Assembly: GCA_043754325.1 (NCBI GenBank)
Contig: JAYUVC010000184.1
Location: 29,872-93,871 of the forward strand
Source of the DNA: Hyphomicrobiales bacterium
GTDB lineage: Bacteria; Pseudomonadota; Alphaproteobacteria; Rhizobiales; Aestuariivirgaceae
Length of the DNA stretch: 64,000 nucleotides
Direction of reading: 5' to 3'
The translations under genes and the position numbers were made by a program. Below the pieces are notes generated by a model that did not search any database, had not been told where the DNA came from, and was given only the letters and a program-made list of their open reading frames with translations. This document shows, in pieces, positions 1-64,000 of this stretch; the first letter of the stretch is position 1, and each line of letters begins with the position of its first letter.

Positions 1-1
1 C

Positions 2-1060
2 CCTACATGGGCTTACCGCGCTTTTATGGATGCAGGGGAGTTCGGACTTGGCTATCTGCTGTCTTTGCTGCAACCCGGTATTGATTGTCCGGAAACAGCC
101 GCTTTTATTGACGTGACCTTGCCCAATGATACTGGTGGCACCTATGTGCGTGAGCGTGGCTTTTGCATTTTTGAACGGCCCACGGGTGATCCAGCATGGC
201 GGCATTATTCGCCAAGCCGCAAGATTGTGAGGGGGCAGCCGCAAGTGGAGTTGGTGGTGCGGCACATCCCGACGCTTGGCAACTACGACTATGTTGTCGA
301 CTATGTGTTTTCACCGCAAGGCAATATCAAGCTGCGCGTGGGTGCAACCGGATTTGACGCGATCAAATCCGTCTCGGCAAAAGACATGGATTCGCCCACC
401 GCCAAGCAGGACACCACCTATGGCAACCTGATTGCACCCTACACAGTGGCCCCCAATCATGACCATTATTTCAACTTCCGCCTCGATCTTGATGTCGATG
501 GTCAAAACAATACCCTGTCGCGGGATGTGTTCGTGGCAGGTGCCGCACCCAATGGCGGTGGGCGGAAGAGCCTGTGGACCACGAAAACCCAACGCTTTGT
601 CAAGGAAGGCCCGGTTGTTTCTGATCATGATTCGATGAGTGGAGAGGTTCTACGGGTCGTAAACCTGGGCACAGTGAACGGATTGAAGCAACATCCCAGT
701 CTCTGGTTGAATACCCACCACGACGCACAATCCATTCTCGATCCCGAAGACCCGCCGCAAGCAAGGGCACAATTTTCCAGCAGCCCGTTTTGGGTGACGC
801 GCTACAAGCCAGATGAATTGTGGGCCGCAGGGCTTTATCCCAACCTCAATCCCAAAGACGAAGGCCTGCCGCAATTTGTTGCTGATAACGAGGATGTGGC
901 CGGCCAGGATATTGTGGTCTGGTATACCATGGGGTTTCGCCATGTGACACGGCCTGAGGACTTTCCGATCTTGCCGACGTTCTGGCATGAGATGACAATA
1001 AGGCCTGCGTTTTTCTTTGACATGGACCCGTCGATGACCTTCAATTCCGGCGTAAAGTAA
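2..1060 (+). CDS. Copper amine oxidase, 5'-truncated by the window edge
   Basis: Frame is open from base 2 (PTWAYRAFMDAGEFGLG). TPQ consensus TLGNYDY, Cu-binding NHDH and GFRHVTRPEDFP. Confidence 0.92.
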   Translation, partial: PTWAYRAFMDAGEFGLGYLLSLLQPGIDCPETAAFIDVTLPNDTGGTYVRERGFCIFERPTGDPAWRHYSPSRKIVRGQPQVELVVRHIPTLGNYDYVVDYVFSPQGNIKLRVGATGFDAIKSVSAKDMDSPTAKQDTTYGNLIAPYTVAPNHDHYFNFRLDLDVDGQNNTLSRDVFVAGAAPNGGGRKSLWTTKTQRFVKEGPVVSDHDSMSGEVLRVVNLGTVNGLKQHPSLWLNTHHDAQSILDPEDPPQARAQFSSSPFWVTRYKPDELWAAGLYPNLNPKDEGLPQFVADNEDVAGQDIVVWYTMGFRHVTRPEDFPILPTFWHEMTIRPAFFFDMDPSMTFNSGVK

Positions 1061-1074
1061 CGAGGTGGTTTTAA

Positions 1075-1686
1075 ATGATGAAAATTCATGGCGACGTGAT
1101 TTCCCCTTTCACCCGCATGTGCCTTGTGACAGCACATGAGCTAGGGCTGAAGGATCAGGTGAAGCTAGTTCCTGCTGTGGTCAAACCAGCGAAGGTTAAC
1201 AGCTTACTGGCGAAGCTTTCGCCCATCGGCAAAATTCCAGTTCTTGAAACCGATCACGGCCATGCGATTTATGACAGTCGCGTGATCATGGAATATCTGG
1301 CGCATCATGCGGGCGAGAAGACGTTTATTCCCGATGATGGCGTGAAACGCTTTCGCGTTTTGACCTTGATGGCCTTGGCGCAAGGCATTGCCGATGCGGC
1401 TGTGTCGAAACGCTATGAGCAGGTGCAGCGGCCCGAAGCCATGCGTTGGCCGGAATACCGGGCCCGCCAGAAGGCCCGAATTGTGGATGGCCTTGATGAT
1501 ATTGAAGCAAACTGGATGGACAGTTTGAAAGATGTGAATGCGGCCTCAATCGCAGTGGCCTGCATGCTGGGATATATTGATTATCGCCATGATGCGCTGA
1601 ACTGGCGCAGCGGGCGCCCGCAACTGGACGCCTTTGCCAAACGTTTCAATGCCAGACTGAGCATGGAGGCGTGGCCGCTGGGATGA
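1075..1686 (+). CDS. Glutathione S-transferase family protein
   Basis: SPFTR N-terminal motif, SPIGKIPVL, DSRVI; 203 aa. Confidence 0.9.
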   Translation: MMKIHGDVISPFTRMCLVTAHELGLKDQVKLVPAVVKPAKVNSLLAKLSPIGKIPVLETDHGHAIYDSRVIMEYLAHHAGEKTFIPDDGVKRFRVLTLMALAQGIADAAVSKRYEQVQRPEAMRWPEYRARQKARIVDGLDDIEANWMDSLKDVNAASIAVACMLGYIDYRHDALNWRSGRPQLDAFAKRFNARLSMEAWPLG

Positions 1687-2864
1687 GTGATTTCAACTGC
1701 AAGGCATTGGTGGCGGGTGCAGGCCCTGCGGGATTGGTAGCTGCCTGTTTGCTGGCGCAGGCTGGCATTGACACGATTTGCATTGCGCCTCTTGCAGTCA
1801 CGGATCCGCGCACGGTGGCGCTTATGGCACCATCGCTCAAGATGCTGGAGAGCCTTGGTTTGTGGACGGATGAATTGCGGCTTCAATGTGCACCGCTGAA
1901 ACAACTTCACTTGCTGGATGATACGGGAAATCTGGTATCCGCCCCGGACGTGCGCTTTTCCGCAGCCGAAGCCAACCTCGAAGCCTTTGGCTGGAACATA
2001 CCCTTGGCGATTTTGGTACCTGCCCTGCGCGCAAAAGCAGTCCAATTTGGCGTGCGATTCATTGACGAAGAAGTTGCACGCTGTCAGGTCAATGATGCCG
2101 GTGTAGGAGTTGTCACTGAAACGGGTCAAAGCATCAGCGCCAGATTTGCAGTTGCCGCTGACGGGCGAAATTCAGTGTTGCGCAAGGCCGCAGGAATTTC
2201 CGCAACGGAATGGAGCTTCAACCAGTCAGCCCTGGTCACGCGTTTTGCCCACAGCCGCGACCATGAAGGCGTATCAACCGAATGGCACAAGTTGGGCGGC
2301 CCTTTTACCACAGTGCCCCTGCCCGGATTGCGTTCCGCCCTTGTGTGGATGGACCGCCCTGCAAAGATCGACGCGCTGACGCAGCTGTCGATGAAAGATC
2401 TGGCCCGCGAAATCCAGTTGCAAAATCATGGCACACTGGGTTTGATTTCCGACGTTGCAACGCCCCACAGTTTCCCCATGCGCGGCGTGAGAGCCGAATG
2501 CTTTGCTGCAAAACGCACCTATCTCGTCGGCGAAGCGGCGCATGTGTTTCCGCCCATTGGCGCACAAGGTCTGAACATGTCGCTGCGGGATGCAGGACAT
2601 ATGGTTGACGTTGTGTTGGCGCATGAGGATGCAGGGTCTAACAAGGCCATGCAGGAATATGATGCCCTCCGACGTCCCGACGTGCTGCCGCGACAAACGG
2701 GAATTTCGCTGATGAACCGTTCGTTGTTGGCTGAGGTGATGCCACCGCATCTGGCGCGGGCGGCAGGGCTTGCCGCGGTCGCACTCGTGCCGCCACTCCG
2801 GAGGCTGGCGATACGCGAAGGGCTCAGTCCTTCAGGCGGATTGCCCTTCGCAATGCGGGGTTAG
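1683..2864 (+). CDS. UbiH/UbiF-family FAD-dependent hydroxylase
   Basis: GAGPAG Rossmann motif, AADGRNS, LVGEAAHVFPPIGAQGLN. ATG at 1683 overlaps the GST stop (ATGA). Confidence 0.88.
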   Translation: MSDFNCKALVAGAGPAGLVAACLLAQAGIDTICIAPLAVTDPRTVALMAPSLKMLESLGLWTDELRLQCAPLKQLHLLDDTGNLVSAPDVRFSAAEANLEAFGWNIPLAILVPALRAKAVQFGVRFIDEEVARCQVNDAGVGVVTETGQSISARFAVAADGRNSVLRKAAGISATEWSFNQSALVTRFAHSRDHEGVSTEWHKLGGPFTTVPLPGLRSALVWMDRPAKIDALTQLSMKDLAREIQLQNHGTLGLISDVATPHSFPMRGVRAECFAAKRTYLVGEAAHVFPPIGAQGLNMSLRDAGHMVDVVLAHEDAGSNKAMQEYDALRRPDVLPRQTGISLMNRSLLAEVMPPHLARAAGLAAVALVPPLRRLAIREGLSPSGGLPFAMRG

Positions 2865-2902
2865 AGCGCAGTATCAAGAGTTGCTATCTTTGCTTTATCC
2901 CA

Positions 2903-2986
2903 CGTCATTCCCACGAAAGTGGGAATCCAGACTTTCAACGAGCGAGATCGTGGAAAGTCTGGATTCCCGCGTTCGCGGGAATGACG
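2903..2986. repeat. Palindromic repeat, family D (two ATTCCC-N8-GGGAAT units, dRS3/RPE-like)
   Basis: CGTCATTCCCACGAAAGTGGGAATCCAGACTTTC ... GAAAGTCTGGATTCCCGCGTTCGCGGGAATGACG, between convergent genes. Confidence 0.85.
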
Positions 2987-3019
2987 GGTTTCGTGGTATT
3001 GTTTCTAGCACTCATAACG

Positions 3020-3048
3020 AAAGAAAACCCGGCGCTTGCGCAACCGGG
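3020..3048 (-). terminator. Rho-independent terminator of the nlpD-like gene
   Basis: Minus strand CCCGGTTGCGCAAGCGCCGGG followed by TTTTCTTT, 30 bp after the stop. Confidence 0.65.
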
Positions 3049-3077
3049 CCTTCTGTCCTGCAGGGGACTTCTTGGTA

Positions 3078-4445
3078 TCAGTTTGACGCGGTTGTGGAGG
3101 CCATGAACTTGATTGGATCAAGTGCCGTGGCACCTTTCCGCACTTCGAAGTGAAGCTGCGGGCTGGACACTGAGCCGGTCTGGCCGGCTTTCGCGATCAC
3201 GGCTCCACGTTCAACCTTGTCGCCACGCTTCACGAACAGTTCCTTGGCGTGGGCATAGGCTGTTACGTAACCGCCGGGGTGGCGAATGAGCACAAGATTG
3301 CCGTAGCCTTTCAATTCGTTTCCGGCATAGGCGACCACACCGGTATCAGCGGCACGCACCGAGGTGCCTTCAGGCACGGCAATGTTGATGCCTTCATTCT
3401 TCAAGCCGCCGGGCTTGTTGCCAAAACCGGAAATCACTTTGCCTTTCAGCGGCCAACGCAAGTTGAAACCTGCTTGGGTTGCCGGAGCTTCGGCGACATC
3501 GACCGATTCTTTCAGCAATGGCTTTGCCTGAGCGACAACTTTCTTCGGGCTTTCACCAATTGCGGCTTCACCATCAGAGCTATCAGCTTCAGCTGTTTGT
3601 TCTTCTTCGGCGAGGGAAATGACCTGCTTCTTTTTCCTGAACGCGACCGGCTTTTCAACGGGTTCGTTGTCTGCCACCTGCTCTTGGTCAGCAATCGGCT
3701 TCATAGCCTTTGCACCAGGAATCCTGATTTGCTGACCGAGTGACAATTGCTTGTCTTTTTCGAGGCCATTGCTGTTTGCGATTGCAAAAGGCGACACGTC
3801 ATATTTTCGACCCAGCGAGTAAAGCGTTTCACCTGAAGCCACAGTATGGAGTGCGCCGGACTTCGGAGCTTTCGACACTGGTGCAGCATCGGCCACATCT
3901 TCTTCGACCACGGGTTTTGACTGGTTGAACTTGATCTTCTTCTTCGGTGCCACGTCGACGGTTGCAAGTTCTTCTTCGGGTGCCAAAACCAGTTTTGGCT
4001 TGACAGCTTGTGCGCGTTTAAACGGGGCTTTGGCGGAAGCTGGAGCCACGTAGTCGTCAACGGTTGCTTCGGCATCGGCTGCAATTTCTTCTGGTGCTGC
4101 GATGAGGCGCGGCCGCTTTGCTGTCAGCTTCGGCTGCTTGTAGGCGGGCGTATAGGCTGATGCATAGTCCTTGGGTCTGGCCATGGGAATTGCCGCACGC
4201 TTGATTGGCGATTCTTCGATGATGTCATCGGCAGCAGCCGCGTCATAGGAAGGTGCCTTGTAGCGGGGTTTCACCAGTTTTTTGGGTTTGGGCACCGACG
4301 CTGTGTAAACAGGATCAGCATCCGACGGATTGTCGTAAGCCGACTGAAAACGCTCGATGCTATTGGAACAACCGGCCAGCAAAGCAGCAGTGGCAACGGT
4401 TACGAGTGCCTTGGCGACAAGGCCACGGGTCAAAGAACAACGCAT
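3078..4445 (-). CDS. nlpD: LysM + M23 (LytM) lipoprotein, NlpD/DipM-like
   Basis: Lipobox LAGC, LysM (HTVASGETLYSLGRKY), C-terminal M23 (WPLKG, NEGINI, LHFEVR). Start placed at MRCSLTRG (4445). Confidence 0.85.
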   Translation of the reverse strand: MRCSLTRGLVAKALVTVATAALLAGCSNSIERFQSAYDNPSDADPVYTASVPKPKKLVKPRYKAPSYDAAAADDIIEESPIKRAAIPMARPKDYASAYTPAYKQPKLTAKRPRLIAAPEEIAADAEATVDDYVAPASAKAPFKRAQAVKPKLVLAPEEELATVDVAPKKKIKFNQSKPVVEEDVADAAPVSKAPKSGALHTVASGETLYSLGRKYDVSPFAIANSNGLEKDKQLSLGQQIRIPGAKAMKPIADQEQVADNEPVEKPVAFRKKKQVISLAEEEQTAEADSSDGEAAIGESPKKVVAQAKPLLKESVDVAEAPATQAGFNLRWPLKGKVISGFGNKPGGLKNEGINIAVPEGTSVRAADTGVVAYAGNELKGYGNLVLIRHPGGYVTAYAHAKELFVKRGDKVERGAVIAKAGQTGSVSSPQLHFEVRKGATALDPIKFMASTTASN

Positions 4446-4545
4446 ACGCAAACTCCGGTACAAACAAAATAACTCAGTGAACAGAGAATGACGGTGATGG
4501 GTTAAAGGAGCGTTAGCGTTAACAGGAATTTTGCGAAATGGAATT

Positions 4546-5166
4546 TCAGCGTTCGACAACGACGGTCGCGCCAACCGTCACACGGTTGTAAAGATCAATG
4601 ACCTGTTCATTCAACATGCGAATGCAGCCTGAAGATACGGCACGCCCAATGCTCCACGGTTGCGTGGTGCCGTGTATGCGGAATTCGGTGGAACCGATGT
4701 AAAGTGCGCGTGCGCCAAGCGGGTTTTGCGGCCCGCCCTCCATTTGTTCGGGGAGATAGTGTCCACGCTTGGCTTCCCGGTCGATCATGATGGCAGGTGG
4801 CCGCCATGTTGGCCATTCGGCTTTGCGCGAGATCTGATTGCGGCCTGACCAGGTGAAACCCTCACGACCCACACCAACCGAATAACGCAACGCCTGGCCA
4901 CCGGGCAACACGTAATAGAGTTTTCGCTCGCCGGTTTTGACCAGAACTGAACCGGGGGCGAGATCACGTTTGAATGCAACAGTTTCGACTGCGAGGCGTT
5001 GATCAATGGAGTCCATGGCATAGTCCATGTTCTCCGGGTCACGTTGCAACATGGCATCGTCATCGCTGCCATTCATGGCGCCCAGAATTTCCAGTTTTTG
5101 GGATTGGCTTTCGGCAGACGTGACAAGGCCGACGAGTACAACCGCCGCCAACAGAAGGTTTTTCAT
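4546..5166 (-). CDS. L,D-transpeptidase (ErfK/YkuD family)
   Basis: NPLGARALY, RIHGT, SSGCIRM catalytic motif. Signal peptide from MKNLLLAA (5166). Confidence 0.92.
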   Translation of the reverse strand: MKNLLLAAVVLVGLVTSAESQSQKLEILGAMNGSDDDAMLQRDPENMDYAMDSIDQRLAVETVAFKRDLAPGSVLVKTGERKLYYVLPGGQALRYSVGVGREGFTWSGRNQISRKAEWPTWRPPAIMIDREAKRGHYLPEQMEGGPQNPLGARALYIGSTEFRIHGTTQPWSIGRAVSSGCIRMLNEQVIDLYNRVTVGATVVVER

Positions 5167-5211
5167 TCTCGAACTATTCCACATCATTGAAACCAATGTG
5201 GCAGGCCGTGC

Positions 5212-5226
5212 TTAATCAGGGTTTAA
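5212..5226. promoter_or_regulatory. CtrA-type box TTAA-N7-TTAA upstream of the L,D-transpeptidase
   Basis: Exact TTAA-TCAGGGT-TTAA, 46 bp upstream of the predicted start. Confidence 0.5.
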
Positions 5227-5695
5227 GCTGACGAAGCGTCAATGCAGCAGATTTGTGCGACAGCGGATGTTTCCAGTCTGGTGCAACGTCGACAATGGGT
5301 TGCAAGACAAAACAGCGTTGTTCGATTCCAGGATGCGGCAAGGTCAATGGTCTGATGGAATGGCGCGATGGTTTGCGGATGATGCCATGGTAATCAAGCA
5401 AATCGAGATCCAGGGTGCGGGGGCCCCAGCGTTGCAAACGTCTGCGCCCTGCCCTGCGCTCGATCATGTGGAGCGCACGCATCAGGATTTCGGGAGGCAA
5501 AACAGTTTCCGCCCGGACCACTGCATTGATAAAGTCGGGTTGGGTGAGAACACCGAAAGGTGCGGTCTGGATGAGGCGGGAGACTGTCTGTACACGGATG
5601 TTGTGGTGTTGCATTTCGGCGATGGCCCGCAAAACAGTTTGCTGTGGCGTTCCCCAAGGTCCGGTGAGATTGCTGCCGAGTGCGATGAGAATCAT
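5216..5695 (-). CDS. folK: 2-amino-4-hydroxy-6-hydroxymethyldihydropteridine pyrophosphokinase
   Basis: IALGSNL, QPDFINAV, RWGPRTLDLDLL, LPHP. Confidence 0.96.
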   Translation of the reverse strand: MILIALGSNLTGPWGTPQQTVLRAIAEMQHHNIRVQTVSRLIQTAPFGVLTQPDFINAVVRAETVLPPEILMRALHMIERRAGRRRLQRWGPRTLDLDLLDYHGIIRKPSRHSIRPLTLPHPGIEQRCFVLQPIVDVAPDWKHPLSHKSAALTLRQLKP

Positions 5696-6201
5696 GATTG
5701 CAGGGCTTTCAACACATCGGCGGCGTTTCGTTCGGGATTGGGGACCGGGGACAGATCGTGGGTGATGACCGCGTTGTTGATGATGAGTGTGCGGCGGACG
5801 AGAAAGTCGTCGGCACCTGCCTTGAAAGTTTGAAGGTTGAGTGCAGACGACAGCTTTCGTTCCACATCCGATAAAAGCGGAAACGGCAGGCTGTGCCGTG
5901 TTGCAAACTCTTGTTGCCAGACTGTTGTCTGGAAACTGACGCCGTAGATGTTCACGTCAAGCTTTTGGAATTCGGCGTAAGTTTCTGAAAATGCGAGGGC
6001 TTGTGGTGTTGAACCATGAGCGCCCGGAATGTTGTCCCAACCCTCAGGATCGGGATGGCCCGGTTTTCCGGTGTAGGGGTAGAAGAAAAAGATGCTGCGC
6101 GTGAGGAGAATATGTGTGCTTCCGTCGGTTGACGGCAGAGGGATGTTCGGGAATTTTGTTCCGATCAGGCTGGGCATGGAATGATGCTCCCTCTCCGTCA
6201 T
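5692..6201 (-). CDS. Peroxiredoxin-like (BCP/AhpC-TSA fold) protein lacking cysteine
   Basis: [38 protein letters not shown] match the family. The peroxidatic Cys position is Ser. Translationally coupled to smpB and folK. Confidence 0.8.
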
Positions 6202-6695
6202 CCCCTGTCCCGCAACAAACGCCCTTTTTCACGATTCCATTCCCGCTCCTTGGTGTTCTCACGCTTGTCGTGCAACTTGCGGCCCTTGGCCAGGGCGATG
6301 TCCACTTTCACGCGGCCCTTGGTGTTGAAAAAAATCTTCAACGGCACAATGGTCAGGCCTTCACGCAACACTCCCACCGCCAGACGGTCAATCTGTTTCC
6401 GGTGCAGCAGCAAGCGGCGCGGCCGTTTGGGTTCGTGGTTGAAGCGGTTGGCCTCGCGGTATTCGGGGATGTTTGAATTGAACAGCAACAATTCATTGCC
6501 CTTCATCGCGGCATAGGCTTCGCCCAGATTGACGTGGCCCACGCGCAGGGATTTGACTTCGGAGCCTTTCAGTTCGATTCCGGCCTCGAAGGTTTCCATG
6601 AGTTCATAATCAAAGCGGGCGCGGCGGTTGTCGCCTTTGACGATGATACCGCCCCCGGCGCCTGATTTTTTCGCGCCGCCACTTTTTGCTGACAT
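6198..6695 (-). CDS. smpB: SsrA-binding protein
   Basis: [40 protein letters not shown]. Confidence 0.97.
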
Positions 6696-6696
6696 G

Positions 6697-7578
6697 TCAG
6701 TTGATCAGCCCCGCATGCTTCATGGCGTGTTGGACGGCTTTCTTGGTGGCGTCTGTGACGGGCACCATGGGCAGCCGCGCATCAGGCGTGCAGTAGCCGA
6801 GCAGGCTCACGGCGTATTTGATGGGGCCGGGGTTGGTTTCCACAAAAAGTGCATTGTGCAATGGCATCAAACGGTCTTGCAGTTTGAGGGCGGCCTTGAA
6901 ATCGCCGCGCAAGGTGGCTTCTTGAAATTCGGCGCAAAGGCGTGGTGCCACATTGGCTGTCACCGAAATGCAACCCACGCCGCCGTGGGCGTTGAAACCC
7001 AGAGCAGCTCCATCTTCCCCGCAGAGTTGAATAAAGCCTTCTCCCGAAGCGAGGCGCTGCAAAGACGGCCGTGTCATGTCGCCAGTCGCATCCTTGGTGC
7101 CGATGATGTTTTGGCAGTCTTTGGAAAGGCGCGCCAGTGTTTCCACACTTATGGCAACAACCGTGCGACCCGGCACGTTGTAAACAAATATTGGAATATC
7201 AACTGCTTCGGCGATGGCCTTATAGTGTTGATAGAGGCCTTCCTGGGTTGGTTTGTTGTAATAGGGACACACGATCAATGCAGCATCGGCACCCGCTTTT
7301 TTGGCGTGTGACGCATATTCAATGGCTTCCGCAGTATTGTTGGAGCCTGCACCAGCAATGACCGGCACCCTGCCCTTGGCTTCTTCAACACAAATCTCGA
7401 TCAGCCGCTTGTGTTCGGCTGGTGTTACCGTGGGACTTTCGCCTGTGGTGCCGACGGGAACCAGACCGTGGCTTCCCTCTTTTATCTGCCACGCCACGAA
7501 TTTGCGGAAGGCAGCTTCATCGACAGCGCCATCCTTCATCGGCGTTATCAAAGCAGGAAAAGATCCTTGGAATTTCAC
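6697..7578 (-). CDS. dapA: 4-hydroxy-tetrahydrodipicolinate synthase
   Basis: [36 protein letters not shown]. Confidence 0.97.
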
Positions 7579-7796
7579 GGCATCCTCACATTCATTGGAT
7601 TGGGTAAGAAGTTCTAAACCATAAAACGGCTACGCTTGCAGTTCGATACAACGCGCCTTTTCAAAGTCGCGGCACCATAGTCGTTCATTTCCGGAACGGC
7701 AAGCAAGAGCGAGCGTGGCCCCAAAGCCGTCGCAATCTTTCCCTAACGGGCTGCTTGATCACCGGAGTTGCGCGTTTGTCAGAAGTTGGAGTGAGC

Positions 7797-9890
7797 ATGT
7801 TTCCGGAATTGAACCGTCGTCGGGTGTTAAAGGGACTGTTTGCGTCAACAGCAATGGCACTGGTGCCGTTCGTGGCCATGACGGTTACAGCGGAAGCAGC
7901 CAACCCCATGGCGATTGCTGCCGTCAAGGAGGCACTGCGCGGCAATTTTACCGATGCCGGGGCTTTTGCTGACCGTTCAGGCGACAGTGCCGCCATCAAG
8001 CTGGTAGAACTGCTCTATTTGAAAGACCACGGCAAGGATGCGGGTTTTCAGCGGATACGTGATTTTCAGACGGCTGCGCCCAAGTGGCCATTGTCAGAAA
8101 CGCTGAAGAAGCGGGCCGAACAGTCACTGTTCCAAAATCCTGAAGCGGCGGAAACAGTTGCGGCCTATTTTGAAAAGAACGAAACGTTCACGGCTGAAGG
8201 CCATGCGGCCCATGCGCGTGCCTTGTATCAACTTGGTCGCAACGACGAGGCCAGGACCGAGCTGCGCCGCGGCTGGATGAAAACCGATATGGAAGCTGAT
8301 GTGGAAAAACGAATCGCCTCTGAATTTGGCGGTCAGCTCACAGCGTCGGACCACAAGGCCCGTTTGGGTCGTTTGATTTACGGGCAACAACCCGCCGCTG
8401 CGGTGCGCCATGCCAAGCGTTTGAGCGCTGACCAACAAAAGGTAGCCCAGGTTGCACAACTTTTGCTGCGTGGTGCAGGCGGTGCTGAAGGGGCCTATGC
8501 AAGTCTGCCCGCAGCGCTGCGCAATGAACTGCCACTGCGCTATGCCATGGCAAGGCTCTATCGCAAGCAGGAAAAATTCGGCAAAGCCCGCAGTATTTTG
8601 CTGGCAGCGCCCGCTACTGCAACTGAACTGGGTGACCCCTCCGCATGGTTTGATGAGCGCCGCATTATTGCCCGCCGTTCTATCGGTCCCTACAACAAGG
8701 CAACATGGAGTGCGGCCTATCAGATCGCCAGCCGCCATGGCATTACGTCTGGTGATGACCTGACAGACGCTGAATTCCTCGCAGGCTGGATCGCACTGCG
8801 TTACGGCCGCAATACTGATGCTGCACTGAAGCATTTCAACCGCCTGATTGAAGCAGCAACCTCGCGCACCGACAAGGCGCGTGGGGCCTATTGGTTGGGC
8901 CGGACTTATCTTGCTGCGGGCGACAAGGGAACGGCCACAAAATATTTCAAGTCAGCCGCACAGCATTCAACCATTTACTACGGCCAGTTGGCACGTGAAT
9001 ATGTGGGGCTTGGCGGCATCCCGGAGGAAATCGCGGGTGACGGTGCGTCAGCAGGTGCAAGGTCGCGGGTTGAGAGTGACGAGGTTATCCGTGCACTGAG
9101 GATCATGTACACGGCTTCGGGCAAGGCCAATTTGCACATGTTTTTGTTTTCGATTGCCAGCCGCTTCAAGACTGTGGATGAGATGAACGCTGCCGCTGGT
9201 ATCGTTCACGACATGGGCGGCACTTATCTGGCGCTGAAACTGGCGAAAGCAGCTGGTACTTTCAAGGTTGATATCGACTCGTGGGCTTATCCGGTTCGCG
9301 GGCTTCCGAACTGGGCGCAAATCGGAAAGCCAGTTGAAAAGGCCTTGGTGTTTGGTTTGTCGCGGCAGGAAAGCGAATTCAACCCCGATGCAGGAAGCCG
9401 CGTTGGCGCACAAGGCCTGATGCAGTTGATGCCGGGAACGGCAAAGCTGGTGGCGCGGCAATACCGTGTGCCCTACGCGCAAGCCAAGCTCAAGGGTGAC
9501 CCGGCCTATAACGTGAAATTGGGTGCGGCGCATTTGGCGGATCTGGTGTCGGACTTCAACGGCTCCTATGTCCTCACGTTGGTTGCCTATAACGCCGGAC
9601 CACGTCGTGCCAAAGAATGGGTTGAGGCATTTGGGGATTTGCGTTCCGGCCAGGTTGACCCTGTGGATTGGGTCGAGAATATTCCGTTCCAGGAAACCCG
9701 GCAATATGTGCAGAAGGTTTTGCAGAATGTGCATATCTATCGTTCGCGGCTGGCCCCGAAAACGGTTCGACCGATGACGGCGGATCTGCGCCGCGGCACA
9801 CCTTCGGATGTGACTGTGGCTTCAATCAGTGCACCGGAAGAAAAACAATGCGGCAGTGTATTGACGTCGTTCCTGACCGGCTGTGATTGA
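7797..9890 (+). CDS. slt: Soluble lytic murein transglycosylase (Slt70-like)
   Basis: Helical N-terminal region. SLT domain SRQESEF, GAQGLMQLMP, AYNAGP, ETRQYV. Start at MFPELN (7797). Confidence 0.92.
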   Translation: MFPELNRRRVLKGLFASTAMALVPFVAMTVTAEAANPMAIAAVKEALRGNFTDAGAFADRSGDSAAIKLVELLYLKDHGKDAGFQRIRDFQTAAPKWPLSETLKKRAEQSLFQNPEAAETVAAYFEKNETFTAEGHAAHARALYQLGRNDEARTELRRGWMKTDMEADVEKRIASEFGGQLTASDHKARLGRLIYGQQPAAAVRHAKRLSADQQKVAQVAQLLLRGAGGAEGAYASLPAALRNELPLRYAMARLYRKQEKFGKARSILLAAPATATELGDPSAWFDERRIIARRSIGPYNKATWSAAYQIASRHGITSGDDLTDAEFLAGWIALRYGRNTDAALKHFNRLIEAATSRTDKARGAYWLGRTYLAAGDKGTATKYFKSAAQHSTIYYGQLAREYVGLGGIPEEIAGDGASAGARSRVESDEVIRALRIMYTASGKANLHMFLFSIASRFKTVDEMNAAAGIVHDMGGTYLALKLAKAAGTFKVDIDSWAYPVRGLPNWAQIGKPVEKALVFGLSRQESEFNPDAGSRVGAQGLMQLMPGTAKLVARQYRVPYAQAKLKGDPAYNVKLGAAHLADLVSDFNGSYVLTLVAYNAGPRRAKEWVEAFGDLRSGQVDPVDWVENIPFQETRQYVQKVLQNVHIYRSRLAPKTVRPMTADLRRGTPSDVTVASISAPEEKQCGSVLTSFLTGCD

Positions 9891-10752
9891 GCGGCAACTT
9901 TGGCATACCGCCGTTGATGGCACGCGGCTGTTTGCGCGTGAAGTGGGGCCGCTGGAAAATGGCCTGACGCCGCTGCTCTGCCTGCCCGGACTAACACGAA
10001 ATTCGCGGGATTTTGAACCCGTTTTCGAAAAGTTCGGGACATCGCGTCGCGTCATCGCCATGGATTTTCGCGGGCGTGGACAATCGGCGCATGCAATTGA
10101 TCCCATGACCTATCGTGTAGATATCGAGTTGCAGGATACGCTTTCGTTTCTCGACTCGCTGCGCATTGACCGCGTTGCCCTGCTTGGCACATCGCGCGGC
10201 GGTATTGTCGGACTGCTGATGGCAGCCTTGGCAAAACCGCGCCTTGCCGGACTGTGTTTGAATGATATTGGATGCAAACTGGAAGCGGATGGTCTGCTGC
10301 GCATTTTGGGCCATGTGGGGAAAGCAGGCAGCTATTCTTCGTGGGATGAGGTGGCCCTGCAATTCTCTCAATCGGCAATCGGGTTCAACGGAGTTTCACA
10401 TCAACGCTGGTTGCGTGTGGTGAAACGGATCTACCGGGAAGTTGAAACCGGTGTTGTGCAGAATTACGATCCGGCTTTGGCGCAAAGCATGCCATCGGTT
10501 CAAGATGTGATTGACGGCAAAGTGCCGGAATTGTGGGCGTTGCTGCCCGCATTGACGGATGTGCCCTTTGCCCTGTTGCGTGGTGAAGGTTCGGATTTGT
10601 TGTCGGCTGATACCGTTGCGCGCATGGCGGACATGGTGCTGGATTTGGTGACTACAACAGTCAGTGGCCGCGGGCACGTGCCGTTTCTGGATGAGCTGGA
10701 AAGTGTCCAGGCGATACAGCACTGGCTGGAACGGGTTGACCTTTTGAATTAA
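9883..10752 (+). CDS. Alpha/beta hydrolase
   Basis: LPGLTRN, GTSRGG nucleophile elbow, GHVPFL. Confidence 0.9.
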   Translation: MIERQLWHTAVDGTRLFAREVGPLENGLTPLLCLPGLTRNSRDFEPVFEKFGTSRRVIAMDFRGRGQSAHAIDPMTYRVDIELQDTLSFLDSLRIDRVALLGTSRGGIVGLLMAALAKPRLAGLCLNDIGCKLEADGLLRILGHVGKAGSYSSWDEVALQFSQSAIGFNGVSHQRWLRVVKRIYREVETGVVQNYDPALAQSMPSVQDVIDGKVPELWALLPALTDVPFALLRGEGSDLLSADTVARMADMVLDLVTTTVSGRGHVPFLDELESVQAIQHWLERVDLLN

Positions 10753-10818
10753 AGCGGTTGCCCTGCTCCATTCACACACCCCCTTGCCTTCCCATGCAGG
10801 GATTGGCAATGTTGGGAC

Positions 10819-11157
10819 ATGAACAGCTTGCGCACCGCCAAATTCGGAATCGGACAAATCGTCAAACACCGGATGTTTCAATTCCGTGGCGTGATTTTTG
10901 ATGTGGACCCCGAATTCAACAATACCGAGGAATGGTACAACGCCATTCCGCCTGAAGCGCGGCCGCGCAAGGACCAACCGTTTTATCATCTCCTCGCTGA
11001 AAATGAAGAGACGGAATATACGGCCTATGTGTCAGAGCAGAACCTGCTCATGGATGACCCCGCCGCGCCCGTCCGGCACCCGCAGGTGAAAGAGTATTTC
11101 GGCGCTTATGACCAGAAGCAGGGCCGCTATTTGCCGCTGGGTGGACGAACGCATTGA
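10819..11157 (+). CDS. hspQ: Heat shock protein HspQ
   Basis: KFGIGQIVKHR, GVIFDVDP, QPFYHLLAE, YVSEQNL. Confidence 0.93.
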   Translation: MNSLRTAKFGIGQIVKHRMFQFRGVIFDVDPEFNNTEEWYNAIPPEARPRKDQPFYHLLAENEETEYTAYVSEQNLLMDDPAAPVRHPQVKEYFGAYDQKQGRYLPLGGRTH

Positions 11158-11213
11158 AGTTGTGAGGACAGCCTGCGGTATGCGCGTGGTTGTTTGGGTT
11201 GGGAACAATGCAA

Positions 11214-11306
11214 CCTTCGAGGCTCGCAAGGGCTCGCACCTCAGGATGAGGGGGAGTGGTGAGTTCCCTCACCCTGAGGTGCCCGCCCTTTTGCGGGCCT
11301 CGAAGG
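11214..11306. repeat. Palindromic repeat, family C, copy 1
   Basis: CCTTCGAGGCTCGCAAGGGCTCGCACCTCAGG.TGAGG ... CCTCACCCTGAGGTGCCCGCC..TTGCGGGCCTCGAAGG; near-identical to 13200 and 24001. Confidence 0.9.
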
Positions 11307-11310
11307 GCCC

Positions 11311-13137
11311 TCACTCCACCGTCACTGACTTCGCCAAATTCCTGGGCTGATCCACATCTGTGCCGATGAAGCATGCGGCGTGATAGGCCAACAGCTGCAC
11401 GGGAATGGCGTAAATCAACGGACTGATGAACGCATGCGCCACAGGCACGCGGATGTGTTTGAAGGTTTTGTGGGCGTTGTCCTTGTGGGAATGGTCGTCG
11501 GTGATGAGGACGATTTTTCCACCACGTGCCGCCACTTCTTCCATGTTGGAAATGGTTTTTTCGTAGAGTTCATCGCGCGGTGCGATGACAATGACGGGGA
11601 CGTTTTCGTCAACAAGGGCGATGGGGCCGTGTTTCAATTCACCTGCGGCATAACCTTCAGCATGAATGTAGGAAATTTCCTTGAGCTTCAATGCGCCCTC
11701 AAGTGCAAGTGGATAGTTGATGCCGCGCCCCAGGAACAACACATCACGGGCCTTGGATATTTCCAATGCCACAGTTGCAATGTTTTTTTCCTCCTTCAGA
11801 ATTTCCGTCATGTGACGTGGCGCTTCGATGAGGGCTGTCACATATTCGCGTTCCTGTTCGGGCGACAGCGTGCCCCGGATTTTTCCGGCGAGAAGGGCAA
11901 GGCATGCAAGTGCCGCCAACTGGCAGGTGAAAGCCTTGGTGGAGGCCACCCCGATTTCGGGTCCGGCAAAGGTGCGGATGACCCATTCCGATTCGCGTGA
12001 AATTGTCGATTCCGGCACGTTGATAATTGCGATGGTGTGCTGGCCTTGGGACTTGCAGTAGCGAAGGGCTGCAAGCGTGTCTGCGGTTTCGCCGGATTGT
12101 GAAATCACGATTGCCACACCGTTCTTGCTCAAGGGGGCTTCGCGGTAGCGGAACTCGGAGGCGATATCGACTTCGGTGGGAAGACGCGCGACTTTTTCGA
12201 ACCAGTATTTCGCGGCGTGTCCTGCGTAGGATGCGGTGCCGCAGGCGGTGATGGTCAAGCGGTCCAGTTTGGCAAAATCAAACGGCATATTGGCTGGCAC
12301 CTTGATGGTACGGGTGGAAAAGTCGATATATTCAGCCAATGTGTGGCCTACGACTTCCGGTTGCTCTTCAATTTCCTTGGCCATGAAGTGGCGGTGGTTG
12401 CCCTTGTCCACCATCATGGACGAGGCTTGGCTGAAACTCATCGGGCGGGTGATAGGTTTATTGTCGGCATCGAAAATCTGGAAGGAATTGCGGGTGAGTG
12501 TTACCCAATCGCCGTCTTCAAGATAAGTCACCTTGTTGGTGAAGGGCGAAAGCGCAATGGCGTCAGAGCCCAGATACATTTGACCATCGCCATGACCGAT
12601 GGCAAGCGGCGGGCCATTGCGGGCACCCACCATCAGGTCATTTTCAGATTTGAACATGATGGCAAGGGCAAAGGCACCGCGCAGGCGGCCCAGAATGTTT
12701 TTCACGGCTTCGATGGGTGCAACGCCTTTGGCGCGTTCTTGCGCCAGCAAGTGCGCCACAACTTCAGTGTCGGTTTGCGTCAGGAATTTAACGCCCTTGG
12801 CTTCGAGTTCAATTTTGAGTTCGTAAAAATTTTCGATGATGCCGTTGTGAACGATGACCACGTCGCCGGAGATATGCGGGTGGGCATTGGTTTCATTGGG
12901 CACACCATGGGTGGCCCAGCGGGTGTGGCCAATGCCGGAGTGGCCCTGCAACGGGGAAGCATGCAACAGCGCTTCGAGATTGCGCAGTTTTCCGGGCGCA
13001 CGGCGGCGTGCGATTTCACCATTCTCGATGGTGGCAACGCCAGCCGAATCATAGCCGCGATATTCGAGGCGGCGCAGGGCTTCCACGATTGAAAGGGCGA
13101 CGGGCTCATTGCCCAGAATGCCGACGATGCCACACAT
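11311..13137 (-). CDS. glmS: Glutamine-fructose-6-phosphate transaminase (isomerizing)
   Basis: MCGIVG N-terminal Cys, GHTRWATHG, SQSGETADT, PRNLAKSVTVE. Confidence 0.99.
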   Translation of the reverse strand: MCGIVGILGNEPVALSIVEALRRLEYRGYDSAGVATIENGEIARRRAPGKLRNLEALLHASPLQGHSGIGHTRWATHGVPNETNAHPHISGDVVIVHNGIIENFYELKIELEAKGVKFLTQTDTEVVAHLLAQERAKGVAPIEAVKNILGRLRGAFALAIMFKSENDLMVGARNGPPLAIGHGDGQMYLGSDAIALSPFTNKVTYLEDGDWVTLTRNSFQIFDADNKPITRPMSFSQASSMMVDKGNHRHFMAKEIEEQPEVVGHTLAEYIDFSTRTIKVPANMPFDFAKLDRLTITACGTASYAGHAAKYWFEKVARLPTEVDIASEFRYREAPLSKNGVAIVISQSGETADTLAALRYCKSQGQHTIAIINVPESTISRESEWVIRTFAGPEIGVASTKAFTCQLAALACLALLAGKIRGTLSPEQEREYVTALIEAPRHMTEILKEEKNIATVALEISKARDVLFLGRGINYPLALEGALKLKEISYIHAEGYAAGELKHGPIALVDENVPVIVIAPRDELYEKTISNMEEVAARGGKIVLITDDHSHKDNAHKTFKHIRVPVAHAFISPLIYAIPVQLLAYHAACFIGTDVDQPRNLAKSVTVE

Positions 13138-13199
13138 GTGATGTTCTCCTGGAATAGATTCAGTTCATTGTATTATCGAAGTGACGGACTCACAGCGTA

Positions 13200-13292
13200 C
13201 CCTTCGAGGCTCGCAAGGGCTCGCACCTCAGGGTGAGGGTTTCCCCCGTCCCCTCACCCTGAGGTGCCCGCCTTCTTGCGGGCCTCGAAGGG
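13200..13292. repeat. Palindromic repeat, family C, copy 2
   Basis: Same arms and orientation as 11214, different central loop; lies between glmU and glmS. Confidence 0.9.
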
Positions 13293-13305
13293 CTGGTGGG
13301 AAGAG

Positions 13306-14655
13306 TCATTGCTTTCTCGCCTTCAGCGCTGCCTTCATAGCACGATAACGCTTGGCCCAGCCTTCCTTGATCGTGGATGGGGCGCGGGACATTGCGAGTG
13401 CATCTGCGGGCACATCTGCAGTGATCACACTGCCCGCTGCAATGTTGGCCCCTGCCCCGATTTTGACCGGTGCCACCAGCGCGGTGTTTGATCCTACGAA
13501 TACATTTTCACCGATGTCTGTCAGGTGCTTTTCATAGCCGTCGTAGTTACAGGTAATTGTGCCCGCACCAATGTTTGACCCGGCACCGATGATGGCGTCG
13601 CCGATGTAAGTCAAATGATTGGCTTTCGCACCCTTGCCAAGTTTGGCTTTTTTGATTTCGACGTAATTGCCGACATGGGCGTTTTCGCCGATGTCGGCAC
13701 CGGGGCGCAGACGGGCGAAAGGACCGATGCGTGCACCCTTGGCGACAATGGCGCCTTCGAGATGCGAGGACGCCAGAATTTCAACCTCGTCACCGATGGT
13801 GACGTTCGGGCCAAAGAAGACATTGGGTTCGATGATGACGTCTTTGCCGATTTTGGTGTCGGCGGAGAAATAAACTGTTTCCGGAGCCAGCAAGGTCGCA
13901 CCATCGAGCATGGCGCTCCGGCGCAGACGACGCTGGAATTCAGCTTCGATAATGGACAATTGCAAACGATCATTGACGCCGGCAACTTCGGCCTCATCGC
14001 ACAGCGACAGGGCACAGGGGTGTCCGGCCTTGGCCATCAGTTCCACCACGTCGGTCAGGTAATATTCACCTTGGGCGTTTGCCGGGGTAAGTTGTTTCAG
14101 GATTGGCCAGAGCTGTTTTGCCGCAATGGCAATGATGCCGGAATTGCAAAGCGTGATGCCGCGTTCGGCTTCGGTGGCGTCTTTCTGTTCGCGGATGGCG
14201 GTGACGGTGCCACCCTGCTTCAGCAGGCGACCATAACCAAATGGATTGGCCGCATTGAAGCCGAGCACAGCCATGGGATGTTCGGCATCCAGTGCAGCAA
14301 GCAGTGCCGTCAAGGTTTCGGGTTGGATCAGTGGCACGTCGCCGTACAAAATCAGAATTGTACCCTTGAAGGTCTTGAGCGCATCTTCTGCCATCATGAC
14401 CGCATGGCCGGTGCCTTTGCGTTCGGTTTGTTCCGCAAAAAGACAATCCGGCAAAACTCCGCAAGATGCAGTTTTGACATTGTCGTGGCCAGGGCCATGC
14501 ACAACCACGACTGTTGACGCGTCAATGTTTCTGGCAGCATGCAGCACATGACCCAGCAAACTGCGGCCTGCGGCTTTATGGAGCACCTTTGGCAGGGTCG
14601 ACTTCATGCGTGTGCCCATTCCCGCCGCCAACACAATAACCGCCAGTTCTGTCAT
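13306..14655 (-). CDS. glmU: Bifunctional UDP-GlcNAc pyrophosphorylase / GlcN-1-P acetyltransferase
   Basis: LAAGMGTRMKS, GTGHAV, hexapeptide repeats, NYDG. Start placed at MTELAV (14655). Confidence 0.98.
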   Translation of the reverse strand: MTELAVIVLAAGMGTRMKSTLPKVLHKAAGRSLLGHVLHAARNIDASTVVVVHGPGHDNVKTASCGVLPDCLFAEQTERKGTGHAVMMAEDALKTFKGTILILYGDVPLIQPETLTALLAALDAEHPMAVLGFNAANPFGYGRLLKQGGTVTAIREQKDATEAERGITLCNSGIIAIAAKQLWPILKQLTPANAQGEYYLTDVVELMAKAGHPCALSLCDEAEVAGVNDRLQLSIIEAEFQRRLRRSAMLDGATLLAPETVYFSADTKIGKDVIIEPNVFFGPNVTIGDEVEILASSHLEGAIVAKGARIGPFARLRPGADIGENAHVGNYVEIKKAKLGKGAKANHLTYIGDAIIGAGSNIGAGTITCNYDGYEKHLTDIGENVFVGSNTALVAPVKIGAGANIAAGSVITADVPADALAMSRAPSTIKEGWAKRYRAMKAALKARKQ

Positions 14656-14814
14656 GATGCCCTGAAAAATCGATTCCGTTTGTACGGCGCTGTTATCACT
14701 TTGCCGTGTTAAGGGGGTTAATTGCGGCAATTTGCAGTCGATTGAAAGTCTTGACCCCCGCAGCCGTCCCGCCTAAGAGGCTGCTTCCAACGGACTCATT
14801 TCAAGGTCCGGCGT

Positions 14815-14889
14815 GGGCCCATAGCTCAGCGGTAGAGCATCTGACTTTTAATCAGAGGGTCGTGGGTTCGAATCCCGCTGGGCTCACCA
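14815..14889 (+). tRNA. tRNA-Lys(UUU)
   Basis: Cloverleaf: acceptor GGGCCCA/TGGGCTC, anticodon stem TCTGA with loop CTTTTAA, T-arm GGTTCGAATCC, encoded CCA. Confidence 0.97.
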
Positions 14890-14894
14890 ATTTT

Positions 14895-16061
14895 TCAGGC
14901 TTCCAATGCCTTTGTCACAATCCGCGCGAAAAATTCTGTGCCCTTCTGCAGCAAGCCGTCATTGAAATCATAGCCCGGGTCATGCAGGCTTTTGCTGGGG
15001 CCGTTGCCGATGCCGAAGAAGCAACCGGGCACCTCTTGCAGCATAAAAGCGAAGTCTTCAGAGAACATGATAGGCCCGCGCAGGTCTATGTCTTCGGGTT
15101 TTTGGCCTGTTGCGATGGCAACGTCGCGGACCAGAGTGGTGGCAGTGCTGTCATTGATGCCGACGGGATAGACGATGCAATCGCCGTAGTCGAATTGTGC
15201 AGTGCAGCCATGGGCAGAAGCGGTGCCGTTGGTTATCTCGACGATGCGGGCCAGAAGCTTTTCACGCGATGCAGTGGCGGTGGTGCGGAGGCCGCATTTC
15301 AGTTCAACGGATTCTGGTATTGCGGTGGCGAGTTGGCCTGCATGGATGGAGCCTACCGTCAAGACAGCGGGATCAAGCGCGTCGTTGTTGCGGGAGATGG
15401 CAGTTTGCAGGGCCATGATGAGCGCGGCTGCAGCGACAATCGGGTCAGCTGCAAGGTGTGGCAGTGCGCCATGGCCTGCGATGCCCTTGACGGTAATGTT
15501 GATGATATCAACTGCGGCGGTGATCGCACCGGGGCGGAGGATGACCTGGCCCAGAGGCGTTCCCGGCATGTTGTGGAGCGCAAACACCTGGTCGACGGGA
15601 AAGCGCTTGAACAGGCCTTCGTCGATCATGCGGCGGGCCCCGCTGATATCTTCTTCGGCGGGCTGGAAAATCAGGTGAACGGTGCCGCTGAAGGCTTTGG
15701 TTTCGGCCAGGTAACGCGCAAGACCGAGCAGCATAGTGGTGTGGCCGTCGTGTCCACAAGCGTGCATCTTGCCATGAATGCGGGAGGCGTAAGGCAGCCC
15801 CGTGGTTTCTGAAATGGGCAATGCGTCCATGTCAGCGCGAACGGCGATGGCGCGGTTGCCCTGCCCTGCAGTGAGTGTTCCAACAACACCGGTGCCTGCA
15901 ATGCCGGTGGTGACGTTGAACCCCAGGCGGTTCAGTTCATGGGCGACGATGGCGGAGGTTCGGTGTTCTGCAAAGCAGAGTTCCGGGTTTTCATGCAGGT
16001 CATGGCGGATGGCGATGAGATAGTCCTGCATGCCAGCAACATGTCGAGAGATTGCGTCCAT
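14895..16061 (-). CDS. M20 amidohydrolase (hippurate hydrolase / aminoacylase-like)
   Basis: HENPEL, RADMDALP, MHACGHDGH, FQPAEE, SEDF. Confidence 0.93.
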   Translation of the reverse strand: MDAISRHVAGMQDYLIAIRHDLHENPELCFAEHRTSAIVAHELNRLGFNVTTGIAGTGVVGTLTAGQGNRAIAVRADMDALPISETTGLPYASRIHGKMHACGHDGHTTMLLGLARYLAETKAFSGTVHLIFQPAEEDISGARRMIDEGLFKRFPVDQVFALHNMPGTPLGQVILRPGAITAAVDIINITVKGIAGHGALPHLAADPIVAAAALIMALQTAISRNNDALDPAVLTVGSIHAGQLATAIPESVELKCGLRTTATASREKLLARIVEITNGTASAHGCTAQFDYGDCIVYPVGINDSTATTLVRDVAIATGQKPEDIDLRGPIMFSEDFAFMLQEVPGCFFGIGNGPSKSLHDPGYDFNDGLLQKGTEFFARIVTKALEA

Positions 16062-16750
16062 CAGCGTCGTACCGGAATCTGTTTTTCAAAATAAGCAAAG
16101 ATCCGAGTGATGATGAAGGTCAGAACCATGTAGACGACCATGACCATGATCAAGGGCGGATAGATGATGTAAGTTTCCTGTCTCACCTTGTCGGCGACGC
16201 TGAATACATCTGTTACTGTAACGAGGGCGGCAAGTGGTGTTGCTTTCAGGGTCAAAATGGTTTCGCCCCCAAGGGTTGGCAACGCGTTACGCAAAGCGCG
16301 CGGCAACCACACGCGGCGCAACACCTTAAATGGCGACATGCCATAGGCGCGTGCAGCTTCCAATTCTCCCTTCGGCACAGACAAAAATGCGCCGCGCAAG
16401 ACCTCGCCGAGATAGCCCGCTTCGTTCAGGGCGAAAGCCACGATCGCGTAGTAATAGCCTTCGCGCAAAATCGGCCAGAAAAAACTTTGTCGCAATTCGG
16501 GGTAGCTGGAAAACACGCTGCCGAGCCCATAGTAAAACAGGTAAAGTTGGATCAGCAGCGGTGTGCCGCGCATGAACGTGCAGTAGCCGCGTGCCAAGGT
16601 TGCCAACCATTTCGGACCTGTGACCTGCACAAGTGCCAAGGGTATGGCCAGCAACAACCCGAAGATCATAGTAAAGACGACCAGTTGAAGCGTTACAAAT
16701 ATTGCCTCCGGCAACATGGGCAGATATTTGGGGAGCCATGACCAATCCAT
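16061..16750 (-). CDS. Polar amino-acid ABC permease (HisM/OccM-like)
   Basis: RGTPLLIQL, EAA loop (GELEAARAYGMS). Start MDWSWL. Confidence 0.9.
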   Translation of the reverse strand: MDWSWLPKYLPMLPEAIFVTLQLVVFTMIFGLLLAIPLALVQVTGPKWLATLARGYCTFMRGTPLLIQLYLFYYGLGSVFSSYPELRQSFFWPILREGYYYAIVAFALNEAGYLGEVLRGAFLSVPKGELEAARAYGMSPFKVLRRVWLPRALRNALPTLGGETILTLKATPLAALVTVTDVFSVADKVRQETYIIYPPLIMVMVVYMVLTFIITRIFAYFEKQIPVRR

Positions 16751-16757
16751 GCTGCCC

Positions 16758-17468
16758 TCACGCCAGTTTCGGCTGGCCGCGACGAACATAGCGTTCCAGT
16801 CGCTGCAGAAACACATTGGAGACGAGTGTCATTGCCAGATAGATCAGCAATGAGACGAAATAGAACATGAAATAACGTTTGGTAAAGCTGGCGGCTGCTC
16901 TGGTGGTGCCACCCAATTCTGCGCTGGCACCTGTCACCATGATCAGTGATGTACTTTTGATGGCCTCCAGCCACAAATTGGAAAGCCCGGGAATGGCATT
17001 CGGCAGCATGACAGGAATCAGGATGCGGTTGAAGGTTTGGAACGTTGACATGCCGTAAGCTTTTGCAGCTTCTATCTGGCCGATTGGAATGGCTTCAATG
17101 GCACCACGCAGGATTTCCGTTGAATAGGCGCCTTGTACAAAACCGAGAACGAGAATAGCAGCGGCGGTGCCGTTGATGGTAACCGGTCCAAAGCCGATCA
17201 TCTCTCCAATCGCGCTGATGCCGCGCGTGCCAGCAAAGAAGAGAAAGAGGATCAAGACCAGATCCGGAACAGAACGGATAACGGTGGTGTAAATATTTGC
17301 AATGAGGCGTGTCACCGGACCGCCGTAAAGTTTTGCCATCGCACCGGCCAGTCCCAGCGCCAGCCCAATCAGGAAAGCAGCGACGGCAATATACAGTGTA
17401 ACCAACGCGCCGTGCAGAAGTTCATCGGCAAAACCAGTGCGACCGAATGTCAGGACTTCTGGGAACAT
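16758..17468 (-). CDS. Polar amino-acid ABC permease (HisQ/OccQ-like)
   Basis: RSVPDLV, GQIEAAKAYGM. Start MFPEVL (17468). Confidence 0.9.
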   Translation of the reverse strand: MFPEVLTFGRTGFADELLHGALVTLYIAVAAFLIGLALGLAGAMAKLYGGPVTRLIANIYTTVIRSVPDLVLILFLFFAGTRGISAIGEMIGFGPVTINGTAAAILVLGFVQGAYSTEILRGAIEAIPIGQIEAAKAYGMSTFQTFNRILIPVMLPNAIPGLSNLWLEAIKSTSLIMVTGASAELGGTTRAAASFTKRYFMFYFVSLLIYLAMTLVSNVFLQRLERYVRRGQPKLA

Positions 17469-17488
17469 GGCGGTTTTCTCGCTTGTGG

Positions 17489-17580
17489 AGAGAAAGGGAC
17501 CACATCCGCCCTTCGGGCACCTTCTCCAACGCCCCCTTGCGTTGGAGAAGGTGGCCAAAGGCCGGATGAGGACCCTCTCT
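17489..17580. repeat. Palindromic repeat, family A (CIR-like), collapsed single-hairpin form
   Basis: GGGACCACATCCGCCCTTCGGGCACCTTCTCC..GGAGAAGGTGGCCAAAGGCCGGATGAGGACCC, between the SBP gene and the permease. Confidence 0.85.
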
Positions 17581-17587
17581 CACGGTG

Positions 17588-18370
17588 TTACGGCTTCGGC
17601 AATGTCATCAAGCCTGTCAGCTTGTGCTTTGCAGCCAAGGCTTCGAAGGTTCCGTTCGCGGCCAGCACTTTGATGGCGGCGTTCAACTTGTCGCGCAGGG
17701 CCGTGTCTTCCTTCCGGAGACCCACACCAACGCCGGGGCCGAGGATTGCGAGATCGATTGGCACAGCGCCATAGGACTCGCAACAAGCGCCCTCTGGTGT
17801 GGCCATCCATGCACCCAGCACAACGCCGTCGGCCTGAACGTAGTCAACACGTCCGGCGGCAAGGTCAGCGTTGGCTTCGTCCTGGCCCTTGTAGGCTTTG
17901 GCTGTGGCACCGGCTGGCACGAAGTATTTTTCAGCATAGTTGGCATGGGTCGTTGCAGCCTGCACACCGATGGTTTTGCCCTTCAAGGCTTCCGGGGTGA
18001 TGTTCTTGTCGCCGCCTTTTGGCCCGATGATGATGGAGGCTGTGTTGTAATACATGTCGGAGAAGTTGATCTGCTTCTTACGCTCGTCGTTGATCGACAT
18101 GGATCCGAAAATGCCGTCCATCTTTTTTTCGAGAAGGGCTGGAATGATGCCGTCCCAGGCAATGGGGATCAGTGTGCATTTTTCCTTGATCTCGGCGCAC
18201 ATGGCTTGCAGCAATTCATACTCCCAGCCTTCCCATTCGCCAGCCGCATTTTGCGATGTGAAGGGAGGATAGGGTGCAGCGTCCGTGGCGAATACCAGAT
18301 CGGCCTTGGCGGTAGAAGTGACAGCGGCCAGTGTGGCGGCGGCGAGCAGCAGTGACCTGAATTTGTTCAT
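17588..18370 (-). CDS. Amino-acid ABC substrate-binding protein (family 3, Lys/Arg/Orn/opine-like)
   Basis: Signal peptide, YPPF, WDGIIPAL, ERKKQINFS, DLAAGRVD. Confidence 0.92.
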   Translation of the reverse strand: MNKFRSLLLAAATLAAVTSTAKADLVFATDAAPYPPFTSQNAAGEWEGWEYELLQAMCAEIKEKCTLIPIAWDGIIPALLEKKMDGIFGSMSINDERKKQINFSDMYYNTASIIIGPKGGDKNITPEALKGKTIGVQAATTHANYAEKYFVPAGATAKAYKGQDEANADLAAGRVDYVQADGVVLGAWMATPEGACCESYGAVPIDLAILGPGVGVGLRKEDTALRDKLNAAIKVLAANGTFEALAAKHKLTGLMTLPKP

Positions 18371-18418
18371 GTGCAGAAAACTCCCTGGTTACACATTTTC
18401 TTGTTGTCCGCCCCCGGC

Positions 18419-19216
18419 CTATTCAATACCGGATACGAATTGTTTGCAGCGCGCAGAATTTGGTGCGCCGAATACCTGTTTGGGCGGGCCTTCCTCCTCT
18501 ATCTGACCTTGATGCAGATAGATGACGTGGGACGAGACATCGCGGGCGAATTTCATTTCATGGGTGACGAGAATCATGGTGCGGCCTTCGTCGGCGAGGC
18601 TGCGGATGACTTTCAGCACTTCGCCCACCAGTTCGGGGTCGAGGGCTGAAGTCGGCTCGTCAAACAGCATGACCTTGGGTTCCATGGCCAACGCGCGGGC
18701 GATGGCGGCGCGTTGTTGCTGGCCACCGGACAAAAATGCGGGGTACTGGTCTTTCTTGTCGTAGAGGCCGACGCGGTGCAGCAGTTTTTCCGCGCGTTCA
18801 ACGGCTTGGGCTTTTGGGACTTTAAGGACGTGGATTGGCGCTTCGATAACGTTTTGCAGCACTGTCATGTGTTGCCACAGGTTGAAGCTTTGAAACACCA
18901 TGCCAAGCTGGGTGCGGATACGTTCGACCTGGCGGTTGTCGGTCGGCTGCATGTTGCCGTCACGCCCGGCTTTCAGTGAAATTTCCTCACCATTGACGAT
19001 GATTTGGCCACGGGTCGGCATTTCGAGAAAGTTGATGCAGCGCAAAAACGTGCTCTTGCCGGACCCCGACGCACCGATCATGGAAACCACGTCACCTTCG
19101 CGGGCAGTCAGTGACACGCCCTTCAAAACTTCCAGCGGTCCAAACGACTTGTACAAGTCGTTGACAACAACGGCTTTTGGCTTGTCAGTTCTCTGTCGTT
19201 GCGCTGTTTCGCTCAA
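18419..19216 (-). CDS. Amino-acid ABC ATP-binding protein (HisP-like)
   Basis: Walker A GASGSGKS, LSGGQQQR, LFDEPT. Confidence 0.95.
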   Translation of the reverse strand: MSETAQRQRTDKPKAVVVNDLYKSFGPLEVLKGVSLTAREGDVVSMIGASGSGKSTFLRCINFLEMPTRGQIIVNGEEISLKAGRDGNMQPTDNRQVERIRTQLGMVFQSFNLWQHMTVLQNVIEAPIHVLKVPKAQAVERAEKLLHRVGLYDKKDQYPAFLSGGQQQRAAIARALAMEPKVMLFDEPTSALDPELVGEVLKVIRSLADEGRTMILVTHEMKFARDVSSHVIYLHQGQIEEEGPPKQVFGAPNSARCKQFVSGIE

Positions 19217-19422
19217 CCCCTGCCCCCGGTAAATGTTTTTTCTTTTGAGCGTAGCAGCAATGCAAACGCAATAGCAATCGCGCCAGAACAGAAACTTCGG
19301 TGTTCCGCTTCTTTACCTTCCTGTGAAAAACAGCTTATCTTCTGATTCAATCATGGGGTTGCGGGTTGAGGCCATTGTCGGTCCGCTTGCATGAAAACAT
19401 GATGAGAACAGGGAGAATGAAG

Positions 19423-20610
19423 ATGTCTACAATGAAACAAACAGCCGCAGCGCTTTTGGCTGCAACGTCAATGCTGGCCAGTGCCGTGGCACCAGTGGTT
19501 GCGCAAGAAATGAAAAAGGAAGTGGGTGCCGGCGAAGGTCAGGTCAACATTCTGGCTTGGCCCGGCTACATTGAACGCGGTGCCACAGACAAGAATTATG
19601 ACTGGGTGACGGAGTTCGAAAAAAAGACAAGCTGCAAGGTGAATGTAAAGACCGGCGGAACGTCAGACGAAATGGTAGCCCTCATGAACGAAGGCGGCTT
19701 TGACCTCGTCACGGCATCCGGTGACGCCAGCCTGCGCCTGATCAAAGGCAAACGCGTGCAAGCCGTGAACCTGGACCTGATCCCGTCCTTCAAGGATGTG
19801 GATGAGCGGTTGAAGTCGGCTGCCTGGCACACGGTTGATGGTGCGCATTATGGCACGCCGTATCAATGGGGTGCCAATGTGCTGGCTTACAACACCAAGG
19901 TTTTCCCGGAGGCCCCCAAGAGCTGGTCGGTGGTGTTCGAAGAACAGAACCTGCCCGATGGCAAGTCCAACAAGGGCCGCATTCAAGCCTTTGACGGTCC
20001 AATTTACATCGCCGATGCAGCGCTCTATTTGATGAAAAAGAAGCCTGAACTTGGCATCAAGGATCCTTATGAACTGAACGAAGCGCAATACAAGGAAGCG
20101 CTCAACTTGCTGCGCCAGCAAAAGAAGCTGGTCAACCGCTATTGGCACGATGCGTTCCTGCAAATGGATGATTTCAAGAACGAAGGTGTTGTGGCATCCT
20201 CGTCGTGGCCGTTTCAGGTGAATATTTTGCAGGCTGACAAAGCTGCAATGGAAAAGACACCAATCGCGTCGACCATTCCGGAAGAAGGAGCAACAGGCTG
20301 GGCTGATACCACCATGCTGGCGGCTGACGCTGCCAATCCCAATTGCGCTTATATGTGGATGGAGCATTCGCTGTCGCCGAAAGTTCAGGGCGATGTCGCG
20401 GCGTGGTTCGGGTCCGTTCCGTCAAACCCAATGGCCTGCAAGGGCAATGCACTGCTGACCGATACAGGCTGTGACACCAATGGCATCCAGAACTTCGACA
20501 GGATTTCCTTCTGGCGCACACCGGTTGCAAAGTGCGCGTCACAGGCGGATGGCTGCGTGCCGTATCACCGCTGGGTGAGTGACATGATTGCGGTACTGGG
20601 GGGAAGGTAA
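19423..20610 (+). CDS. ydcS: Polyamine-family ABC substrate-binding protein (YdcS-like)
   Basis: AWPGYIERG, DWVTEFEK, PYQWG, EGATGWAD. Start MSTMKQ preceded by GGAG. Confidence 0.85.
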   Translation: MSTMKQTAAALLAATSMLASAVAPVVAQEMKKEVGAGEGQVNILAWPGYIERGATDKNYDWVTEFEKKTSCKVNVKTGGTSDEMVALMNEGGFDLVTASGDASLRLIKGKRVQAVNLDLIPSFKDVDERLKSAAWHTVDGAHYGTPYQWGANVLAYNTKVFPEAPKSWSVVFEEQNLPDGKSNKGRIQAFDGPIYIADAALYLMKKKPELGIKDPYELNEAQYKEALNLLRQQKKLVNRYWHDAFLQMDDFKNEGVVASSSWPFQVNILQADKAAMEKTPIASTIPEEGATGWADTTMLAADAANPNCAYMWMEHSLSPKVQGDVAAWFGSVPSNPMACKGNALLTDTGCDTNGIQNFDRISFWRTPVAKCASQADGCVPYHRWVSDMIAVLGGR

Positions 20611-20622
20611 GAACTGGACTCG

Positions 20623-20745
20623 CGTTCCCTCATCCGGCGCTTCGCGCCACCTTCTCCCGCCAAGAGAGGCGGGAGAAGAAAGGTTATTGTCTTCTCCCGC
20701 GCTTCTTGCGGGAGAAGGTGCCCGAAGGGCGGATGAGGGGCAACG
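20623..20745. repeat. Palindromic repeat, family A (CIR-like)
   Basis: CCCTCATCCGGCGCTTCGCGCCACCTTCTCCCG..CGGGAGAAG - 12 nt - CTTCTCCCG..CGGGAGAAGGTGCCCGAAGGGCGGATGAGGGG. Confidence 0.9.
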
Positions 20746-20773
20746 GGCTCCACCGCCAGAAAATTGGTCCCCC

Positions 20774-21778
20774 ATGCCTACAGCCGTCTCATTCCAGAAC
20801 GTCTCCCGCCATTTCGGTTCCGTCAAAGCTGTAGACAGTGTGAACCTTGACATTGCCGGGGGTGAGTTCTTTGCCATGCTGGGTCCATCTGGTTCTGGCA
20901 AGACGACCTGCTTGCGCTTGATCGCGGGGTTTGAACACCCGACGGCGGGACACATTGAGATTTTTGGTGAAACGGCTGAGGGTGTTCCGCCCTATCGGCG
21001 CAATGTGAACACGGTGTTCCAGGACTATGCGCTGTTTCCACATATGACAATTTTGGACAATGTGGCTTATGGCTTGATGGTGAAGGGTGTTGCGCGGGGG
21101 GCGCGACATGCCAAGGCTGAAGAGGCACTGAAGCTTGTAGCACTGGGTGGTTATGGTGCCCGGCGGCCCGGACAAATGTCGGGCGGGCAACGGCAGCGCG
21201 TGGCCTTGGCACGGGCATTGGTGAATGAGCCAAAAGTGTTGTTGCTGGATGAGCCGTTGGGGGCATTGGATTTGAAACTGCGCGAGCAGATGCAGGTCGA
21301 GCTCAAATCCCTGCAGCGGCAATTGGGGATTACGTTTGTGTTTGTGACGCATGACCAAGGCGAGGCCTTGTCGATGGCTGATCGCGTGGCAGTATTCAAC
21401 GATGGCCAAATTGTGCAGGTGGGAACACCTGAGGACATTTACGAACGGCCTGCGACCAGGTTTGTGGCGCAGTTTGTGGGATCTTCAAATGTGTTGTCAC
21501 CTGAGGTTTCGAAAAACTTTGGTGGCCCTGCCCGCTGGACAAGTCTGCGGCCGGAGCGGATCAGTGTTGGAGAAAAAACGGCGGGAGGCGATGTTGCTGT
21601 TGCGCGTGGCACAGTATCGTCGGTGCATTATCAGGGTTCAATTTCGAAGCTGCATGTGAAGCTGGCGGGCGGCGACACGGTTATTGCGACAATTCCCTCC
21701 GGTGGTTTCACCGGCACCGAAACAGTGCATTTGTCGTGGCCGAAAAGCGCCATGCATGTGCTGGATGGTGAAGCGTGA
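20774..21778 (+). CDS. ydcT: Polyamine ABC ATP-binding protein (YdcT/PotA-like)
   Basis: GPSGSGKT, MSGGQRQR, LLDEPL, C-terminal TOBE-like region. Start MPTAVSF. Confidence 0.88.
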   Translation: MPTAVSFQNVSRHFGSVKAVDSVNLDIAGGEFFAMLGPSGSGKTTCLRLIAGFEHPTAGHIEIFGETAEGVPPYRRNVNTVFQDYALFPHMTILDNVAYGLMVKGVARGARHAKAEEALKLVALGGYGARRPGQMSGGQRQRVALARALVNEPKVLLLDEPLGALDLKLREQMQVELKSLQRQLGITFVFVTHDQGEALSMADRVAVFNDGQIVQVGTPEDIYERPATRFVAQFVGSSNVLSPEVSKNFGGPARWTSLRPERISVGEKTAGGDVAVARGTVSSVHYQGSISKLHVKLAGGDTVIATIPSGGFTGTETVHLSWPKSAMHVLDGEA

Positions 21779-22677
21779 CCAGTGTGGCGGACTGGCTGTA
21801 TCGTCGGCCAAAACATTTTCTGTTGCTGCTGTTTCTACCGCCGCTGTTGTGGCTTGGCATTATCTATCTGGCGTCGCTGTTCTTCATGCTGTCCCAGGCG
21901 TTTTTCTCGATTGATGACTTTTCGGGGCTGGTGGTTTACGAACCCACTTTGTCCACCATTACCAAATTGTTCCAGCCCGCGAATTACGACATCATCATCC
22001 GTACCATTGTGATGGCGGCGGTGGTCACCATTGCGTCGGCTGTCATTGCCTATCCCCTTGCCTATTTCGCGGCGCGCTATGCCCGCGGCAAATGGAAAGC
22101 GGTGTTCTATCTGCTGATCATGCTGCCGCTGTGGTCAAGCTATCTGGTGAAAGTCTATTCCTGGAAACTCATTCTTGCGAAAGAAGGCATTGTGTCGTGG
22201 CTTGCCGGAAAGCTCAATCTGACTTGGGCCCTTGAAGGTTTGCTTGCCACACCGGTTATCGGCGGGCCATCGCTTTCAACGAGCTACATCGGCACCTTCA
22301 TCGTGTTTGTCTATATCTGGCTGCCCTATATGATTTTACCAACGCAGGCGGCACTGGAACGGGTGCCCGCAAACCTGATTGAAGCCTCGGCTGACCTTGG
22401 TGGCAACCCCGCGCAGACGTTCCGCCATGTGCTGTGGCCACTGGCCCTGCCCGGTCTGGTGGCGGGTTCCATCTTTACGTTCTCGCTCACACTGGGGGAC
22501 TATATCATTCCGCAGGTGATTGGCGGCCCGCAACAATTCCTCGGCAATGTGGTCTACCTGCAGCACATCAAGGCGGGAAATCCGCCGCTTGCTGCCGCCT
22601 TCACCGTGGTGCCGATTGTGATCATGCTGGTTTATCTCTCCATCGCAAAACGCATGGGGGCCTTCAATGCGCTCTGA
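21775..22677 (+). CDS. ydcU: Polyamine ABC permease (YdcU/PotB-like)
   Basis: Hydrophobic, EAA motif [10 protein letters not shown]. Confidence 0.85.
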
Positions 22678-23482
22678 CGTGTCAGCACGGCCTTCCTGGT
22701 GGCTGAGCGCTGCAACGGTGGCGGCATTGTTGTTCATCCACGTGCCGTTGCTGCTGATTATTGTTTATGCCTTTTCGGCTGATGTGTCGTTTCAGTTTCC
22801 GCCTTCGGGTTACACCACGCAATGGTTTGCTGTGGCGTGGGAACGGAAGGATTTGTGGGCGGCCCTCGCCCTGTCGTTCAAGGTGGCGGCAATTGCAACA
22901 TTGGTTGCACTGGTGTTGGGAACGCTGGCTGCGGCGGCATTGTGGAAGTCGCGGTTTTTCGGCAAGGATTATGTGTCGCTGCTGTTCATTTTGCCCATAG
23001 CGCTTCCCGGCATCATCACCGGCATTGCGCTTCGCTCGGCGTTCAACGTCATGGACATTCCATTCTCGATCTGGACCGTCGTGCTGGGTCACGCCACGTT
23101 CTGCATGGTGGTGGTTTACAACAATGTGCTGGCGCGTTTCAGGCGCTTGTCGAGGTCAATGATTGAAGCATCGATGGATCTGGGCGCAGACGGCTTTCAG
23201 ACATTCCGTTATGTGGTGTTGCCACAAATCGGTTCGGCCTTGCTGGCAGGCGGCATGCTGGCCTTTGCGCTGTCGTTTGACGAAGTCATCGTGACTGTAT
23301 TCACCAGCGGCCTTGAAAACCAAACGTTGCCGATCTGGATTTATGACCAGATGTTCAAGCCGCGCGAACGCCCGGTGACGAATGTTGCGGCGGTATTGGT
23401 GATGCTGATCACGCTGGTGCCGGTGCTGGCGGCCTATTACCTGACCCGCGATGCCGAGCACACGGGTGGAGCGGGCAAATAG
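22667..23482 (+). CDS. ydcV: Polyamine ABC permease (YdcV/PotC-like)
   Basis: [24 protein letters not shown]. Confidence 0.85.
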
Positions 23483-23488
23483 CAGCCG

Positions 23489-23917
23489 CTATAAAATATA
23501 AACCCGAAGTGAACCGTTGGATCCCACATCGACCGCAACCACGCGGCTCAGGGAAACACCATGATCAGCCAGCGCCCTGCGTGTTGCAGGATTTGCCCTC
23601 AAAGCCGCACGCAGCCTGTTGATGCCGCCAGCGTTCTTTTCAACCATCAAACGGTATTCCTGGATTGTGTCGGTGTAATCACCAATGAACCGCGATGAGC
23701 CGATTGAATCACGACGCAAATTGATGACACCAACGGCTGGCACGTTTTTGATGCGTGAAATTTTCTGTGCTGTTGAACCCGCACGCATGATGGTGGCATC
23801 AACCGGAACACCTGCCACAAGGTTTGACCGGGCTTCAGCCAGGGGCACGCCAATCACAGCGCTGGCCAAGGCCATGGCACCAGCAAGTCTGGACAGGGTA
23901 AGAATGCGACGTTTCAT
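23489..23917 (-). CDS. Hypothetical secreted protein
   Basis: 142-aa ORF with a clear signal peptide (AEA site) filling the intergenic gap. No function recognised. Confidence 0.7.
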   Translation of the reverse strand: MKRRILTLSRLAGAMALASAVIGVPLAEARSNLVAGVPVDATIMRAGSTAQKISRIKNVPAVGVINLRRDSIGSSRFIGDYTDTIQEYRLMVEKNAGGINRLRAALRANPATRRALADHGVSLSRVVAVDVGSNGSLRVYIL

Positions 23918-24000
23918 GGCGACCTCCAGATGCTTGAACCATAGAGGTTGGTCGTCGTCAGTTAGAATTCAAGGGATTTAATGCATCGGGCGTCAAAAGG

Positions 24001-24092
24001 CCCTTCGAGGCCCGCAAGAGGGCGGGCACCTCAGGGTGAGGGAATACGAATGGTCCTCATGCTGAGGTGCGAGCCCTTTGCGAGCCTCGAAG
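24001..24092. repeat. Palindromic repeat, family C, copy 3 (opposite orientation)
   Basis: Reverse complement matches the 11214/13200 arms; lies just after the parE stop. Confidence 0.9.
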
Positions 24093-24103
24093 CACGCACC
24101 ACC

Positions 24104-26131
24104 TCACACATCCAGCGCCGCTTCCTCCACAAACTGCGCCCGTTCGCTGATGAAGTTGAACCTTTCCTCTGGCTTGTTGCCCATTAGTTGTTCAACCACC
24201 CTTGCGGTGTTGTTGCGTTCTGCGTCGCTCAGCGTGACGCGCAACAGCAGGCGCTTTGACGGGTCCATGGTGGTTTCCTTGAGTTGCGGAGCTGTCATTT
24301 CTCCCAAGCCCTTGAAGCGGCCGACTTCGGTTTTGCGGCCACCGAACATGGTTTTCAACAATTCATCCTTATGCTGATCATTTCGGGCATAGGCGTTTTT
24401 GCCGCCTTGGCTGAGGCGATAGAGCGGCGGCACTGCCAGATACAAATGACCCTGGTCGATGAGCAGTGGCATTTGGCGGTAAAAGAATGTGATCAGCAAT
24501 GAGGCGATATGCGCACCATCCACATCGGCATCGGTCATGATGATGACCTTGTCATAGCGCAGATCTTCTTCGCGGTAGGAGCTGCCCGTCCCTGCTCCAA
24601 GCGCCTGCGTGAGGTCGCCGATTTGCTGGTTGCCTGCGAGCTTGTCCTTGCCGGCGTTGGCGACGTTGAGAATTTTGCCGCGCAAGGGGAGCACGGCCTG
24701 ATTCTCGCGGTTGCGGGCTTGCTTGGCGGAGCCTCCAGCGGAATCGCCTTCGACAATGAACAGCTCCGAGCCTTGCAACTGGTTGGCCGAACAGTCCGCC
24801 AATTTTCCCGGCAGGCGCAATTTTCGCACGGCAGTCTTGCGGCCCACTTCTTTTTCCTGACGGCGGCGGAGGCGGTCTTCGGCGCGGTCGATGATCCAGT
24901 CAAGCAAACGGTCGGCCTGGGCGGGGTGGCCTGTGAGCCAATGGTCGAAATGGTCGCCCACGGCCTTGTCCACAATCTTCACGGCTTCGACGGTGGCAAG
25001 CTTGTCCTTCGTCTGGCCCACGAATTCCGGTTCACGAATGAACACCGACAACATGGCACCGGACTGCACCATCACATCTTCCGCCGTGACAACGCTGGCG
25101 CGTTTGTTGTTTTTCATCTCGGCATAGTTTTTCAACGAACGTGTGAGTGCCGTGCGAAAGCCAATTTCGTGGGTGCCACCGTCGGCTGTCGGTATGGTAT
25201 TACAGTAGGACGACATGAAGCCGTCTTCACCACCGAACCACGCTACCGCCCATTCGACGCTGCCATGCCCGCCGTCCTTGTCAAGCTTGCCGAAGAAAGC
25301 TTCATCCACCACGCGGGTGCGGCCTTCGAGGCGTTCTTCGAGGAAGTCTTTCAACCCGCCGGGGAAATGGAATACGGCTTGCGCGGGGATTTCCTTGTCC
25401 TTCAAATGGGTTGTAGCACAGTTCCAACGGATTTCGACGCCGCCGTAAAGATAGGATTTGGAGCGCGCCATTTTGTAAAGCCGTGCTGCGTTGAACAGCG
25501 TGTTCTTGCCGAAGATCTGGTCATCAGGCTTGAATTTCACCATGGTGCCACGGCGGCCTGACACCTTGCCGAGATTTTGGATTGGCCCGGTGCTTTTGCC
25601 GCGCCGGAATTCCTGTCGATACAGTTGTTGGCCACGCGCCACTTCGACGATCAAATGTTCTGACAGGGCGTTCACCACGGACACGCCAACGCCATGCAAA
25701 CCGCCCGATGTATCATAAGCACCGGAGTCGAATTTTCCGCCGGCGTGAAGCACTGTCAGCACAACTTCGATGGTGGATTTGTCTTTGAACTTGGGGTGCG
25801 GTTCCGGCGGAATACCGCGGCCATTGTCTGTCACCGCAAGATAGCCGTCTTCAAAATATTCGACTTCAATGCGGGTGGCGTGGCCCGCCACGGCTTCATC
25901 CATGGAATTGTCAATGACTTCGGCAAAGAGATGATGCAGGGCTTTTTCATCCGTGCCGCCGATATACATGCCGGGGCGGCGGCGCACGGGTTCAAGGCCT
26001 TCGAGCACTTCAATATCATCAGCCGTGTAGCTGTCTTCGCCACGCGATTTGGCGGTGGCTTTGGATTTCTGCTGCTTCGGCGGTTCCGGCGCATCGCCGA
26101 AAAGATCATTGGTATTGGGTGTTTTGGCCAT
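24104..26131 (-). CDS. parE: DNA topoisomerase IV subunit B
   Basis: GLEPVRRRPGMYIG, LHAGGKF, EGDSAGGSAK, PLRGKILN, MTDADVDG, RFKGLGEM. Short C-terminus without the GyrB insertion. Confidence 0.95.
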   Translation of the reverse strand: MAKTPNTNDLFGDAPEPPKQQKSKATAKSRGEDSYTADDIEVLEGLEPVRRRPGMYIGGTDEKALHHLFAEVIDNSMDEAVAGHATRIEVEYFEDGYLAVTDNGRGIPPEPHPKFKDKSTIEVVLTVLHAGGKFDSGAYDTSGGLHGVGVSVVNALSEHLIVEVARGQQLYRQEFRRGKSTGPIQNLGKVSGRRGTMVKFKPDDQIFGKNTLFNAARLYKMARSKSYLYGGVEIRWNCATTHLKDKEIPAQAVFHFPGGLKDFLEERLEGRTRVVDEAFFGKLDKDGGHGSVEWAVAWFGGEDGFMSSYCNTIPTADGGTHEIGFRTALTRSLKNYAEMKNNKRASVVTAEDVMVQSGAMLSVFIREPEFVGQTKDKLATVEAVKIVDKAVGDHFDHWLTGHPAQADRLLDWIIDRAEDRLRRRQEKEVGRKTAVRKLRLPGKLADCSANQLQGSELFIVEGDSAGGSAKQARNRENQAVLPLRGKILNVANAGKDKLAGNQQIGDLTQALGAGTGSSYREEDLRYDKVIIMTDADVDGAHIASLLITFFYRQMPLLIDQGHLYLAVPPLYRLSQGGKNAYARNDQHKDELLKTMFGGRKTEVGRFKGLGEMTAPQLKETTMDPSKRLLLRVTLSDAERNNTARVVEQLMGNKPEERFNFISERAQFVEEAALDV

Positions 26132-26396
26132 AAGTGATTTGCTCAATCGAATCGTTTGGAGCAGTCTTACAGAAGCAGGCGGGGATTGGGGAATATGCTT
26201 GTTTACAGGCGTAAGGAGAGGACCTCATCAGCCCTTTCCAACGATCGGTGCAGCAACTGAGAGAAAGTGGATTACCGCAACAAGACCGACAGTGATGAGC
26301 ATATCCAAATTGGCACCATAAAAACGTCTTTACTTGGCTGCGCCATGCCCTAAATCGCACGCTTTCGTTTGACGCCACAGAAGGAGACGCCAAACC

Positions 26397-27827
26397 ATGT
26401 CTACCCATCCCATTCACGCCAACTGGAACGGCCCGATTGTCATGCTGGGCTTTGGCTCTATTGGTCGCGGTTCATTGCCGCTGATCTTGCGCCACATCGC
26501 CTGTGACAAATCGAGGATCACCATCATTGATCCATCAGATGAAAACAAATGGATTGCCGAAAAGGAAGGCATCACCTTTGTGCAATCTGCCATTACGCGG
26601 AAGAATTACAAGAAGCTGTTGAAGCCGCTGCTCACTGCTGGCCCCGGACCTGCTTTCATCGTCAACCTGACGGTGGATGTGGATGCGATGGATATCATTC
26701 GCCTTGCCCGCGACACAGGATCGATATGCCTTGATACAGTGATCGAACCCTGGCCCGGTTTTTATTACAACAAGAATCTGACCAACGCCGACCGCACCAA
26801 TTACGCCATGCGCGAGTTGCTGCTGAAGTTGAAAAGCGAATTGGGCAAGGGGCCGACGGCTGTTTCCTGCTGTGGTGCCAATCCCGGCATGGTAAGCTGG
26901 TTTGTCAAGGATGCGTTGCTGAACCTGGCATCAGACATGAAGATCAAACACGTCAAGCCCACGTCAAGGGACGGCTGGGCAAAGCTGATGCAAAAGGTTG
27001 GCGTCAAGGGCATTCACATTGCCGAGCGTGACACGCAGCGCATCAAAAAACAAAAACCCGTTGATACCTTCCTCAACACATGGTCCGTGGACGGATTTGT
27101 TTCGGAAGGATTGCAACCTGCCGAGATGGGTTGGGGCAGCCACGAAAAGAAACTGCCGCCTGAGGGACGTCGCCACAACCATGGCTCGAAAGCCGCGATT
27201 TATCTGGAACGTCCGGGGGCTGATACCCGCGTGCTGACCTGGACGCCGACGATTGGGGAACATTTCGGATTTCTCGTCACACACAACGAAGCGATTTCGA
27301 TTTCGGATTATTACACTGTCAAAACGGGTCGCGCTGTCACGTACCGCCCGACCTGCAACTATGCCTATCACCCCTGCAACGACGCCATTCTGTCATGGCA
27401 TGAATTGTTGGGGGCTGGTGGCAAGCGGCAGTCGAAGCAACATGTCCTGACCGAAGATGAAATCGCCGATGGCGGCGACGAGCTTGGCGTGTTGATGTAT
27501 GGCCACAAGAAAAACGCCTATTGGTATGGCTCAAAACTTTCAATCGACGAAGCGCGGGCACTGGCACCCTATCAAAATGCCACGGGCATGCAGGTCACGT
27601 CAGCGGTGTTGGCGGGCATGGTGTGGGCCATCGAGAACCCGGATTGTGGTATTGTTGAAACCGACGAGATGGACCATGTGCGCTGTCTCGAAGTGCAGCG
27701 CCCCTATCTGGGCAAACTGGCTGGATATTATACCGACTGGAATCCGCTTTCACAGCGCGTGCAGTTTTTTGATGAGAAGCTGGACCGGAAGGATCCATGG
27801 CAGTTTTCGAATATTTTGATGCGTTAG
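26397..27827 (+). CDS. hss: Homospermidine synthase
   Basis: GFGSIG, GANPGMVS, NTWSVDG, HNEAISI, YAYHPC, NATGMQV, DPWQF. Confidence 0.95.
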   Translation: MSTHPIHANWNGPIVMLGFGSIGRGSLPLILRHIACDKSRITIIDPSDENKWIAEKEGITFVQSAITRKNYKKLLKPLLTAGPGPAFIVNLTVDVDAMDIIRLARDTGSICLDTVIEPWPGFYYNKNLTNADRTNYAMRELLLKLKSELGKGPTAVSCCGANPGMVSWFVKDALLNLASDMKIKHVKPTSRDGWAKLMQKVGVKGIHIAERDTQRIKKQKPVDTFLNTWSVDGFVSEGLQPAEMGWGSHEKKLPPEGRRHNHGSKAAIYLERPGADTRVLTWTPTIGEHFGFLVTHNEAISISDYYTVKTGRAVTYRPTCNYAYHPCNDAILSWHELLGAGGKRQSKQHVLTEDEIADGGDELGVLMYGHKKNAYWYGSKLSIDEARALAPYQNATGMQVTSAVLAGMVWAIENPDCGIVETDEMDHVRCLEVQRPYLGKLAGYYTDWNPLSQRVQFFDEKLDRKDPWQFSNILMR

Positions 27828-27828
27828 C

Positions 27829-27940
27829 CACCCCCTCCCCCCTTCGGGGTACTCCCCCGGCAAGTGGGCCGAGGGAGAAATGATTGACTATCTCCCTCGG
27901 CTTTTGGGCCGGGGGAGTACGGCGAAGCCGGGAGGGGGTG
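27829..27940. repeat. Palindromic repeat, family B variant
   Basis: CACCCCCTCCCCCCTTCGGGGTACTCCCCCGG ... CCGGGGGAGTACGGCGAAGCCGGGAGGGGGTG, starting 2 bp after the hss stop. Confidence 0.85.
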
Positions 27941-27993
27941 TGTCCACGCGCTTCCATTCCAAATATGATTGTTGCACCCGTAGGAACCACACC

Positions 27994-29766
27994 ATGATTC
28001 GCCGAACATTCCTTTTCGCCACAGCCCTGATGCTCTCAACATCACCCGCCTTTGCTACCCCCAAACACGGCATTGCCATGCAAGGCGAACCAGCCCTTCC
28101 GCCGGACTTCAAGAACCTGCCTTACGTCAATCCCGACGCACCGCAAGGCGGCACTTTGCGGCAAGCCACCACGGGCACTTTTGACACGCTCAATCCTTTC
28201 ATCATCAAGGGCAACGCCGCAACCGGCATTCGCACCTATGTGTTTGAAAGCCTGATGGCGCGGAACGGTGATGAGCCGTTTTCGCTTTATGGATTGCTGG
28301 CGGAAAGTATTGATGTGTCGGATGACCGGCAAACATTCACGTTCAAGATCAGACCGGAAGCGAAATTCTCCGATGGCTCGCCCGTGACGGCGGCTGACGT
28401 GGCGTTTTCGATGGAGACATTGCGCGACAAAGGCCGCCCGAACTACAAAAACAATTACAGCAAAATCAAGTCAGTCGAGACGCCGGATGATCACACCCTG
28501 GTATTCAGGCAGGATGTCGGTGACCGCGAGTTGCCGCTGATCATTGGCCTGATGCCGATCCTCTCGAAAAAATCCTGGGAGGGGCGCAACTTTGATGAGA
28601 CGACGTTGACGCCGTTGATTGGCTCAGGCCCCTATGTTGTGGGCGATGTGAAAACCGATGAAAGCATCACCTATAAAAAGAATGCCGGATATTGGGGGAA
28701 AAGTCTTGCCATCAACAAGGGTCTCTGGAATTTTGACAGCGTGCGGTTTGATTATTACCGCGACGCCAATGCCGCTTTTGAAGCTTTCAAGAAAGGCGAT
28801 TCAGATGTGCGCATGGAGGAAGACCCCAACCGCTGGACCAAGGCTTATGATTTTGCCGCGGTGACGGACGGCAAGGTGATAAAAGAATTCGTCGAGCAAC
28901 GCTCGCCAGCACCTGCTGCCGGTTTTGCATTCAATACACGGCGCAAGATTTTTGAGGATGTGCGGGTGCGCGAGGCTTTGGTGATTGCGTTTGATTTCGA
29001 ATGGGCCAACACCAATTTGTTCAGCGACAGTTACAAGCGGATTCATGGATATTATTCAGGCTCGGCGCTGAGCTCAAAAGCGGTGGCTGCTGATGCTGCG
29101 GAATTGGCAATCATCGGTGCCGCTGGTTTACCCGCTGCGCACCTCGATGGAAGCTATACGCTTCCGGTGAGTGATGGGTCGGGCAAGGACCGCAAAAACC
29201 TGCGGAAAGCTGTGGGACTCTTGAGCGAGGCCGGATGGAACATCGCTGATGGAAAATTGCTCGACGGGCAAGGCAAGCAATTTGCTTTCACCATCACCAT
29301 TGGCGGTGCCGATCTGGAGCCGATGGCATTGCATTTTCAACGGACCCTGCAATTGATTGGCATCGACGTGCAAATCAAAACGGCAGATGCCGCGCAATTC
29401 ACAGCCCTGCAGAAAAGCTATGATTTCGACATGATGCCGGTGACGTGGTTCAATTCCTTGTCGCCGGGAAATGAACAAAAACTCTACTTCGGTTCGGATG
29501 GCCGCACCAAACAGGGCACCCGCAATTATCCTGGCATTGCGGACACTAAAATTGACGCGGCCATTGAAGCGATGTTGAAAGCGCCAAACCGGGCTGCGTT
29601 TGAATCAGCAGTGCGGGCCGAGGATCGCTTGCTGGTGGCCGGGCATTACGTCGTGCCGCTCTATGCCAAGGGCGGCCAGTGGGTGGCGCGGTGGACCTAT
29701 ATTGGCAGGCCCGACAAGCAGCCGCTTCCCGGCTTTGAAGCAACCACCTTGTGGCGAGAACCCTGA
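27994..29766 (+). CDS. ABC substrate-binding protein family 5 (YejA-like)
   Basis: HGIAMQGEP, FDTLNPF, YGLLAESI, GSGPY, FNTRR..F.D.RVREAL; RR-containing signal peptide. Confidence 0.9.
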   Translation: MIRRTFLFATALMLSTSPAFATPKHGIAMQGEPALPPDFKNLPYVNPDAPQGGTLRQATTGTFDTLNPFIIKGNAATGIRTYVFESLMARNGDEPFSLYGLLAESIDVSDDRQTFTFKIRPEAKFSDGSPVTAADVAFSMETLRDKGRPNYKNNYSKIKSVETPDDHTLVFRQDVGDRELPLIIGLMPILSKKSWEGRNFDETTLTPLIGSGPYVVGDVKTDESITYKKNAGYWGKSLAINKGLWNFDSVRFDYYRDANAAFEAFKKGDSDVRMEEDPNRWTKAYDFAAVTDGKVIKEFVEQRSPAPAAGFAFNTRRKIFEDVRVREALVIAFDFEWANTNLFSDSYKRIHGYYSGSALSSKAVAADAAELAIIGAAGLPAAHLDGSYTLPVSDGSGKDRKNLRKAVGLLSEAGWNIADGKLLDGQGKQFAFTITIGGADLEPMALHFQRTLQLIGIDVQIKTADAAQFTALQKSYDFDMMPVTWFNSLSPGNEQKLYFGSDGRTKQGTRNYPGIADTKIDAAIEAMLKAPNRAAFESAVRAEDRLLVAGHYVVPLYAKGGQWVARWTYIGRPDKQPLPGFEATTLWREP

Positions 29767-30401
29767 TGCAGAAGATTTCCATTGACGTTATTTCAGACGT
29801 GATTTGCCCTTGGTGCTTTCTCGGAAAACGCAGACTGGACAAGGCGATAGCTTCTGTTCCTGAGCTACAGGTGGAGGTGAATTTCCGTCCGTTTTTCCTC
29901 GACCCTACGATCCCCGCTGAGGGTCTGGACCGACATGCCTATATGGTCGCCAAATTTGGCGAAGAGCGTTTGAAAACCATCCACGAGCCGTTGATTGCGG
30001 CGGGCAAGGAAGATGGTGTTGCTTTTGAGTTTGATAAAATTACTCGCACGCCAAGTTCCGTAAACGCTCACCGCTTGCTGCGCTGGTCCCACTTCATCGG
30101 CAGTCAACGCACCGTCGCCGAAGCGCTGTTCACAGCCTATTGGAGCTGGGGTCAGGATATCAGCGATATTGAAGTGCTGAAGACAATTGCCATTGTGAAT
30201 GGCTTGAACGGGTCAGAAATTGCCGAGGAATTGGCGACTGACCGCGACAAGGCAGAAGTGTTCGAGGAGGCGCGGCTTGCGCAGGAAATTGGCGTGACGG
30301 GTGTGCCGACATTTGTAGTGAACCGGAAATATGGCGCCACGGGTGCACAGCCTGTGGAATCGCTGGTGGCCTTGATACGCAAGGTGGCGGGGGAAAGTTA
30401 A
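29766..30401 (+). CDS. DsbA/FrnE-family oxidoreductase
   Basis: SDVICPWC, GVTGVPTF, GAQP. Confidence 0.92.
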   Translation: MQKISIDVISDVICPWCFLGKRRLDKAIASVPELQVEVNFRPFFLDPTIPAEGLDRHAYMVAKFGEERLKTIHEPLIAAGKEDGVAFEFDKITRTPSSVNAHRLLRWSHFIGSQRTVAEALFTAYWSWGQDISDIEVLKTIAIVNGLNGSEIAEELATDRDKAEVFEEARLAQEIGVTGVPTFVVNRKYGATGAQPVESLVALIRKVAGES

Positions 30402-30522
30402 GGGACCTCATCCGCCCTTCGGGCACCTTCTCCAACAAGAGGGTTGGAGAAGGGGCAGCGGGTTTCCCTTCTCCCCGCCCCCTTGCGTGGAGAAGGTGGC
30501 GCGAAGCGACGGATGAGGTTCC
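30402..30522. repeat. Palindromic repeat, family A
   Basis: GGGACCTCATCCGCCCTTCGGGCACCTTCTCC ... GGAGAAGGTGGCGCGAAGCGACGGATGAGGTTCC, abutting the dsbA stop and convergent with mfd. Confidence 0.9.
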
Positions 30523-30525
30523 TTC

Positions 30526-33500
30526 CTACCCCGCCAGCTTCACCAAATTCTGCATCAACACCCGCGTACCTTTCAGCCGTTGTTCCGCACTCACCCAGTC
30601 CCGCATGATCACCAGTTTCATGTCAGCGCGCAGCTTGGCCAATGTCCCCTGCCCGCTGATCCATTGCACCAGACTTCCGGGGTTCGGGAATATGCCGTTC
30701 CGAAAGGCGATGCTGGCCCCTTTTGCTCCGGCGTCCACCGATTGCACATTGGCAATGCGGCAGAGCATTTTGATGGCGACGATTTGCAGGAGGTGCTGCA
30801 CGTCTTCGGGAGGCTTGCCAAAACGGTCGTGCAGTTCCGCACCGAAGGCATCGACCTGCTCTTGTTCCGTAAAGTCGGCGAGACGACGATAGAGACCCAG
30901 GCGCACTTGCAAATCTGACACGTAATTTTCGGGGATCAACACTGATGTTCCAATGTTGATTTGCGGTGACCACTGGCTGTCACCTTCCACGGCAGCGTCT
31001 CCTGCCCGCATTTGCGCCACGGCTTCTTCCAGCATGTTTTGATAGAGTTCAAAACCCACTTCGCGGATGTTGCCGGATTGCTCTTCGCCCAGCAAATTGC
31101 CGCCGCCACGGATGTCGAGATCGTGGCTGGCCAGTGTGAAGCCCGCTCCCAACGAATCGAGGGACTGCAATACTTTCAGGCGGCGCTCGGCATTGGGGTT
31201 CAGGGCGCGGCCCGGTGGTGTGGTCATCAACGCATAGGCGCGGGTTTTGGCGCGACCCACGCGGCCCCGCAATTGATAAAGCTGGGCAAGGCCAAACATG
31301 TCGGAGCGGTGCACCACGAGGGTATTGGCCGTGGGCACATCAAGGCCGGATTCGACAATCGTGGTGGACAGCAGCACATCAAAGGCGCGGTCGTAAAACC
31401 CGGTCATGATGTCTTCAAGTTCGGTGGGGGGCATGCGGCCATGGGCAGCGCGGAATTTTACTTCTGGCACATTCTGGCGCAGAAAGTCGGCGATCTCGTC
31501 AAGGTCAGTGATGCGCGGCACCACGTAGAAACTTTGTCCACCACGGAAATGTTCGCGCAGCAAATGCTCGCGGATAATCACAGGATCAAACGGCGTGATG
31601 TAGGTGCGCACCGCCAATCGGTCGATGGGGGGCGTGGCAATGATCGACATTTCGCGCACACCGGAAAGTGCGAGTTGCAGTGTGCGGGGAATGGGTGTTG
31701 CCGTCAGCGTCAACACGTGAACGTCGGTTCGCAGTTCCTTCAGGCGCTCCTTGTGCTTCACGCCGAAGTGTTGTTCTTCGTCGATGATGAGCAATCCCAA
31801 GTCACGAAACTTGATATTGCCCGTGAGCAGCGCGTGGGTGCCGATGACGATATCAATGCTGCCTTCACCCAGTTCTTTTTTGACGAGGTCAAGTTCCTTG
31901 CGACCCACAAGGCGCGAGGCCTGGGCGATGCGCAGGGGGATGCCCTTGAAGCGTTCCACAAAGTTTTTGAAATGCTGCCGCGCCAACAATGTTGTGGGAA
32001 CGACCACGGCCACTTGCTTTCCTGCATAAGCCGCAACAAAGGCTGCACGCAACGCCACTTCGGTTTTGCCAAAGCCTACGTCGCCACAGATGAGGCGGTC
32101 CATGGGTTGGCCTTTTTGCAGGTCGTCGATGACAGCTTCGATGGCACCCAACTGGTCTTCGGTTTCTTCATAGGGGAACCGTGCGCAGAACTCGTCGAAA
32201 GCACCTTCAGGCGGCGATAAAATGTCTCCGGTTTTCAGTTCACGCGCTGCTGCGGTTTTGATGAGGTCATTGGCGATTTCAAGAATGCGCTCTTTGAGCC
32301 TTGCTTTCTTGGCCTGCCATGCGCCGCCGCCCAATTTATCGAGCTGCACGTTTTCGGTTTCGGATCCGTAACGCGAGAGCAGGTCAATGTTTTCAACGGG
32401 TATGAACAAGCGGTCATTGTTGGCGTAGATCAGCAGCAGACAATCATGCGGTGCGCCTTGCACGTCGATGGTTTTGAGGCCTTCGAAGCGGCCAATGCCA
32501 TGGTCCACATGCACCATGAAATCGCCGGGCATGAGCGACGACAATTCAGCGATCACATCAGCGGCTTTGCGGGCGCGGCGCACGCGGCGCACCATGCGGT
32601 CACCGAGAATGTCCTGTTCGGTGATGAAGGCCAAATCGGGCGTTTCGAAGCCTTCTTCCAAAGGCTGGACGATGATGTTGATGAGCGATTTGTCGCGCTG
32701 CAGAACTTCATCCCAGCTTGCAGCGCTGGCAATGGCACCCACATCATGGTCGCGCAGAATGGTGGCGAGGCGTTCGGCGGAACCTTCAGTCCAGGCGGAA
32801 ATGACGACGCGTTTGTGGGCGGCGTGAAGGGCTTCCACGTGGATGCGCACGGCGTCATACACATTGCCGCCGGCTTCGGCGCGTTCGGCAGCAAAGGTGC
32901 GGCCTTGTTTGCCACCGAAGGAAATGGCGCTGCTTTCGGGGCGCTCGAAAGGTGTGGTTTCCGCCACAGTGCGATCGGCCAGCGCATGCGCCCACTGGTC
33001 CGGCATCAGGTAAAGCCGTTGCGGCGGCAGCGGCTTATAAGGGGCGGCACCGAAGGTTTGCTTGTTCAAAGCTTCCTTGCGGGCGTCGTAATATTCTTCG
33101 ATTTGCGCGTGGCGGGCCGCAGCACTTTCCTGTGCCATGTGGGACATGCTGACCACAGCATCCGGCAGATAATCGAACAGCGTTTCGAGAGCGGAATGAA
33201 ACAAAGGCAACCAGTGTTCCATGCCCTGATATCGGCGACCACCTGTTACGCTTTCGTAAAGTGGGTCATGCGTATCGATGCCGCTGAAGGCTTCGGCGTA
33301 GTTTTTGCGGAAGGTGGCTACAGCGTCTTTGGCCAGCAGCACTTCATTGGCGGCGTTGAGCGTGAAGGTTTTTCGCTGTTCCGTGGTGCGCTGGGTGTGC
33401 GGGTCAAAGGAGCGAATGCTTTCCAGCGTGTCACCGAAAAAATCGAGGCGCACGGGAAGTGCAGCACCGGGCGGAAAAATATCAATGAGGCCACCGCGCA

Positions 33501-34002
33501 CAGCAAAATCACCAGGGTCCACGACAGTGCCTGTGCGGCTGTAACCATTGTCAACAAGGAACGCTTGCAAGACATCTCCCGCGACGCGCTGACCGGGCTT
33601 TGCGGTGAACGATGCAGCGGCGACCATCGACTTTGGCACCACACGCTGCGTGATGGCGTTGACGGTGGTGAGCACAAGGCGATTGGCGTGGGGCGTTGCC
33701 GTGAATTGCGCAAGAGCGGACAAGCGTTGCGATACGATTTCGGTTGAGGGCGACACGCGGTCGTAGGGCAGGCAATCCCAGGCAGGAAAGCGGATAATGG
33801 CGATGTCGGGCGCGTGGAAGCGGACTTGCTCTTCGAGCTGTGCCAATTGCTGATCATCGACGCAGACATGAATGACGCCGCGCATGGCAGAGGCTGTCAC
33901 GAGTTCGGGCAAGACTTGTCCCAGCAATCCGAGGGGAAGACCCGACAGCATCAGGCGGCCCGGCATGTCGATCCGGGATTTCAGTGCAGCCAGTGCGTTC
34001 AT
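30526..34002 (-). CDS. mfd: Transcription-repair coupling factor
   Basis: FPAWDCLPYD, HVDHGIG, GDVGFGKT, DEEQHFG, TATPIPRT, QLRGRVGR, TRCF C-terminus. Confidence 0.99.
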   Translation of the reverse strand: MNALAALKSRIDMPGRLMLSGLPLGLLGQVLPELVTASAMRGVIHVCVDDQQLAQLEEQVRFHAPDIAIIRFPAWDCLPYDRVSPSTEIVSQRLSALAQFTATPHANRLVLTTVNAITQRVVPKSMVAAASFTAKPGQRVAGDVLQAFLVDNGYSRTGTVVDPGDFAVRGGLIDIFPPGAALPVRLDFFGDTLESIRSFDPHTQRTTEQRKTFTLNAANEVLLAKDAVATFRKNYAEAFSGIDTHDPLYESVTGGRRYQGMEHWLPLFHSALETLFDYLPDAVVSMSHMAQESAAARHAQIEEYYDARKEALNKQTFGAAPYKPLPPQRLYLMPDQWAHALADRTVAETTPFERPESSAISFGGKQGRTFAAERAEAGGNVYDAVRIHVEALHAAHKRVVISAWTEGSAERLATILRDHDVGAIASAASWDEVLQRDKSLINIIVQPLEEGFETPDLAFITEQDILGDRMVRRVRRARKAADVIAELSSLMPGDFMVHVDHGIGRFEGLKTIDVQGAPHDCLLLIYANNDRLFIPVENIDLLSRYGSETENVQLDKLGGGAWQAKKARLKERILEIANDLIKTAAARELKTGDILSPPEGAFDEFCARFPYEETEDQLGAIEAVIDDLQKGQPMDRLICGDVGFGKTEVALRAAFVAAYAGKQVAVVVPTTLLARQHFKNFVERFKGIPLRIAQASRLVGRKELDLVKKELGEGSIDIVIGTHALLTGNIKFRDLGLLIIDEEQHFGVKHKERLKELRTDVHVLTLTATPIPRTLQLALSGVREMSIIATPPIDRLAVRTYITPFDPVIIREHLLREHFRGGQSFYVVPRITDLDEIADFLRQNVPEVKFRAAHGRMPPTELEDIMTGFYDRAFDVLLSTTIVESGLDVPTANTLVVHRSDMFGLAQLYQLRGRVGRAKTRAYALMTTPPGRALNPNAERRLKVLQSLDSLGAGFTLASHDLDIRGGGNLLGEEQSGNIREVGFELYQNMLEEAVAQMRAGDAAVEGDSQWSPQINIGTSVLIPENYVSDLQVRLGLYRRLADFTEQEQVDAFGAELHDRFGKPPEDVQHLLQIVAIKMLCRIANVQSVDAGAKGASIAFRNGIFPNPGSLVQWISGQGTLAKLRADMKLVIMRDWVSAEQRLKGTRVLMQNLVKLAG

Positions 34003-34274
34003 ACCGTCACCGGGCGGAAGGCGAGCAGGTCCATCAACATGGGAGAGCGCTTGTCATGTGGCACAACTTCCTGTCCTGTGATCCACGACAGCAAGTGTTG
34101 ATCAGGGATTTCGAGAAGCACTTCGAACGTGATCAACTCTTGCGGCGTCATGGTGGGTAGCCGCGCATCCGCAAACCCGCCAACCACAATATCCATTTCC
34201 TTGATGCCACGGCGGGAGGCCCGCCACGCCAATCGTTTGCGGATTTTTTGCAGTTGTTCTTCTGTTGTGGACAT
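33999..34274 (-). CDS. sdhE: FAD assembly factor SdhE
   Basis: WRASRRGIKEMD, PDQ.LLSW; conserved sdhE-mfd / recG synteny. Start MSTTEE. Confidence 0.93.
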   Translation of the reverse strand: MSTTEEQLQKIRKRLAWRASRRGIKEMDIVVGGFADARLPTMTPQELITFEVLLEIPDQHLLSWITGQEVVPHDKRSPMLMDLLAFRPVTV

Positions 34275-34334
34275 GGCCCGGGTCTTATAGTGGGAACCGC
34301 TTGCACCGCAACCGCTTCCACGACAAAACAAACT

Positions 34335-36437
34335 ATGCGCCCTGATCTGCTCAACCCCCTGTTTGCCGATGTCACCAGCCTGAAAGGTGTGGGCGACAAG
34401 GTGGCGAAACTGTTTCAGAAAGTGCTGCACAAAGGGGCAACACCTGCCCGTGTTGTGGATTTGCTGCTGCGCCCGCCCGTGGCTGTGGTGGACCGCCGTT
34501 ATCGCTGCACAATCAGTCAGTTACCCGAACAAGGTATTGTGACAGTTGAAGTGATGGTTGGCGAACATATCCCGCCAAAGCAGGGCAGCAAGCTGCCCTA
34601 TCGCGTTGAAGTGTTTGACGATACAGGTGAAATGACGCTGGTTTATTTCAAGGCCTATGCCGACAGCATGAAAAGCCTTTTGCCCACGGGTGAGCGTCGC
34701 ATTGTCTCAGGGGAGATCAGCTGGTTCCGGGCCGATGCGCAGATGAACCATCCCGATCATGTGGTGACGGTTGACGCTTTCGCAAATCTGCCTGCGATTG
34801 AACCTGTTTATCCCCTCACAGCGGGGTTGACAGGAAAGGCTTATCTGAAAGCCGTGCAACAGGCCCTGCCCCGCTTGCCGCATCTGCCGGAATGGCAGGA
34901 CATGGCATGGATACAGAAGAATGGCTGGCAGGGGTTTCACGACAGTCTGACGTCCGCACATGTGCCGCCCGCGCCCAATGCCGTGGACCTGATGCACCCG
35001 GTGCGGCAGCGCCTCGCCTATGACGAACTCTTGGCCAATCAATTGGCGCTGGCCATGGTGCGGCGGCACATGAAGCGCTCATCTGGCCGCGTGCTCAAAG
35101 GTGATGGCCAGCTCCGCTCCAAAATCATCGGCACATTGCCCTATCGCATGACGGGTGCGCAAGACGCTTCGGTACACGAAATTGCGGTTGATATGGCATC
35201 GGGCCAACGCATGATCCGCTTGCTGCAGGGTGATGTGGGTGCGGGTAAAACCGTGGTGGCTTTGATGGCACTCGCCATTGCAGTTGAAGCAGGAGCGCAA
35301 GGGGCCTTGATGGTGCCCACGGAAATTCTGGCGCGGCAACACATGGCATCGTTGGGCAAGATTGCGGATGCAGTGGGTTTACGGTTGGGGTTGCTCACGG
35401 GCCGCGAAAAAGGCCGCGTGCGGGAAGAGGTTTTGGCGGCACTGGCGTCGGGCGAAATTGATATTCTCATCGGCACGCATGCGCTGTTTCAGGAGGGTGT
35501 GACCTTCAAGGATTTGGGCCTCGCTGTCATCGACGAGCAGCACCGCTTTGGTGTGCATCAGCGGATGGCACTGCAGGGCAAGGCGCAAATGGCACCGGAT
35601 TTGTTGGTGATGACGGCAACGCCCATTCCCCGCACACTTGCCCTCACCGCCTATGGCGATATGGATGTGTCGCGCCTGCTTGAAAAACCACCGGGTCGTT
35701 TGCCAATTGAAACGCGGGTCATGCCGCTGTCGCGCATGGATGACATTGTTGCGGGCCTGCGTCGAAGCCTGTCGCATGGCCTTCGGGCTTACTGGGTGTG
35801 TCCGCTTGTTGAGGAAAGCGAGTTTGTGGATTTGGCGGCGGCGGAGGATCGCTTCACGCATCTGGCCACGGCATTCCCCGGCAAAGTGGGGTTGGTGCAT
35901 GGCCGCTTGAAGGGGCTGGAACGCGACAAGGTGATGGCTGATTTCAAGTCAGGAGCCTTGTCAGTTCTGGTGTCCACGACGGTCATCGAGGTGGGCGTTG
36001 ATGTGCCGGAAGCCGCCATCATGGTGATCGAAAATGCCGAACGTTTTGGCTTGGCCCAATTGCACCAGTTGCGCGGACGTGTGGGACGCGGCACCGCGAA
36101 ATCACATTGCATATTGTTGTATCAGGAACCACTGGGCGAAACCGCGAAGGCACGATTGGAAATCATGCGCTCGACTGAGGATGGTTTTGTGATTGCCGAG
36201 GAGGATTTGCGTTTGCGTGGGGCCGGTGAAGTGTTGGGCACGCAGCAATCCGGCTTGCCTGAATTTCGCATGGCGGATTTATCCGTGCATGCGGAGTTGC
36301 TGGCGGCGGCGCGGGATGATGCAGCCCTGATCATCAACCGGGATGAACGCCTGCAAACACCACGCGGCGAAGCGCTTCGGCATTTGCTGTATTTGTTTGA
36401 ACGGGATGAGGCCATCAGGTTGTTGGGGGCGGGGTGA
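34335..36437 (+). CDS. recG: ATP-dependent DNA helicase RecG
   Basis: QRLAYDE, QGDVGAGKT, DEQHRFG, QLHQLRGRVGR, STEDGF. Confidence 0.98.
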   Translation: MRPDLLNPLFADVTSLKGVGDKVAKLFQKVLHKGATPARVVDLLLRPPVAVVDRRYRCTISQLPEQGIVTVEVMVGEHIPPKQGSKLPYRVEVFDDTGEMTLVYFKAYADSMKSLLPTGERRIVSGEISWFRADAQMNHPDHVVTVDAFANLPAIEPVYPLTAGLTGKAYLKAVQQALPRLPHLPEWQDMAWIQKNGWQGFHDSLTSAHVPPAPNAVDLMHPVRQRLAYDELLANQLALAMVRRHMKRSSGRVLKGDGQLRSKIIGTLPYRMTGAQDASVHEIAVDMASGQRMIRLLQGDVGAGKTVVALMALAIAVEAGAQGALMVPTEILARQHMASLGKIADAVGLRLGLLTGREKGRVREEVLAALASGEIDILIGTHALFQEGVTFKDLGLAVIDEQHRFGVHQRMALQGKAQMAPDLLVMTATPIPRTLALTAYGDMDVSRLLEKPPGRLPIETRVMPLSRMDDIVAGLRRSLSHGLRAYWVCPLVEESEFVDLAAAEDRFTHLATAFPGKVGLVHGRLKGLERDKVMADFKSGALSVLVSTTVIEVGVDVPEAAIMVIENAERFGLAQLHQLRGRVGRGTAKSHCILLYQEPLGETAKARLEIMRSTEDGFVIAEEDLRLRGAGEVLGTQQSGLPEFRMADLSVHAELLAAARDDAALIINRDERLQTPRGEALRHLLYLFERDEAIRLLGAG

Positions 36438-36440
36438 AGC

Positions 36441-36552
36441 AAGGCCCCCCCTCCCCCCTTCGGGGTACTCCCCCAACAAGTTGGTGGAGATGCCTACGGC
36501 TAGTTGCTTCCCCAACTTGTTGGGGAAGTGCCCGAAGGGCGATGGGGGCCTT
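36441..36552. repeat. Palindromic repeat, family B (hybrid arms)
   Basis: Left arm resembles 27829 (CCCCCTTCGGGGTACTCCCCC). Right arm equals the 41212 arm (CTTCCCCAACTTGTTGGGGAAGTGCCCGAAGGGCGATGGGGGCCTT). Confidence 0.9.
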
Positions 36553-36554
36553 AC

Positions 36555-37271
36555 TTATTTCTTCCGTTGTACTTTCTTCGCAACCGCAATCTCCTTCTCC
36601 ACATTTAATGGTGCATCCGGGAACACCAATCCCATCGAGATCACCAGCTTCAAGCCATCCTCCACCGTCATATCCAAAACCTGTACTTCAGTTTCTTTCA
36701 CAAAGAACACATAGCCAGACGTGGGATTTGGCGTGGTAGAGACATAGACCGCATACATCTTCGTGCCCGGCTTCATGCCGATCTGGCCTGAATCCAGTTC
36801 ACGCGAAATAAACGCAACAGACCACGCATCGCGCCTTGGCCATTCCACCAGGCAAACCTTTTTGAAGCTCGCACCCTTCTCCGAAAACATCGTTTCGAAT
36901 ATCTGCTTCGAGCCCTTGTAGATTGACCGCACCACCGGCGTCCGGTTCACAAGGTTGTCCCACCAGCCGATGATGGTGCGGCCCACCAAATTCGCGCCGA
37001 GGAATCCCACCAGCGTGATGAGGGCGAGTGCGAAAACCAGTCCGGTGCCTGGTACCTTGAACGGGAGATAGTGATCAGGATTGTAATTGTTAGGCAGCAG
37101 CGGCTTTACCCATGAATCAAAAAAACCGATAAACCACACCGTCACCCACACCGTGATTGCGACGGGGGCGAGGATGACCAATCCTGTGAAGAAGTAACGG
37201 CGCAAGCGTCCAAACGAGGATTTGGCCACAGGTGCTTCGGGCTTGGTGATTGGAATGTTGTCACTGTTCAT
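36555..37271 (-). CDS. DUF502 membrane protein
   Basis: RYFFTGL..LAP, PVVRSIY...KQ, PTTPNPTSG-like STTPNPTSGY. Confidence 0.9.
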   Translation of the reverse strand: MNSDNIPITKPEAPVAKSSFGRLRRYFFTGLVILAPVAITVWVTVWFIGFFDSWVKPLLPNNYNPDHYLPFKVPGTGLVFALALITLVGFLGANLVGRTIIGWWDNLVNRTPVVRSIYKGSKQIFETMFSEKGASFKKVCLVEWPRRDAWSVAFISRELDSGQIGMKPGTKMYAVYVSTTPNPTSGYVFFVKETEVQVLDMTVEDGLKLVISMGLVFPDAPLNVEKEIAVAKKVQRKK

Positions 37272-37318
37272 GGCCCTTGATTGCAATATCCGGCCATCTG
37301 GTGCAAGGAGCGATCCAC

Positions 37319-37690
37319 ATGAATGCTCTACGTTTGTTTTTTCTCGGCTTTGGATGGCTGTCGGTTGGATTGGGAATCATCGGCATTATCCTGCCCATAC
37401 TGCCAACCACGCCGTTTTTGCTTGTGGCCGTTTGGGCCTTCAGCAGGTCATCGCCTGAACTTGCCGAGAAACTGCGCAATCACCCCAGAGCCGGACCCTA
37501 CATCCGGGCGTGGCAGGACCATGGTGCCATTCCGGTTCTTGGAAAAGTGCTGGCGGTCAGCATGATGTCAGTGATGGGGATCTATCTCGCCGGGTTCAGC
37601 GTGTTGCCGGGCTGGGCCGCAGTGCCGGCTTGCCTTGGCCTGATTGCAATCGGCGTTTACATTATAACCCGCCCGGGCATGCCGCGTTAG
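37319..37690 (+). CDS. YbaN (DUF454) family membrane protein
   Basis: LGIIGIILPILPTTPFLL, FSRSSP. Confidence 0.9.
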   Translation: MNALRLFFLGFGWLSVGLGIIGIILPILPTTPFLLVAVWAFSRSSPELAEKLRNHPRAGPYIRAWQDHGAIPVLGKVLAVSMMSVMGIYLAGFSVLPGWAAVPACLGLIAIGVYIITRPGMPR

Positions 37691-38580
37691 TTGTTCAGCG
37701 ATGCCGGATATTGTTCTGACCAGACCCGTGCCCGGGCTTCGGCTTCCAACCTGGTATCTTCATCAACGCCCGACATCAGCTGATTATAGCGGTTGACGAT
37801 GTCAGGATTATCTGCCGGTTTTGCGGTTTCCATGGCGAGAATGTACCACATGACAGCGCGGGTTTCGTTCTTCTTGACGTTGCGACCGGACCAATAGAGA
37901 TCACCCAGATAGGCCTGGGCTTCCGGCTGGCGCTTTCGTGCGGCGGCGGTCAGCCATTTCAGACCCTGTTGCGGGTTTTGCGTAACACCTTCGCCCTGCA
38001 TGTTCATCTGGCCCAATGCAAATTGTGCTGCCGGGTGGCCATAGGTTGAGGCCAGGCGCAAATAGATGCGGGCGGCAGCTTGAGGATCAGGCTTCATGCC
38101 GGATTCCGGAATACCGGTGCGACGATAATCTGCCAGATGGATTTGGCTGTCGATGACAATGCGCAGGCGCTTGTTGTCAGATTCCTCCGGATCGTAACTC
38201 TCGGATACGCGGCTGTAATAGGTATAGGCGACCGACGCATCCCGCGACACACCCTGCCCCAAACGGTACATGTGGCCCAGGTACCAATCGGCCACCACGT
38301 TGCCATCCTCCGACTCGCGGCGGAAGTATTTCAGTGCCTTGCCATAATTGCCGTCGCCATAGGCATTGCGGGCTTTCTTGAGGTCACTGGTCCAGAATGG
38401 AATGTTGATATGCGGCAGCTTCAGCTCGGGCACAGCCGGCAGGTAATCGAAAAAACCTGCACCGTCTTCGCCAGACTCGGCGGCGGTTGCAGCCCCGTTG
38501 ATGGCGGCCAGAATCGCCAGTACTGCACAGATGTGCAGTGCCGCCGCCCGATTGCCACTTCCCAAAAACCAAATCTTCAC
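37687..38580 (-). CDS. Sel1-repeat periplasmic protein (ExoR-like)
   Basis: Signal peptide and several Sel1 repeats (LGHMYRLGQGV, QFALGQMNMQGEGV, QAYLGDLYWSG). Confidence 0.82.
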   Translation of the reverse strand: MKIWFLGSGNRAAALHICAVLAILAAINGAATAAESGEDGAGFFDYLPAVPELKLPHINIPFWTSDLKKARNAYGDGNYGKALKYFRRESEDGNVVADWYLGHMYRLGQGVSRDASVAYTYYSRVSESYDPEESDNKRLRIVIDSQIHLADYRRTGIPESGMKPDPQAAARIYLRLASTYGHPAAQFALGQMNMQGEGVTQNPQQGLKWLTAAARKRQPEAQAYLGDLYWSGRNVKKNETRAVMWYILAMETAKPADNPDIVNRYNQLMSGVDEDTRLEAEARARVWSEQYPASLNN

Positions 38581-38883
38581 GATTGACCGACTTCAATACT
38601 CTCAACCACGATGTCGCATCGGCGAATCCGTGTTGCTTTGCATTGCAGCGCATTGCTGGTTGACAGGCAGTTAAACTGAACTGGAAACCTTCAGGATTCG
38701 CAAGACGATCATCTTCAATGTCGGAGTAATCTTTAATTGCGGCAGATCGTGGCTGCAAAAACGGTTGCATCGCCACAAACCAACAAATCAAGTCGTTGTT
38801 GCAAGATTGCAACATTTGTGAAAAGCCCTGCACCATCACACCGTAATATGGCACTGTGCCATGACGAATCCCGGGGAAAGCAG

Positions 38884-40014
38884 ATGCCAGACGACAGTCT
38901 TCCAGCCGCAACACATTCGCCACCAGAGCGGCTCAACTTTACCTACGTCAAACGGCCAGGGCTGTTGAAGCTGACGATTGTGAATTTTCTGTTGAGCGTG
39001 GTCACGTTGGGGTTCTATCGTTTCTGGGCCAAAACCAATGTGCGAAAGCACATCTGGTCGTCAGTCCATATCAATAGGGAACCGCTTGAATATACAGGCA
39101 CCGGAATGGAGCTGTTCAAGGGTTTTCTCATGGTGTTTTTCGTGTTGGTGCTGCCCTATATCGTGGCGGTGGCTGCAGCCAACTTCATACAAGGACCGGC
39201 CTCACCCATCGCTGTGGTTTTGCAGATGGTGTTTGTCCTCGCAATCTATGTGTTGTGGGGCTTTGCAGTCTACAAGGCGCGCAAGTTTCAGCTTTCCCGC
39301 ACAAACTGGCGCGGCATTCGCGGAACACTGGTTGGTTCGGCCATGACCTACAGCTTGTTGTATTTCGGTTCGTTGATTGCCAAAAGCATGAGCATGGGCT
39401 GGGCCACGCCGGTGATGAACACCGTGTTGGCCGAACAAATCACCAATGACATGCGCTTTGGTGATGCGGCATTCAAGTTCAAGGGGCGTGCCGGGGCCTT
39501 GTACCCGACCTATGCCATGTGCTGGCTGCTCACACTTGCCGCAATTGTTCTGGTTATCGTTTTGGTGGTAAGTTCAACGGCTCTGTCTGGTCAGTTCAAA
39601 ACACTGTTTGACCCCATGTCGCCGCCTGAAACCGTTTCCGAAATTGCCGGCTATCTGGTGATCGCCGGCGTGATTTTGTTCTTTCTGTTCATGCTGGTCA
39701 TCCCCATGCTGTGGGCCATTTACACGGCAAAAGAACTGCGCACTTTTGCCAACTACACCCGGTTTGATGGCGTGCCTTTCAGTCTGAACGCCACCACGGG
39801 CAGCGTGATCTGGTTGACCATCATCAATCTGCTGCTGATTGTGTTTACGCTTGGCATTGCCTGGCCCTTTGTGCAGCAGCGCACGGTGAAGTTCGCTGTT
39901 GATCGTCTCACACTTGATGGGTTTGTGGATGTTGACCGCATCCGGCAATCCTCGGCCAGAATGGATTCACGCGGCGAAGGCCTGGCCGACGCATTCGATG
40001 TAGGAGGTTTGTGA
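38884..40014 (+). CDS. YjgN/DUF898 inner membrane protein
   Basis: NFLLSVVTLGFYRFWAKT, YTGTGMELFKG, FTLGIAWP, EGLADAFD. Confidence 0.9.
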   Translation: MPDDSLPAATHSPPERLNFTYVKRPGLLKLTIVNFLLSVVTLGFYRFWAKTNVRKHIWSSVHINREPLEYTGTGMELFKGFLMVFFVLVLPYIVAVAAANFIQGPASPIAVVLQMVFVLAIYVLWGFAVYKARKFQLSRTNWRGIRGTLVGSAMTYSLLYFGSLIAKSMSMGWATPVMNTVLAEQITNDMRFGDAAFKFKGRAGALYPTYAMCWLLTLAAIVLVIVLVVSSTALSGQFKTLFDPMSPPETVSEIAGYLVIAGVILFFLFMLVIPMLWAIYTAKELRTFANYTRFDGVPFSLNATTGSVIWLTIINLLLIVFTLGIAWPFVQQRTVKFAVDRLTLDGFVDVDRIRQSSARMDSRGEGLADAFDVGGL

Positions 40015-41108
40015 TGGCTGTTGCAGCGGTTTATTTTGATGGTGAGATTGCGCGTGAGCATGCAGTGACGGTCACTCGTGTGGGTTCGAATCTTGTGTTC
40101 CGGGGGTCTGAGACAACGCCGACCACGTGGAGCATTGCAGGGCTGCACCCGATTGATGCGCCCACACCGGGACAGCCGTTCCGCATTACCCACGACGATA
40201 AACCCGGTGCCAGACTGATTGTGCGCGATCAGGCTTTTATTGACGATCTGGTGGCACAGAACAGTCACCTGAAGGGCGGCTATTCCTGGCGGCATCTGGG
40301 GCATGTATTGGGCTGGACTGCTGCGGGCTTTGCCGGATTGGCAGCACTGGGCTATGTCGCCATGACCGTGCTGCCGCAGCAGGTGGCAGGTCTTTTGCCA
40401 CAGAGTTGGCGGCAGCGCATGGGTGAACAGATCACTGGCTCCCTGGTCGGATCTACAAAAAAATGCGATACGGCAGGCAGCAGAACGGGCATTGCGGCAA
40501 TGGTTGGGGCGTTGGCTGAAAGTGGCGTGGATATTCCGCCCGTACAAATCGACATCTATGACATGGATATGGTCAATGCCTTTGCTGTACCCGGCGGGCG
40601 CATTGTGTTGACGCGCGGGCTATTGAAAGAAGCGTCGGACGCCACAGAGGTTGCTGGCGTGCTGGCCCATGAATTGGGTCATGTTTATCATCTGCATCCC
40701 GAAGCGCAAATGGTGCGCTTTGCCGGTTTGCAGGTTCTGGCGGGTGCGGTTTCAGGCGGTGCCAGTGGCGATCTGGTGTCCAGTGCAGCAGGGCTTGCCG
40801 CCATCCTGCGCTACACCCGGGAAGCCGAGCGGGAAGCTGACACATTTGCACGCGACGTGATGGTGAAGGCCTCGGTAGATCCCATTGGCCTCAAACATTT
40901 CTTTGAGAAACTGATGAAACTTGAAGGCATGAAACCCGGCGCACCTGCCAAAGAGACTTCCGCACTGGACCGTATTGGAAACGTGTTCTCAACGCACCCC
41001 GGCACCGAAGACCGGATCAAGGAAATTCAACCCCTGCCAGCAGGCAAAACGCCGGTGCAGATCATGACGGATCAGCAGTTCAAGGATTTGCAGAAGGCGT
41101 GCGGGTGA
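40014..41108 (+). CDS. M48 family metallopeptidase (usual DUF898 partner)
   Basis: NAFAVPGG, HELGH, REAEREAD, STHP. Confidence 0.92.
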   Translation: MAVAAVYFDGEIAREHAVTVTRVGSNLVFRGSETTPTTWSIAGLHPIDAPTPGQPFRITHDDKPGARLIVRDQAFIDDLVAQNSHLKGGYSWRHLGHVLGWTAAGFAGLAALGYVAMTVLPQQVAGLLPQSWRQRMGEQITGSLVGSTKKCDTAGSRTGIAAMVGALAESGVDIPPVQIDIYDMDMVNAFAVPGGRIVLTRGLLKEASDATEVAGVLAHELGHVYHLHPEAQMVRFAGLQVLAGAVSGGASGDLVSSAAGLAAILRYTREAEREADTFARDVMVKASVDPIGLKHFFEKLMKLEGMKPGAPAKETSALDRIGNVFSTHPGTEDRIKEIQPLPAGKTPVQIMTDQQFKDLQKACG

Positions 41109-41110
41109 AC

Positions 41111-41259
41111 GAAAGGCCCCCATCGCCCTTCGGGCACTTCCCCAACAAGTTGGGGAAGAACTGGTGCCGCCACCTCCCTCATCATGTTCAGGAGAGGTCG
41201 TTCATCGAGTCCTTCCCCAACTTGTTGGGGAAGTGCCCGAAGGGCGATGGGGGCCTTTC
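41111..41259. repeat. Palindromic repeat, family B: perfect 48-bp arms around a 53-bp unique core
   Basis: 41111-41158 is the exact reverse complement of 41212-41259. Confidence 0.95.
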
Positions 41260-41535
41260 TACCCGCAACTCCCTCTCTTCATGCAGCACAAACCATTCCA
41301 CCATTGCCGACCACACTGTGCGGGCCAGATCAGGGTTCATGCCGATCAGTTCCGCGCGGGCGGCTGCATTGTTGATCACTTCGTCGACACGGGACTGAAT
41401 GCGGCCCGGCAGCTTTGTGGTTTTCTTGAAGACCAGAACGTCGCCCACGAGTTTTTCGCGTTTGGCCAAAAGCTCGATCAGTTGAACATCGAGTGCATCT
41501 ATTTGTTTGCGGAAGTCAGAGAGTTGGTCGCCCAT
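41188..41535 (-). CDS. Chorismate mutase (AroQ/PchB-like) with repeat-derived C-terminus
   Basis: LSDFRKQIDALDVQLIELLAKRE, RVDEVI. The last 23 codons and the stop lie inside the 41111-41259 repeat. Confidence 0.85.
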   Translation of the reverse strand: MGDQLSDFRKQIDALDVQLIELLAKREKLVGDVLVFKKTTKLPGRIQSRVDEVINNAAARAELIGMNPDLARTVWSAMVEWFVLHEERELRVERPPSPFGHFPNKLGKDSMNDLS

Positions 41536-41559
41536 GCCAATTATTTGGCCTTGCAATTA

Positions 41560-43710
41560 TCAATTTGCCATGCGGCCACTTGTAGCAGTGCGGGCCCTTG
41601 GTTCATAAACCCATGGTCGCAAGCCCTGTGTTTCGCGGACATGCGCCACCTCGCCATCCGCAAAAACAGCATAGGCACCATTGCGCCAGACATCGAAGCG
41701 ATCAACAGTAACCTTGGAGCCCTTGCAGCGCCGCCGCAATGGTTCTTGCGAGACGAGGACATCGGCGTTCGGGCAGCGCTGCATTCCCAATGGTTGTTTG
41801 AGCATGAACGCTATTTTCAATCCTGATTGGGTCGCCTCGCAACGAACCAGAGAACATGTCCACCCCACACGTTTTGCAGCATTCTTGAATCCACCCGTAT
41901 CACCTGCCTGCGTCAACCAGCGCGACACTGATTCTGCCCCCTGTTTCGGACTGGCGGGAACCAGACCCAGTTCGGTCACCAAAGCCACATTGCCTGCGCG
42001 TTCATCGATCAGAAGCAAGGGTTGAGCGCCGCCGCGCGAGATTAATGCAATAGCCAATACCGCAAACGGAACTGCCAGCAGGCGCAGCCGCGTGATGGGC
42101 AAAAACAGGAAAGCTGACGCAAGCGCCAAGGCTGCTGCTGCATTCACATCGATCAAGGGAAGGCGCAGCCCGGAGCCCGGCAAACGCGCCACCCCATCAG
42201 ACACCAGCATGACCCCCTGCAAGCCCCACCCCATGAGTTTCAAGGGAATGGCATCCAGCCCCAAGGGCATCAACATGACGCCTGCCATGGCGGCTGGCAT
42301 GACGATCAGGCTGACAATGGGCAAAGCCAGGGCATTGGCCACAATGCCATAGGGTGCCAACCTGCCGAAGTGATGCATGGCAGGAATTCCCGACAGGCTG
42401 CCCGCCACAAGTGATGTTGCAAGCGAAGCTGCAGATCCCAAGGCGATGCGCCGCGTCCAATGCGCAACGAAACCGCCGCGATTGAGTTTTGTCGGTGCAG
42501 GCACCAGCTTTTTCCACCACACGAAGAAGGCGGCCAAACCCATGACCGCCATGAACGACATCTGGAAACTTGCGGCCAAAGCCTGTTCCGGCGACCACAC
42601 CAAAATCAATACAGCAGCCAATGCGAGATTGTGCAATGACAGCGCGGGGCGGTCCACCAGCACGGCGAAAAACACCACGGCAATCATGATGAATGATCGC
42701 TCCGTTGCAGCGCCGGAATCCGCCAGCAACATGTAAAGCAGGCCCACAAGAATTGCGAAGCCTGCGGCCCATTTTTTGATGGGGTATGTCAGGGCGAGTG
42801 TGGGTGACAGGGCCAGAAATGCCCGCAGTGTCCAGAATGCGCCGCCCGCCACAAGCGCCATATGCAGGCCCGAGATCGAGAGGATGTGAAACAAACCTGA
42901 CGCCTGTAAACTTTCGTTCATGCTGCGCGGAATTGAAGCGCGTTCTCCGGTGATGACCGCATCGGCAAAACTGCCAAGTGGCCCGCGAATGGCATCACGC
43001 ACACGGCTGCCGATTGCAGCACGCAAATCATGGAAGCTGCGCCTTACGACAAAACGCCAGGGAACCGGTTCGCTCAGAATCTCAACATCGGTTTTGCTGC
43101 GCCCAACAGCGCCGATGGACTGGAAAAACAATTGTCGGCCATAATCAAAGCCGCCGGGTTGTGCTGGCCTTGGCAGCGGTGCCAAATCTGCTGTCAGTTT
43201 CACTGTGTCACCGACATGGGGCAAAACATGTTTACCGGTAATTTGGACCAACACGCGGCGCGGGCGCTCAACTTCCAGCAAACCTGCGGCTTCAGTGATT
43301 TCGAGGTTCAGTGAAAACCGCAGCTTGGAGCGTACATCCACATCGACAACATGACCGATTATAGTTTGCATCGGCGCGTAAGCCCGCAGTAATGGTGTGG
43401 CCACCCATTGCGTGCGCAGTTCCGCCGTGGAAAATCCGAGAACAACAATCACCAGTATTTTTGCACCCTGCGGTGTGCGGGGCCACAGCAATGCGGCCAC
43501 GCAAAACAGCACAAGCGGGAGAGCCAGATATCCCGGTGGTTCCCGGTTCAGCGAAAAGTAAGTCCAGATCCCGACGACCAGAAGCAACGGGCTCCACACC
43601 ATGAGACGCTGGCTTTCAATGTCAAAAGCTTCCGCCCACCCCGCCATGCGGAGCAGTTGCCCCCCTTTGACGGGAAGTGACCATGTGCTATCCGCCTCCC
43701 CAACAGCCAT
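41560..43710 (-). CDS. comEC: ComEC/Rec2 competence protein
   Basis: DUF4131-like region, [25 protein letters not shown]; comEC-gltX-gltA synteny. Confidence 0.92.
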
Positions 43711-43752
43711 CGTGCTTTTCCCCGTCTCGACCTTAGAAGGAAACCGGCGTCC

Positions 43753-45186
43753 ATGTCATCGCCTGTTATGTCATCGCCTGTTATTACGCGTTTTGCCCCC
43801 TCGCCCACCGGCTACCTGCATATCGGCGGTGCCCGCACTGCCCTGTTCAACTGGGCCTACGCCAAAGGGCAAAACGGCAAGATGCTGCTGCGCATCGAAG
43901 ATACGGATCGTGAGCGTTATACAACGGGGGCTGTTGATGCCATTCTGGATGGACTGACATGGCTGGGGCTGACGTGGGATGGAGACGCCGTTTCACAATT
44001 TGACCGGGCTGACCGCCATCGGGATGTGGCGCATGATTTGGTGAAACGCGGCAAGGCCTATCATTGTTATTGCACGCCTGAAGAACTTAGCGCCATGCGC
44101 ACCAAGGCGGAAGCCGAAAAGCGCCCGATCCGCTATGACGGCACATGGCGGGACCGCGATGCATCAGAAGCGCCCGCAGATGTAAAGCCAGTCATCCGCT
44201 TCAAGGCTCCACAAGAAGGTGAAACCGTAATCAACGATCATGCCATGGGGCGCGTCGTCATCCCCAACAAGGATCTCGATGATTTGATCATCCTGCGCTC
44301 CGACGGCAACCCAACTTACAATCTCTCCGTCGTCGTGGATGACCATGACATGGGCGTCACCCACATCATCCGCGGTGTTGATCACTTGACGAATGCGGCA
44401 CGGCAAACACAAATCTATCTGGCCATGGATTGGCCCGTGCCATCCATGACACATGTGCCGCTGATCCACGGACCCGATGGTGCGAAACTTTCAAAGCGCC
44501 ACGGCGCCCTCGGCGTCGAAGCCTATCGCGAAATGGGCTATCTTCCCGCAGCGCTGCGCAACTATCTCGCCCGCCTCGGTTGGAGCCATGGCGATGACGA
44601 AATCTTTTCCACCGCACAACTCGTGGAATGGTTCGCCTTGGATGGCATCGGCAAGTCAGCTGCCCGTTTTGATTTTGCCAAACTGGAAAACCTCAACGGC
44701 CATTACATCCGCCACACCGAAGATGCTGAATTGCTGCAAGCCTTCCTCAGCTTCCTGCCCCACGTCTCAGGCGGTGCAGACATGCTCACCCGCATTGACG
44801 ACAGCATGAAAGTCAAACTCTTGAAGGCCATGCCCGGTCTGAAGGAACGCGCCAAAACCCTCGTCGAGCTCAAAACCTCAGCCGCATACCTGTTCGTGCA
44901 ACGCCCATTGGCCATGGACGAAAAAGCCAAGGCCCTGTTGAACGACGAAGGCAAAGCCGCCCTCGCAAGCCTGATCCCCGTCCTTTCATCCACCACCGAA
45001 TGGACCGCCGTAACCTTGGAAGCCGCAGTCAAAACCCACGTTGAAACCACCGGCCAAAAGCTGGGAAAACTCGCACAGCCCTTACGCGCCGCGTTGACAG
45101 GAACATCCACATCGCCAGGGATTTTTGATGTGCTGGAGGTGTTGGGGAGAGATGAGAGCTTGGGCCGGATTGGGGATCAGGCGTAG
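43753..45186 (+). CDS. gltX: Glutamate--tRNA ligase
   Basis: [33 protein letters not shown]. Alternative start 43768. Confidence 0.98.
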
Positions 45187-45219
45187 GGGACTGTTTGCTC
45201 TTTCTCGCAAACTGTCCCC
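45186..45219. repeat. REP-like hairpin (family E) downstream of RAYT
   Basis: GGGGACTGTTTGC-TCTTTCTC-GCAAACTGTCCCC (one T-T mismatch), preceded by GTA; overlaps the gltX TAG. Confidence 0.88.
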
Positions 45220-45231
45220 GAACTGCCCCCG

Positions 45232-45825
45232 TCAAACCACCGCAAATCGCCCCAGTGGTCTGCCACTCGTTTCACTCTTGCGAAGCGCATCCAATCGCGA
45301 TTTCGGCACCTCCCCACCAATGAAAGACGCAAAGTCGAGATAGCGTTGCAATACTGGTTTCACGTCAACCAGCTGATGGGGTTGGCCTGAAACATGCGCG
45401 TGAACGGATGAGTGTGGCCAATCGAAAATGGATGCTGCAATGCCGGCTCTCACTGGGTTTTGCGCTACATATCGTAGGGCATGCGCCAGATGTTCCTCGT
45501 CCATCGGCACAGAACCAAAACGCCCCTGCCACAAATGCCCGGTCCATTTGTGCCGCCAATTGATGAAGTTTGTGTATTTTCGGTGCGCATCGGCAAACAA
45601 TTCCCTCAAACCATTGGCATGGCGCGGCACCACAATCACGTGAACATGGTTGGGCATCAGGCAGTAGGCCAAAATTTTAGTCCCAGATTTTTCTGCGCCT
45701 TCGCCAAGAAACGCAAGATAGCGCGCGTAATCTCCATCTTCAAAGAACACCGGTTCGCGCCTGTTTCCCCGCTGGGTAACATGATGCGGCACATCGGGGA
45801 TGACAATACGGGCAATACGGGCCAT
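45232..45825 (-). CDS. REP-associated tyrosine transposase (RAYT, HUH Y1)
   Basis: [20 protein letters not shown] (HUH), [26 protein letters not shown] at 45825 with GGAG SD. Confidence 0.92.
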
Positions 45826-45843
45826 GGACAGAACTCCAGATCC

Positions 45844-45952
45844 GGGACAGTTTACTTGAGATCGGGGACAGTTTACTTTTCCGATGAGGTGTATGTCCAT
45901 AGTAAGACAATCAACAAAAGTAAACTGTCCCCGATCTCAAGTAAACTGTCCC
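45844..45952. repeat. Perfect 37-bp inverted repeat with 35-bp spacer upstream of RAYT
   Basis: Each arm is a tandem pair of GGGACAGTTTACTT with a 21-bp period. Confidence 0.95.
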
Positions 45953-46017
45953 TACCCGTCAGCCACATTGACCTTCTTGTTGCGCTGCAATATCATGCCC
46001 TGAAATGGGAGATCATC

Positions 46018-47313
<1,296 letters not shown>

Positions 47314-47319
47314 GGGACC

Positions 47320-47790
47320 TCACACCCTCTTCCCGTCAATCAACATCGCCCCAATCTCAGCCTCGGCCACCTTCTTGCCCTCCACATGCGCCTCTGCTGA
47401 ATACTTCCATACCGGGGCCCGTTTCTGCATCAGCTTCACATGGAAAAGCACCTGGTCCCCCGGCACCACAGGTTTTCTGAATCGACACTTGTCGATTGAC
47501 ATGAAGAACACCAGTTTTCCGGCGTCACCTTCGCCCAGGTTTTCCAGCACGATCGCGCCTGCCGTTTGCGCCATGGCTTCCACCAGCAGCACGCCCGGAA
47601 ACACCGGTTGACCGGGAAAGTGGCCCTGGAAAAACGGTTCGTTGATGGTGACGTTCTTGATGGCGGTGCCACTGCCCTCGCCGTCGACATTGATCAGGCG
47701 GTCAATCAACAGAAACGGATAACGGTGCGGCAGCAACTGCATGATGCGGATGATGTCGAGGGTTTTGCCAGTGGCGGGCGTGTCGGTCAT
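47320..47790 (-). CDS. fabZ: 3-hydroxyacyl-ACP dehydratase
   Basis: [35 protein letters not shown]. Start MTDTP with GAGG SD. Confidence 0.97.
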
Positions 47791-47800
47791 GATGGTCCTC

Positions 47801-47829
47801 AAAACAAAAAGGCGGGAAAAAATCCCGCC
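47801..47829 (-). terminator. Rho-independent terminator between bamA and fabZ
   Basis: Minus strand GGCGGGA-TTTTT-TCCCGCC followed by TTTTTGTTTT. Confidence 0.75.
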
Positions 47830-47855
47830 CCTTGTAGCTGATTGCGCAGAGAATT

Positions 47856-50210
47856 CTAGAAGCGTGTGCCGATCGAGAAGCGGACGATTTCCTTCTCGTC
47901 GAACTTCTTTTTGAGGATTGGATAGGCGGCTTCGAGACGGAGCGGACCAAATGGCGACTGCCAGATCACGCCTGCACCGACTGAGGCACGGAAGCCCATG
48001 GAGTCGAGTACAGAGCATGCGCCCGTAAATGTTCCATTGCCCGGGCAGTTTGCTCCGCCATTGGCAACCGACCGCTGATCCGTTCCAAACACCGTACCAA
48101 AATCCGAGAACACCGTTCCGCTGATGCCCCAGGCCTCCGGAATGCCAATCGGGAAATTCGCTTCGAGTGTACCGATGGCGTAAGTCTGGGCACCAATTGA
48201 ATCCATGCCGCCGTCATTGCCGATCTGTTTTGGACCAATGCCGGACTGGCTGAAACCGCGGAAGCTGTCAGCACCTTTGAAGAAACGGTCCTGCAGCGGA
48301 ATATTCCGATTGCCGAAGGATTGCTGATGACCAGCATTGCCTTCAATTTTCACAACCACTTTTTCGTCAAGCAATGGGATGAAATACCAGGCGTGACCTT
48401 CAACCGACGCATATTGCGTGTTGCCGCCAAGACCTGCAACTTCAGTTTCAAGTTCGGCGCGCAAACCAGATGCCGGGTTCAATGGATTGTCGAGGTCGTC
48501 ATAGATGTAGGTCGCTGACAGCGCCGATTTCCAGTCCTTGCCTTGCTGTTCAATAATGGCAGGGGAAGACGAGGCGATGGTCACACCTTTGGTGACGCGA
48601 TGCGCCAACAGGTATTTGAAATTCAAAGACGAGAATTCATCCAGCGCAAAGCCTGCGCGCAAAGCGCCGCCAATTTGTTCGCTGGTATAGGAGGATGCGC
48701 TCTTGTTATCGACGCGGGTTGCAAACAGGTCAACGCCAAGCGACACTGGCGTTCCCATGAAATAAGGTTCGGTGAAGCTGAAATCCACCTGCTGCTTTTT
48801 GAAACTCAGTTGGGTATTCAGCTTCACATTATAGCCGCGGCCAAACAGGTTGCGCTCTTCAAGTCCGACGGAGCCAACAATGGTTTCAACTGACGAATAA
48901 CCAATCGAGAATGTCACGGAGCCTGTGGCTTTTTCCGCGACTTCGATGACCAGCACCACCTTGTCAGCGGCAGAACCTTCTTCTTCGCGGAAGTCGACTT
49001 TTTCGAAATAGTCCAGTGCAGTGAGGCGGCGGCGGGCGCGTTCGACCAGGGTGCGGTTATAGGCATCACCTTCGTACAGGCGCAATTCGCGGCGGATGAC
49101 ATCATCGAGGGTGCGGGTGTTACCGATGATGTCGATGCGTTCCACATAGGTGCGTGGACCTTCGGTGATGTTATAGGTCAAATTGACGGTGGCGTTCGAC
49201 GGGTTGCGGTCCACCTTCGGCTCAACCCTGGCAAAGACAAAGCCCTGGTTCGAAGCTTCGAGCGTCAATTTTTCAACCGACTTGTCAACCTTCGCCGCAT
49301 TGTAAGTGTCACCTACACCGGTTGACACTTTGCGGGCCAGGGCATCAGGGTTCAGGTTATTGTCGCCAATATTCACGGCCACATCGGCGATGGAATAACG
49401 CGGGCCTTCGGTGACCACAAAATCCACGAGGAAGCTTTGGCCATCGTCAGTCAAGCGCGCATCTGCCGAAACGACATCCACATCGGCGTAGCCATTTTTC
49501 AGATAGTAACGGCGCAACAATTCCTTGTCATATTCAAGGCGGTCAGAATCATAAGTGGTGTTGCGCAGAAAGAAGAACAGCTTTGAATGTTCCTTGGTGG
49601 CGATCACGTCACGCAGGTCGCCGTCGCTGAAGGCGTCGTTGCCGGAAAAGTTGATCTGTTCGACTTGCGTCTTGCCGCCTTCATTGACTTCGAACACGAG
49701 GTTGATGCGGTTTTCAGGCAGGCGAATGAGTTTGGGTGCAACACGCACATTGTAGAAGCCCTGCTTCTGGTAAACCGAAAGAATGCGCTTGGTGTCGGCG
49801 GCGACGCGGGCCTTGGTGTAGATGATGCTTTGGCGCACCTCCACTTCCTTCAGCAAGGTATCGTCGTCAACATCCTCGTTGCCTTCAATGTTGACCAAAT
49901 TGATCAGCGGATTTTCGGACACGGTGACAACCAGTGAACCACCTTGCCGCACCACAGCAACGTCCCTGAACAGACCGGTTTGAAACAAGGCCTTGATTGA
50001 GGCGTCAATCGCCTCATCGCTGAACTGGTCGCCCACGCCCAGTTGCATGTAGGATAAAATGGTTTCGTTCTCGACGCGCTGATTGCCGTTGAACACCACG
50101 TTGTTCACTGTTGCTGCCATGGCAACTTGCGAAAACACCCCCGGCGCAGCCACAGGCAGCACGCCGAATACCAACGCCAAAACCAAACAATATATCAATC
50201 GCATACGCAT
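47856..50210 (-). CDS. bamA: Outer membrane protein assembly factor BamA
   Basis: POTRA repeats ([19 protein letters not shown]), FRGF, SPFGP, C-terminal FSIGTRF. Confidence 0.97.
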
Positions 50211-50330
50211 CAAATCGCTACTCTCGCAACTCCGGGAGCCGCCCCCCGCAGCAAATCAGGCCACGCGTTGTCTTTTAGCCAGTCTGACCCGTTATGCAAA
50301 TGAAACATCTGGGCAATTTCGTGGCTGCAT

Positions 50331-51479
50331 TCAGGTACCGAACAGCACATTTGCCACCCTGCCCGTATCATTGAACAAGCCCAGAAGCATAAGCATGACG
50401 ACGCACGTGAAACCAATGCGGTAACCCCATTCCTGTGCCAGCGGACCCAGCGGTTTTCCACGCAAGGCCTCAAGGGCGTAAAACACCAAGTGTCCACCAT
50501 CCAACATCGGGATTGGCAAAAGGTTAACAATGCCTATGGATACGCTTAAAAACGCAATAAAAGATATGAAAGTCATCAACCCGTTAGACGCAGCATCGCC
50601 AGCACCCTTGCCAATGCTGATGGCACCACCGATGCGTTTGATGCTTTCTTCGCCGACGAAGAGTTTTTTCAGGGTTTTTCCTGTCATTGCGATGATGAAC
50701 CACGTGCGTTCGGCACCCTTTTGCAGGGCTATGTGCGGTGGCTGGCGCTCCAGCAGCGGTTCATCGCCACGCTTGTTATGGCCTACTCCCATTTGGCCAA
50801 AACGGAATGTGCCGCCGAAACCATCTTTGACCTCTCTGGCTTTGGCAAGCACGTTGAGTGTCATCGACACGCCATCGCGCTTGATGCCGACGACAAGTGT
50901 TTCGTCCGGCCGGAACATGACCATTTCCGGAATCGATTCGAAATTTGTGACAGCAACGCCGTCAATGCTGGTAATTTCGTCACCAGGTTTGATTCCTGAA
51001 ACTTCCGCAGGAGAACCCTGCATGACCGTGTCGACAATCGGACGCATGTAGCTTGTGCCAATCACCATGTAACCCACGGCAAACAGCAAAATTGCCAGTA
51101 TGAAGTTGGCAAAAGGCCCCGCAGAGACAATGGCGGCGCGTTGCAAAACTGGTTGCGCTTGCAGGCTGCCAGCGGTGCTTTTGGCCTCTTCGCTCAGATC
51201 GGGTTTGCTCGCTGCATTGGCGTCGCCTGCAAATTTCACATAGCCGCCGATGGGCCAGGGCGCCAGCTTCCAGCGGGTGCCGCGCTTGTCGGTGTAACCC
51301 CAGATTTCCTTGCCGAACCCCACAGAAAACACATCGGATTTCACGCCGCACCAGCGGGCTACAATGTAATGGCCGAATTCATGCACAAACACGATCAGCA
51401 AAAGCGCCACAATAAAGGCTGCCACATTGAACAGCACACCCAAGGGTGAAACGGTTTGGATGGCTTCAAAAAAACTCAT
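50331..51479 (-). CDS. rseP: Site-2 protease RseP
   Basis: HEFGH, PIGGYVK, AGP.AN, PDZ domain, NLLPIPMLDGGH. Alternative GTG start 51491. Confidence 0.95.
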   Translation of the reverse strand: MSFFEAIQTVSPLGVLFNVAAFIVALLLIVFVHEFGHYIVARWCGVKSDVFSVGFGKEIWGYTDKRGTRWKLAPWPIGGYVKFAGDANAASKPDLSEEAKSTAGSLQAQPVLQRAAIVSAGPFANFILAILLFAVGYMVIGTSYMRPIVDTVMQGSPAEVSGIKPGDEITSIDGVAVTNFESIPEMVMFRPDETLVVGIKRDGVSMTLNVLAKAREVKDGFGGTFRFGQMGVGHNKRGDEPLLERQPPHIALQKGAERTWFIIAMTGKTLKKLFVGEESIKRIGGAISIGKGAGDAASNGLMTFISFIAFLSVSIGIVNLLPIPMLDGGHLVFYALEALRGKPLGPLAQEWGYRIGFTCVVMLMLLGLFNDTGRVANVLFGT

Positions 51480-51533
51480 TGTCTCATTCACTCCGCATTC
51501 TGGCGCTCTGGTTATTACAGGATTGTGTTCCTG

Positions 51534-51560
51534 TTAAGGCGACATTTACCAAATCTTAAC
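51534..51560. promoter_or_regulatory. Tandem CtrA-like half-sites upstream of rseP-bamA
   Basis: TTAA-N7-TTTA-N7-TTAAC. Confidence 0.4.
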
Positions 51561-51601
51561 CAGAACTGGATGGCATTTGCTTCAAATTCCGGTGGCTATG
51601 G

Positions 51602-52444
51602 TTACCAGAGCAGCAGGCCCTGGGCCAGGCTGCTGGTAGATCTCACAAATCCGATGATTGCCGCCACAACGCCAGCGAAGACCAAACCATCGACCCGGTC
51701 CAGAACACCGCCATGACCGGGAATCAAATCGCCTGAATCCTTCAAGTCAAATTGGCGTTTCAGGGCGCTTTCGAAAATGTCGCCAAGTTGCGCCACAACA
51801 GCCAAGGCGGCTGCAACGCCCGCAAGTGCAATCCATGACGGCAAAAAACAGGCTGCATAAATCCCGGACACCAACGCTGCACCTGCCATGCCGCCGAGCA
51901 ATCCGGCCCAGGTCTTTTTTGGCGACAAAACGGGTGCCAGTTTCGGGCCGCCTATGATTCTCCCGGCAAAATAGGCAAAGGTGTCAGTGGCCCACACCAC
52001 CAGCATCAGCCACATGATGGCGTGAATGCCCCAAACATTGTCGGACCGGAGAAGCACCAAAGCCAGCACCGGCAAGGCTACATAAGGAATTCCGGCAGAA
52101 GCAAACAAGGACTTGTCGCGTTGAAAATAAAAAATCGCCGCGATACCGATTGCGGTGATGGCGAGCACGATTCCGATTGTCGGCAATACACCAATAGTTT
52201 GCGGCAACAATGCCGCGCACAACACAGCTGCGGCATGCAGCGCAAACTGCAAGGAACTGCGTTTGTGAACAATGTTGGTCCATTCGTGCGCCATCAGCAG
52301 GCCGAGAAACGCCATGAACAGCTCAAACCAGACGCCGCCCATCCAGATGTCAAGCAGCACCGCCGGAATCAGAATCAGCGCTGACGTGGCACGGACTCCG
52401 AGATCAGCCCATTTGCCTTTCATCGCGACAGCCGATTCAGTCAT
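51602..52444 (-). CDS. cdsA: Phosphatidate cytidylyltransferase
   Basis: WATDTFAYF.G, SPKKTWAG, KDSGDLIPGHGGVLDRVD. Confidence 0.97.
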   Translation of the reverse strand: MTESAVAMKGKWADLGVRATSALILIPAVLLDIWMGGVWFELFMAFLGLLMAHEWTNIVHKRSSLQFALHAAAVLCAALLPQTIGVLPTIGIVLAITAIGIAAIFYFQRDKSLFASAGIPYVALPVLALVLLRSDNVWGIHAIMWLMLVVWATDTFAYFAGRIIGGPKLAPVLSPKKTWAGLLGGMAGAALVSGIYAACFLPSWIALAGVAAALAVVAQLGDIFESALKRQFDLKDSGDLIPGHGGVLDRVDGLVFAGVVAAIIGFVRSTSSLAQGLLLW

Positions 52445-53172
52445 GCAGATTTTACTTTCAAGCCGCCAAAACGGCGTTCGCGGCCCCGATAATCCTCAAT
52501 GGCCCGGTCCAATATGGTTCTGTCAAAGTCCGGCCAGTATTCGTCGATGAAGACAAATTCAGTGTAAGCACATTGCCAGAGCAGAAAATTAGAAATGCGT
52601 TCTTCACCGCCTGTGCGGATGAGGAGGTCCGGGTCTGGCCATTCGGCGGTGTCGAGTTTGGCGGCCACCGTGTCCATGGAAATGTTTTGCGGTTGTAATC
52701 TACCCGCAGCGACGTCATGGGTCAGCTTCTGGATGGCACCCAGGATTTCCTGCCGTCCGCCATAGTTGAACGCAACAACCAAAGTCATGCCGGTGTTGTC
52801 AGCCGTCAGACGTTCAGCATCCTCAATCAGTTTGATGATGGTCTTGTCCAAACCTTCGCGAATGCCGATCATGCGGATGCGCACACCTGTGGTGTGAAGT
52901 TCGGCCACGTCCTGGCTCACAAAGCGCCGGAACAGCTGCAACAGAAAACTCACCTCGGCCTTGGGGCGAGACCAGTTTTCGGTTGAAAAAGAATAAACCG
53001 TCAGCACGTTCACACCGATTTCAGCGGCGGCCTTTACCGTGCGGCGCAGGGCTTCGATGCCTTGCTTGTGCCCCGCAGTCCGCGGCAGTCCGCGTGCGGC
53101 AGCCCAGCGGCCATTGCCATCCATGATGATGGCAATGTGGCGGAGCGGCAATGGCAAGCGGGTGTGCGACAT
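52441..53172 (-). CDS. uppS: Isoprenyl transferase (undecaprenyl diphosphate synthase)
   Basis: IMDGNGRW, FSTENWSR, NYGGRQE, IRTGGEERISNF, RERRFGG. Confidence 0.97.
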   Translation of the reverse strand: MSHTRLPLPLRHIAIIMDGNGRWAAARGLPRTAGHKQGIEALRRTVKAAAEIGVNVLTVYSFSTENWSRPKAEVSFLLQLFRRFVSQDVAELHTTGVRIRMIGIREGLDKTIIKLIEDAERLTADNTGMTLVVAFNYGGRQEILGAIQKLTHDVAAGRLQPQNISMDTVAAKLDTAEWPDPDLLIRTGGEERISNFLLWQCAYTEFVFIDEYWPDFDRTILDRAIEDYRGRERRFGGLKVKSA

Positions 53173-53184
53173 TGAAGTGTTGTA

Positions 53185-53751
53185 TCAGCCCTGCATGATT
53201 TCGATTTCCTTGGCCTTCGTCGCGGTGTCGATATCCTTGATCGTATCATCCGTCCATTTTTGAACTTCATCGGCCTTGTTCTTGTGCTCGTCTTCTGACA
53301 TCAGCTTGGCCTTTTCGAGCAGCTTCAGATGGTCCATGGCGTCGCGGCGAACGTTGCGGGCCGCCACTTTGGCTTTCTCGGAATATTGGTGGGCAACTTT
53401 CACCAGTTCCTTGCGGCGGTCCTGCGTCAGGTCCGGCATACGGAGGCGAATGACCGAGCCTTCGGTTTGCGGGTTGAGGCCGAGGTTTGAGGCGTGAATG
53501 GCTTTTTCAACTGCGGCCACAAGGCCACGATCCCAGACGCTGATTTGCAACAGTCGCGCTTCCGGCACGGACACTGATGCAACCTGGGTCAACGGCATGT
53601 TTGCACCATAAGCATCCACCTGGATCGGATCGAGCAAAGTGGCCGAGGCGCGGCCCGTGCGCAGGCCACCGAAGTCATGTTTCAGCGATTCAGTTGCACC
53701 GTTCATGCGGCGCTTGATATCGGGGGCATTGAAGGGTTCTGGAGCGGCCAT
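53185..53751 (-). CDS. frr: Ribosome recycling factor
   Basis: RTGRAS, LGLNP, LT.DRRKELVK, AARNVRRD. Confidence 0.97.
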   Translation of the reverse strand: MAAPEPFNAPDIKRRMNGATESLKHDFGGLRTGRASATLLDPIQVDAYGANMPLTQVASVSVPEARLLQISVWDRGLVAAVEKAIHASNLGLNPQTEGSVIRLRMPDLTQDRRKELVKVAHQYSEKAKVAARNVRRDAMDHLKLLEKAKLMSEDEHKNKADEVQKWTDDTIKDIDTATKAKEIEIMQG

Positions 53752-53766
53752 GGGATTTTTCCTTGT

Positions 53767-54483
53767 TCAGTTCTTGGTGACGCGAGTGAACTGGCCTTGG
53801 CCCGACAGGACCCGGGCCACATTCCCCGCTTCGCGGATTGAAAATACTACGACTGGCACATCACTGTCACGCGTCAGTGCAATGGCGGCAGCATCCATGA
53901 TTTTAAGGTTTTTGGACAGCACTTCGTCAAAGGTGATGCTGTCATAGCGTCTGGCCGTGGAATCTTTCTTCGGATCGGCAGAATAGACTCCATCCACACT
54001 GGTGCCCTTGTAGAGCGCATCGCATTTCAGTTCAGCGGCCCGCAAGGCGGCACCTGTGTCTGTGGTGAAGAATGGAAGCCCCGTGCCGCCGGCACAAATC
54101 ACCACCCTGCCCTTTTCAAGGTGATGAATACCTTTGGAGGCAGAATAGGTTTCGCAGATGGTGGGCATGGCAATGGCCGAAAGCACGCGCGCATCGCAGC
54201 CCTTGCCCTTCAATACGCCTTGCATGGCAAGCGCATTCATGACGGTTGCCATGATGCCCATGTGATCAGCCGACACCCGGTCCATGCCCTTGGCGGCACC
54301 CGCAATGCCCCGGAAAATATTGCCACCACCGATCACGAGAGCGATTTCAACTCCGGCTTTTTGGCAGTCAAGCACTTCGTCGGCCACGCGGCCTACCGTG
54401 GCCAGATCAATGCCGTAGGGCTGGTTTCCCATGAGCACTTCACCGGAGATTTTGAGGAGAATACGTTTTTCTTTGGCAACCAT
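53767..54483 (-). CDS. pyrH: UMP kinase
   Basis: [38 protein letters not shown]. Confidence 0.98.
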
Positions 54484-54594
54484 CTGGAAGTCCTGAACGA
54501 TTCGGTAGAGTTGAACATGATTAGCGCTATCGACTTAACCACACATTAGGAGACGATGTGGTACATTTTCCTTTTAATTTTGAAGGGCAACATC

Positions 54595-55161
54595 ATGCAA
54601 ATGCCAAATTATTTTTTTGGACTTAATGGCCGTATTGGTCGTGGCCAGTGGTGGAAAGCCCAGCTTTCCATGTTACTGCTTCTTTTTGTAGCGTTCATTG
54701 TGCCGATGATTTTTGGGAAATCACGACTCACAGCTGGTTCGCCACCCGATGTTGCTATGAACTTGTTTGTGGTTGCCTTTGCTGTTTTGGTATCGATAGT
54801 TGTAAATGTCTGTACGACTGTAAAACGTTATCACGACCGTGGAAAAAGTGGTTGGTGGTTTTTATTTCAGTTCGTGCCCATAGTCGGCGGTTTGTGGCAG
54901 CTCATCGAGTGTGGCTTCTGCTCCGGTGACGAAGGTGACAATGAATACGGCCCGCCACCTGGTGCCGGGCGTCGCATGGCATCATTGAAGAGTGAAGTAT
55001 CGGGCATGGCAGGATCATCGCGTGTACTTGCAAAACTCGATGACGACTATCTCGCCAATTATGCAAAAAACATGGCGACGCAGCAGGCGACCCAACAAAT
55101 GGCGGCTACCAGCAGTTTCGGGCAAAACAACAATGGCCGTCCTGCTTTTGGAAAACGTTGA
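54595..55161 (+). CDS. DUF805 membrane protein with C-terminal extension
   Basis: GRIGR..W, VKRYHDRGKSGWW, G..GDNEYGP. Hand-counted lines about 40-45% GC. Alternative start 54556. Confidence 0.85.
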   Translation: MQMPNYFFGLNGRIGRGQWWKAQLSMLLLLFVAFIVPMIFGKSRLTAGSPPDVAMNLFVVAFAVLVSIVVNVCTTVKRYHDRGKSGWWFLFQFVPIVGGLWQLIECGFCSGDEGDNEYGPPPGAGRRMASLKSEVSGMAGSSRVLAKLDDDYLANYAKNMATQQATQQMAATSSFGQNNNGRPAFGKR

Positions 55162-55171
55162 ATATCGGACT

Positions 55172-55259
55172 GGGGACTGTTTGCTCTTTCTTGCAAACTG
55201 TCCCCGAACTTCCCGGAAATCGCAGACCAGGGACAGCTTGCGATAGAGCAAGCAGTCCC
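55172..55259. repeat. REP doublet (REPIN-like), family E, cognate to the RAYT flanks
   Basis: 55172-55214 matches 45186-45228 at 41/43 nt. A second, inverted copy at 55230-55259 (GGGACAGCTTGCGATAGAGCAAGCAGTCCC). Confidence 0.9.
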
Positions 55260-55265
55260 TATTTT

Positions 55266-56189
55266 TTATGCGGTACCAGACATTTTCGCAACTTCGGCGG
55301 CAAAGTCGTCTTTACCTTTTTCAATGCCTTCACCCAGCTGCATGCGCACGAAAGCCTTCAGCAGCAACGTAGAACCGGACTTTTTGCCCGCTTCTTCAAC
55401 AGCCTGAGCAACGGTCTTTGAACCGTCGTGCACGTAAGGCTGTTCCAGCAGACAGTTTTCCTTGGCGAAGGACTTCAGGCCGGAGGCCACGATCTTTTCC
55501 ATGACGTTGGCGGGTTTGCCCACATTCTTTTCTTCGAGAATGGCAGCTTCACGGGCCAGTACTTCTTTCGGCACCGAGTTGATGTCGAGAGCAACCGGAT
55601 TGGTCGCGGCAATATGCATCGACAGCAAGCGGCCAAAGCCTGCGATTTCATCCTTGCTGCCAGTGCCTTCAAGTGCCACGAGAACGCCAATCTTGCCCAT
55701 GCCGGGTGCAGCCTGGTTATGGACATAGGACGCCACTACGCCGTCGGTAACTGACAGGCTGGCGGTGCGACGCACCGTCATGTTTTCGCCGATGGTGGCC
55801 ACCATTTCGGCCACGTAGGCGGCCACTTGATGTGTGGAACCCGGATATTGCATGGTCTTCAACGTTTCAGTTGAGCTGTCGGCATCGAGCGCCAGCTTGG
55901 TGATTTCAGCCACCATGGCCTGGAACTTTTCATTGCGGGCAACAAAGTCGGTTTCGGAGTTGACTTCAACCGCTGCACCCGTGGTGCCTTTGGTGATGAC
56001 GCCAACCAGACCTTCTGCGGCCACACGGGTGGATTTCTTGGCGGCCTTGGACAGGCCCTTGGCGCGCAGCCAATCAACGGCCGCTTCCATTTCGCCATTG
56101 GTGGCAACGAGGGCTGCCTTGCAGTCCATCATGCCGACGCCGGTTTTTTCGCGCAAATCGCGCACGAGTGCAGCTGTGATTTCAGCCAT
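55266..56189 (-). CDS. tsf: Elongation factor Ts
   Basis: LREKTGVGMMDCK, EVNSETDFVA, MHIAA, LGEGIEK. Confidence 0.98.
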   Translation of the reverse strand: MAEITAALVRDLREKTGVGMMDCKAALVATNGEMEAAVDWLRAKGLSKAAKKSTRVAAEGLVGVITKGTTGAAVEVNSETDFVARNEKFQAMVAEITKLALDADSSTETLKTMQYPGSTHQVAAYVAEMVATIGENMTVRRTASLSVTDGVVASYVHNQAAPGMGKIGVLVALEGTGSKDEIAGFGRLLSMHIAATNPVALDINSVPKEVLAREAAILEEKNVGKPANVMEKIVASGLKSFAKENCLLEQPYVHDGSKTVAQAVEEAGKKSGSTLLLKAFVRMQLGEGIEKGKDDFAAEVAKMSGTA

Positions 56190-56211
56190 GTCTATCTCCT
56201 GAATGGGAAAC

Positions 56212-56235
56212 GGGCCCGCGATTGTCCGCGGACCC
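56212..56235 (-). terminator. Hairpin between rpsB and tsf (possible partial terminator)
   Basis: Minus strand GGGTCCGCG-GACAAT-CGCGGGCCC with a short T run. Confidence 0.4.
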
Positions 56236-56257
56236 TGATGTCACGTTGTGAAGTGGC

Positions 56258-57016
56258 TTAAGCCGCTGGAACCAATGCTTCAGCAGGCAATTCTTCCATG
56301 GCGCCAACGTCAATGCCTGACGATGTGGCGGATTTCGAAATGCCTTCGATGATGGCTTTGCCAACCAGTTCGCAATAGAGCGCCACGGCACGGGCCGCGT
56401 CGTCGTTGCCTGGAATTGGGTAGGTAATGCCAGCTGGGTCAGAGTTGGTGTCGATGATGGCCACAACCGGAATGCCCAGGCGATTGGCTTCCTTGATGGC
56501 GATCTGTTCCTTGTTGGTGTCGATGACGAACAGGATGTCTGGAACGCCGCCCATGTCCTTGATGCCGCCCAGTGCCTTTTCGAGCTTGTTGCGTTCACGG
56601 GTCTTGTCGAGCAATTCGCGCTTGGTGATGCCAGCGCCGTTCGAGTTCACAACTTCATCAAGAACGCGAAGGGTCTTGATCGAGTTTGAAATGGTTTTCC
56701 AGTTGGTGAGCATGCCACCCAGCCAGCGCGAGTTTACGTAATACTGGGCTGACTGCTTTGCAGTCACTGCGATTTGTTCTTGTGCCGAACGCTTGGTGCC
56801 CACGAACAGCACGCGGCCACCCTTGGCAACGGTGTCAGTGATGGCGTTCAGGGCCTGATGCAGCAAGGGAACTGTCTGCGACAGATCCATGATGTGAATG
56901 CCATTGCGCGAGCCGTAAATGAACGACTCCATTTTGGGATTCCAGCGATGTTTTTGATGTCCGAAGTGAACGCCAGCTTCAAGCAGCTGGCGCATGGTAA
57001 ATGGTACCGAGGCCAT
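56258..57016 (-). CDS. rpsB: 30S ribosomal protein S2
   Basis: [29 protein letters not shown]. Confidence 0.99.
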
Positions 57017-57155
57017 GGTATTTCCTTTTCCGGTTGATCCGCCACAGGGGATTGTGCACCGGAGGATTCCGGCACCGGACGGAGCAACCCTATGAGGCCC
57101 CGCATTTCGCTGCGCGAAAAGCTAGGCATGGGATGATCCAACCCTTGTGTGAGTA
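57017..57155 (-). promoter_or_regulatory. rpsB 5' leader (S2 autogenous control region, presumed)
   Basis: About 140-nt GC-rich UTR starting CTCACACAAGGG and ending GTGGCGGATCAACCGGAAAAGGA. Assigned by position and known S2 leaders; structure not modelled. Confidence 0.4.
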
Positions 57156-57198
57156 TTGAACGAACGGGTGGGTAGCAGGGGCGAGGCGCGAAGTCAAA

Positions 57199-57645
57199 TC
57201 AGACGCGGCGCAGGATATTGTCGAGTGACAGCCTGCCCGAACCCAATACCAATATGGCCAGAGCCATGGCGGCCCAAGTCAAGTGAATGGGCCAGCCCGA
57301 CGGCACGGTGAGCTGGATGATAATTGTCATGATGAGGAGTGCAAAGGCCGCCAGTCTGCCGAACAAGCCGAAAACCAACAAAATGGGGAACAGGATTTCT
57401 GCCACCCCTGCACCGTAGGCCATGATTTTGGGGAAAGGGTAATCGTAGATTTTCCCGAGGATGTGAAATTTGAACTCTTCTTCGAACAGTGTGATGGAGG
57501 AGTCTGAAAGTTTTCCAATGCCGGTCCATTTTGTCAGGCCGGACTTGAAAAACGGAACGGCAAGGCCAAAGCGTAACGCGAGGCACACCAGGGAGTCTGG
57601 AATGTATCGCGTCAGTGCATTTTCGAGAGAAGTGATCAGGCTCAT
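57199..57645 (-). CDS. DoxX family membrane protein
   Basis: LALRFGLAVPFFKSGLTKW, AEILFPILLVFGL..R.AA, HLTW, G.G.LSLD. Confidence 0.9.
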   Translation of the reverse strand: MSLITSLENALTRYIPDSLVCLALRFGLAVPFFKSGLTKWTGIGKLSDSSITLFEEEFKFHILGKIYDYPFPKIMAYGAGVAEILFPILLVFGLFGRLAAFALLIMTIIIQLTVPSGWPIHLTWAAMALAILVLGSGRLSLDNILRRV

Positions 57646-57745
57646 TGCGTTTTATTTTTACTTTTTGGTGGCCGGTGACGATGCTGACAAGGTACGCCGC
57701 AAAAGCTTCATAAAACATAATGATGCCGGGAAAAAGCGCGCAGGC

Positions 57746-57972
57746 ACTCCGTTCCCCTTGTGGGCAGGACTATCGCATATGGGGAAAAAGCGACCTCATC
57801 AGCCCTTCGGGCAGCTTCTCCAGAGGAGAAGCGACGCGGTTTGGGACCTTCTGAAATGCCTGATACTGGGGGGATATCTTCAATCCAGTCGCTTCTCCTC
57901 TGGAGAAGCTGCCCGAAGGGCTGATGAGGTCTTTCCTTGGCCATATCCGATAGCCCTCCCCAAAAGGGGGGA
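57746..57972. repeat. Extended family-A palindromic element (MITE-like)
   Basis: Perfect 44-bp arms 57792-57835 / 57888-57931, a 52-bp core, and about 40 bp more of degenerate outer arm on each side. Confidence 0.88.
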
Positions 57973-58004
57973 AGATGACTGAATTTACTTTCCCCGCAAC
58001 AGCT

Positions 58005-60737
58005 CTAACAATCGCCATTCGGGCAAGTGTCTTCTTGCGGTGGAAGGGGAAGGCGGGGGAAGCGCGGGAACCTTGGTGGCCGTCTTCGCGGTGGTTCTTC
58101 AATTTCCGGGATTTCCTCTTCGAACACGGGTGGCTCCTCTTCAATGATCACCCGAGGTGGACGGGGACGATTGACACGTGTCGGGGGCTTTTTCTTCGGT
58201 TTTTCCAAAACTGGTTTAGGCTTGGGCTTTACCGGTTTCAGCAACTGAACCGGCGGTTTTGACTTCACAGGCTCAACTTTTTTAACGGGTTGTTTGACAA
58301 CTTTCGGCGGATCGCAGGCGGCAAGTTTTGGCTCTTGCTTCACGCGTTGCAACAGGCCACCCAGACGGGCGCGCGCGATGTCGGCAAACACTCCGTCGGG
58401 GAAGGCATCGAGATAGGCGAGATAAGCTTTGTCCGCGCCCGACTTGTTGACATCATTCCAATAGCGCAGTTCGTCTTCCATTCCTGATCCGCCAGGTTGG
58501 GGAAATGAACCATCAGCAACAGGCAGCGGGAGTGTGCCTTCATCCGACTGTCTGTGCGCCCAAGTTTTGCGCGACAGCAACAACAAGGTTTCATCGATGC
58601 CGTCAGTTGTCTGGGATGCGCAGGGACCAACCAGATTGACAAAATCCCGCATGGCGCTGCGTTTTGCATCTTCCGGCAACAATGCCAGACGGCGCAGCAG
58701 GTCAGCGTCGCCTTGAAATTTGTCCGAAGCCAGGGCGAGGGACGTGTACCAAACCGCTTTTACCGGGTTGCGCAGATCACCTGGGCCTTGCGCGTAAATC
58801 CAGCTCAGGTCGGCGGTGCCATCCTGATTGCCGCGTTCGGCCCCCAGTTCGTACCATTTGATGGCTTGTCGCAGGTCTTTGGGCATACCATTGCCGTTGA
58901 AATAGAGCGCTCCGATATCGGTTGGGGCTGTGGGGTGTCCAGCGAAGGCTGAGCCTTTTTTGCGGGTCCGGTTTTTGACGCTGCGCGTGACTGCCGCATC
59001 AATGTAGCCAACGGCACGTTTCGGACTGGCTTTGACAGCGCCGCCGTAGAGATAAAGGCTGCCGATTTCGTCCAGGGCATCGGTGTTGCCGAGTTCGGCT
59101 GCATGCTTGAGAATGGCGACGCCCTGTTTTGGATCGGCCTTCATGCCAATGCCTTTTACGAGGTTGCGGCCAAAGGCCAGCAGCGCAAAGGGGTCGCCCT
59201 TGTCTGCGGCCAGTTTGAAAAAGGCATTGGCCTGCTCCAGGTTTTTTACAACTCCTTGGCCTTGTGTGGCCATAATGCCCAACTGATGGTTTGCCCTCAC
59301 ATAGCCTGCATCGGCAGCCTGCAGGATCAAAATACGGGCAGCTTTGACATTGCCCGCAATCAGTTGCGCGCGGCCCAGCAGATAGATGTAACGAATATTT
59401 TCCGGCTGTTCATCGACCGCTCTCTGGCAGGCCACCAAGGCTTGCGTTATGTCGATTTTGTCAAGCTCAACGCCTTCGCCGACGCCCTGCATATCCAGTG
59501 GTTCCGCCGCGAGCAGATCGCACTCATGCAGGCGTTGCCTGATTTTAATTTGAACGGGCAGCGCAGAACCATCGGCAGCGATGGCGGCAGTTTCAATGAT
59601 TATGGATGGAACGAGAAGTGCTGCGCTGTTTGCGTCCCTGAACACCTGCACTTCGGTTGAAGGTTCAAAATTGAAAGTCTTGAATTTGGCGAAATCAACA
59701 ACAGTCCCTTCCGACAGGACTTGATCATCGATGGACAAGGTGCCTGTCACCGGCATTTGCATCAGCTTGTAGACTTTGGCTTCCGGCAGGGATTGCGCCG
59801 ACTGTTCGTTGAGCGCGCGTTGCGGCCCTGCGCCTATCGTCACAGGCCCCGCCAAGACTTGACGGGTCACATCGATGGTCTGGATTTCCGCAAGCGACTT
59901 GGTCATTGCTGGCGGGTTGGTGGCAAGTGCCTTTTGGGCCGAACCATTCAGAAAAACCGGTTTGACGAGTGAACTGTTGATCCATGGGCGTTGGCTTTGT
60001 TTTGTTGCCTCCCAAACATCTGCTGTCACTTGCATCAGTGCTGACTGCACATCCACATTCTGGGAGAATGAATGCTTGATCACCGCAGTTGTGAAAGGTG
60101 AATTGTCGCCGGAACCATCGAGCGCCACTTTGCCGGGTTCGGTGGCATAGGCAATCAGGCTGCCCACCGGGCTTTTTTGTTCGGCCAGGCCTTTTCCTGC
60201 CGATTTTTCCTTGTCGTCAATACCCAACAGGAAAGCGCGGTCATTGAAGGGGTTGTCGCGGCAGGCATCAAGGTAAACCAGCTGGGCCTGCGAGTTGCTT
60301 TGCATGTAGAGCAGTATGGTCTGCAAACTATAGGTTTGGGTTTCAAGATCCTGCGGCTGATCCAAAGTGGCATCAACCGGAATGATCCGGTTTTCGCCAC
60401 CCACTTCAATGCCGTGGCCGGAATAATAAAACAGGCTGATATCGGCGCCATTGAGCGAACGCGCATAACGCCCGACAGCCCGTTCCAATTCCAGCCGTGT
60501 CAGGTCGAAAGCGGTGACAACTTCAAAGCCTTGTTTGCGTAACGCGTTCGATACAGCTTCAGCATCTTTTCGGGGATTGGGGAGTTGGGCAACCGATTGA
60601 TAAGCACCGTTGCCGACGACCAAGGCCACACGTTTGGTCCCGGCTTCAGCAAGACCAGCTCCGAAAAGTGCGGACAGGAAAATGGACAACAGTGCGAAGA
60701 GTCTTGCGCACTTCTGTGAAGATAATTGACGACACAC
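58005..60737 (-). CDS. Secreted caspase-like (peptidase C14) protein with Sel1 repeats and Pro/Lys-rich tail
   Basis: RVALVVGNGAY, LPNP..DA, FYYSGHG, YLDACRDNPF, IAYATEPG, several Sel1 repeats. GTG start 60737 with AAGGA SD, followed by a signal peptide. Confidence 0.85.
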   Translation of the reverse strand: MCRQLSSQKCARLFALLSIFLSALFGAGLAEAGTKRVALVVGNGAYQSVAQLPNPRKDAEAVSNALRKQGFEVVTAFDLTRLELERAVGRYARSLNGADISLFYYSGHGIEVGGENRIIPVDATLDQPQDLETQTYSLQTILLYMQSNSQAQLVYLDACRDNPFNDRAFLLGIDDKEKSAGKGLAEQKSPVGSLIAYATEPGKVALDGSGDNSPFTTAVIKHSFSQNVDVQSALMQVTADVWEATKQSQRPWINSSLVKPVFLNGSAQKALATNPPAMTKSLAEIQTIDVTRQVLAGPVTIGAGPQRALNEQSAQSLPEAKVYKLMQMPVTGTLSIDDQVLSEGTVVDFAKFKTFNFEPSTEVQVFRDANSAALLVPSIIIETAAIAADGSALPVQIKIRQRLHECDLLAAEPLDMQGVGEGVELDKIDITQALVACQRAVDEQPENIRYIYLLGRAQLIAGNVKAARILILQAADAGYVRANHQLGIMATQGQGVVKNLEQANAFFKLAADKGDPFALLAFGRNLVKGIGMKADPKQGVAILKHAAELGNTDALDEIGSLYLYGGAVKASPKRAVGYIDAAVTRSVKNRTRKKGSAFAGHPTAPTDIGALYFNGNGMPKDLRQAIKWYELGAERGNQDGTADLSWIYAQGPGDLRNPVKAVWYTSLALASDKFQGDADLLRRLALLPEDAKRSAMRDFVNLVGPCASQTTDGIDETLLLLSRKTWAHRQSDEGTLPLPVADGSFPQPGGSGMEDELRYWNDVNKSGADKAYLAYLDAFPDGVFADIARARLGGLLQRVKQEPKLAACDPPKVVKQPVKKVEPVKSKPPVQLLKPVKPKPKPVLEKPKKKPPTRVNRPRPPRVIIEEEPPVFEEEIPEIEEPPRRRPPRFPRFPRLPLPPQEDTCPNGDC

Positions 60738-60817
60738 TGTATAGCTTCCTTTCGAGGAAGCCCCCACTTCTCCGGCTAGCACAATACTTCTGATTGTTCC
60801 AACTGGATGTGACGTAG

Positions 60818-63448
60818 TTAACTTTCCTGTTGCGCCTTTTTTGAGGCGGTGTTGGCAATGAAGCGCGTATAAAGCCAGCCGACTCCGACGAGACACAGGC
60901 CAAGACCGATGACGCTGGCGATGCGCCACAGGCCGCCAAGCGAGAACAGGTCGTAGCCGAAAACTTTCAGAACAGTCAGCACGATCACCGCGAGGCCACC
61001 GTAGCGGATGGTCTGGCGATCAAGTTTGAGGCCCGCAATGAATATGCCGATGCCCGTCACCAGCCATGCCAGCGACACGGCATAGGATTCGGCTTGCGAC
61101 AGGAAATCGAAATCCATCTCCGGTCCCTGAAACTGGCGTTTGACGATCAAGGTTACAAACGTCATCAACAAGAGAAGTGTGAATGCACCAATGGCGCTGC
61201 GCAATTGCGACCAACCCAGGCTGTCAAGTTTACGGGCGATGAGGGCGAACAAGGGCACCGGCACGAGATAAGCCAGCCACAGGGCGTTGAACAGCTGTCC
61301 GCCCGCCACGGCATCGCCTGTGAAAACCGGGTTGCGGATCGTCAGTGTACCGATGAATGCGAGAACCGACGCGGCGAGCAGGATGCGGGCACCCCAGACG
61401 GAAACGAAAGTTGAATAGATGTGTTGGCGATAGGCCAAACCGTAAGCGGCCCCCAGCCAGGCGCAGCCATGGGCGGCAAGTTCGAGCAGGCCCAATTCGT
61501 CTTTCACAATGCCGCCACCAATCCAGACTCGCAGCACAAGGGAAACAAGTGCCACGGTCAAGCCCAGGCTTATGCCTTCGAAAGCGACACGCCAGCGCAG
61601 AAAGCCTTCGCGGTGCAACCACTTCGAGGCCTGCCAGAACAAGGCGGCTGGAACACCATAACCATAGATCACCCAATAGCCGCCCAAGGGCAGATCACGT
61701 GGTTCACCCCAGAATTCGCGACCGTAAAACAATCGGAGGGCCGCGAAGCTGGCGACGGCAGACGCAATGCCTGCAACATTCGGCAAGGCGATGGTGCGGG
61801 TGGCATAGGTCAGTGCTGCGGCGAAAGCTGCGATTGCCAAGGTTTGCCACACACCGTCGAAAGCGCGATCAAGCGCAAAGCAGCCCAGGAGTGCGATTGA
61901 GCCGAACAGGATTTCGATGCTGCGGCTTGTGTGGGGCTCGGTTTGATCCGACAGTTTTTGCCAAATCCCGAATGCGAGAGTCGCAGCAAGCAGCACTGCC
62001 ATCCCGGTCCAAGCTTGCCAGGACAGGGTGAAATCCGCCCTGCCCCAGGCACCAAACAGGAACAGGAATGCTGATCCGGCGGCAAGCGCTGCCCAAGGGC
62101 GCTGGTCAGGTTTCCAGATCATTCCCGCCAAGCCAATGGCGGTGAATGCAGCCATGGCGATAAACATGGTGTTGCGGAAACGCGGTGGTTCAAACAGGCC
62201 GGGCACGGTGGTCCAGAAACCGTGTTCGTCAAAGGCCCAGGTGTGGAAGCCCACATCATGCCAGGCCATCAGAACGATGAGTGTTGCGGCGGCGGCCAGC
62301 AGTGGTGCCGCAACAAAACCTTGTCGCAGCCAGCCAAAACCGACGATGGCAGCCATGCCGATGGCGAACATGACCAGTGGTAGAGTGGCATGGCCCGATT
62401 GCACGGCAAGGGCCGAAAGTATGAGGCTGCCCGCGATGCAGCCCGCAATGGCCACAGCCATGGGCGGTGCAATGGAACCGGGGACCAGTAGATTCCCCAT
62501 ATCATCGCCCAGAATTGCCTTGCCGCGCGGCACCAGGGTTGCGGCGGCACCGATGGCCAAACCGAAAATGCCGATTGGCAGGCTGGGGCTCAGGCCAAAG
62601 CCGTTGATCCAGATCAGCGCCCATCCCAAACCTGCGGCCAGTGCCGCATAGCCCAGCCACCACCAGTTCAATTTGCGCAGCAGCCACAGGGACGCGACCA
62701 CAATGACAAGCAGATAGGCGAAAAACCCCGATGTGCTGGGGTTATCAGATGATACAAGGGCCGGCGTGACGGTGGCACCAATGAGGCCGAGTGCTGCAAT
62801 CAGCGGGCCCTGCCGTGTGGCAAGCCACAAGGCCGCAAGACTGATGGCGGCAAGAACCGGAAAGCACACGGCGGGAGCGAAAATATTGTAAAGCGCATAG
62901 GCCGCATAAGTTGATCCATAGGCGATTACGAGGCCCGCCGCAGACAGCGCGGCTGGAACATAGTCCTTTACTTCTTCTCCGCGCTTCTGGCGCAGCCACT
63001 CGCCTGCACCCACAAGTGCGGCGGCTGCAAGCCAACCAATCAGTACACGGATGATGGGCGGAATGAGGCCGTTGTCGTGGGCATATTTGATGAAGAGCAG
63101 ACCACCGATGGCGATGGCAGCACCGCCCAGCCAGACCAGCCACCGCGAAGCGAGGGCTTGCTCGATGTTGCGGGGGAGTGCTGCTTCGTATGCAGGTGCA
63201 GGCGGTTGAACGAATTCTTCCAGTGGAGGTGCGGCATCGACAACTGCTTCTTGCGTCATTTCAGGCGGCGGTTTGCTGACAACTGAAATTGGCATGTCAG
63301 TGGCCAAGGGTTGAGTCGTCAGATTGGCGATCTCAGCCCTCAATTGGCGGATTTTTGTTTCAAGCGACGAGGCCTTCACCAAGGCCACAATGGCCAGCAC
63401 GGGGCTCACCAATAAAAACAGAATCGCCAGAACGAACAGTGCTTCCAT
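60818..63448 (-). CDS. DUF2339 large membrane protein
   Basis: WLVWLGG.AIAIGGLLFIKY, many TM segments, C-terminal LKVF.YDL..L.GLWRI.S.IGLG. Confidence 0.88.
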   Translation of the reverse strand: MEALFVLAILFLLVSPVLAIVALVKASSLETKIRQLRAEIANLTTQPLATDMPISVVSKPPPEMTQEAVVDAAPPLEEFVQPPAPAYEAALPRNIEQALASRWLVWLGGAAIAIGGLLFIKYAHDNGLIPPIIRVLIGWLAAAALVGAGEWLRQKRGEEVKDYVPAALSAAGLVIAYGSTYAAYALYNIFAPAVCFPVLAAISLAALWLATRQGPLIAALGLIGATVTPALVSSDNPSTSGFFAYLLVIVVASLWLLRKLNWWWLGYAALAAGLGWALIWINGFGLSPSLPIGIFGLAIGAAATLVPRGKAILGDDMGNLLVPGSIAPPMAVAIAGCIAGSLILSALAVQSGHATLPLVMFAIGMAAIVGFGWLRQGFVAAPLLAAAATLIVLMAWHDVGFHTWAFDEHGFWTTVPGLFEPPRFRNTMFIAMAAFTAIGLAGMIWKPDQRPWAALAAGSAFLFLFGAWGRADFTLSWQAWTGMAVLLAATLAFGIWQKLSDQTEPHTSRSIEILFGSIALLGCFALDRAFDGVWQTLAIAAFAAALTYATRTIALPNVAGIASAVASFAALRLFYGREFWGEPRDLPLGGYWVIYGYGVPAALFWQASKWLHREGFLRWRVAFEGISLGLTVALVSLVLRVWIGGGIVKDELGLLELAAHGCAWLGAAYGLAYRQHIYSTFVSVWGARILLAASVLAFIGTLTIRNPVFTGDAVAGGQLFNALWLAYLVPVPLFALIARKLDSLGWSQLRSAIGAFTLLLLMTFVTLIVKRQFQGPEMDFDFLSQAESYAVSLAWLVTGIGIFIAGLKLDRQTIRYGGLAVIVLTVLKVFGYDLFSLGGLWRIASVIGLGLCLVGVGWLYTRFIANTASKKAQQES

Positions 63449-63503
63449 GGTTCAACCCTAGACCACTTGCGCGCCGCTGTCGAACCCCGCAAAAGCCTGA
63501 GAC

Positions 63504-64000
63504 ATGGCATTGCGAAGAGACATTCAAACAACGGTTTATTCTCCAGACGCGGTGCGCTGGGAAGTGGCTACAGGTCTTGTGCCTTATGCCGACGCTGTGA
63601 TCCGCATGGAAGCCGAAGCTGCTTTGATAGCGCGGGGTGACGCCCATGAGCTTGTCTGGTTGCTGGAGCACCCTGCCCTTTATTCCGCAGGCACATCAGC
63701 CAAACCCGCTGATCTGATTGCGCCAGACCGTTTCCCGGTGTTTCAAACCGGGCGTGGCGGACAATATACTTACCATGGACCAGGACAGCGCGTTGGCTAT
63801 GTCATGCTCAACCTGAAAAAACGGGGCGGAGATGTGCGGGCTTTTGTGGCTGCTCTGGAACGCTGGATTATCGCAACGCTGTCTGATTTTGGTGTGACAG
63901 GTGAAACACGCGAGGACCGGGTTGGCGTTTGGGTGAAGCGAGCGGGGCGTGAAGACAAGATTGCTGCACTTGGCATTCGGGTACGGCAAGGCGTGTCATT
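63504..64000 (+). CDS. lipB: Lipoyl(octanoyl) transferase, 3'-truncated by the window edge
   Basis: Manual translation from ATG 63504: [47 protein letters not shown]. Confidence 0.95.

Follow-up and report, generated by a model that had tools for sequence, protein, structure and literature searches.

A probable TIRtron between gltX and gltA of a Hyphomicrobiales bacterium: a single-copy TIRYT gene bracketed by repeat hairpins

The window analysed here, a stretch of 64,000 nucleotides (64 kb) from a Hyphomicrobiales bacterium, carries between gltX and gltA a gene for a HUH/Y1 nuclease of the TIRYT type, which is flanked on both sides by hairpins (Table 1). The locus is best explained as a TIRtron, namely, a single-copy and fixed TIRYT gene bracketed by hairpins of its own recognition repeat, with the core GGGGAC(A/T)GTTT(A/G)C. 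We hold this explanation to be likely as a whole, including those of its steps that are inferred. By analogy with related enzymes, the gene product is most likely a domesticated TIRYT that would process its cognate REP hairpins as single-stranded DNA.

Table 1. Features of the gltX-gltA locus and of the dispersed doublet, in positions of the window.
Feature	Position	Strand	Remarks
gltX (glutamyl-tRNA synthetase)	43753-45186	+	TAG stop at 45184-45186, its G shared with the REP hairpin
REP unit 3' of the TIRYT gene	45186-45228		hairpin 45186-45219 with a T·T mismatch, then a conserved GAACT tail
TIRYT-type HUH/Y1 nuclease gene	45232-45825	minus	197 aa; HUH residues 60-62, catalytic Tyr 119
Degenerate third tandem unit	45826-45843	minus	adjoins the start codon; contains Shine-Dalgarno-like GGAG (-12 to -9)
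Upstream hairpin, gene-proximal arm	45844-45880		two GGGACAGTTTACTT units, 45844-45857 and 45865-45878
Upstream hairpin, loop	45881-45915		35 nt; holds a candidate -35-like element
Upstream hairpin, distal arm	45916-45952		two inverted units, 45918-45931 and 45939-45952
gltA promoter, TTGACC-17-TATCAT	45968-45996	+	intact, immediately beyond the element; start of gltA at 46018
Dispersed REPIN-like doublet	55172-55258		no adjoining nuclease gene; spacer variable

The nuclease and its relationship to TIRYTs and RAYTs

That the gene encodes a HUH/Y1 transposase-like protein, as put forward in the preliminary description, is borne out by a Pfam match to Y1_Tnp (4e-12) and by the intact H60-V-H62 motif and Y119, which are invariant across the aligned homologues. 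The AF2 model of the protein, with a pLDDT of 91.4, had as its top PDB match in Foldseek 4er8_A, the complex of TnpA_REP with a REP hairpin (E = 7.5e-9, TM 0.77), followed at ranks 2 to 30 by TnpA of ISDra2 and IS608, while a HMMER comparison with 4ER8 gave E = 1.3e-5. The predicted structure shows a TnpA_REP fold with the HUH motif and the tyrosine in place. An exact-protein look-up returned no identical protein on record for the window ORF.

TIRYTs and TIRtrons were described by Di Nocera, De Gregorio and Rocco (2013, BMC Genomics 14:522; PMC3733652), and Additional file 5 of that paper supplied our reference TIRYT and RAYT sequences. In BLASTP, residues 1-192 of the protein share 47-53% identity with the TIRYTs gsu2396, mlo6832, ccr1445 and bbt5382 (E from 1e-60 to 1e-74), against 24-30% with the RAYTs eco b228 and pfs3939. 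The best NCBIfam match is REP_Tyr_transpos (NF047646), yet its 66.7 bits fall below the cut-off of 80; transpos_IS200 (NF033573) scores 13.3 bits against a cut-off of 55. These comparisons place the protein in the published TIRYT group and not among canonical RAYTs, and the RAYT type assigned to it in the preliminary description is, in the strict sense, not supported. The repeat core GGGGACAG, found at 45864-45871, as its complement at 45925-45932 and on the minus strand of the 3' hairpin, fits the published TIR consensus GGGGWSAS. Residues E100, H101 and R104, with which TnpA_REP reads GTAG, are not conserved in the TIRYT group according to the published alignment, the HMMER alignment and a classification of TnpA_Y1 proteins (Quentin, Siguier, Chandler and Fichant, 2018, BMC Genomics 19:475; PMC6006769).

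In the latter work, 20 of the 26 published TIRYTs fall into TnpA_Y1 subclass 2.1, which probably corresponds to the TIRYTs. Our protein has in common with this family, which is long and widespread among phyla, a core extension with a conserved Ser (here DWPHSS). The authors' own profiles assign to subclass 2.1 an extension of the C-terminus that resembles HTH domains (Bac_DnaA_C, HTH_23 or HTH_28); Pfam at E up to 1 gave no such signal here, Y1_Tnp being the only domain in this protein and in six full-length relatives, in whose tails no HTH domain was found. A further difference concerns the repeats, since REP-like sequences were reported to be absent near subclass 2.1 genes, for which diverse roles were suggested (PMC6006769), whereas a repeat from a high-copy REP family borders the gene described here. 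Our searches retrieved more than 7900 TIRYT relatives from many phyla; the literature searched scarcely mentions the group and contains no biochemically characterised TIRYT.

Most homologues are 213-230 aa long and end in the tail ...GRPLGxxxWxxxLExxxGRxLxPxKRGxKPK. The alignment agrees with the earlier remark that the basic C-terminal tail (~25-30 aa) is missing from our protein, whose chain stops at residue 197, and extends it, given that the tail-less state is a trait of the whole gltX-gltA clade (7 proteins of 196-207 aa). The authors who described TIRYTs, in whose alignment the GRxLxPxKRGxKPK tail is seen, do not name this tail as a defining feature, so that a protein without it can still be a member of the group. 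Its absence could mean a lowered or changed activity. In the full-length relatives, the tail has the look of a short peptide that is basic and AT-hook-like (KRGRP/KRGPKPK). Its loss may perhaps be linked to the loss of the TTAATT box in the repeat.

Hairpins flanking the gene and their dispersed relatives

The 3' hairpin consists of GGGGACTGTTTGC, a loop of 8 nt (tctttctc) and GCAAACTGTCCCC, and it begins with the G that ends the gltX TAG stop. As single-stranded DNA, its predicted folding energy is -13.9 kcal/mol (z = -5.7). Metagenome words reach a depth of 775-2727 at 45182-45228, as compared with ~5-20 in the flanks, and the hairpin has heterogeneous loose ends in contig words at 45185/6 and 45221/4. 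The 3' hairpin belongs to a dispersed REP family of high copy number, which is present in run X1, where the window strain is absent. Metagenome depth pools several organisms, so that the copy number in this genome is only an estimate, of 2 sites in 64 kb.

The other site is an inverted doublet, whose first hairpin (55172-55214) is 95% identical to 45186-45228 and whose second hairpin, GGGACAGCTTGC..GCAAGCAGTCCC, lies in the inverted orientation. The doublet folds at -25.6 kcal/mol (z = -6.3) and qualifies as a REPIN; both hairpins stand at a depth of 800-1470 against ~10 around them, and the spacer at 0-38. An Aestuariivirga MAG holds six copies, again as doublets. The idea that the doublet spacer is a remnant of the 3' end of the gene, as in a MITE-like deletion derivative, was discarded, as spacers differ among seven doublets. 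With up to two mismatches allowed, the repeat motif has 10 occurrences in the window where 3.2 are expected, a number reached by none of 100 shuffles. The T·T mismatch of the stem is kept, as no stem variant reaches 10%. The dispersed copies are all of the GTTTGC type with this mismatch, whereas the upstream units of the gene are of the GTTTAC type, perfectly paired and not over-represented in metagenomes; the upstream units are thus not the amplified form. The dispersed high-copy repeat is a one-base variant of the core of the flanking hairpins. At least two further palindromic repeat families are present in the window without any nuclease gene.

The two arms of the upstream hairpin are 100% complementary over 37 nt. 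GGGACAGTTTAC occurs in it exactly four times, namely, at 45844 and 45865 on the plus strand and at 45920 and 45941 on the minus strand, with a period of 21 nt, and the degenerate third unit is apparent from the 86% match over 21 nt between 45833-45853 and 45854-45874. As single-stranded DNA the upstream element would fold at -45.8 kcal/mol (z = -13.2). A consensus scan of the minus strand gave a candidate promoter with 9/12 consensus matches, formed by a -35-like TGGACA (45899-45894) and a -10-like TAAACT (45875-45870) that are separated by an 18-nt spacer, the -10 lying inside the inner proximal unit. In Rfam, the long hairpin had only sub-threshold chance matches (Alpha_RBS, 26.4 against 38; MIR168, 25.5 against 66).

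The preliminary description had reported most of this architecture, and its account of the perfect 37-nt inverted repeat with a 35-nt loop, the two units per arm at a 21-nt period, the degenerate third unit with the Shine-Dalgarno sequence and the 34-nt hairpin fused to the gltX stop is confirmed, as is its statement of a core common to both ends, which are otherwise different. The claim that this architecture is unusual, on the other hand, finds no support. TIRtrons were published with bracketing inverted repeats, GGGGWSAS in most TIRs, TIR dimers and clusters, double-palindromic TIRs and, for some TIR families, dispersal in the genome (PMC3733652), and relatives commonly have both hairpin flanks and tandem units. 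In the window, the core stands on either side of the gene in both orientations. Among 148 homologue loci from a wide range of phyla, most have the gene bracketed by an inverted pair of GG(G/T)GAC...; all relatives of at least 67% identity have hairpin flanks, and many others have tandem upstream iterations. The core motif also brackets homologues of 45-67% identity across phyla, which is difficult to account for without recognition of the motif by the protein. Exact GGGACAGTTTACTT is also found in hairpins that stand alone, in Mesorhizobium, Aquibium, Halieaceae, Woeseiaceae and others. The doubling of units per arm is the only trait of the architecture that is peculiar to this strain.

A similar division applies to GTAG at the outer ends, noted earlier as a RAYT-like feature. 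The tetranucleotide is literally there, at 45183-45186 and as the reverse complement of 45952-45955, but a role as a functional foot is not supported: each GTAG takes its last letter from the start of the GGGGAC run, the TAG on the left is the stop codon of gltX, an alignment of 8 REP copies has four different bases before GGGGAC in every copy, with no conservation of GTAG in the 7 other copies of the repeat, and GTAG is absent from the outer ends in four relatives with the gene at the same site (L287, L288, L370 and L371). The dinucleotide TA adjoins the G-run at either end of the element in the window and likewise in L371, at a single end in L288, and at few dispersed copies. A duplication of a TA or GTA target at these ends was considered and is not claimed.

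Set against known systems, the locus resembles TIRtrons in the inverted GGGGWSAS repeats around the gene, in a 3' repeat that abuts or overlaps the stop region, and in repeats that form dimers or clusters, some self-complementary, with some families dispersed. It differs from them in that both flanks are complete local hairpins and not single TIRs, in that the protein is tail-less and the dispersed form is high-copy with a conserved T·T mismatch, in that each arm of the upstream hairpin holds two units, next to which lies a degenerate third, and in that the gene has a leader with GGAG in place of a leaderless start. With RAYT-REPIN systems (Nunvar, 2010; Bertels and Rainey, 2011, PMC3116915; Bertels, 2017, PMC5581495; 4ER8, PMC3479197) it shares, in outline, a HUH/Y1 gene that is single-copy, inherited vertically and set between palindromic repeats of its own, inverted doublets of ~90 nt with an imperfect stem that reach high copy in metagenome contigs, and the best structural match. 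However, the protein belongs to another clade, a conserved GT[AG]G foot and the GTAG-reading residues are lacking, and the repeat core is conserved across phyla instead of being lineage-specific. The likeness to TnpA of IS200/IS605 (IS608, ISDra2) lies in the HUH/Y1 fold of enzymes that recognise single-stranded DNA hairpins; here, by contrast, the IS200 model scores far below its cut-off, the gene is not multi-copy in the window, and it occupies one fixed site across the clade.

Persistence at the gltX-gltA locus and rival explanations

The claim that the gene interrupts a normally adjacent gltX-gltA pair is upheld by comparison with empty sites. No homologue is present at the gltA locus in any of 80 relatives (0/80), including the two closest genomes, L207 and L222, where ~60-105 nt separate the end of gltX from gltA and the gltA promoter is conserved without the element; gltX orthologues are 79-92% identical in L207, L222 and L288. 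The absence of the gene from L207 and L222 may reflect either a loss there or a later gain in the other lineage. The same gltX-gltA slot and orientation recur in four metagenomic relatives (L287, L288, L370 and L371), which were obtained via exact look-ups of protein matches, while a metagenome scan for close relatives gave none above 62% identity. In L288 and L371 the fusion of gltX stop and REP recurs too, and the amplified GTTTGC REP stands on both sides of the gene. The TIRYT proteins of this locus form one monophyletic tail-less clade (99% bootstrap). Their pN is 0.14-0.19 against a pS of 0.73-0.86 (pN/pS ~0.2), values that yield neither an absolute dN/dS nor a date, as synonymous sites are saturated (dS) in all comparisons. 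This codon pattern shows purifying selection on the TIRYT gene. No second copy of the gene was found in the 64-kb window, and in metagenome contigs the gene body is covered to the same depth as its flanks. A strain in run X3 has a different insert, of 1041 nt, at the same gltX-gltA site.

These observations allow the rival explanations to be weighed. Were the locus a canonical RAYT REPtron, in which a GTAG-guided RAYT flanked by GTAG-tagged REPs cleaves beside them like TnpA_REP of E. coli, the GTAG at both outer ends, the palindromes on both sides of the gene, one of them dispersed, and the rank of TnpA_REP (4ER8) as best solved relative and of REP_Tyr_transpos as best NCBIfam match would all fall into place. 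But the score of the latter is below its cut-off, identity to RAYTs is far lower than to TIRYTs, the left TAG is simply the gltX stop, GTAG varies among the repeat copies and is missing from the four relatives, and E100, H101 and R104 are unconserved; this explanation is largely refuted and we regard it as very unlikely. We also judge to be highly improbable an autonomous IS200-like element, that is, a 770-bp unit with subterminal hairpins that recently transposed into the gltX-gltA spacer. It agrees with the gene-free spacer of the 80 relatives, with the format of ~770 bp, a single ORF and hairpins near both ends, and with the other insert at the same site in run X3. It is at odds, however, with a slot, orientation and gltX-stop/REP junction shared with four relatives whose synonymous sites are saturated, with the single protein clade and its low pN/pS, with the weak transpos_IS200 score, and with the lack of a second copy in 64 kb and the even coverage of gene body and flanks in metagenome contigs.

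REPs at gene ends often stabilise mRNA, and the locus might be a decaying relic, in which a 3'-truncated, inactive gene sits between hairpins that serve as gltX terminator or mRNA stabiliser and as insulation of gltA. The missing tail and the position of the 3' hairpin exactly at the gltX stop fit such a relic, but the clade-wide occurrence of the tail-less state, a pN far below pS, intact catalytic residues and predicted fold, and a terminator scan that found no T-run terminator make it hardly credible. The remaining alternative, which is unlikely although it deserves more weight, is a domesticated DNA-binding or DNA-processing factor with a host role unrelated to the spread of REPs (e.g. in replication forks, recombination or regulation), the REPs spreading by other means and the flanking hairpins being ordinary accumulated REPs. 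A single-copy, vertically inherited gene under purifying selection would suit such a factor, as would the difference between the amplified GTTTGC form and the GTTTAC units of the gene itself, the palindromic families of the window that have no nuclease gene, and the diverse roles without REPs suggested for subclass 2.1 (PMC6006769). What speaks against it is the same core around distant homologues across phyla, the amplified GTTTGC REP on both sides of the gene in L288 and L371, and the strict conservation of the catalytic HUH and Tyr.

Proposed function, regulation and implications

In the TIRtron that we favour, the protein would bind REP hairpins folded on single-stranded DNA, by analogy with E. 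coli TnpA_REP and with TnpA of IS608 and ISDra2. Cutting and rejoining beside these hairpins would then spread and maintain the REP/REPIN population, the gene itself being no longer mobile. The nested four-unit hairpin overlies the candidate promoter and the 5' leader of the gene, so that it probably limits expression of the gene, either through binding of the protein or through cruciform extrusion. The doubled units and the GTTTAC/GTTTGC asymmetry would reflect local turnover, such as tandem duplication and REP replacement, and no new design.

The autoregulation proposed in the preliminary description gains some support from the family, where the geometry of TIR and promoter is fixed. Over 158 homologue loci, the position of the TIR anchor relative to the ATG has its peak at -54/-55; 48 loci have a TTGA[CT] that begins between -36 and -34, and 55 a TAnnnT that begins at -12. 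A strict promoter test was passed by 22 of the 158, as compared with 0.86 in shuffles. From these positions it follows that the family repeat lies, as a rule, directly next to the promoter of a predicted leaderless mRNA. The window locus departs from this leaderless geometry, having a leader with GGAG. For the family, the testable prediction is a TIR from -55 to -37, a -35 element at -35, a -10 element at -12, and a start of translation that coincides with the start of transcription.

It is tempting to go further, and to propose that the tail-less TIRYT, vertically kept at gltX-gltA of Aestuariivirga-related Hyphomicrobiales, is the dedicated enzyme of the high-copy, mismatch-bearing REP/REPIN population, with the nested hairpin as its operator, and that autoregulation is an ancestral trait of the family at large, as the fusion of TIR and promoter at a fixed distance would imply. 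This is a tentative proposal, which we think somewhat more apt to be wrong than right. If true, it would amount to an independent alphaproteobacterial counterpart of the gammaproteobacterial RAYT-REPIN systems, inside a HUH subclass in which REPs were reported to be absent.

As a TIRtron, the locus is of a known and well-documented kind and leaves the picture of such elements unchanged. TIRYTs are nevertheless among the largest groups of bacterial HUH/Y1 'transposase' genes, and this locus offers a compact test case, in which a tail-less 197-aa enzyme comes together with perfect and T·T-mismatch hairpins and a dispersed high-copy family, and in which natural sister strains differ in flank type at the same site. 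It could reveal whether TIRYTs process their repeats as single-stranded hairpins, as RAYTs do, and whether specificity is set by the tail or by the A/G and A/T positions of the stem.

Identity and anatomy of the gltX-gltA gene

The gene in the gltX-gltA spacer encodes an HUH/Y1 nuclease that matches the Pfam family Y1_Tnp (4e-12), with residues H60, H62 and Y119 kept across homologues. Its nearest solved structure by sequence is E. coli TnpA_REP (4ER8, E = 1.3e-5), and an AlphaFold model, confident at pLDDT 91.4 with 52 homologues as input, again finds 4er8_A as best structural match (E = 7.5e-9, TM 0.77), with the ISDra2 and IS608 transposases next in rank. This agrees with the preliminary description insofar as it proposed a RAYT-type enzyme. 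However, the best NCBIfam match, the REP-associated tyrosine transposase model, is reached at 66.7, under its cut-off of 80 (the IS200 model lies far under its own), and residues 1-192 are 47-53% identical to the TIRYTs gsu2396, mlo6832, ccr1445 and bbt5382, but only 24-30% to the RAYTs eco b228 and pfs3939, using the reference sequences printed in Additional file 5 of Di Nocera et al. (2013; PMC3733652). There, RAYT-like genes with terminal inverted repeats (TIRs), not GTAG REPs, are termed TIRYTs, residing in TIRtrons; most TIRs contain GGGGWSAS, dimers or clusters of them are frequent, and there are also some self-complementary or double-palindromic TIRs. TIRYTs probably correspond to TnpA_Y1 subclass 2.1 (Quentin et al., 2018; PMC6006769). 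The repeat core in the window, GGGGACAG, agrees with GGGGWSAS, and TIRYT would, from this literature, be a better name for the gene than RAYT.

The repeats around the gene (Table) were found as previously noted, namely, a perfect upstream inverted repeat with two exact units, GGGACAGTTTACTT, per arm at a period of 21 nt; a third, degenerate unit covering both the GGAG proposed as ribosome-binding site and the ATG; and a 3' hairpin fused to the gltX stop, whose TAG provides the hairpin's first G. Folded as single-stranded DNA, the upstream structure reaches -45.8 kcal/mol (z = -13.2) and the 3' hairpin -13.9 kcal/mol (z = -5.7). The core motif is found 10 times in the window, an enrichment over the 3.2 expected, and the 64 kb hold no second copy of the TIRYT gene.

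Table. Coordinates of the gltX-gltA interval and of palindromic repeats in the window.
Feature	Position	Strand	Details
gltX	43753-45186	+	ORF list
3' hairpin	45186-45219		GGGGACTGTTTGC-8 nt-GCAAACTGTCCCC; downstream of the 197-aa gene
HUH/Y1 gene, 197 aa	45232-45825	minus	ORF list
Upstream inverted repeat	45844-45880 / 45916-45952		37-nt arms, 100% complementary, 35-nt loop
gltA promoter	45968-45996		TTGACC-17-TATCAT
gltA start	46018		ORF list
Second repeat family (CCTCATCCGCCCTTCGGGCACCTTCTCC)	17479-17581, 20628-20738, 27826-27940, 30385-30518, 36426-36555, 41108-41260, 57754-57969
Third repeat family (CCCTCACCCTGAGGTGCCCGCC...GCGGGCCTCGAAGGGC)	11205-11309, 13192-13293, 23995-24078		three copies
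Isolated palindrome	2903-2986		39-nt arms, 90% complementary, 6-nt loop

The suggestion that this architecture is unusual did not hold. Hundreds of genomes of many phyla (Alpha-, Gamma- and Deltaproteobacteria, Acidobacteria, Planctomycetes, Nitrospirota, Elusimicrobia and others) contain homologues at 45-67% identity, and in most of 148 loci an inverted pair, GG(G/T)GAC(A/G)nnT(A/T)nn(TTAATT), brackets the gene, with one repeat upstream and the second located at the stop codon or spanning it. All relatives of at least 67% identity, and several distant ones, have a complete hairpin on each side, and upstream tandem iterations, of up to 5 copies, are common. Thus, hairpin flanks are not unusual in this family, and nor are tandem units, in line with the TIR dimers, clusters and double palindromes already published (PMC3733652); what is particular to the window strain is the nesting of two units per arm. 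The locus is an unusually informative case of the known TIRYT/TIRtron kind and not a new architecture. The earlier observation was confirmed, its interpretation only in part.

The absence of a basic tail, also noted before, extends to the whole clade of the window protein: in most homologues GRPLG is followed by WxxxLExxxGRxLxPxKRGxKPK, in which Pfam found no domain in six full-length relatives. At L287, a metagenomic locus of this clade, the TIRYT ORF runs on into the hairpin and ends inside it. Here one 31-nt hairpin (2472-2502) contains the ends of the TIRYT ORF and of the convergent gltX ORF, which overlap by 9 nt, so that the final residues of both proteins are repeat-encoded.

A dispersed REP family

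The 3' hairpin is a member of a dispersed REP family, high-copy in sediment metagenomes. A 95% identical copy (55172-55214) is situated in the interval between tsf and a gene for a small membrane protein and is followed by an inverted second hairpin to form a doublet; an Aestuariivirga MAG contains six doublets of this kind, each about 90 nt long. When contigs from four sediment metagenomes were mapped onto the locus, word depth, which pools several organisms, was 775-2727 over 45182-45228 versus about 5-20 in the flanks, and numerous contigs switched to unrelated sequence at 45185/6 and 45221/4. Each hairpin of the 55-kb doublet shows similarly high depth, but not its spacer. Since no stem base variant reaches 10% in these contigs, and the T·T stem mismatch is unchanged in all eight aligned copies, the mismatch is a conserved feature. 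The dispersed copies seen are all of the GTTTGC type of the core; the GTTTAC type, one stem base plus the mismatch apart, was seen only beside TIRYT genes, and its upstream units are not over-represented in the metagenome contigs. The exact 14-mer of the window also forms solitary hairpins, with no gene beside them, in Mesorhizobium, Aquibium, Halieaceae, Woeseiaceae, Caldilineaceae and others.

GTAG, the expected foot of RAYT-associated REPs, is literally present at both outer ends, and a TA adjoining the G-run recurs at some repeat ends. Yet the tetranucleotide takes its G from the start of the GGGGAC run, and its left TAG is supplied by the stop codon of gltX. Given that the sequence 5' of GGGGAC is different in each of the eight aligned copies, that GTAG is absent from the outer ends of four orthologous loci (L287, L288, L370 and L371), and that the GTAG-reading residues of TnpA_REP are not conserved in this protein's group, the tetranucleotide does not appear functional here.

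Other palindromes in the window include a second dispersed intergenic family with arms of up to 82 nt, also present in Aestuariivirga MAG loci L002 and L003, beside which no associated gene was seen.

History of the insertion

None of the gltA loci of 80 relatives carries a TIRYT gene, and in the two closest genomes, L207 (gltA 90% identical) and L222, an Aestuariivirga sp. (81%), gltA follows gltX within about 60-105 nt. Together with the TTGACC-17-TATCAT gltA promoter conserved in all three, this identifies the element as one inserted between the stop codon of gltX and that promoter. The insertion is not recent. The four metagenomic loci mentioned above carry a homologue in the identical slot and orientation, next to gltA or gltX proteins about 82-92% identical to those of the window over long alignments (L370 gltX falls below this range, with 74% over 145 aa, and gltA N-terminal fragments, which are short, reach up to 97%). 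As in the window, the same REP hairpin touches or overlaps the stop codon of gltX in L288 and L371, and L370 is similar. The proteins of these loci, all tail-less and of 196-207 aa, form a single clade (99% bootstrap). The gene, fixed at this single site, is under purifying selection, as indicated by pN of 0.14-0.19 versus pS of 0.73-0.86 with synonymous sites saturated. The upstream flank, for its part, has turned over within the clade: L287 has a GTTTAC hairpin whose loop is 4 nt, the loop measures 37 nt in L370 and 35 nt, with doubled units, in the window, and L288 and L371 have a GTTTGC REP.

A 2086-nt contig of sediment run X3 (depth 20) matches gltX to 45179 and the window again from 45950, with 1041 other nt between, so a sister strain holds a different insert in this slot. 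Low-depth contigs of X3 and X4 jump 78-80 nt within the gene (45545-45626); matching 23-41 letters on the shorter side, they may represent paralogues of other organisms, not deletion variants. Lastly, in the sister clade of P0020 and P0009 (about 70% identity; L289 and L372/L373), the TIRYT gene, flanked on both sides by GTTTAC hairpins, adjoins a gene for an ABC-F type ATPase. Two independent contigs show this arrangement, suggesting a second conserved slot on the chromosome.

Promoter geometry and possible activity

Upstream of the TIRYT start codons of 158 homologue loci (L007-L086, L287-L374), the TIR anchor peaks at -54/-55 relative to the ATG, TTGA[CT] begins between -36 and -34 in 48 loci (background 0.7 per position), and TAnnnT at -12 in 55 (background 2.8); 22 loci pass a strict promoter test, versus 0.86±0.9 in shuffles. 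These fixed positions point to a sigma-70-type promoter directly next to the TIR, together with a leaderless mRNA, as the typical state of the family, a geometry found in neither TIRYT paper, as far as the literature could be searched. The window locus, which has GGAG at -12 to -9 instead, has lost it. Its candidate promoter, TGGACA-18-TAAACT, lies in the loop and inner proximal unit of the upstream hairpin; a unit-bound protein or cruciform extrusion would cover this promoter and the leader, making autoregulation plausible.

By analogy with TnpA_REP and the TnpA proteins of IS608 and ISDra2, the enzyme, bracketed by its cognate repeats, would bind hairpins on single-stranded DNA and cut and rejoin the DNA beside them. 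Such activity would keep the REP/REPIN population going while the gene itself stayed in place.

Follow-up and report, generated by a model that had tools for sequence, protein, structure and literature searches.

We show that lpxD, between bamA and fabZ, and lpxA-lpxI-lpxB, between fabZ and gltA, were deleted in an ancestor common to a large clade of Hyphomicrobiales that comprises Aestuariivirga and its relatives. The best reading of this lpx-less locus, which we favour with modest confidence from its gene content, is that these bacteria have lost the whole lipid A pathway. Nearly all diderm Proteobacteria are regarded as having and needing lipid A, with the sphingomonads as the standard free-living exception. 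The candidate lipid-A-less clade consists of widespread freshwater, soil and sediment Hyphomicrobiales with at least 45 species-level genomes; if this reading is correct, a family-level clade of common environmental bacteria would be an independent natural experiment without lipid A. This would bear on BamA-dependent outer membranes that lack LPS and on the lipid that replaces it, and it would also matter for permeability, for phage receptors, for sensitivity to polymyxin and for the endotoxin signals of environmental samples.

The bamA-fabZ-gltA junction in the window

We analyzed 64 kb (the window) of a sediment-metagenome contig that is Aestuariivirga-like (Hyphomicrobiales). In this window rseP, bamA and fabZ follow one another on the minus strand, gltX and comEC lie beyond gltA, and fabZ sits between rseP-bamA and gltA-gltX-comEC (Table 1). 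The gene identities and coordinates of the preliminary description are correct, and re-measurement gave the same two spacers beside fabZ (stop codons at 47311-47313 for gltA and 47320-47322 for fabZ); fabZ also passes a second family model (NF000582, 191.8 bits against a cutoff of 113). The comEC gene bounds the conserved block on its outer side, with its position unchanged in relatives and outgroups, and the upstream flank from cdsA to rpsB is syntenic in relatives, based on both tblastn and Pfam gene calls.

Table 1. Features of the window around bamA, fabZ and gltA
Feature	Position	Strand	Evidence
comEC	41560..43710	-	TIGR00360 ComEC N-terminal domain, above cutoff
gltX (glutamate-tRNA ligase)	43753..45186	+	TIGR00464, 504 bits
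REP-associated tyrosine transposase gene with flanking palindromic REP copies	45186..45952 (gene 45232-45900)	-	NF047646
gltA (citrate synthase), convergent with fabZ	46021..47313	+	TIGR01798, 769 bits
gltA-fabZ stop-stop spacer, 6 bp	47314..47319		Direct reading
fabZ (3-hydroxyacyl-ACP dehydratase)	47320..47790	-	TIGR01750, 194.1 bits (cutoff 155.15)
bamA-fabZ spacer, 65 bp	47791..47855	-	bamA stop to fabZ start
bamA (outer-membrane protein assembly factor)	47856..50213	-	TIGR03303, 729 bits, residues 35-785
rseP (site-2 protease)	50331..51491	-	TIGR00054, 284 bits
cdsA, uppS, frr, pyrH, tsf, rpsB (conserved upstream flank)	51602..57016	-	ORFs; NCBIfam for cdsA
DUF805 gene inside upstream flank	54556-55161	+	

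The window differs from the canonical rseP-bamA-(skp)-lpxD-fabZ-lpxA-lpxI-lpxB cluster between conserved neighbors: the order and orientation of the flanks are identical from rpsB to comEC, and fabZ occupies the same slot on the same strand, but lpxD is absent upstream of fabZ and lpxA-lpxI-lpxB are absent downstream. In canonical genomes, lpxD (~1 kb) lies in a bamA-fabZ spacer of about 1.1 kb and lpxA-lpxI-lpxB occupy ~3 kb between fabZ and gltA, whereas the spacers of the window are too short to hold lpx remnants. Indeed, tblastn with LpxD, LpxA, LpxI and LpxB of a canonical Rhodomicrobiaceae locus found no match in the 64-kb window (E < 1e-3), while FabZ matched at 1.8e-61. Similarly, no LPS gene, including lptA-G and msbA, was found by NCBIfam or Pfam among window ORFs of at least 90 aa, in a scan that omitted one ORF of 127 aa and one of 103 aa. 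Spacers, tblastn and family scans thus all bear out the original claim that the four genes are gone without pseudogene remnants.

The bamA gene had been taken as a sign that an outer membrane is still built, and it is accompanied in the window by rseP and by genes encoding DipM-like, L,D-transpeptidase and lytic transglycosylase proteins, which strengthens that view. Genes for a substitute outer-leaflet lipid (serine palmitoyltransferase/ceramide or other) were not found in the 64-kb window. A lipid A-like glycolipid might instead be made by non-orthologous enzymes (unrelated acyltransferases or another disaccharide synthase), which would render the canonical genes dispensable, and the non-orthologous LpxH, LpxI and LpxG steps of the lipid A pathway provide a precedent. 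However, the 64-kb window contains no candidate replacement enzymes, and to our knowledge there is no replacement for LpxA, LpxD or LpxB in any organism; we consider this explanation very improbable.

Conservation of the junction in related genomes

The in-group consists of 48 distinct related loci or genomes among the matches listed (the window and about 47 relatives), which are Aestuariivirga and related MAGs, some of them labelled Anderseniella, Rhodobiaceae or Parvibaculaceae; related and outgroup loci were the best 80 of at least 118-600 candidate rows in each collection scan. At the bamA locus these sister taxa resemble the window: fabZ lies within 250 bp of bamA in 33 of the 35 related loci that could be judged, and the other two are rearranged. 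We found no Lpx match at E < 1e-3 in any of the 48 related loci, including both rearranged ones, in a search that covers, per genome, no more than about 20 kb around bamA and thus mostly one region repeated. Independent gene calls with Pfam in relatives give Omp85, then a FabA-like protein, then citrate synthase, with none of the LpxD, LpxI or LpxB families at the junction. The fabZ gene is kept throughout the related loci; FabZ identity is 75-95% in Aestuariivirga loci and falls below this in the deepest-branching members.

The window comes from a sediment metagenome assembly (source contig 103,984 bp), in which the junction might be a chimeric join introduced by assembly or binning. However, the junction recurs in 33 assemblies made independently in different studies and with different technologies, with BamA identity among these loci as low as 48%, and is found on multi-megabase contigs of 3.96 Mb (L012), 3.41 Mb (L306), 2.92 Mb (L040) and 1.63 Mb (L011), of which L012 and L040 carry isolate names with ‘ont’. 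Moreover, Logan contigs of two independent runs carry 95-96% of the sampled words of positions 46000-51000. The chance of an artefact is therefore negligible, and we rejected this explanation on the replication of the junction across assemblies; the same evidence indicates that the loss is old and fixed. Thus, the absence of lpx genes at the bamA-fabZ locus is genuine, remnant-free and ancient.

The bamA-fabZ spacer contains a terminator-like element, as first described, composed of an 11-pair hairpin and a T-run (47833-47807) that ends at the fabZ ribosome-binding site; the surrounding 75 nt (47786-47860) fold with -21.9 kcal/mol (z = -2.06). A hairpin is kept at this junction across most of the clade with differing stem sequences, GGGCGGGA/TCCCGCCC in shallow lineages and CGGACGG/CCGTCCG in deep ones. 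Since the position of the hairpin is conserved while its stem sequence changes, the junction is both old and under selection. After deletion of lpxD, the spacer upstream of fabZ became a short terminator or attenuator hairpin abutting the ribosome-binding site, so that fabZ is probably transcribed by partial read-through from bamA.

Within the clade, BamA and RseP are 58.5% and 51.4% identical, compared to 78-80% for GltX, Frr, GltA and FabZ, while the values in other Hyphomicrobiales families are 56.5% for BamA and 59.4% for RseP at 63.5% for GltX. This strong divergence of BamA and RseP within the clade agrees with a change in the constraints on envelope biogenesis.

lpx genes at the bamA locus in other Alphaproteobacteria

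We compared these results with 101 other alphaproteobacterial loci that have enough sequence downstream. All four lpx genes are present in 78 of them in the order bamA-lpxD-fabZ-lpxA-lpxI-lpxB, followed in most by convergent gltA-gltX and then comEC, so the order given in the preliminary description is borne out. Twelve loci lack all of these genes and 11 lack one or two: lpxD alone is missing in six, including three from Azospirillum, and lpxB alone in four, including two from Methyloceanibacter. These partial Azospirillum and Methyloceanibacter loci also have lpx gaps beside bamA or fabZ, but they keep three of the four genes, unlike the window locus, which lacks all four. Among the genera sampled, those known to make LPS (Azospirillum, Magnetospirillum, Caulobacter, Maricaulis, Xanthobacter, Ancylobacter and Parvibaculum) all retain three or four lpx genes at this locus, and that of Caulobacter (L302) is canonical. 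One lpx-less outgroup locus (L068) has an N-terminal fragment of LpxI directly after fabZ, suggestive of gene decay in situ.

The recurrence of lpx-less bamA-fabZ loci in several other lineages is a new point. Such loci are found in the Dongia, Geminicoccaceae, Defluviicoccus, Reyranella, Govanella and Luteithermobacter lineages, and the strains include the cultured Dongia mobilis and Govanella unica. A marine-metagenome contig with the exact BamA of the cultured Luteithermobacter gelatinilyticus has the arrangement bamA-skp-fabZ with no lpx genes, as do Govanella unica and two related MAGs labelled Sphingomonadales (L266 and L281); the window, by contrast, has no skp between bamA and fabZ. 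The likeness to Sphingomonadales that had been drawn at first was tested on MAGs so labelled, which do show the pattern but turned out to be Govanella/Emcibacter-like. We also considered convergent loss of conserved BamA positions as evidence of lpx loss, and dropped it when no shared convergent BamA changes were found among the lpx-less lineages.

Possible loss or relocation of the lipid A pathway

If the whole lipid A pathway was lost, the two deletions would be the local footprint of losing the Raetz pathway, with fabZ, which is required for fatty-acid synthesis, left in place, and the free-living diderms of this clade would have an outer membrane that depends on BamA but carries a different lipid in its outer leaflet. 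The genes lpxC, lpxK, waaA, kdsA/B, lpt and msbA are found at loci away from the bamA cluster. Alternatively, only the gene order may have changed, with the four lpx genes, or another lpx cluster gained by horizontal transfer, residing elsewhere, and the cells would make normal lipid A and LPS; we regard such relocation as a serious but somewhat unlikely alternative. Partial moves or local losses do exist, as in the loci without only lpxD or only lpxB, among them those of the LPS maker Azospirillum, and many of the lineages with lpx-less loci have not been reported to have an unusual envelope. However, relocation must empty both flanks of fabZ and yet leave fabZ itself, must reach the same end state independently in at least five lineages, and is at odds with a distribution that is bimodal with few intermediates; this full-or-none distribution is easier to explain by pathway loss than by relocation gene by gene. 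Nor did the in-group sequence, mostly the same region across 48 genomes, yield any lpx match; none of the best 120 matches to a Hyphomicrobiales LpxB (at least 59% identity) could be placed in the in-group, which says little either way. In a proxy test, 9-mer patterns of other Hyphomicrobiales matched in-group orthologues only about half the time, and with the best 80 of at least 600 rows listed, a pattern scan for relocated lpx genes would have an estimated power of at most about 40%. The proposal of a lipid-A-less lineage in the preliminary description is thus supported in part: the absence at the locus is genuine and ancient, but relocated single lpx genes are seen in other lineages.

The presence of 3-OH fatty acids in neighboring cultured genera, 7.8% C14:0 3-OH in Rhodoligotrophos appendicifer and 2.6% C18:0 3-OH in Kaustia (PMC8289202 Table S5), would favor relocation, although the source of these fatty acids could be either lipid A or ornithine lipids. 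Aestuariivirga is among the genera without shc (PMC12583986), so hopanoids are unlikely in this genus. In the literature we found nothing that links Aestuariivirga or the other lpx-less lineages to an absence of LPS; LPS genes do not feature in the Aestuariivirgaceae genomics paper (PMC8555084) or its supplement.

Loss of the lipid A pathway would have parallels among the Alphaproteobacteria. Sphingomonas and Sphingomonadaceae are described as lacking LPS and having a glycosphingolipid outer membrane (Kawahara 1991 and Kawasaki 1994, as cited in PMC9393093). Like Sphingomonas, the clade comprises free-living alphaproteobacterial diderms that keep BamA and the rpsB...rseP-bamA block, and the candidate state of no Raetz-pathway genes with fabZ retained would be the same, as read here from the bamA-linked genes only; unlike Sphingomonas, it is an independent lineage, within Hyphomicrobiales. 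A Caulobacter crescentus delta-lpxC delta-fur strain is viable without lipid A given anionic sphingolipids (PMC9393093), which shows that lipid A is dispensable to an alphaproteobacterium whose outer membrane contains another anionic lipid. That case is a laboratory suppressor state in a species that retains all lpx genes, whereas in the Aestuariivirga clade their absence from the locus is natural and extends to the whole clade. We propose, tentatively, that Aestuariivirgaceae and their relatives may be a second, independent free-living alphaproteobacterial radiation without lipid A and that natural loss of LPS may be recurrent. If loss also holds across Dongiaceae, Geminicoccaceae/Defluviicoccus, Reyranella and the Govanella/Emcibacter-like lineages, it would be recurrent rather than a curiosity of Sphingomonas. 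The lpx-less locus in these ordinary-looking Gram-negative lineages implies either that LPS loss is much commoner than believed or that relocation of the cluster is common. The bimodal survey (78 full loci, 12 without any of the four genes and 11 partial) keeps its value even if the pathway has relocated. Dongia mobilis, Govanella unica, Luteithermobacter gelatinilyticus and Aestuariivirga litoralis provide direct experimental handles.

Two repeats were noted in addition. The dispersed repeat CATCNGCCCTTCGGGCANCTTCT is widespread (Rhizobium, Devosia, Xanthomonas and others; at least 118 rows), and we rejected it as a sampler of Aestuariivirga genomes, as it gave only ~25 kb of in-group DNA. 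The transposase gene between gltX and gltA (66 bits to its family model, below the cutoff of 80) is surrounded by REP copies (repeats D11 and I9). This insertion is unrelated to the loss of lpx genes; it was not seen at the gltX-gltA position in relatives, and the REP linked to this RAYT occurs in the window genome alone, for which reason it was passed over as a sampler.

The lpx-less bamA-fabZ-gltA cluster

The lpxD, lpxA, lpxI and lpxB genes, which the preliminary description had reported missing on both sides of fabZ, are indeed absent from the bamA-fabZ-gltA cluster. The layout of the window was obtained from the ORF listing and NCBIfam scans (see the table). By direct reading, 65 bp separate the bamA stop codon (47856-47858) from the fabZ ATG (47790-47788), and 6 bp lie between the stop codons of gltA (TAA, 47311-47313) and fabZ (TCA on the plus strand, 47320-47322). 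The queries were the LpxD, FabZ, LpxA, LpxI and LpxB proteins of L020, a Rhodomicrobiaceae locus of the canonical type; the four Lpx proteins, but not FabZ, were verified with NCBIfam. In tblastn searches FabZ matched the window at 1.8e-61, and none of the four Lpx proteins had a match in the 64 kb at E < 1e-3. NCBIfam and Pfam scans of the other window ORFs of at least 90 aa, except one of 127 aa and one of 103 aa that were left out, found housekeeping and transport genes and no LPS gene; glmS and glmU, which are present, are also needed for peptidoglycan synthesis. Thus, the observation is confirmed in full.

Genes, repeats and other features of the window
Feature	Position	Strand	Remarks
rpsB, tsf, pyrH, frr, uppS		minus	same run as cdsA-rseP-bamA-fabZ
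cdsA	51602-52444	minus	
cdsA-rseP interval	51492-51601		
rseP	50331-51491	minus	
bamA	47856-50213	minus	TIGR03303, 729 bits
fabZ	47320-47790	minus	TIGR01750, 194 bits (cutoff 155)
gltA	46021-47313	plus	convergent on fabZ; TIGR01798, 769 bits
RAYT-type transposase gene with REP palindromes	45186-45952		between gltX and gltA; score below curated cutoff
gltX	43753-45186	plus	convergent on fabZ
comEC	41560-43710	minus	beyond gltX and gltA
Second REP palindrome copy	55172-55214		
Dense intergenic palindromic repeats	17479-17581, 20628-20738, 30385-30518, 36426-36555, 41111-41259, 57754-57969		
Further palindromic repeats	11205-11309, 13192-13293, 23995-24078		
Caspase-domain protein gene and neighbor	58005-63448		

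A G+C-rich hairpin of 11 pairs, with TTTTTGTTTTG after it, lies in the bamA-fabZ spacer (47833-47807 and beyond), and the 75-nt stretch that includes the spacer (47786-47860) folds at -21.9 kcal/mol (z = -2.06). The T-run of the hairpin is followed directly by GAGGA, the ribosome-binding site of fabZ, and a separate promoter would not fit. Either read-through or a promoter within bamA therefore probably drives expression of fabZ.

Conservation of the junction in related genomes

Because the window comes from a MAG contig (103,984 bp), replication in other genomes was essential. Exact-protein look-ups located the window's own proteins elsewhere only in Logan contigs, which were short and came from a sediment metagenome, while relatives of its BamA occur in GTDB species-representative genomes labelled Aestuariivirga or Hyphomicrobiales, the closest among the matches listed being 96% identical. 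In three scans anchored on BamA and two look-ups by exact protein, we obtained at least 48 distinct related loci (BamA at least 48% identical to that of the window), and 35 of the 48 could be judged, having a complete bamA and at least 600 bp downstream. In 33 of these 35, fabZ lies within 250 bp of bamA. The other two are rearranged: one has dsbA and an SBP_bac_5 gene after bamA (L009:12380-14876), a pair that sits at 27880-30401 in the window, and the other passes directly from bamA to gltA without fabZ (L246:2247-2567). No tblastn match to LpxD, LpxA, LpxI or LpxB was found in the sequence around bamA in any of the 48 loci, and gltA, gltX and comEC usually come next, as in the window, where the contigs continue.

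The related set includes contigs of 3.96 Mb (L012), 2.92 Mb (L040) and 1.63 Mb (L011). Also in it are a 3.41-Mb contig of GCA_016710435.1 and a metagenome contig from JGI; in both of these, independent Pfam gene calls give Omp85, FabA-like, citrate synthase, tRNA-synt_1c and Competence, with no LpxD, LpxI or LpxB family among them. The group also takes in MAGs that carry the labels Anderseniella, Rhodobiaceae and Parvibaculaceae, so the clade extends beyond what is named Aestuariivirga; the published sister of A. litoralis is Rhodoligotrophos (PMC11092082).

In nearly all clade members, 63-105 bp separate bamA from fabZ, and this spacer has a hairpin and T-run at the same place. The stems read GGGCGGGA/TCCCGCCC in the group of Aestuariivirga proper, and most deeper lineages have CGGACGG/CCGTCCG. 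A constant position combined with differing stems argues that the junction is old and maintained, and we reject the idea that it arose by recent deletion or as a false join in assembly. At the level of the locus, two deletions flanking a retained fabZ are fixed in the whole clade.

Probable loss of lipid A, or possible relocation of the lpx genes

The canonical order given in the preliminary description is real. We compared 101 further alphaproteobacterial loci whose sequence extends 5.5 kb or more beyond bamA on its downstream side. The arrangement lpxD-fabZ-lpxA-lpxI-lpxB, in which skp may be present or absent, occurs in 78 of them, and in most of these convergent gltA-gltX come next, then comEC. 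All four lpx genes are missing from 12 of the 101, lpxD alone from six (L056, L059 and L067, all three from Azospirillum, and L073, L090 and L098), lpxB alone from four (L072 and L074, both from Methyloceanibacter, and L061 and L097; another Methyloceanibacter locus, L104, has lpxB), and both lpxI and lpxB from one.

With shorter contigs included, the lpx-less outgroups form several separate BamA groups: a Dongiaceae-like group with the isolate Dongia mobilis CGMCC 1.7660, a Defluviicoccus-like group, and Geminicoccaceae with the isolate 1502E. Reyranella, a Kiloniellales MAG, several unnamed MAGs and two MAGs labelled Sphingomonadales, which really lie near Govanella unica (79% BamA identity), Luteithermobacter and Emcibacter, are also lpx-less. 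The bamA-(skp)-fabZ loci without the four genes are L049, L053, L062, L070 (Dongia mobilis); L095, L068; L263, L265, L267, L269, L272 (Geminicoccaceae); L284 (Reyranella); L114, L257, L270, L285, L266, L281, L304 and L305, and in many lpx-less outgroup loci fabZ is followed by gltA-gltX-comEC. Cultured G. unica (L304) and a marine-metagenome contig whose BamA is identical to that of cultured L. gelatinilyticus (L305) both have bamA-skp-fabZ-glyoxalase without any lpx family. Either LPS loss or else wholesale relocation of the cluster is recurrent in Alphaproteobacteria.

Judged from the genes at the bamA locus, loss of the whole lipid A pathway in the window clade is on balance the probable explanation. 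The lpx genes disappeared from both flanks of fabZ, the one gene here that has another essential role and was retained, and the same end state was reached independently in several lineages. The distribution is strongly bimodal, full or none, as predicted by rapid decay of a dispensable pathway, unlike piecemeal relocation. Furthermore, the otherwise lpx-less, Defluviicoccus-like locus L068 has, immediately after fabZ, an N-terminal LpxI fragment (13588-13965; residues 10-133 of 304, 36% identity, E = 1.5e-15) that looks like a remnant decaying in place. The sampled genera known to make LPS each keep at least three of the four lpx genes at the bamA locus.

A weaker supporting sign is the fast divergence of BamA and RseP inside the clade, about twice that of GltX, Frr, GltA and FabZ: shallow and deep members share 58.5% identity in BamA and 51.4% in RseP, compared to 78-80% in the other four. 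Across other Hyphomicrobiales families, BamA (56.5%) and RseP (59.4%) diverge at about the pace of GltX (63.5%) and Frr (66.6%). Similarly, the close relative L003 is 89% identical to the window in BamA and 96% in Frr, but only 57% in RseP. We found no convergent BamA changes across the lpx-less lineages.

That the lpx genes instead lie elsewhere in the genome is a real possibility, if not one we would expect; other readings are very unlikely. Relocation of a single gene demonstrably occurs (Azospirillum), and many unremarkable Gram-negative lineages have lpx-less loci, a point that cuts both ways. Neighboring cultured genera also contain 3-OH fatty acids, for which either lipid A or ornithine lipids may be the source; Rhodoligotrophos appendicifer has 7.8% C14:0 3-OH (PMC8289202 Table S5). 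In the literature searched we found no mention of LPS in these taxa, and Aestuariivirga is among the genera listed without a squalene-hopene cyclase gene (PMC12583986). The proposal of a lipid-A-less lineage is thus upheld in part: the loss at the locus stands for the clade, and loss of lipid A from the genome is what this locus would suggest.

Among known cases the nearest is the Sphingomonas group, whose members lack LPS (Kawahara 1991 and Kawasaki 1994, both cited in PMC9393093). In Caulobacter, lipid A is experimentally dispensable when anionic sphingolipids are present (PMC9393093). If confirmed, the clade would be a new independent LPS-less case among common free-living Hyphomicrobiales, with several parallel candidates alongside, cultured strains included.

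Repeats and other features of the window

The intergenic palindromic repeats have the core CATCNGCCCTTCGGGCANCTTCT, with a second family CCCTCACCCTGAGGTGCCCGCC..., and are often paired as inverted copies; among the matches listed, exact copies of the core come from widely different bacteria, such as Rhizobium, Devosia, Mesorhizobium, Xanthomonas, Lysobacter and even Planctomycetes. The end of gltA, the 6-bp spacer and the 3' end of fabZ (47301-47332, TAAGGGACCTCA...) resemble the left end of such a repeat (30389-30420), and the close relatives L002-L004 have a full element, with ~125-140 bp between fabZ and gltA (L003:12903). The 6-bp junction may, from this resemblance, be a trimmed repeat element. 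The RAYT (REP-associated tyrosine) transposase gene is flanked by GGGGACTGTTTGC...GCAAACTGTCCCC REP palindromes, which among the loci compared occur only in the window genome; this insertion is unrelated to the lpx finding.

The cdsA-rseP interval lacks dxr in the window and its relatives alike. The Govanella and Luteithermobacter loci (L304, L305; 5600-6835) carry dxr in that interval, and in L020 the gap between the two genes is of matching size. Finally, the window encodes a 974-aa protein with a caspase (Peptidase_C14) domain and Sel1 repeats, adjoining an 876-aa DUF2339 membrane protein.
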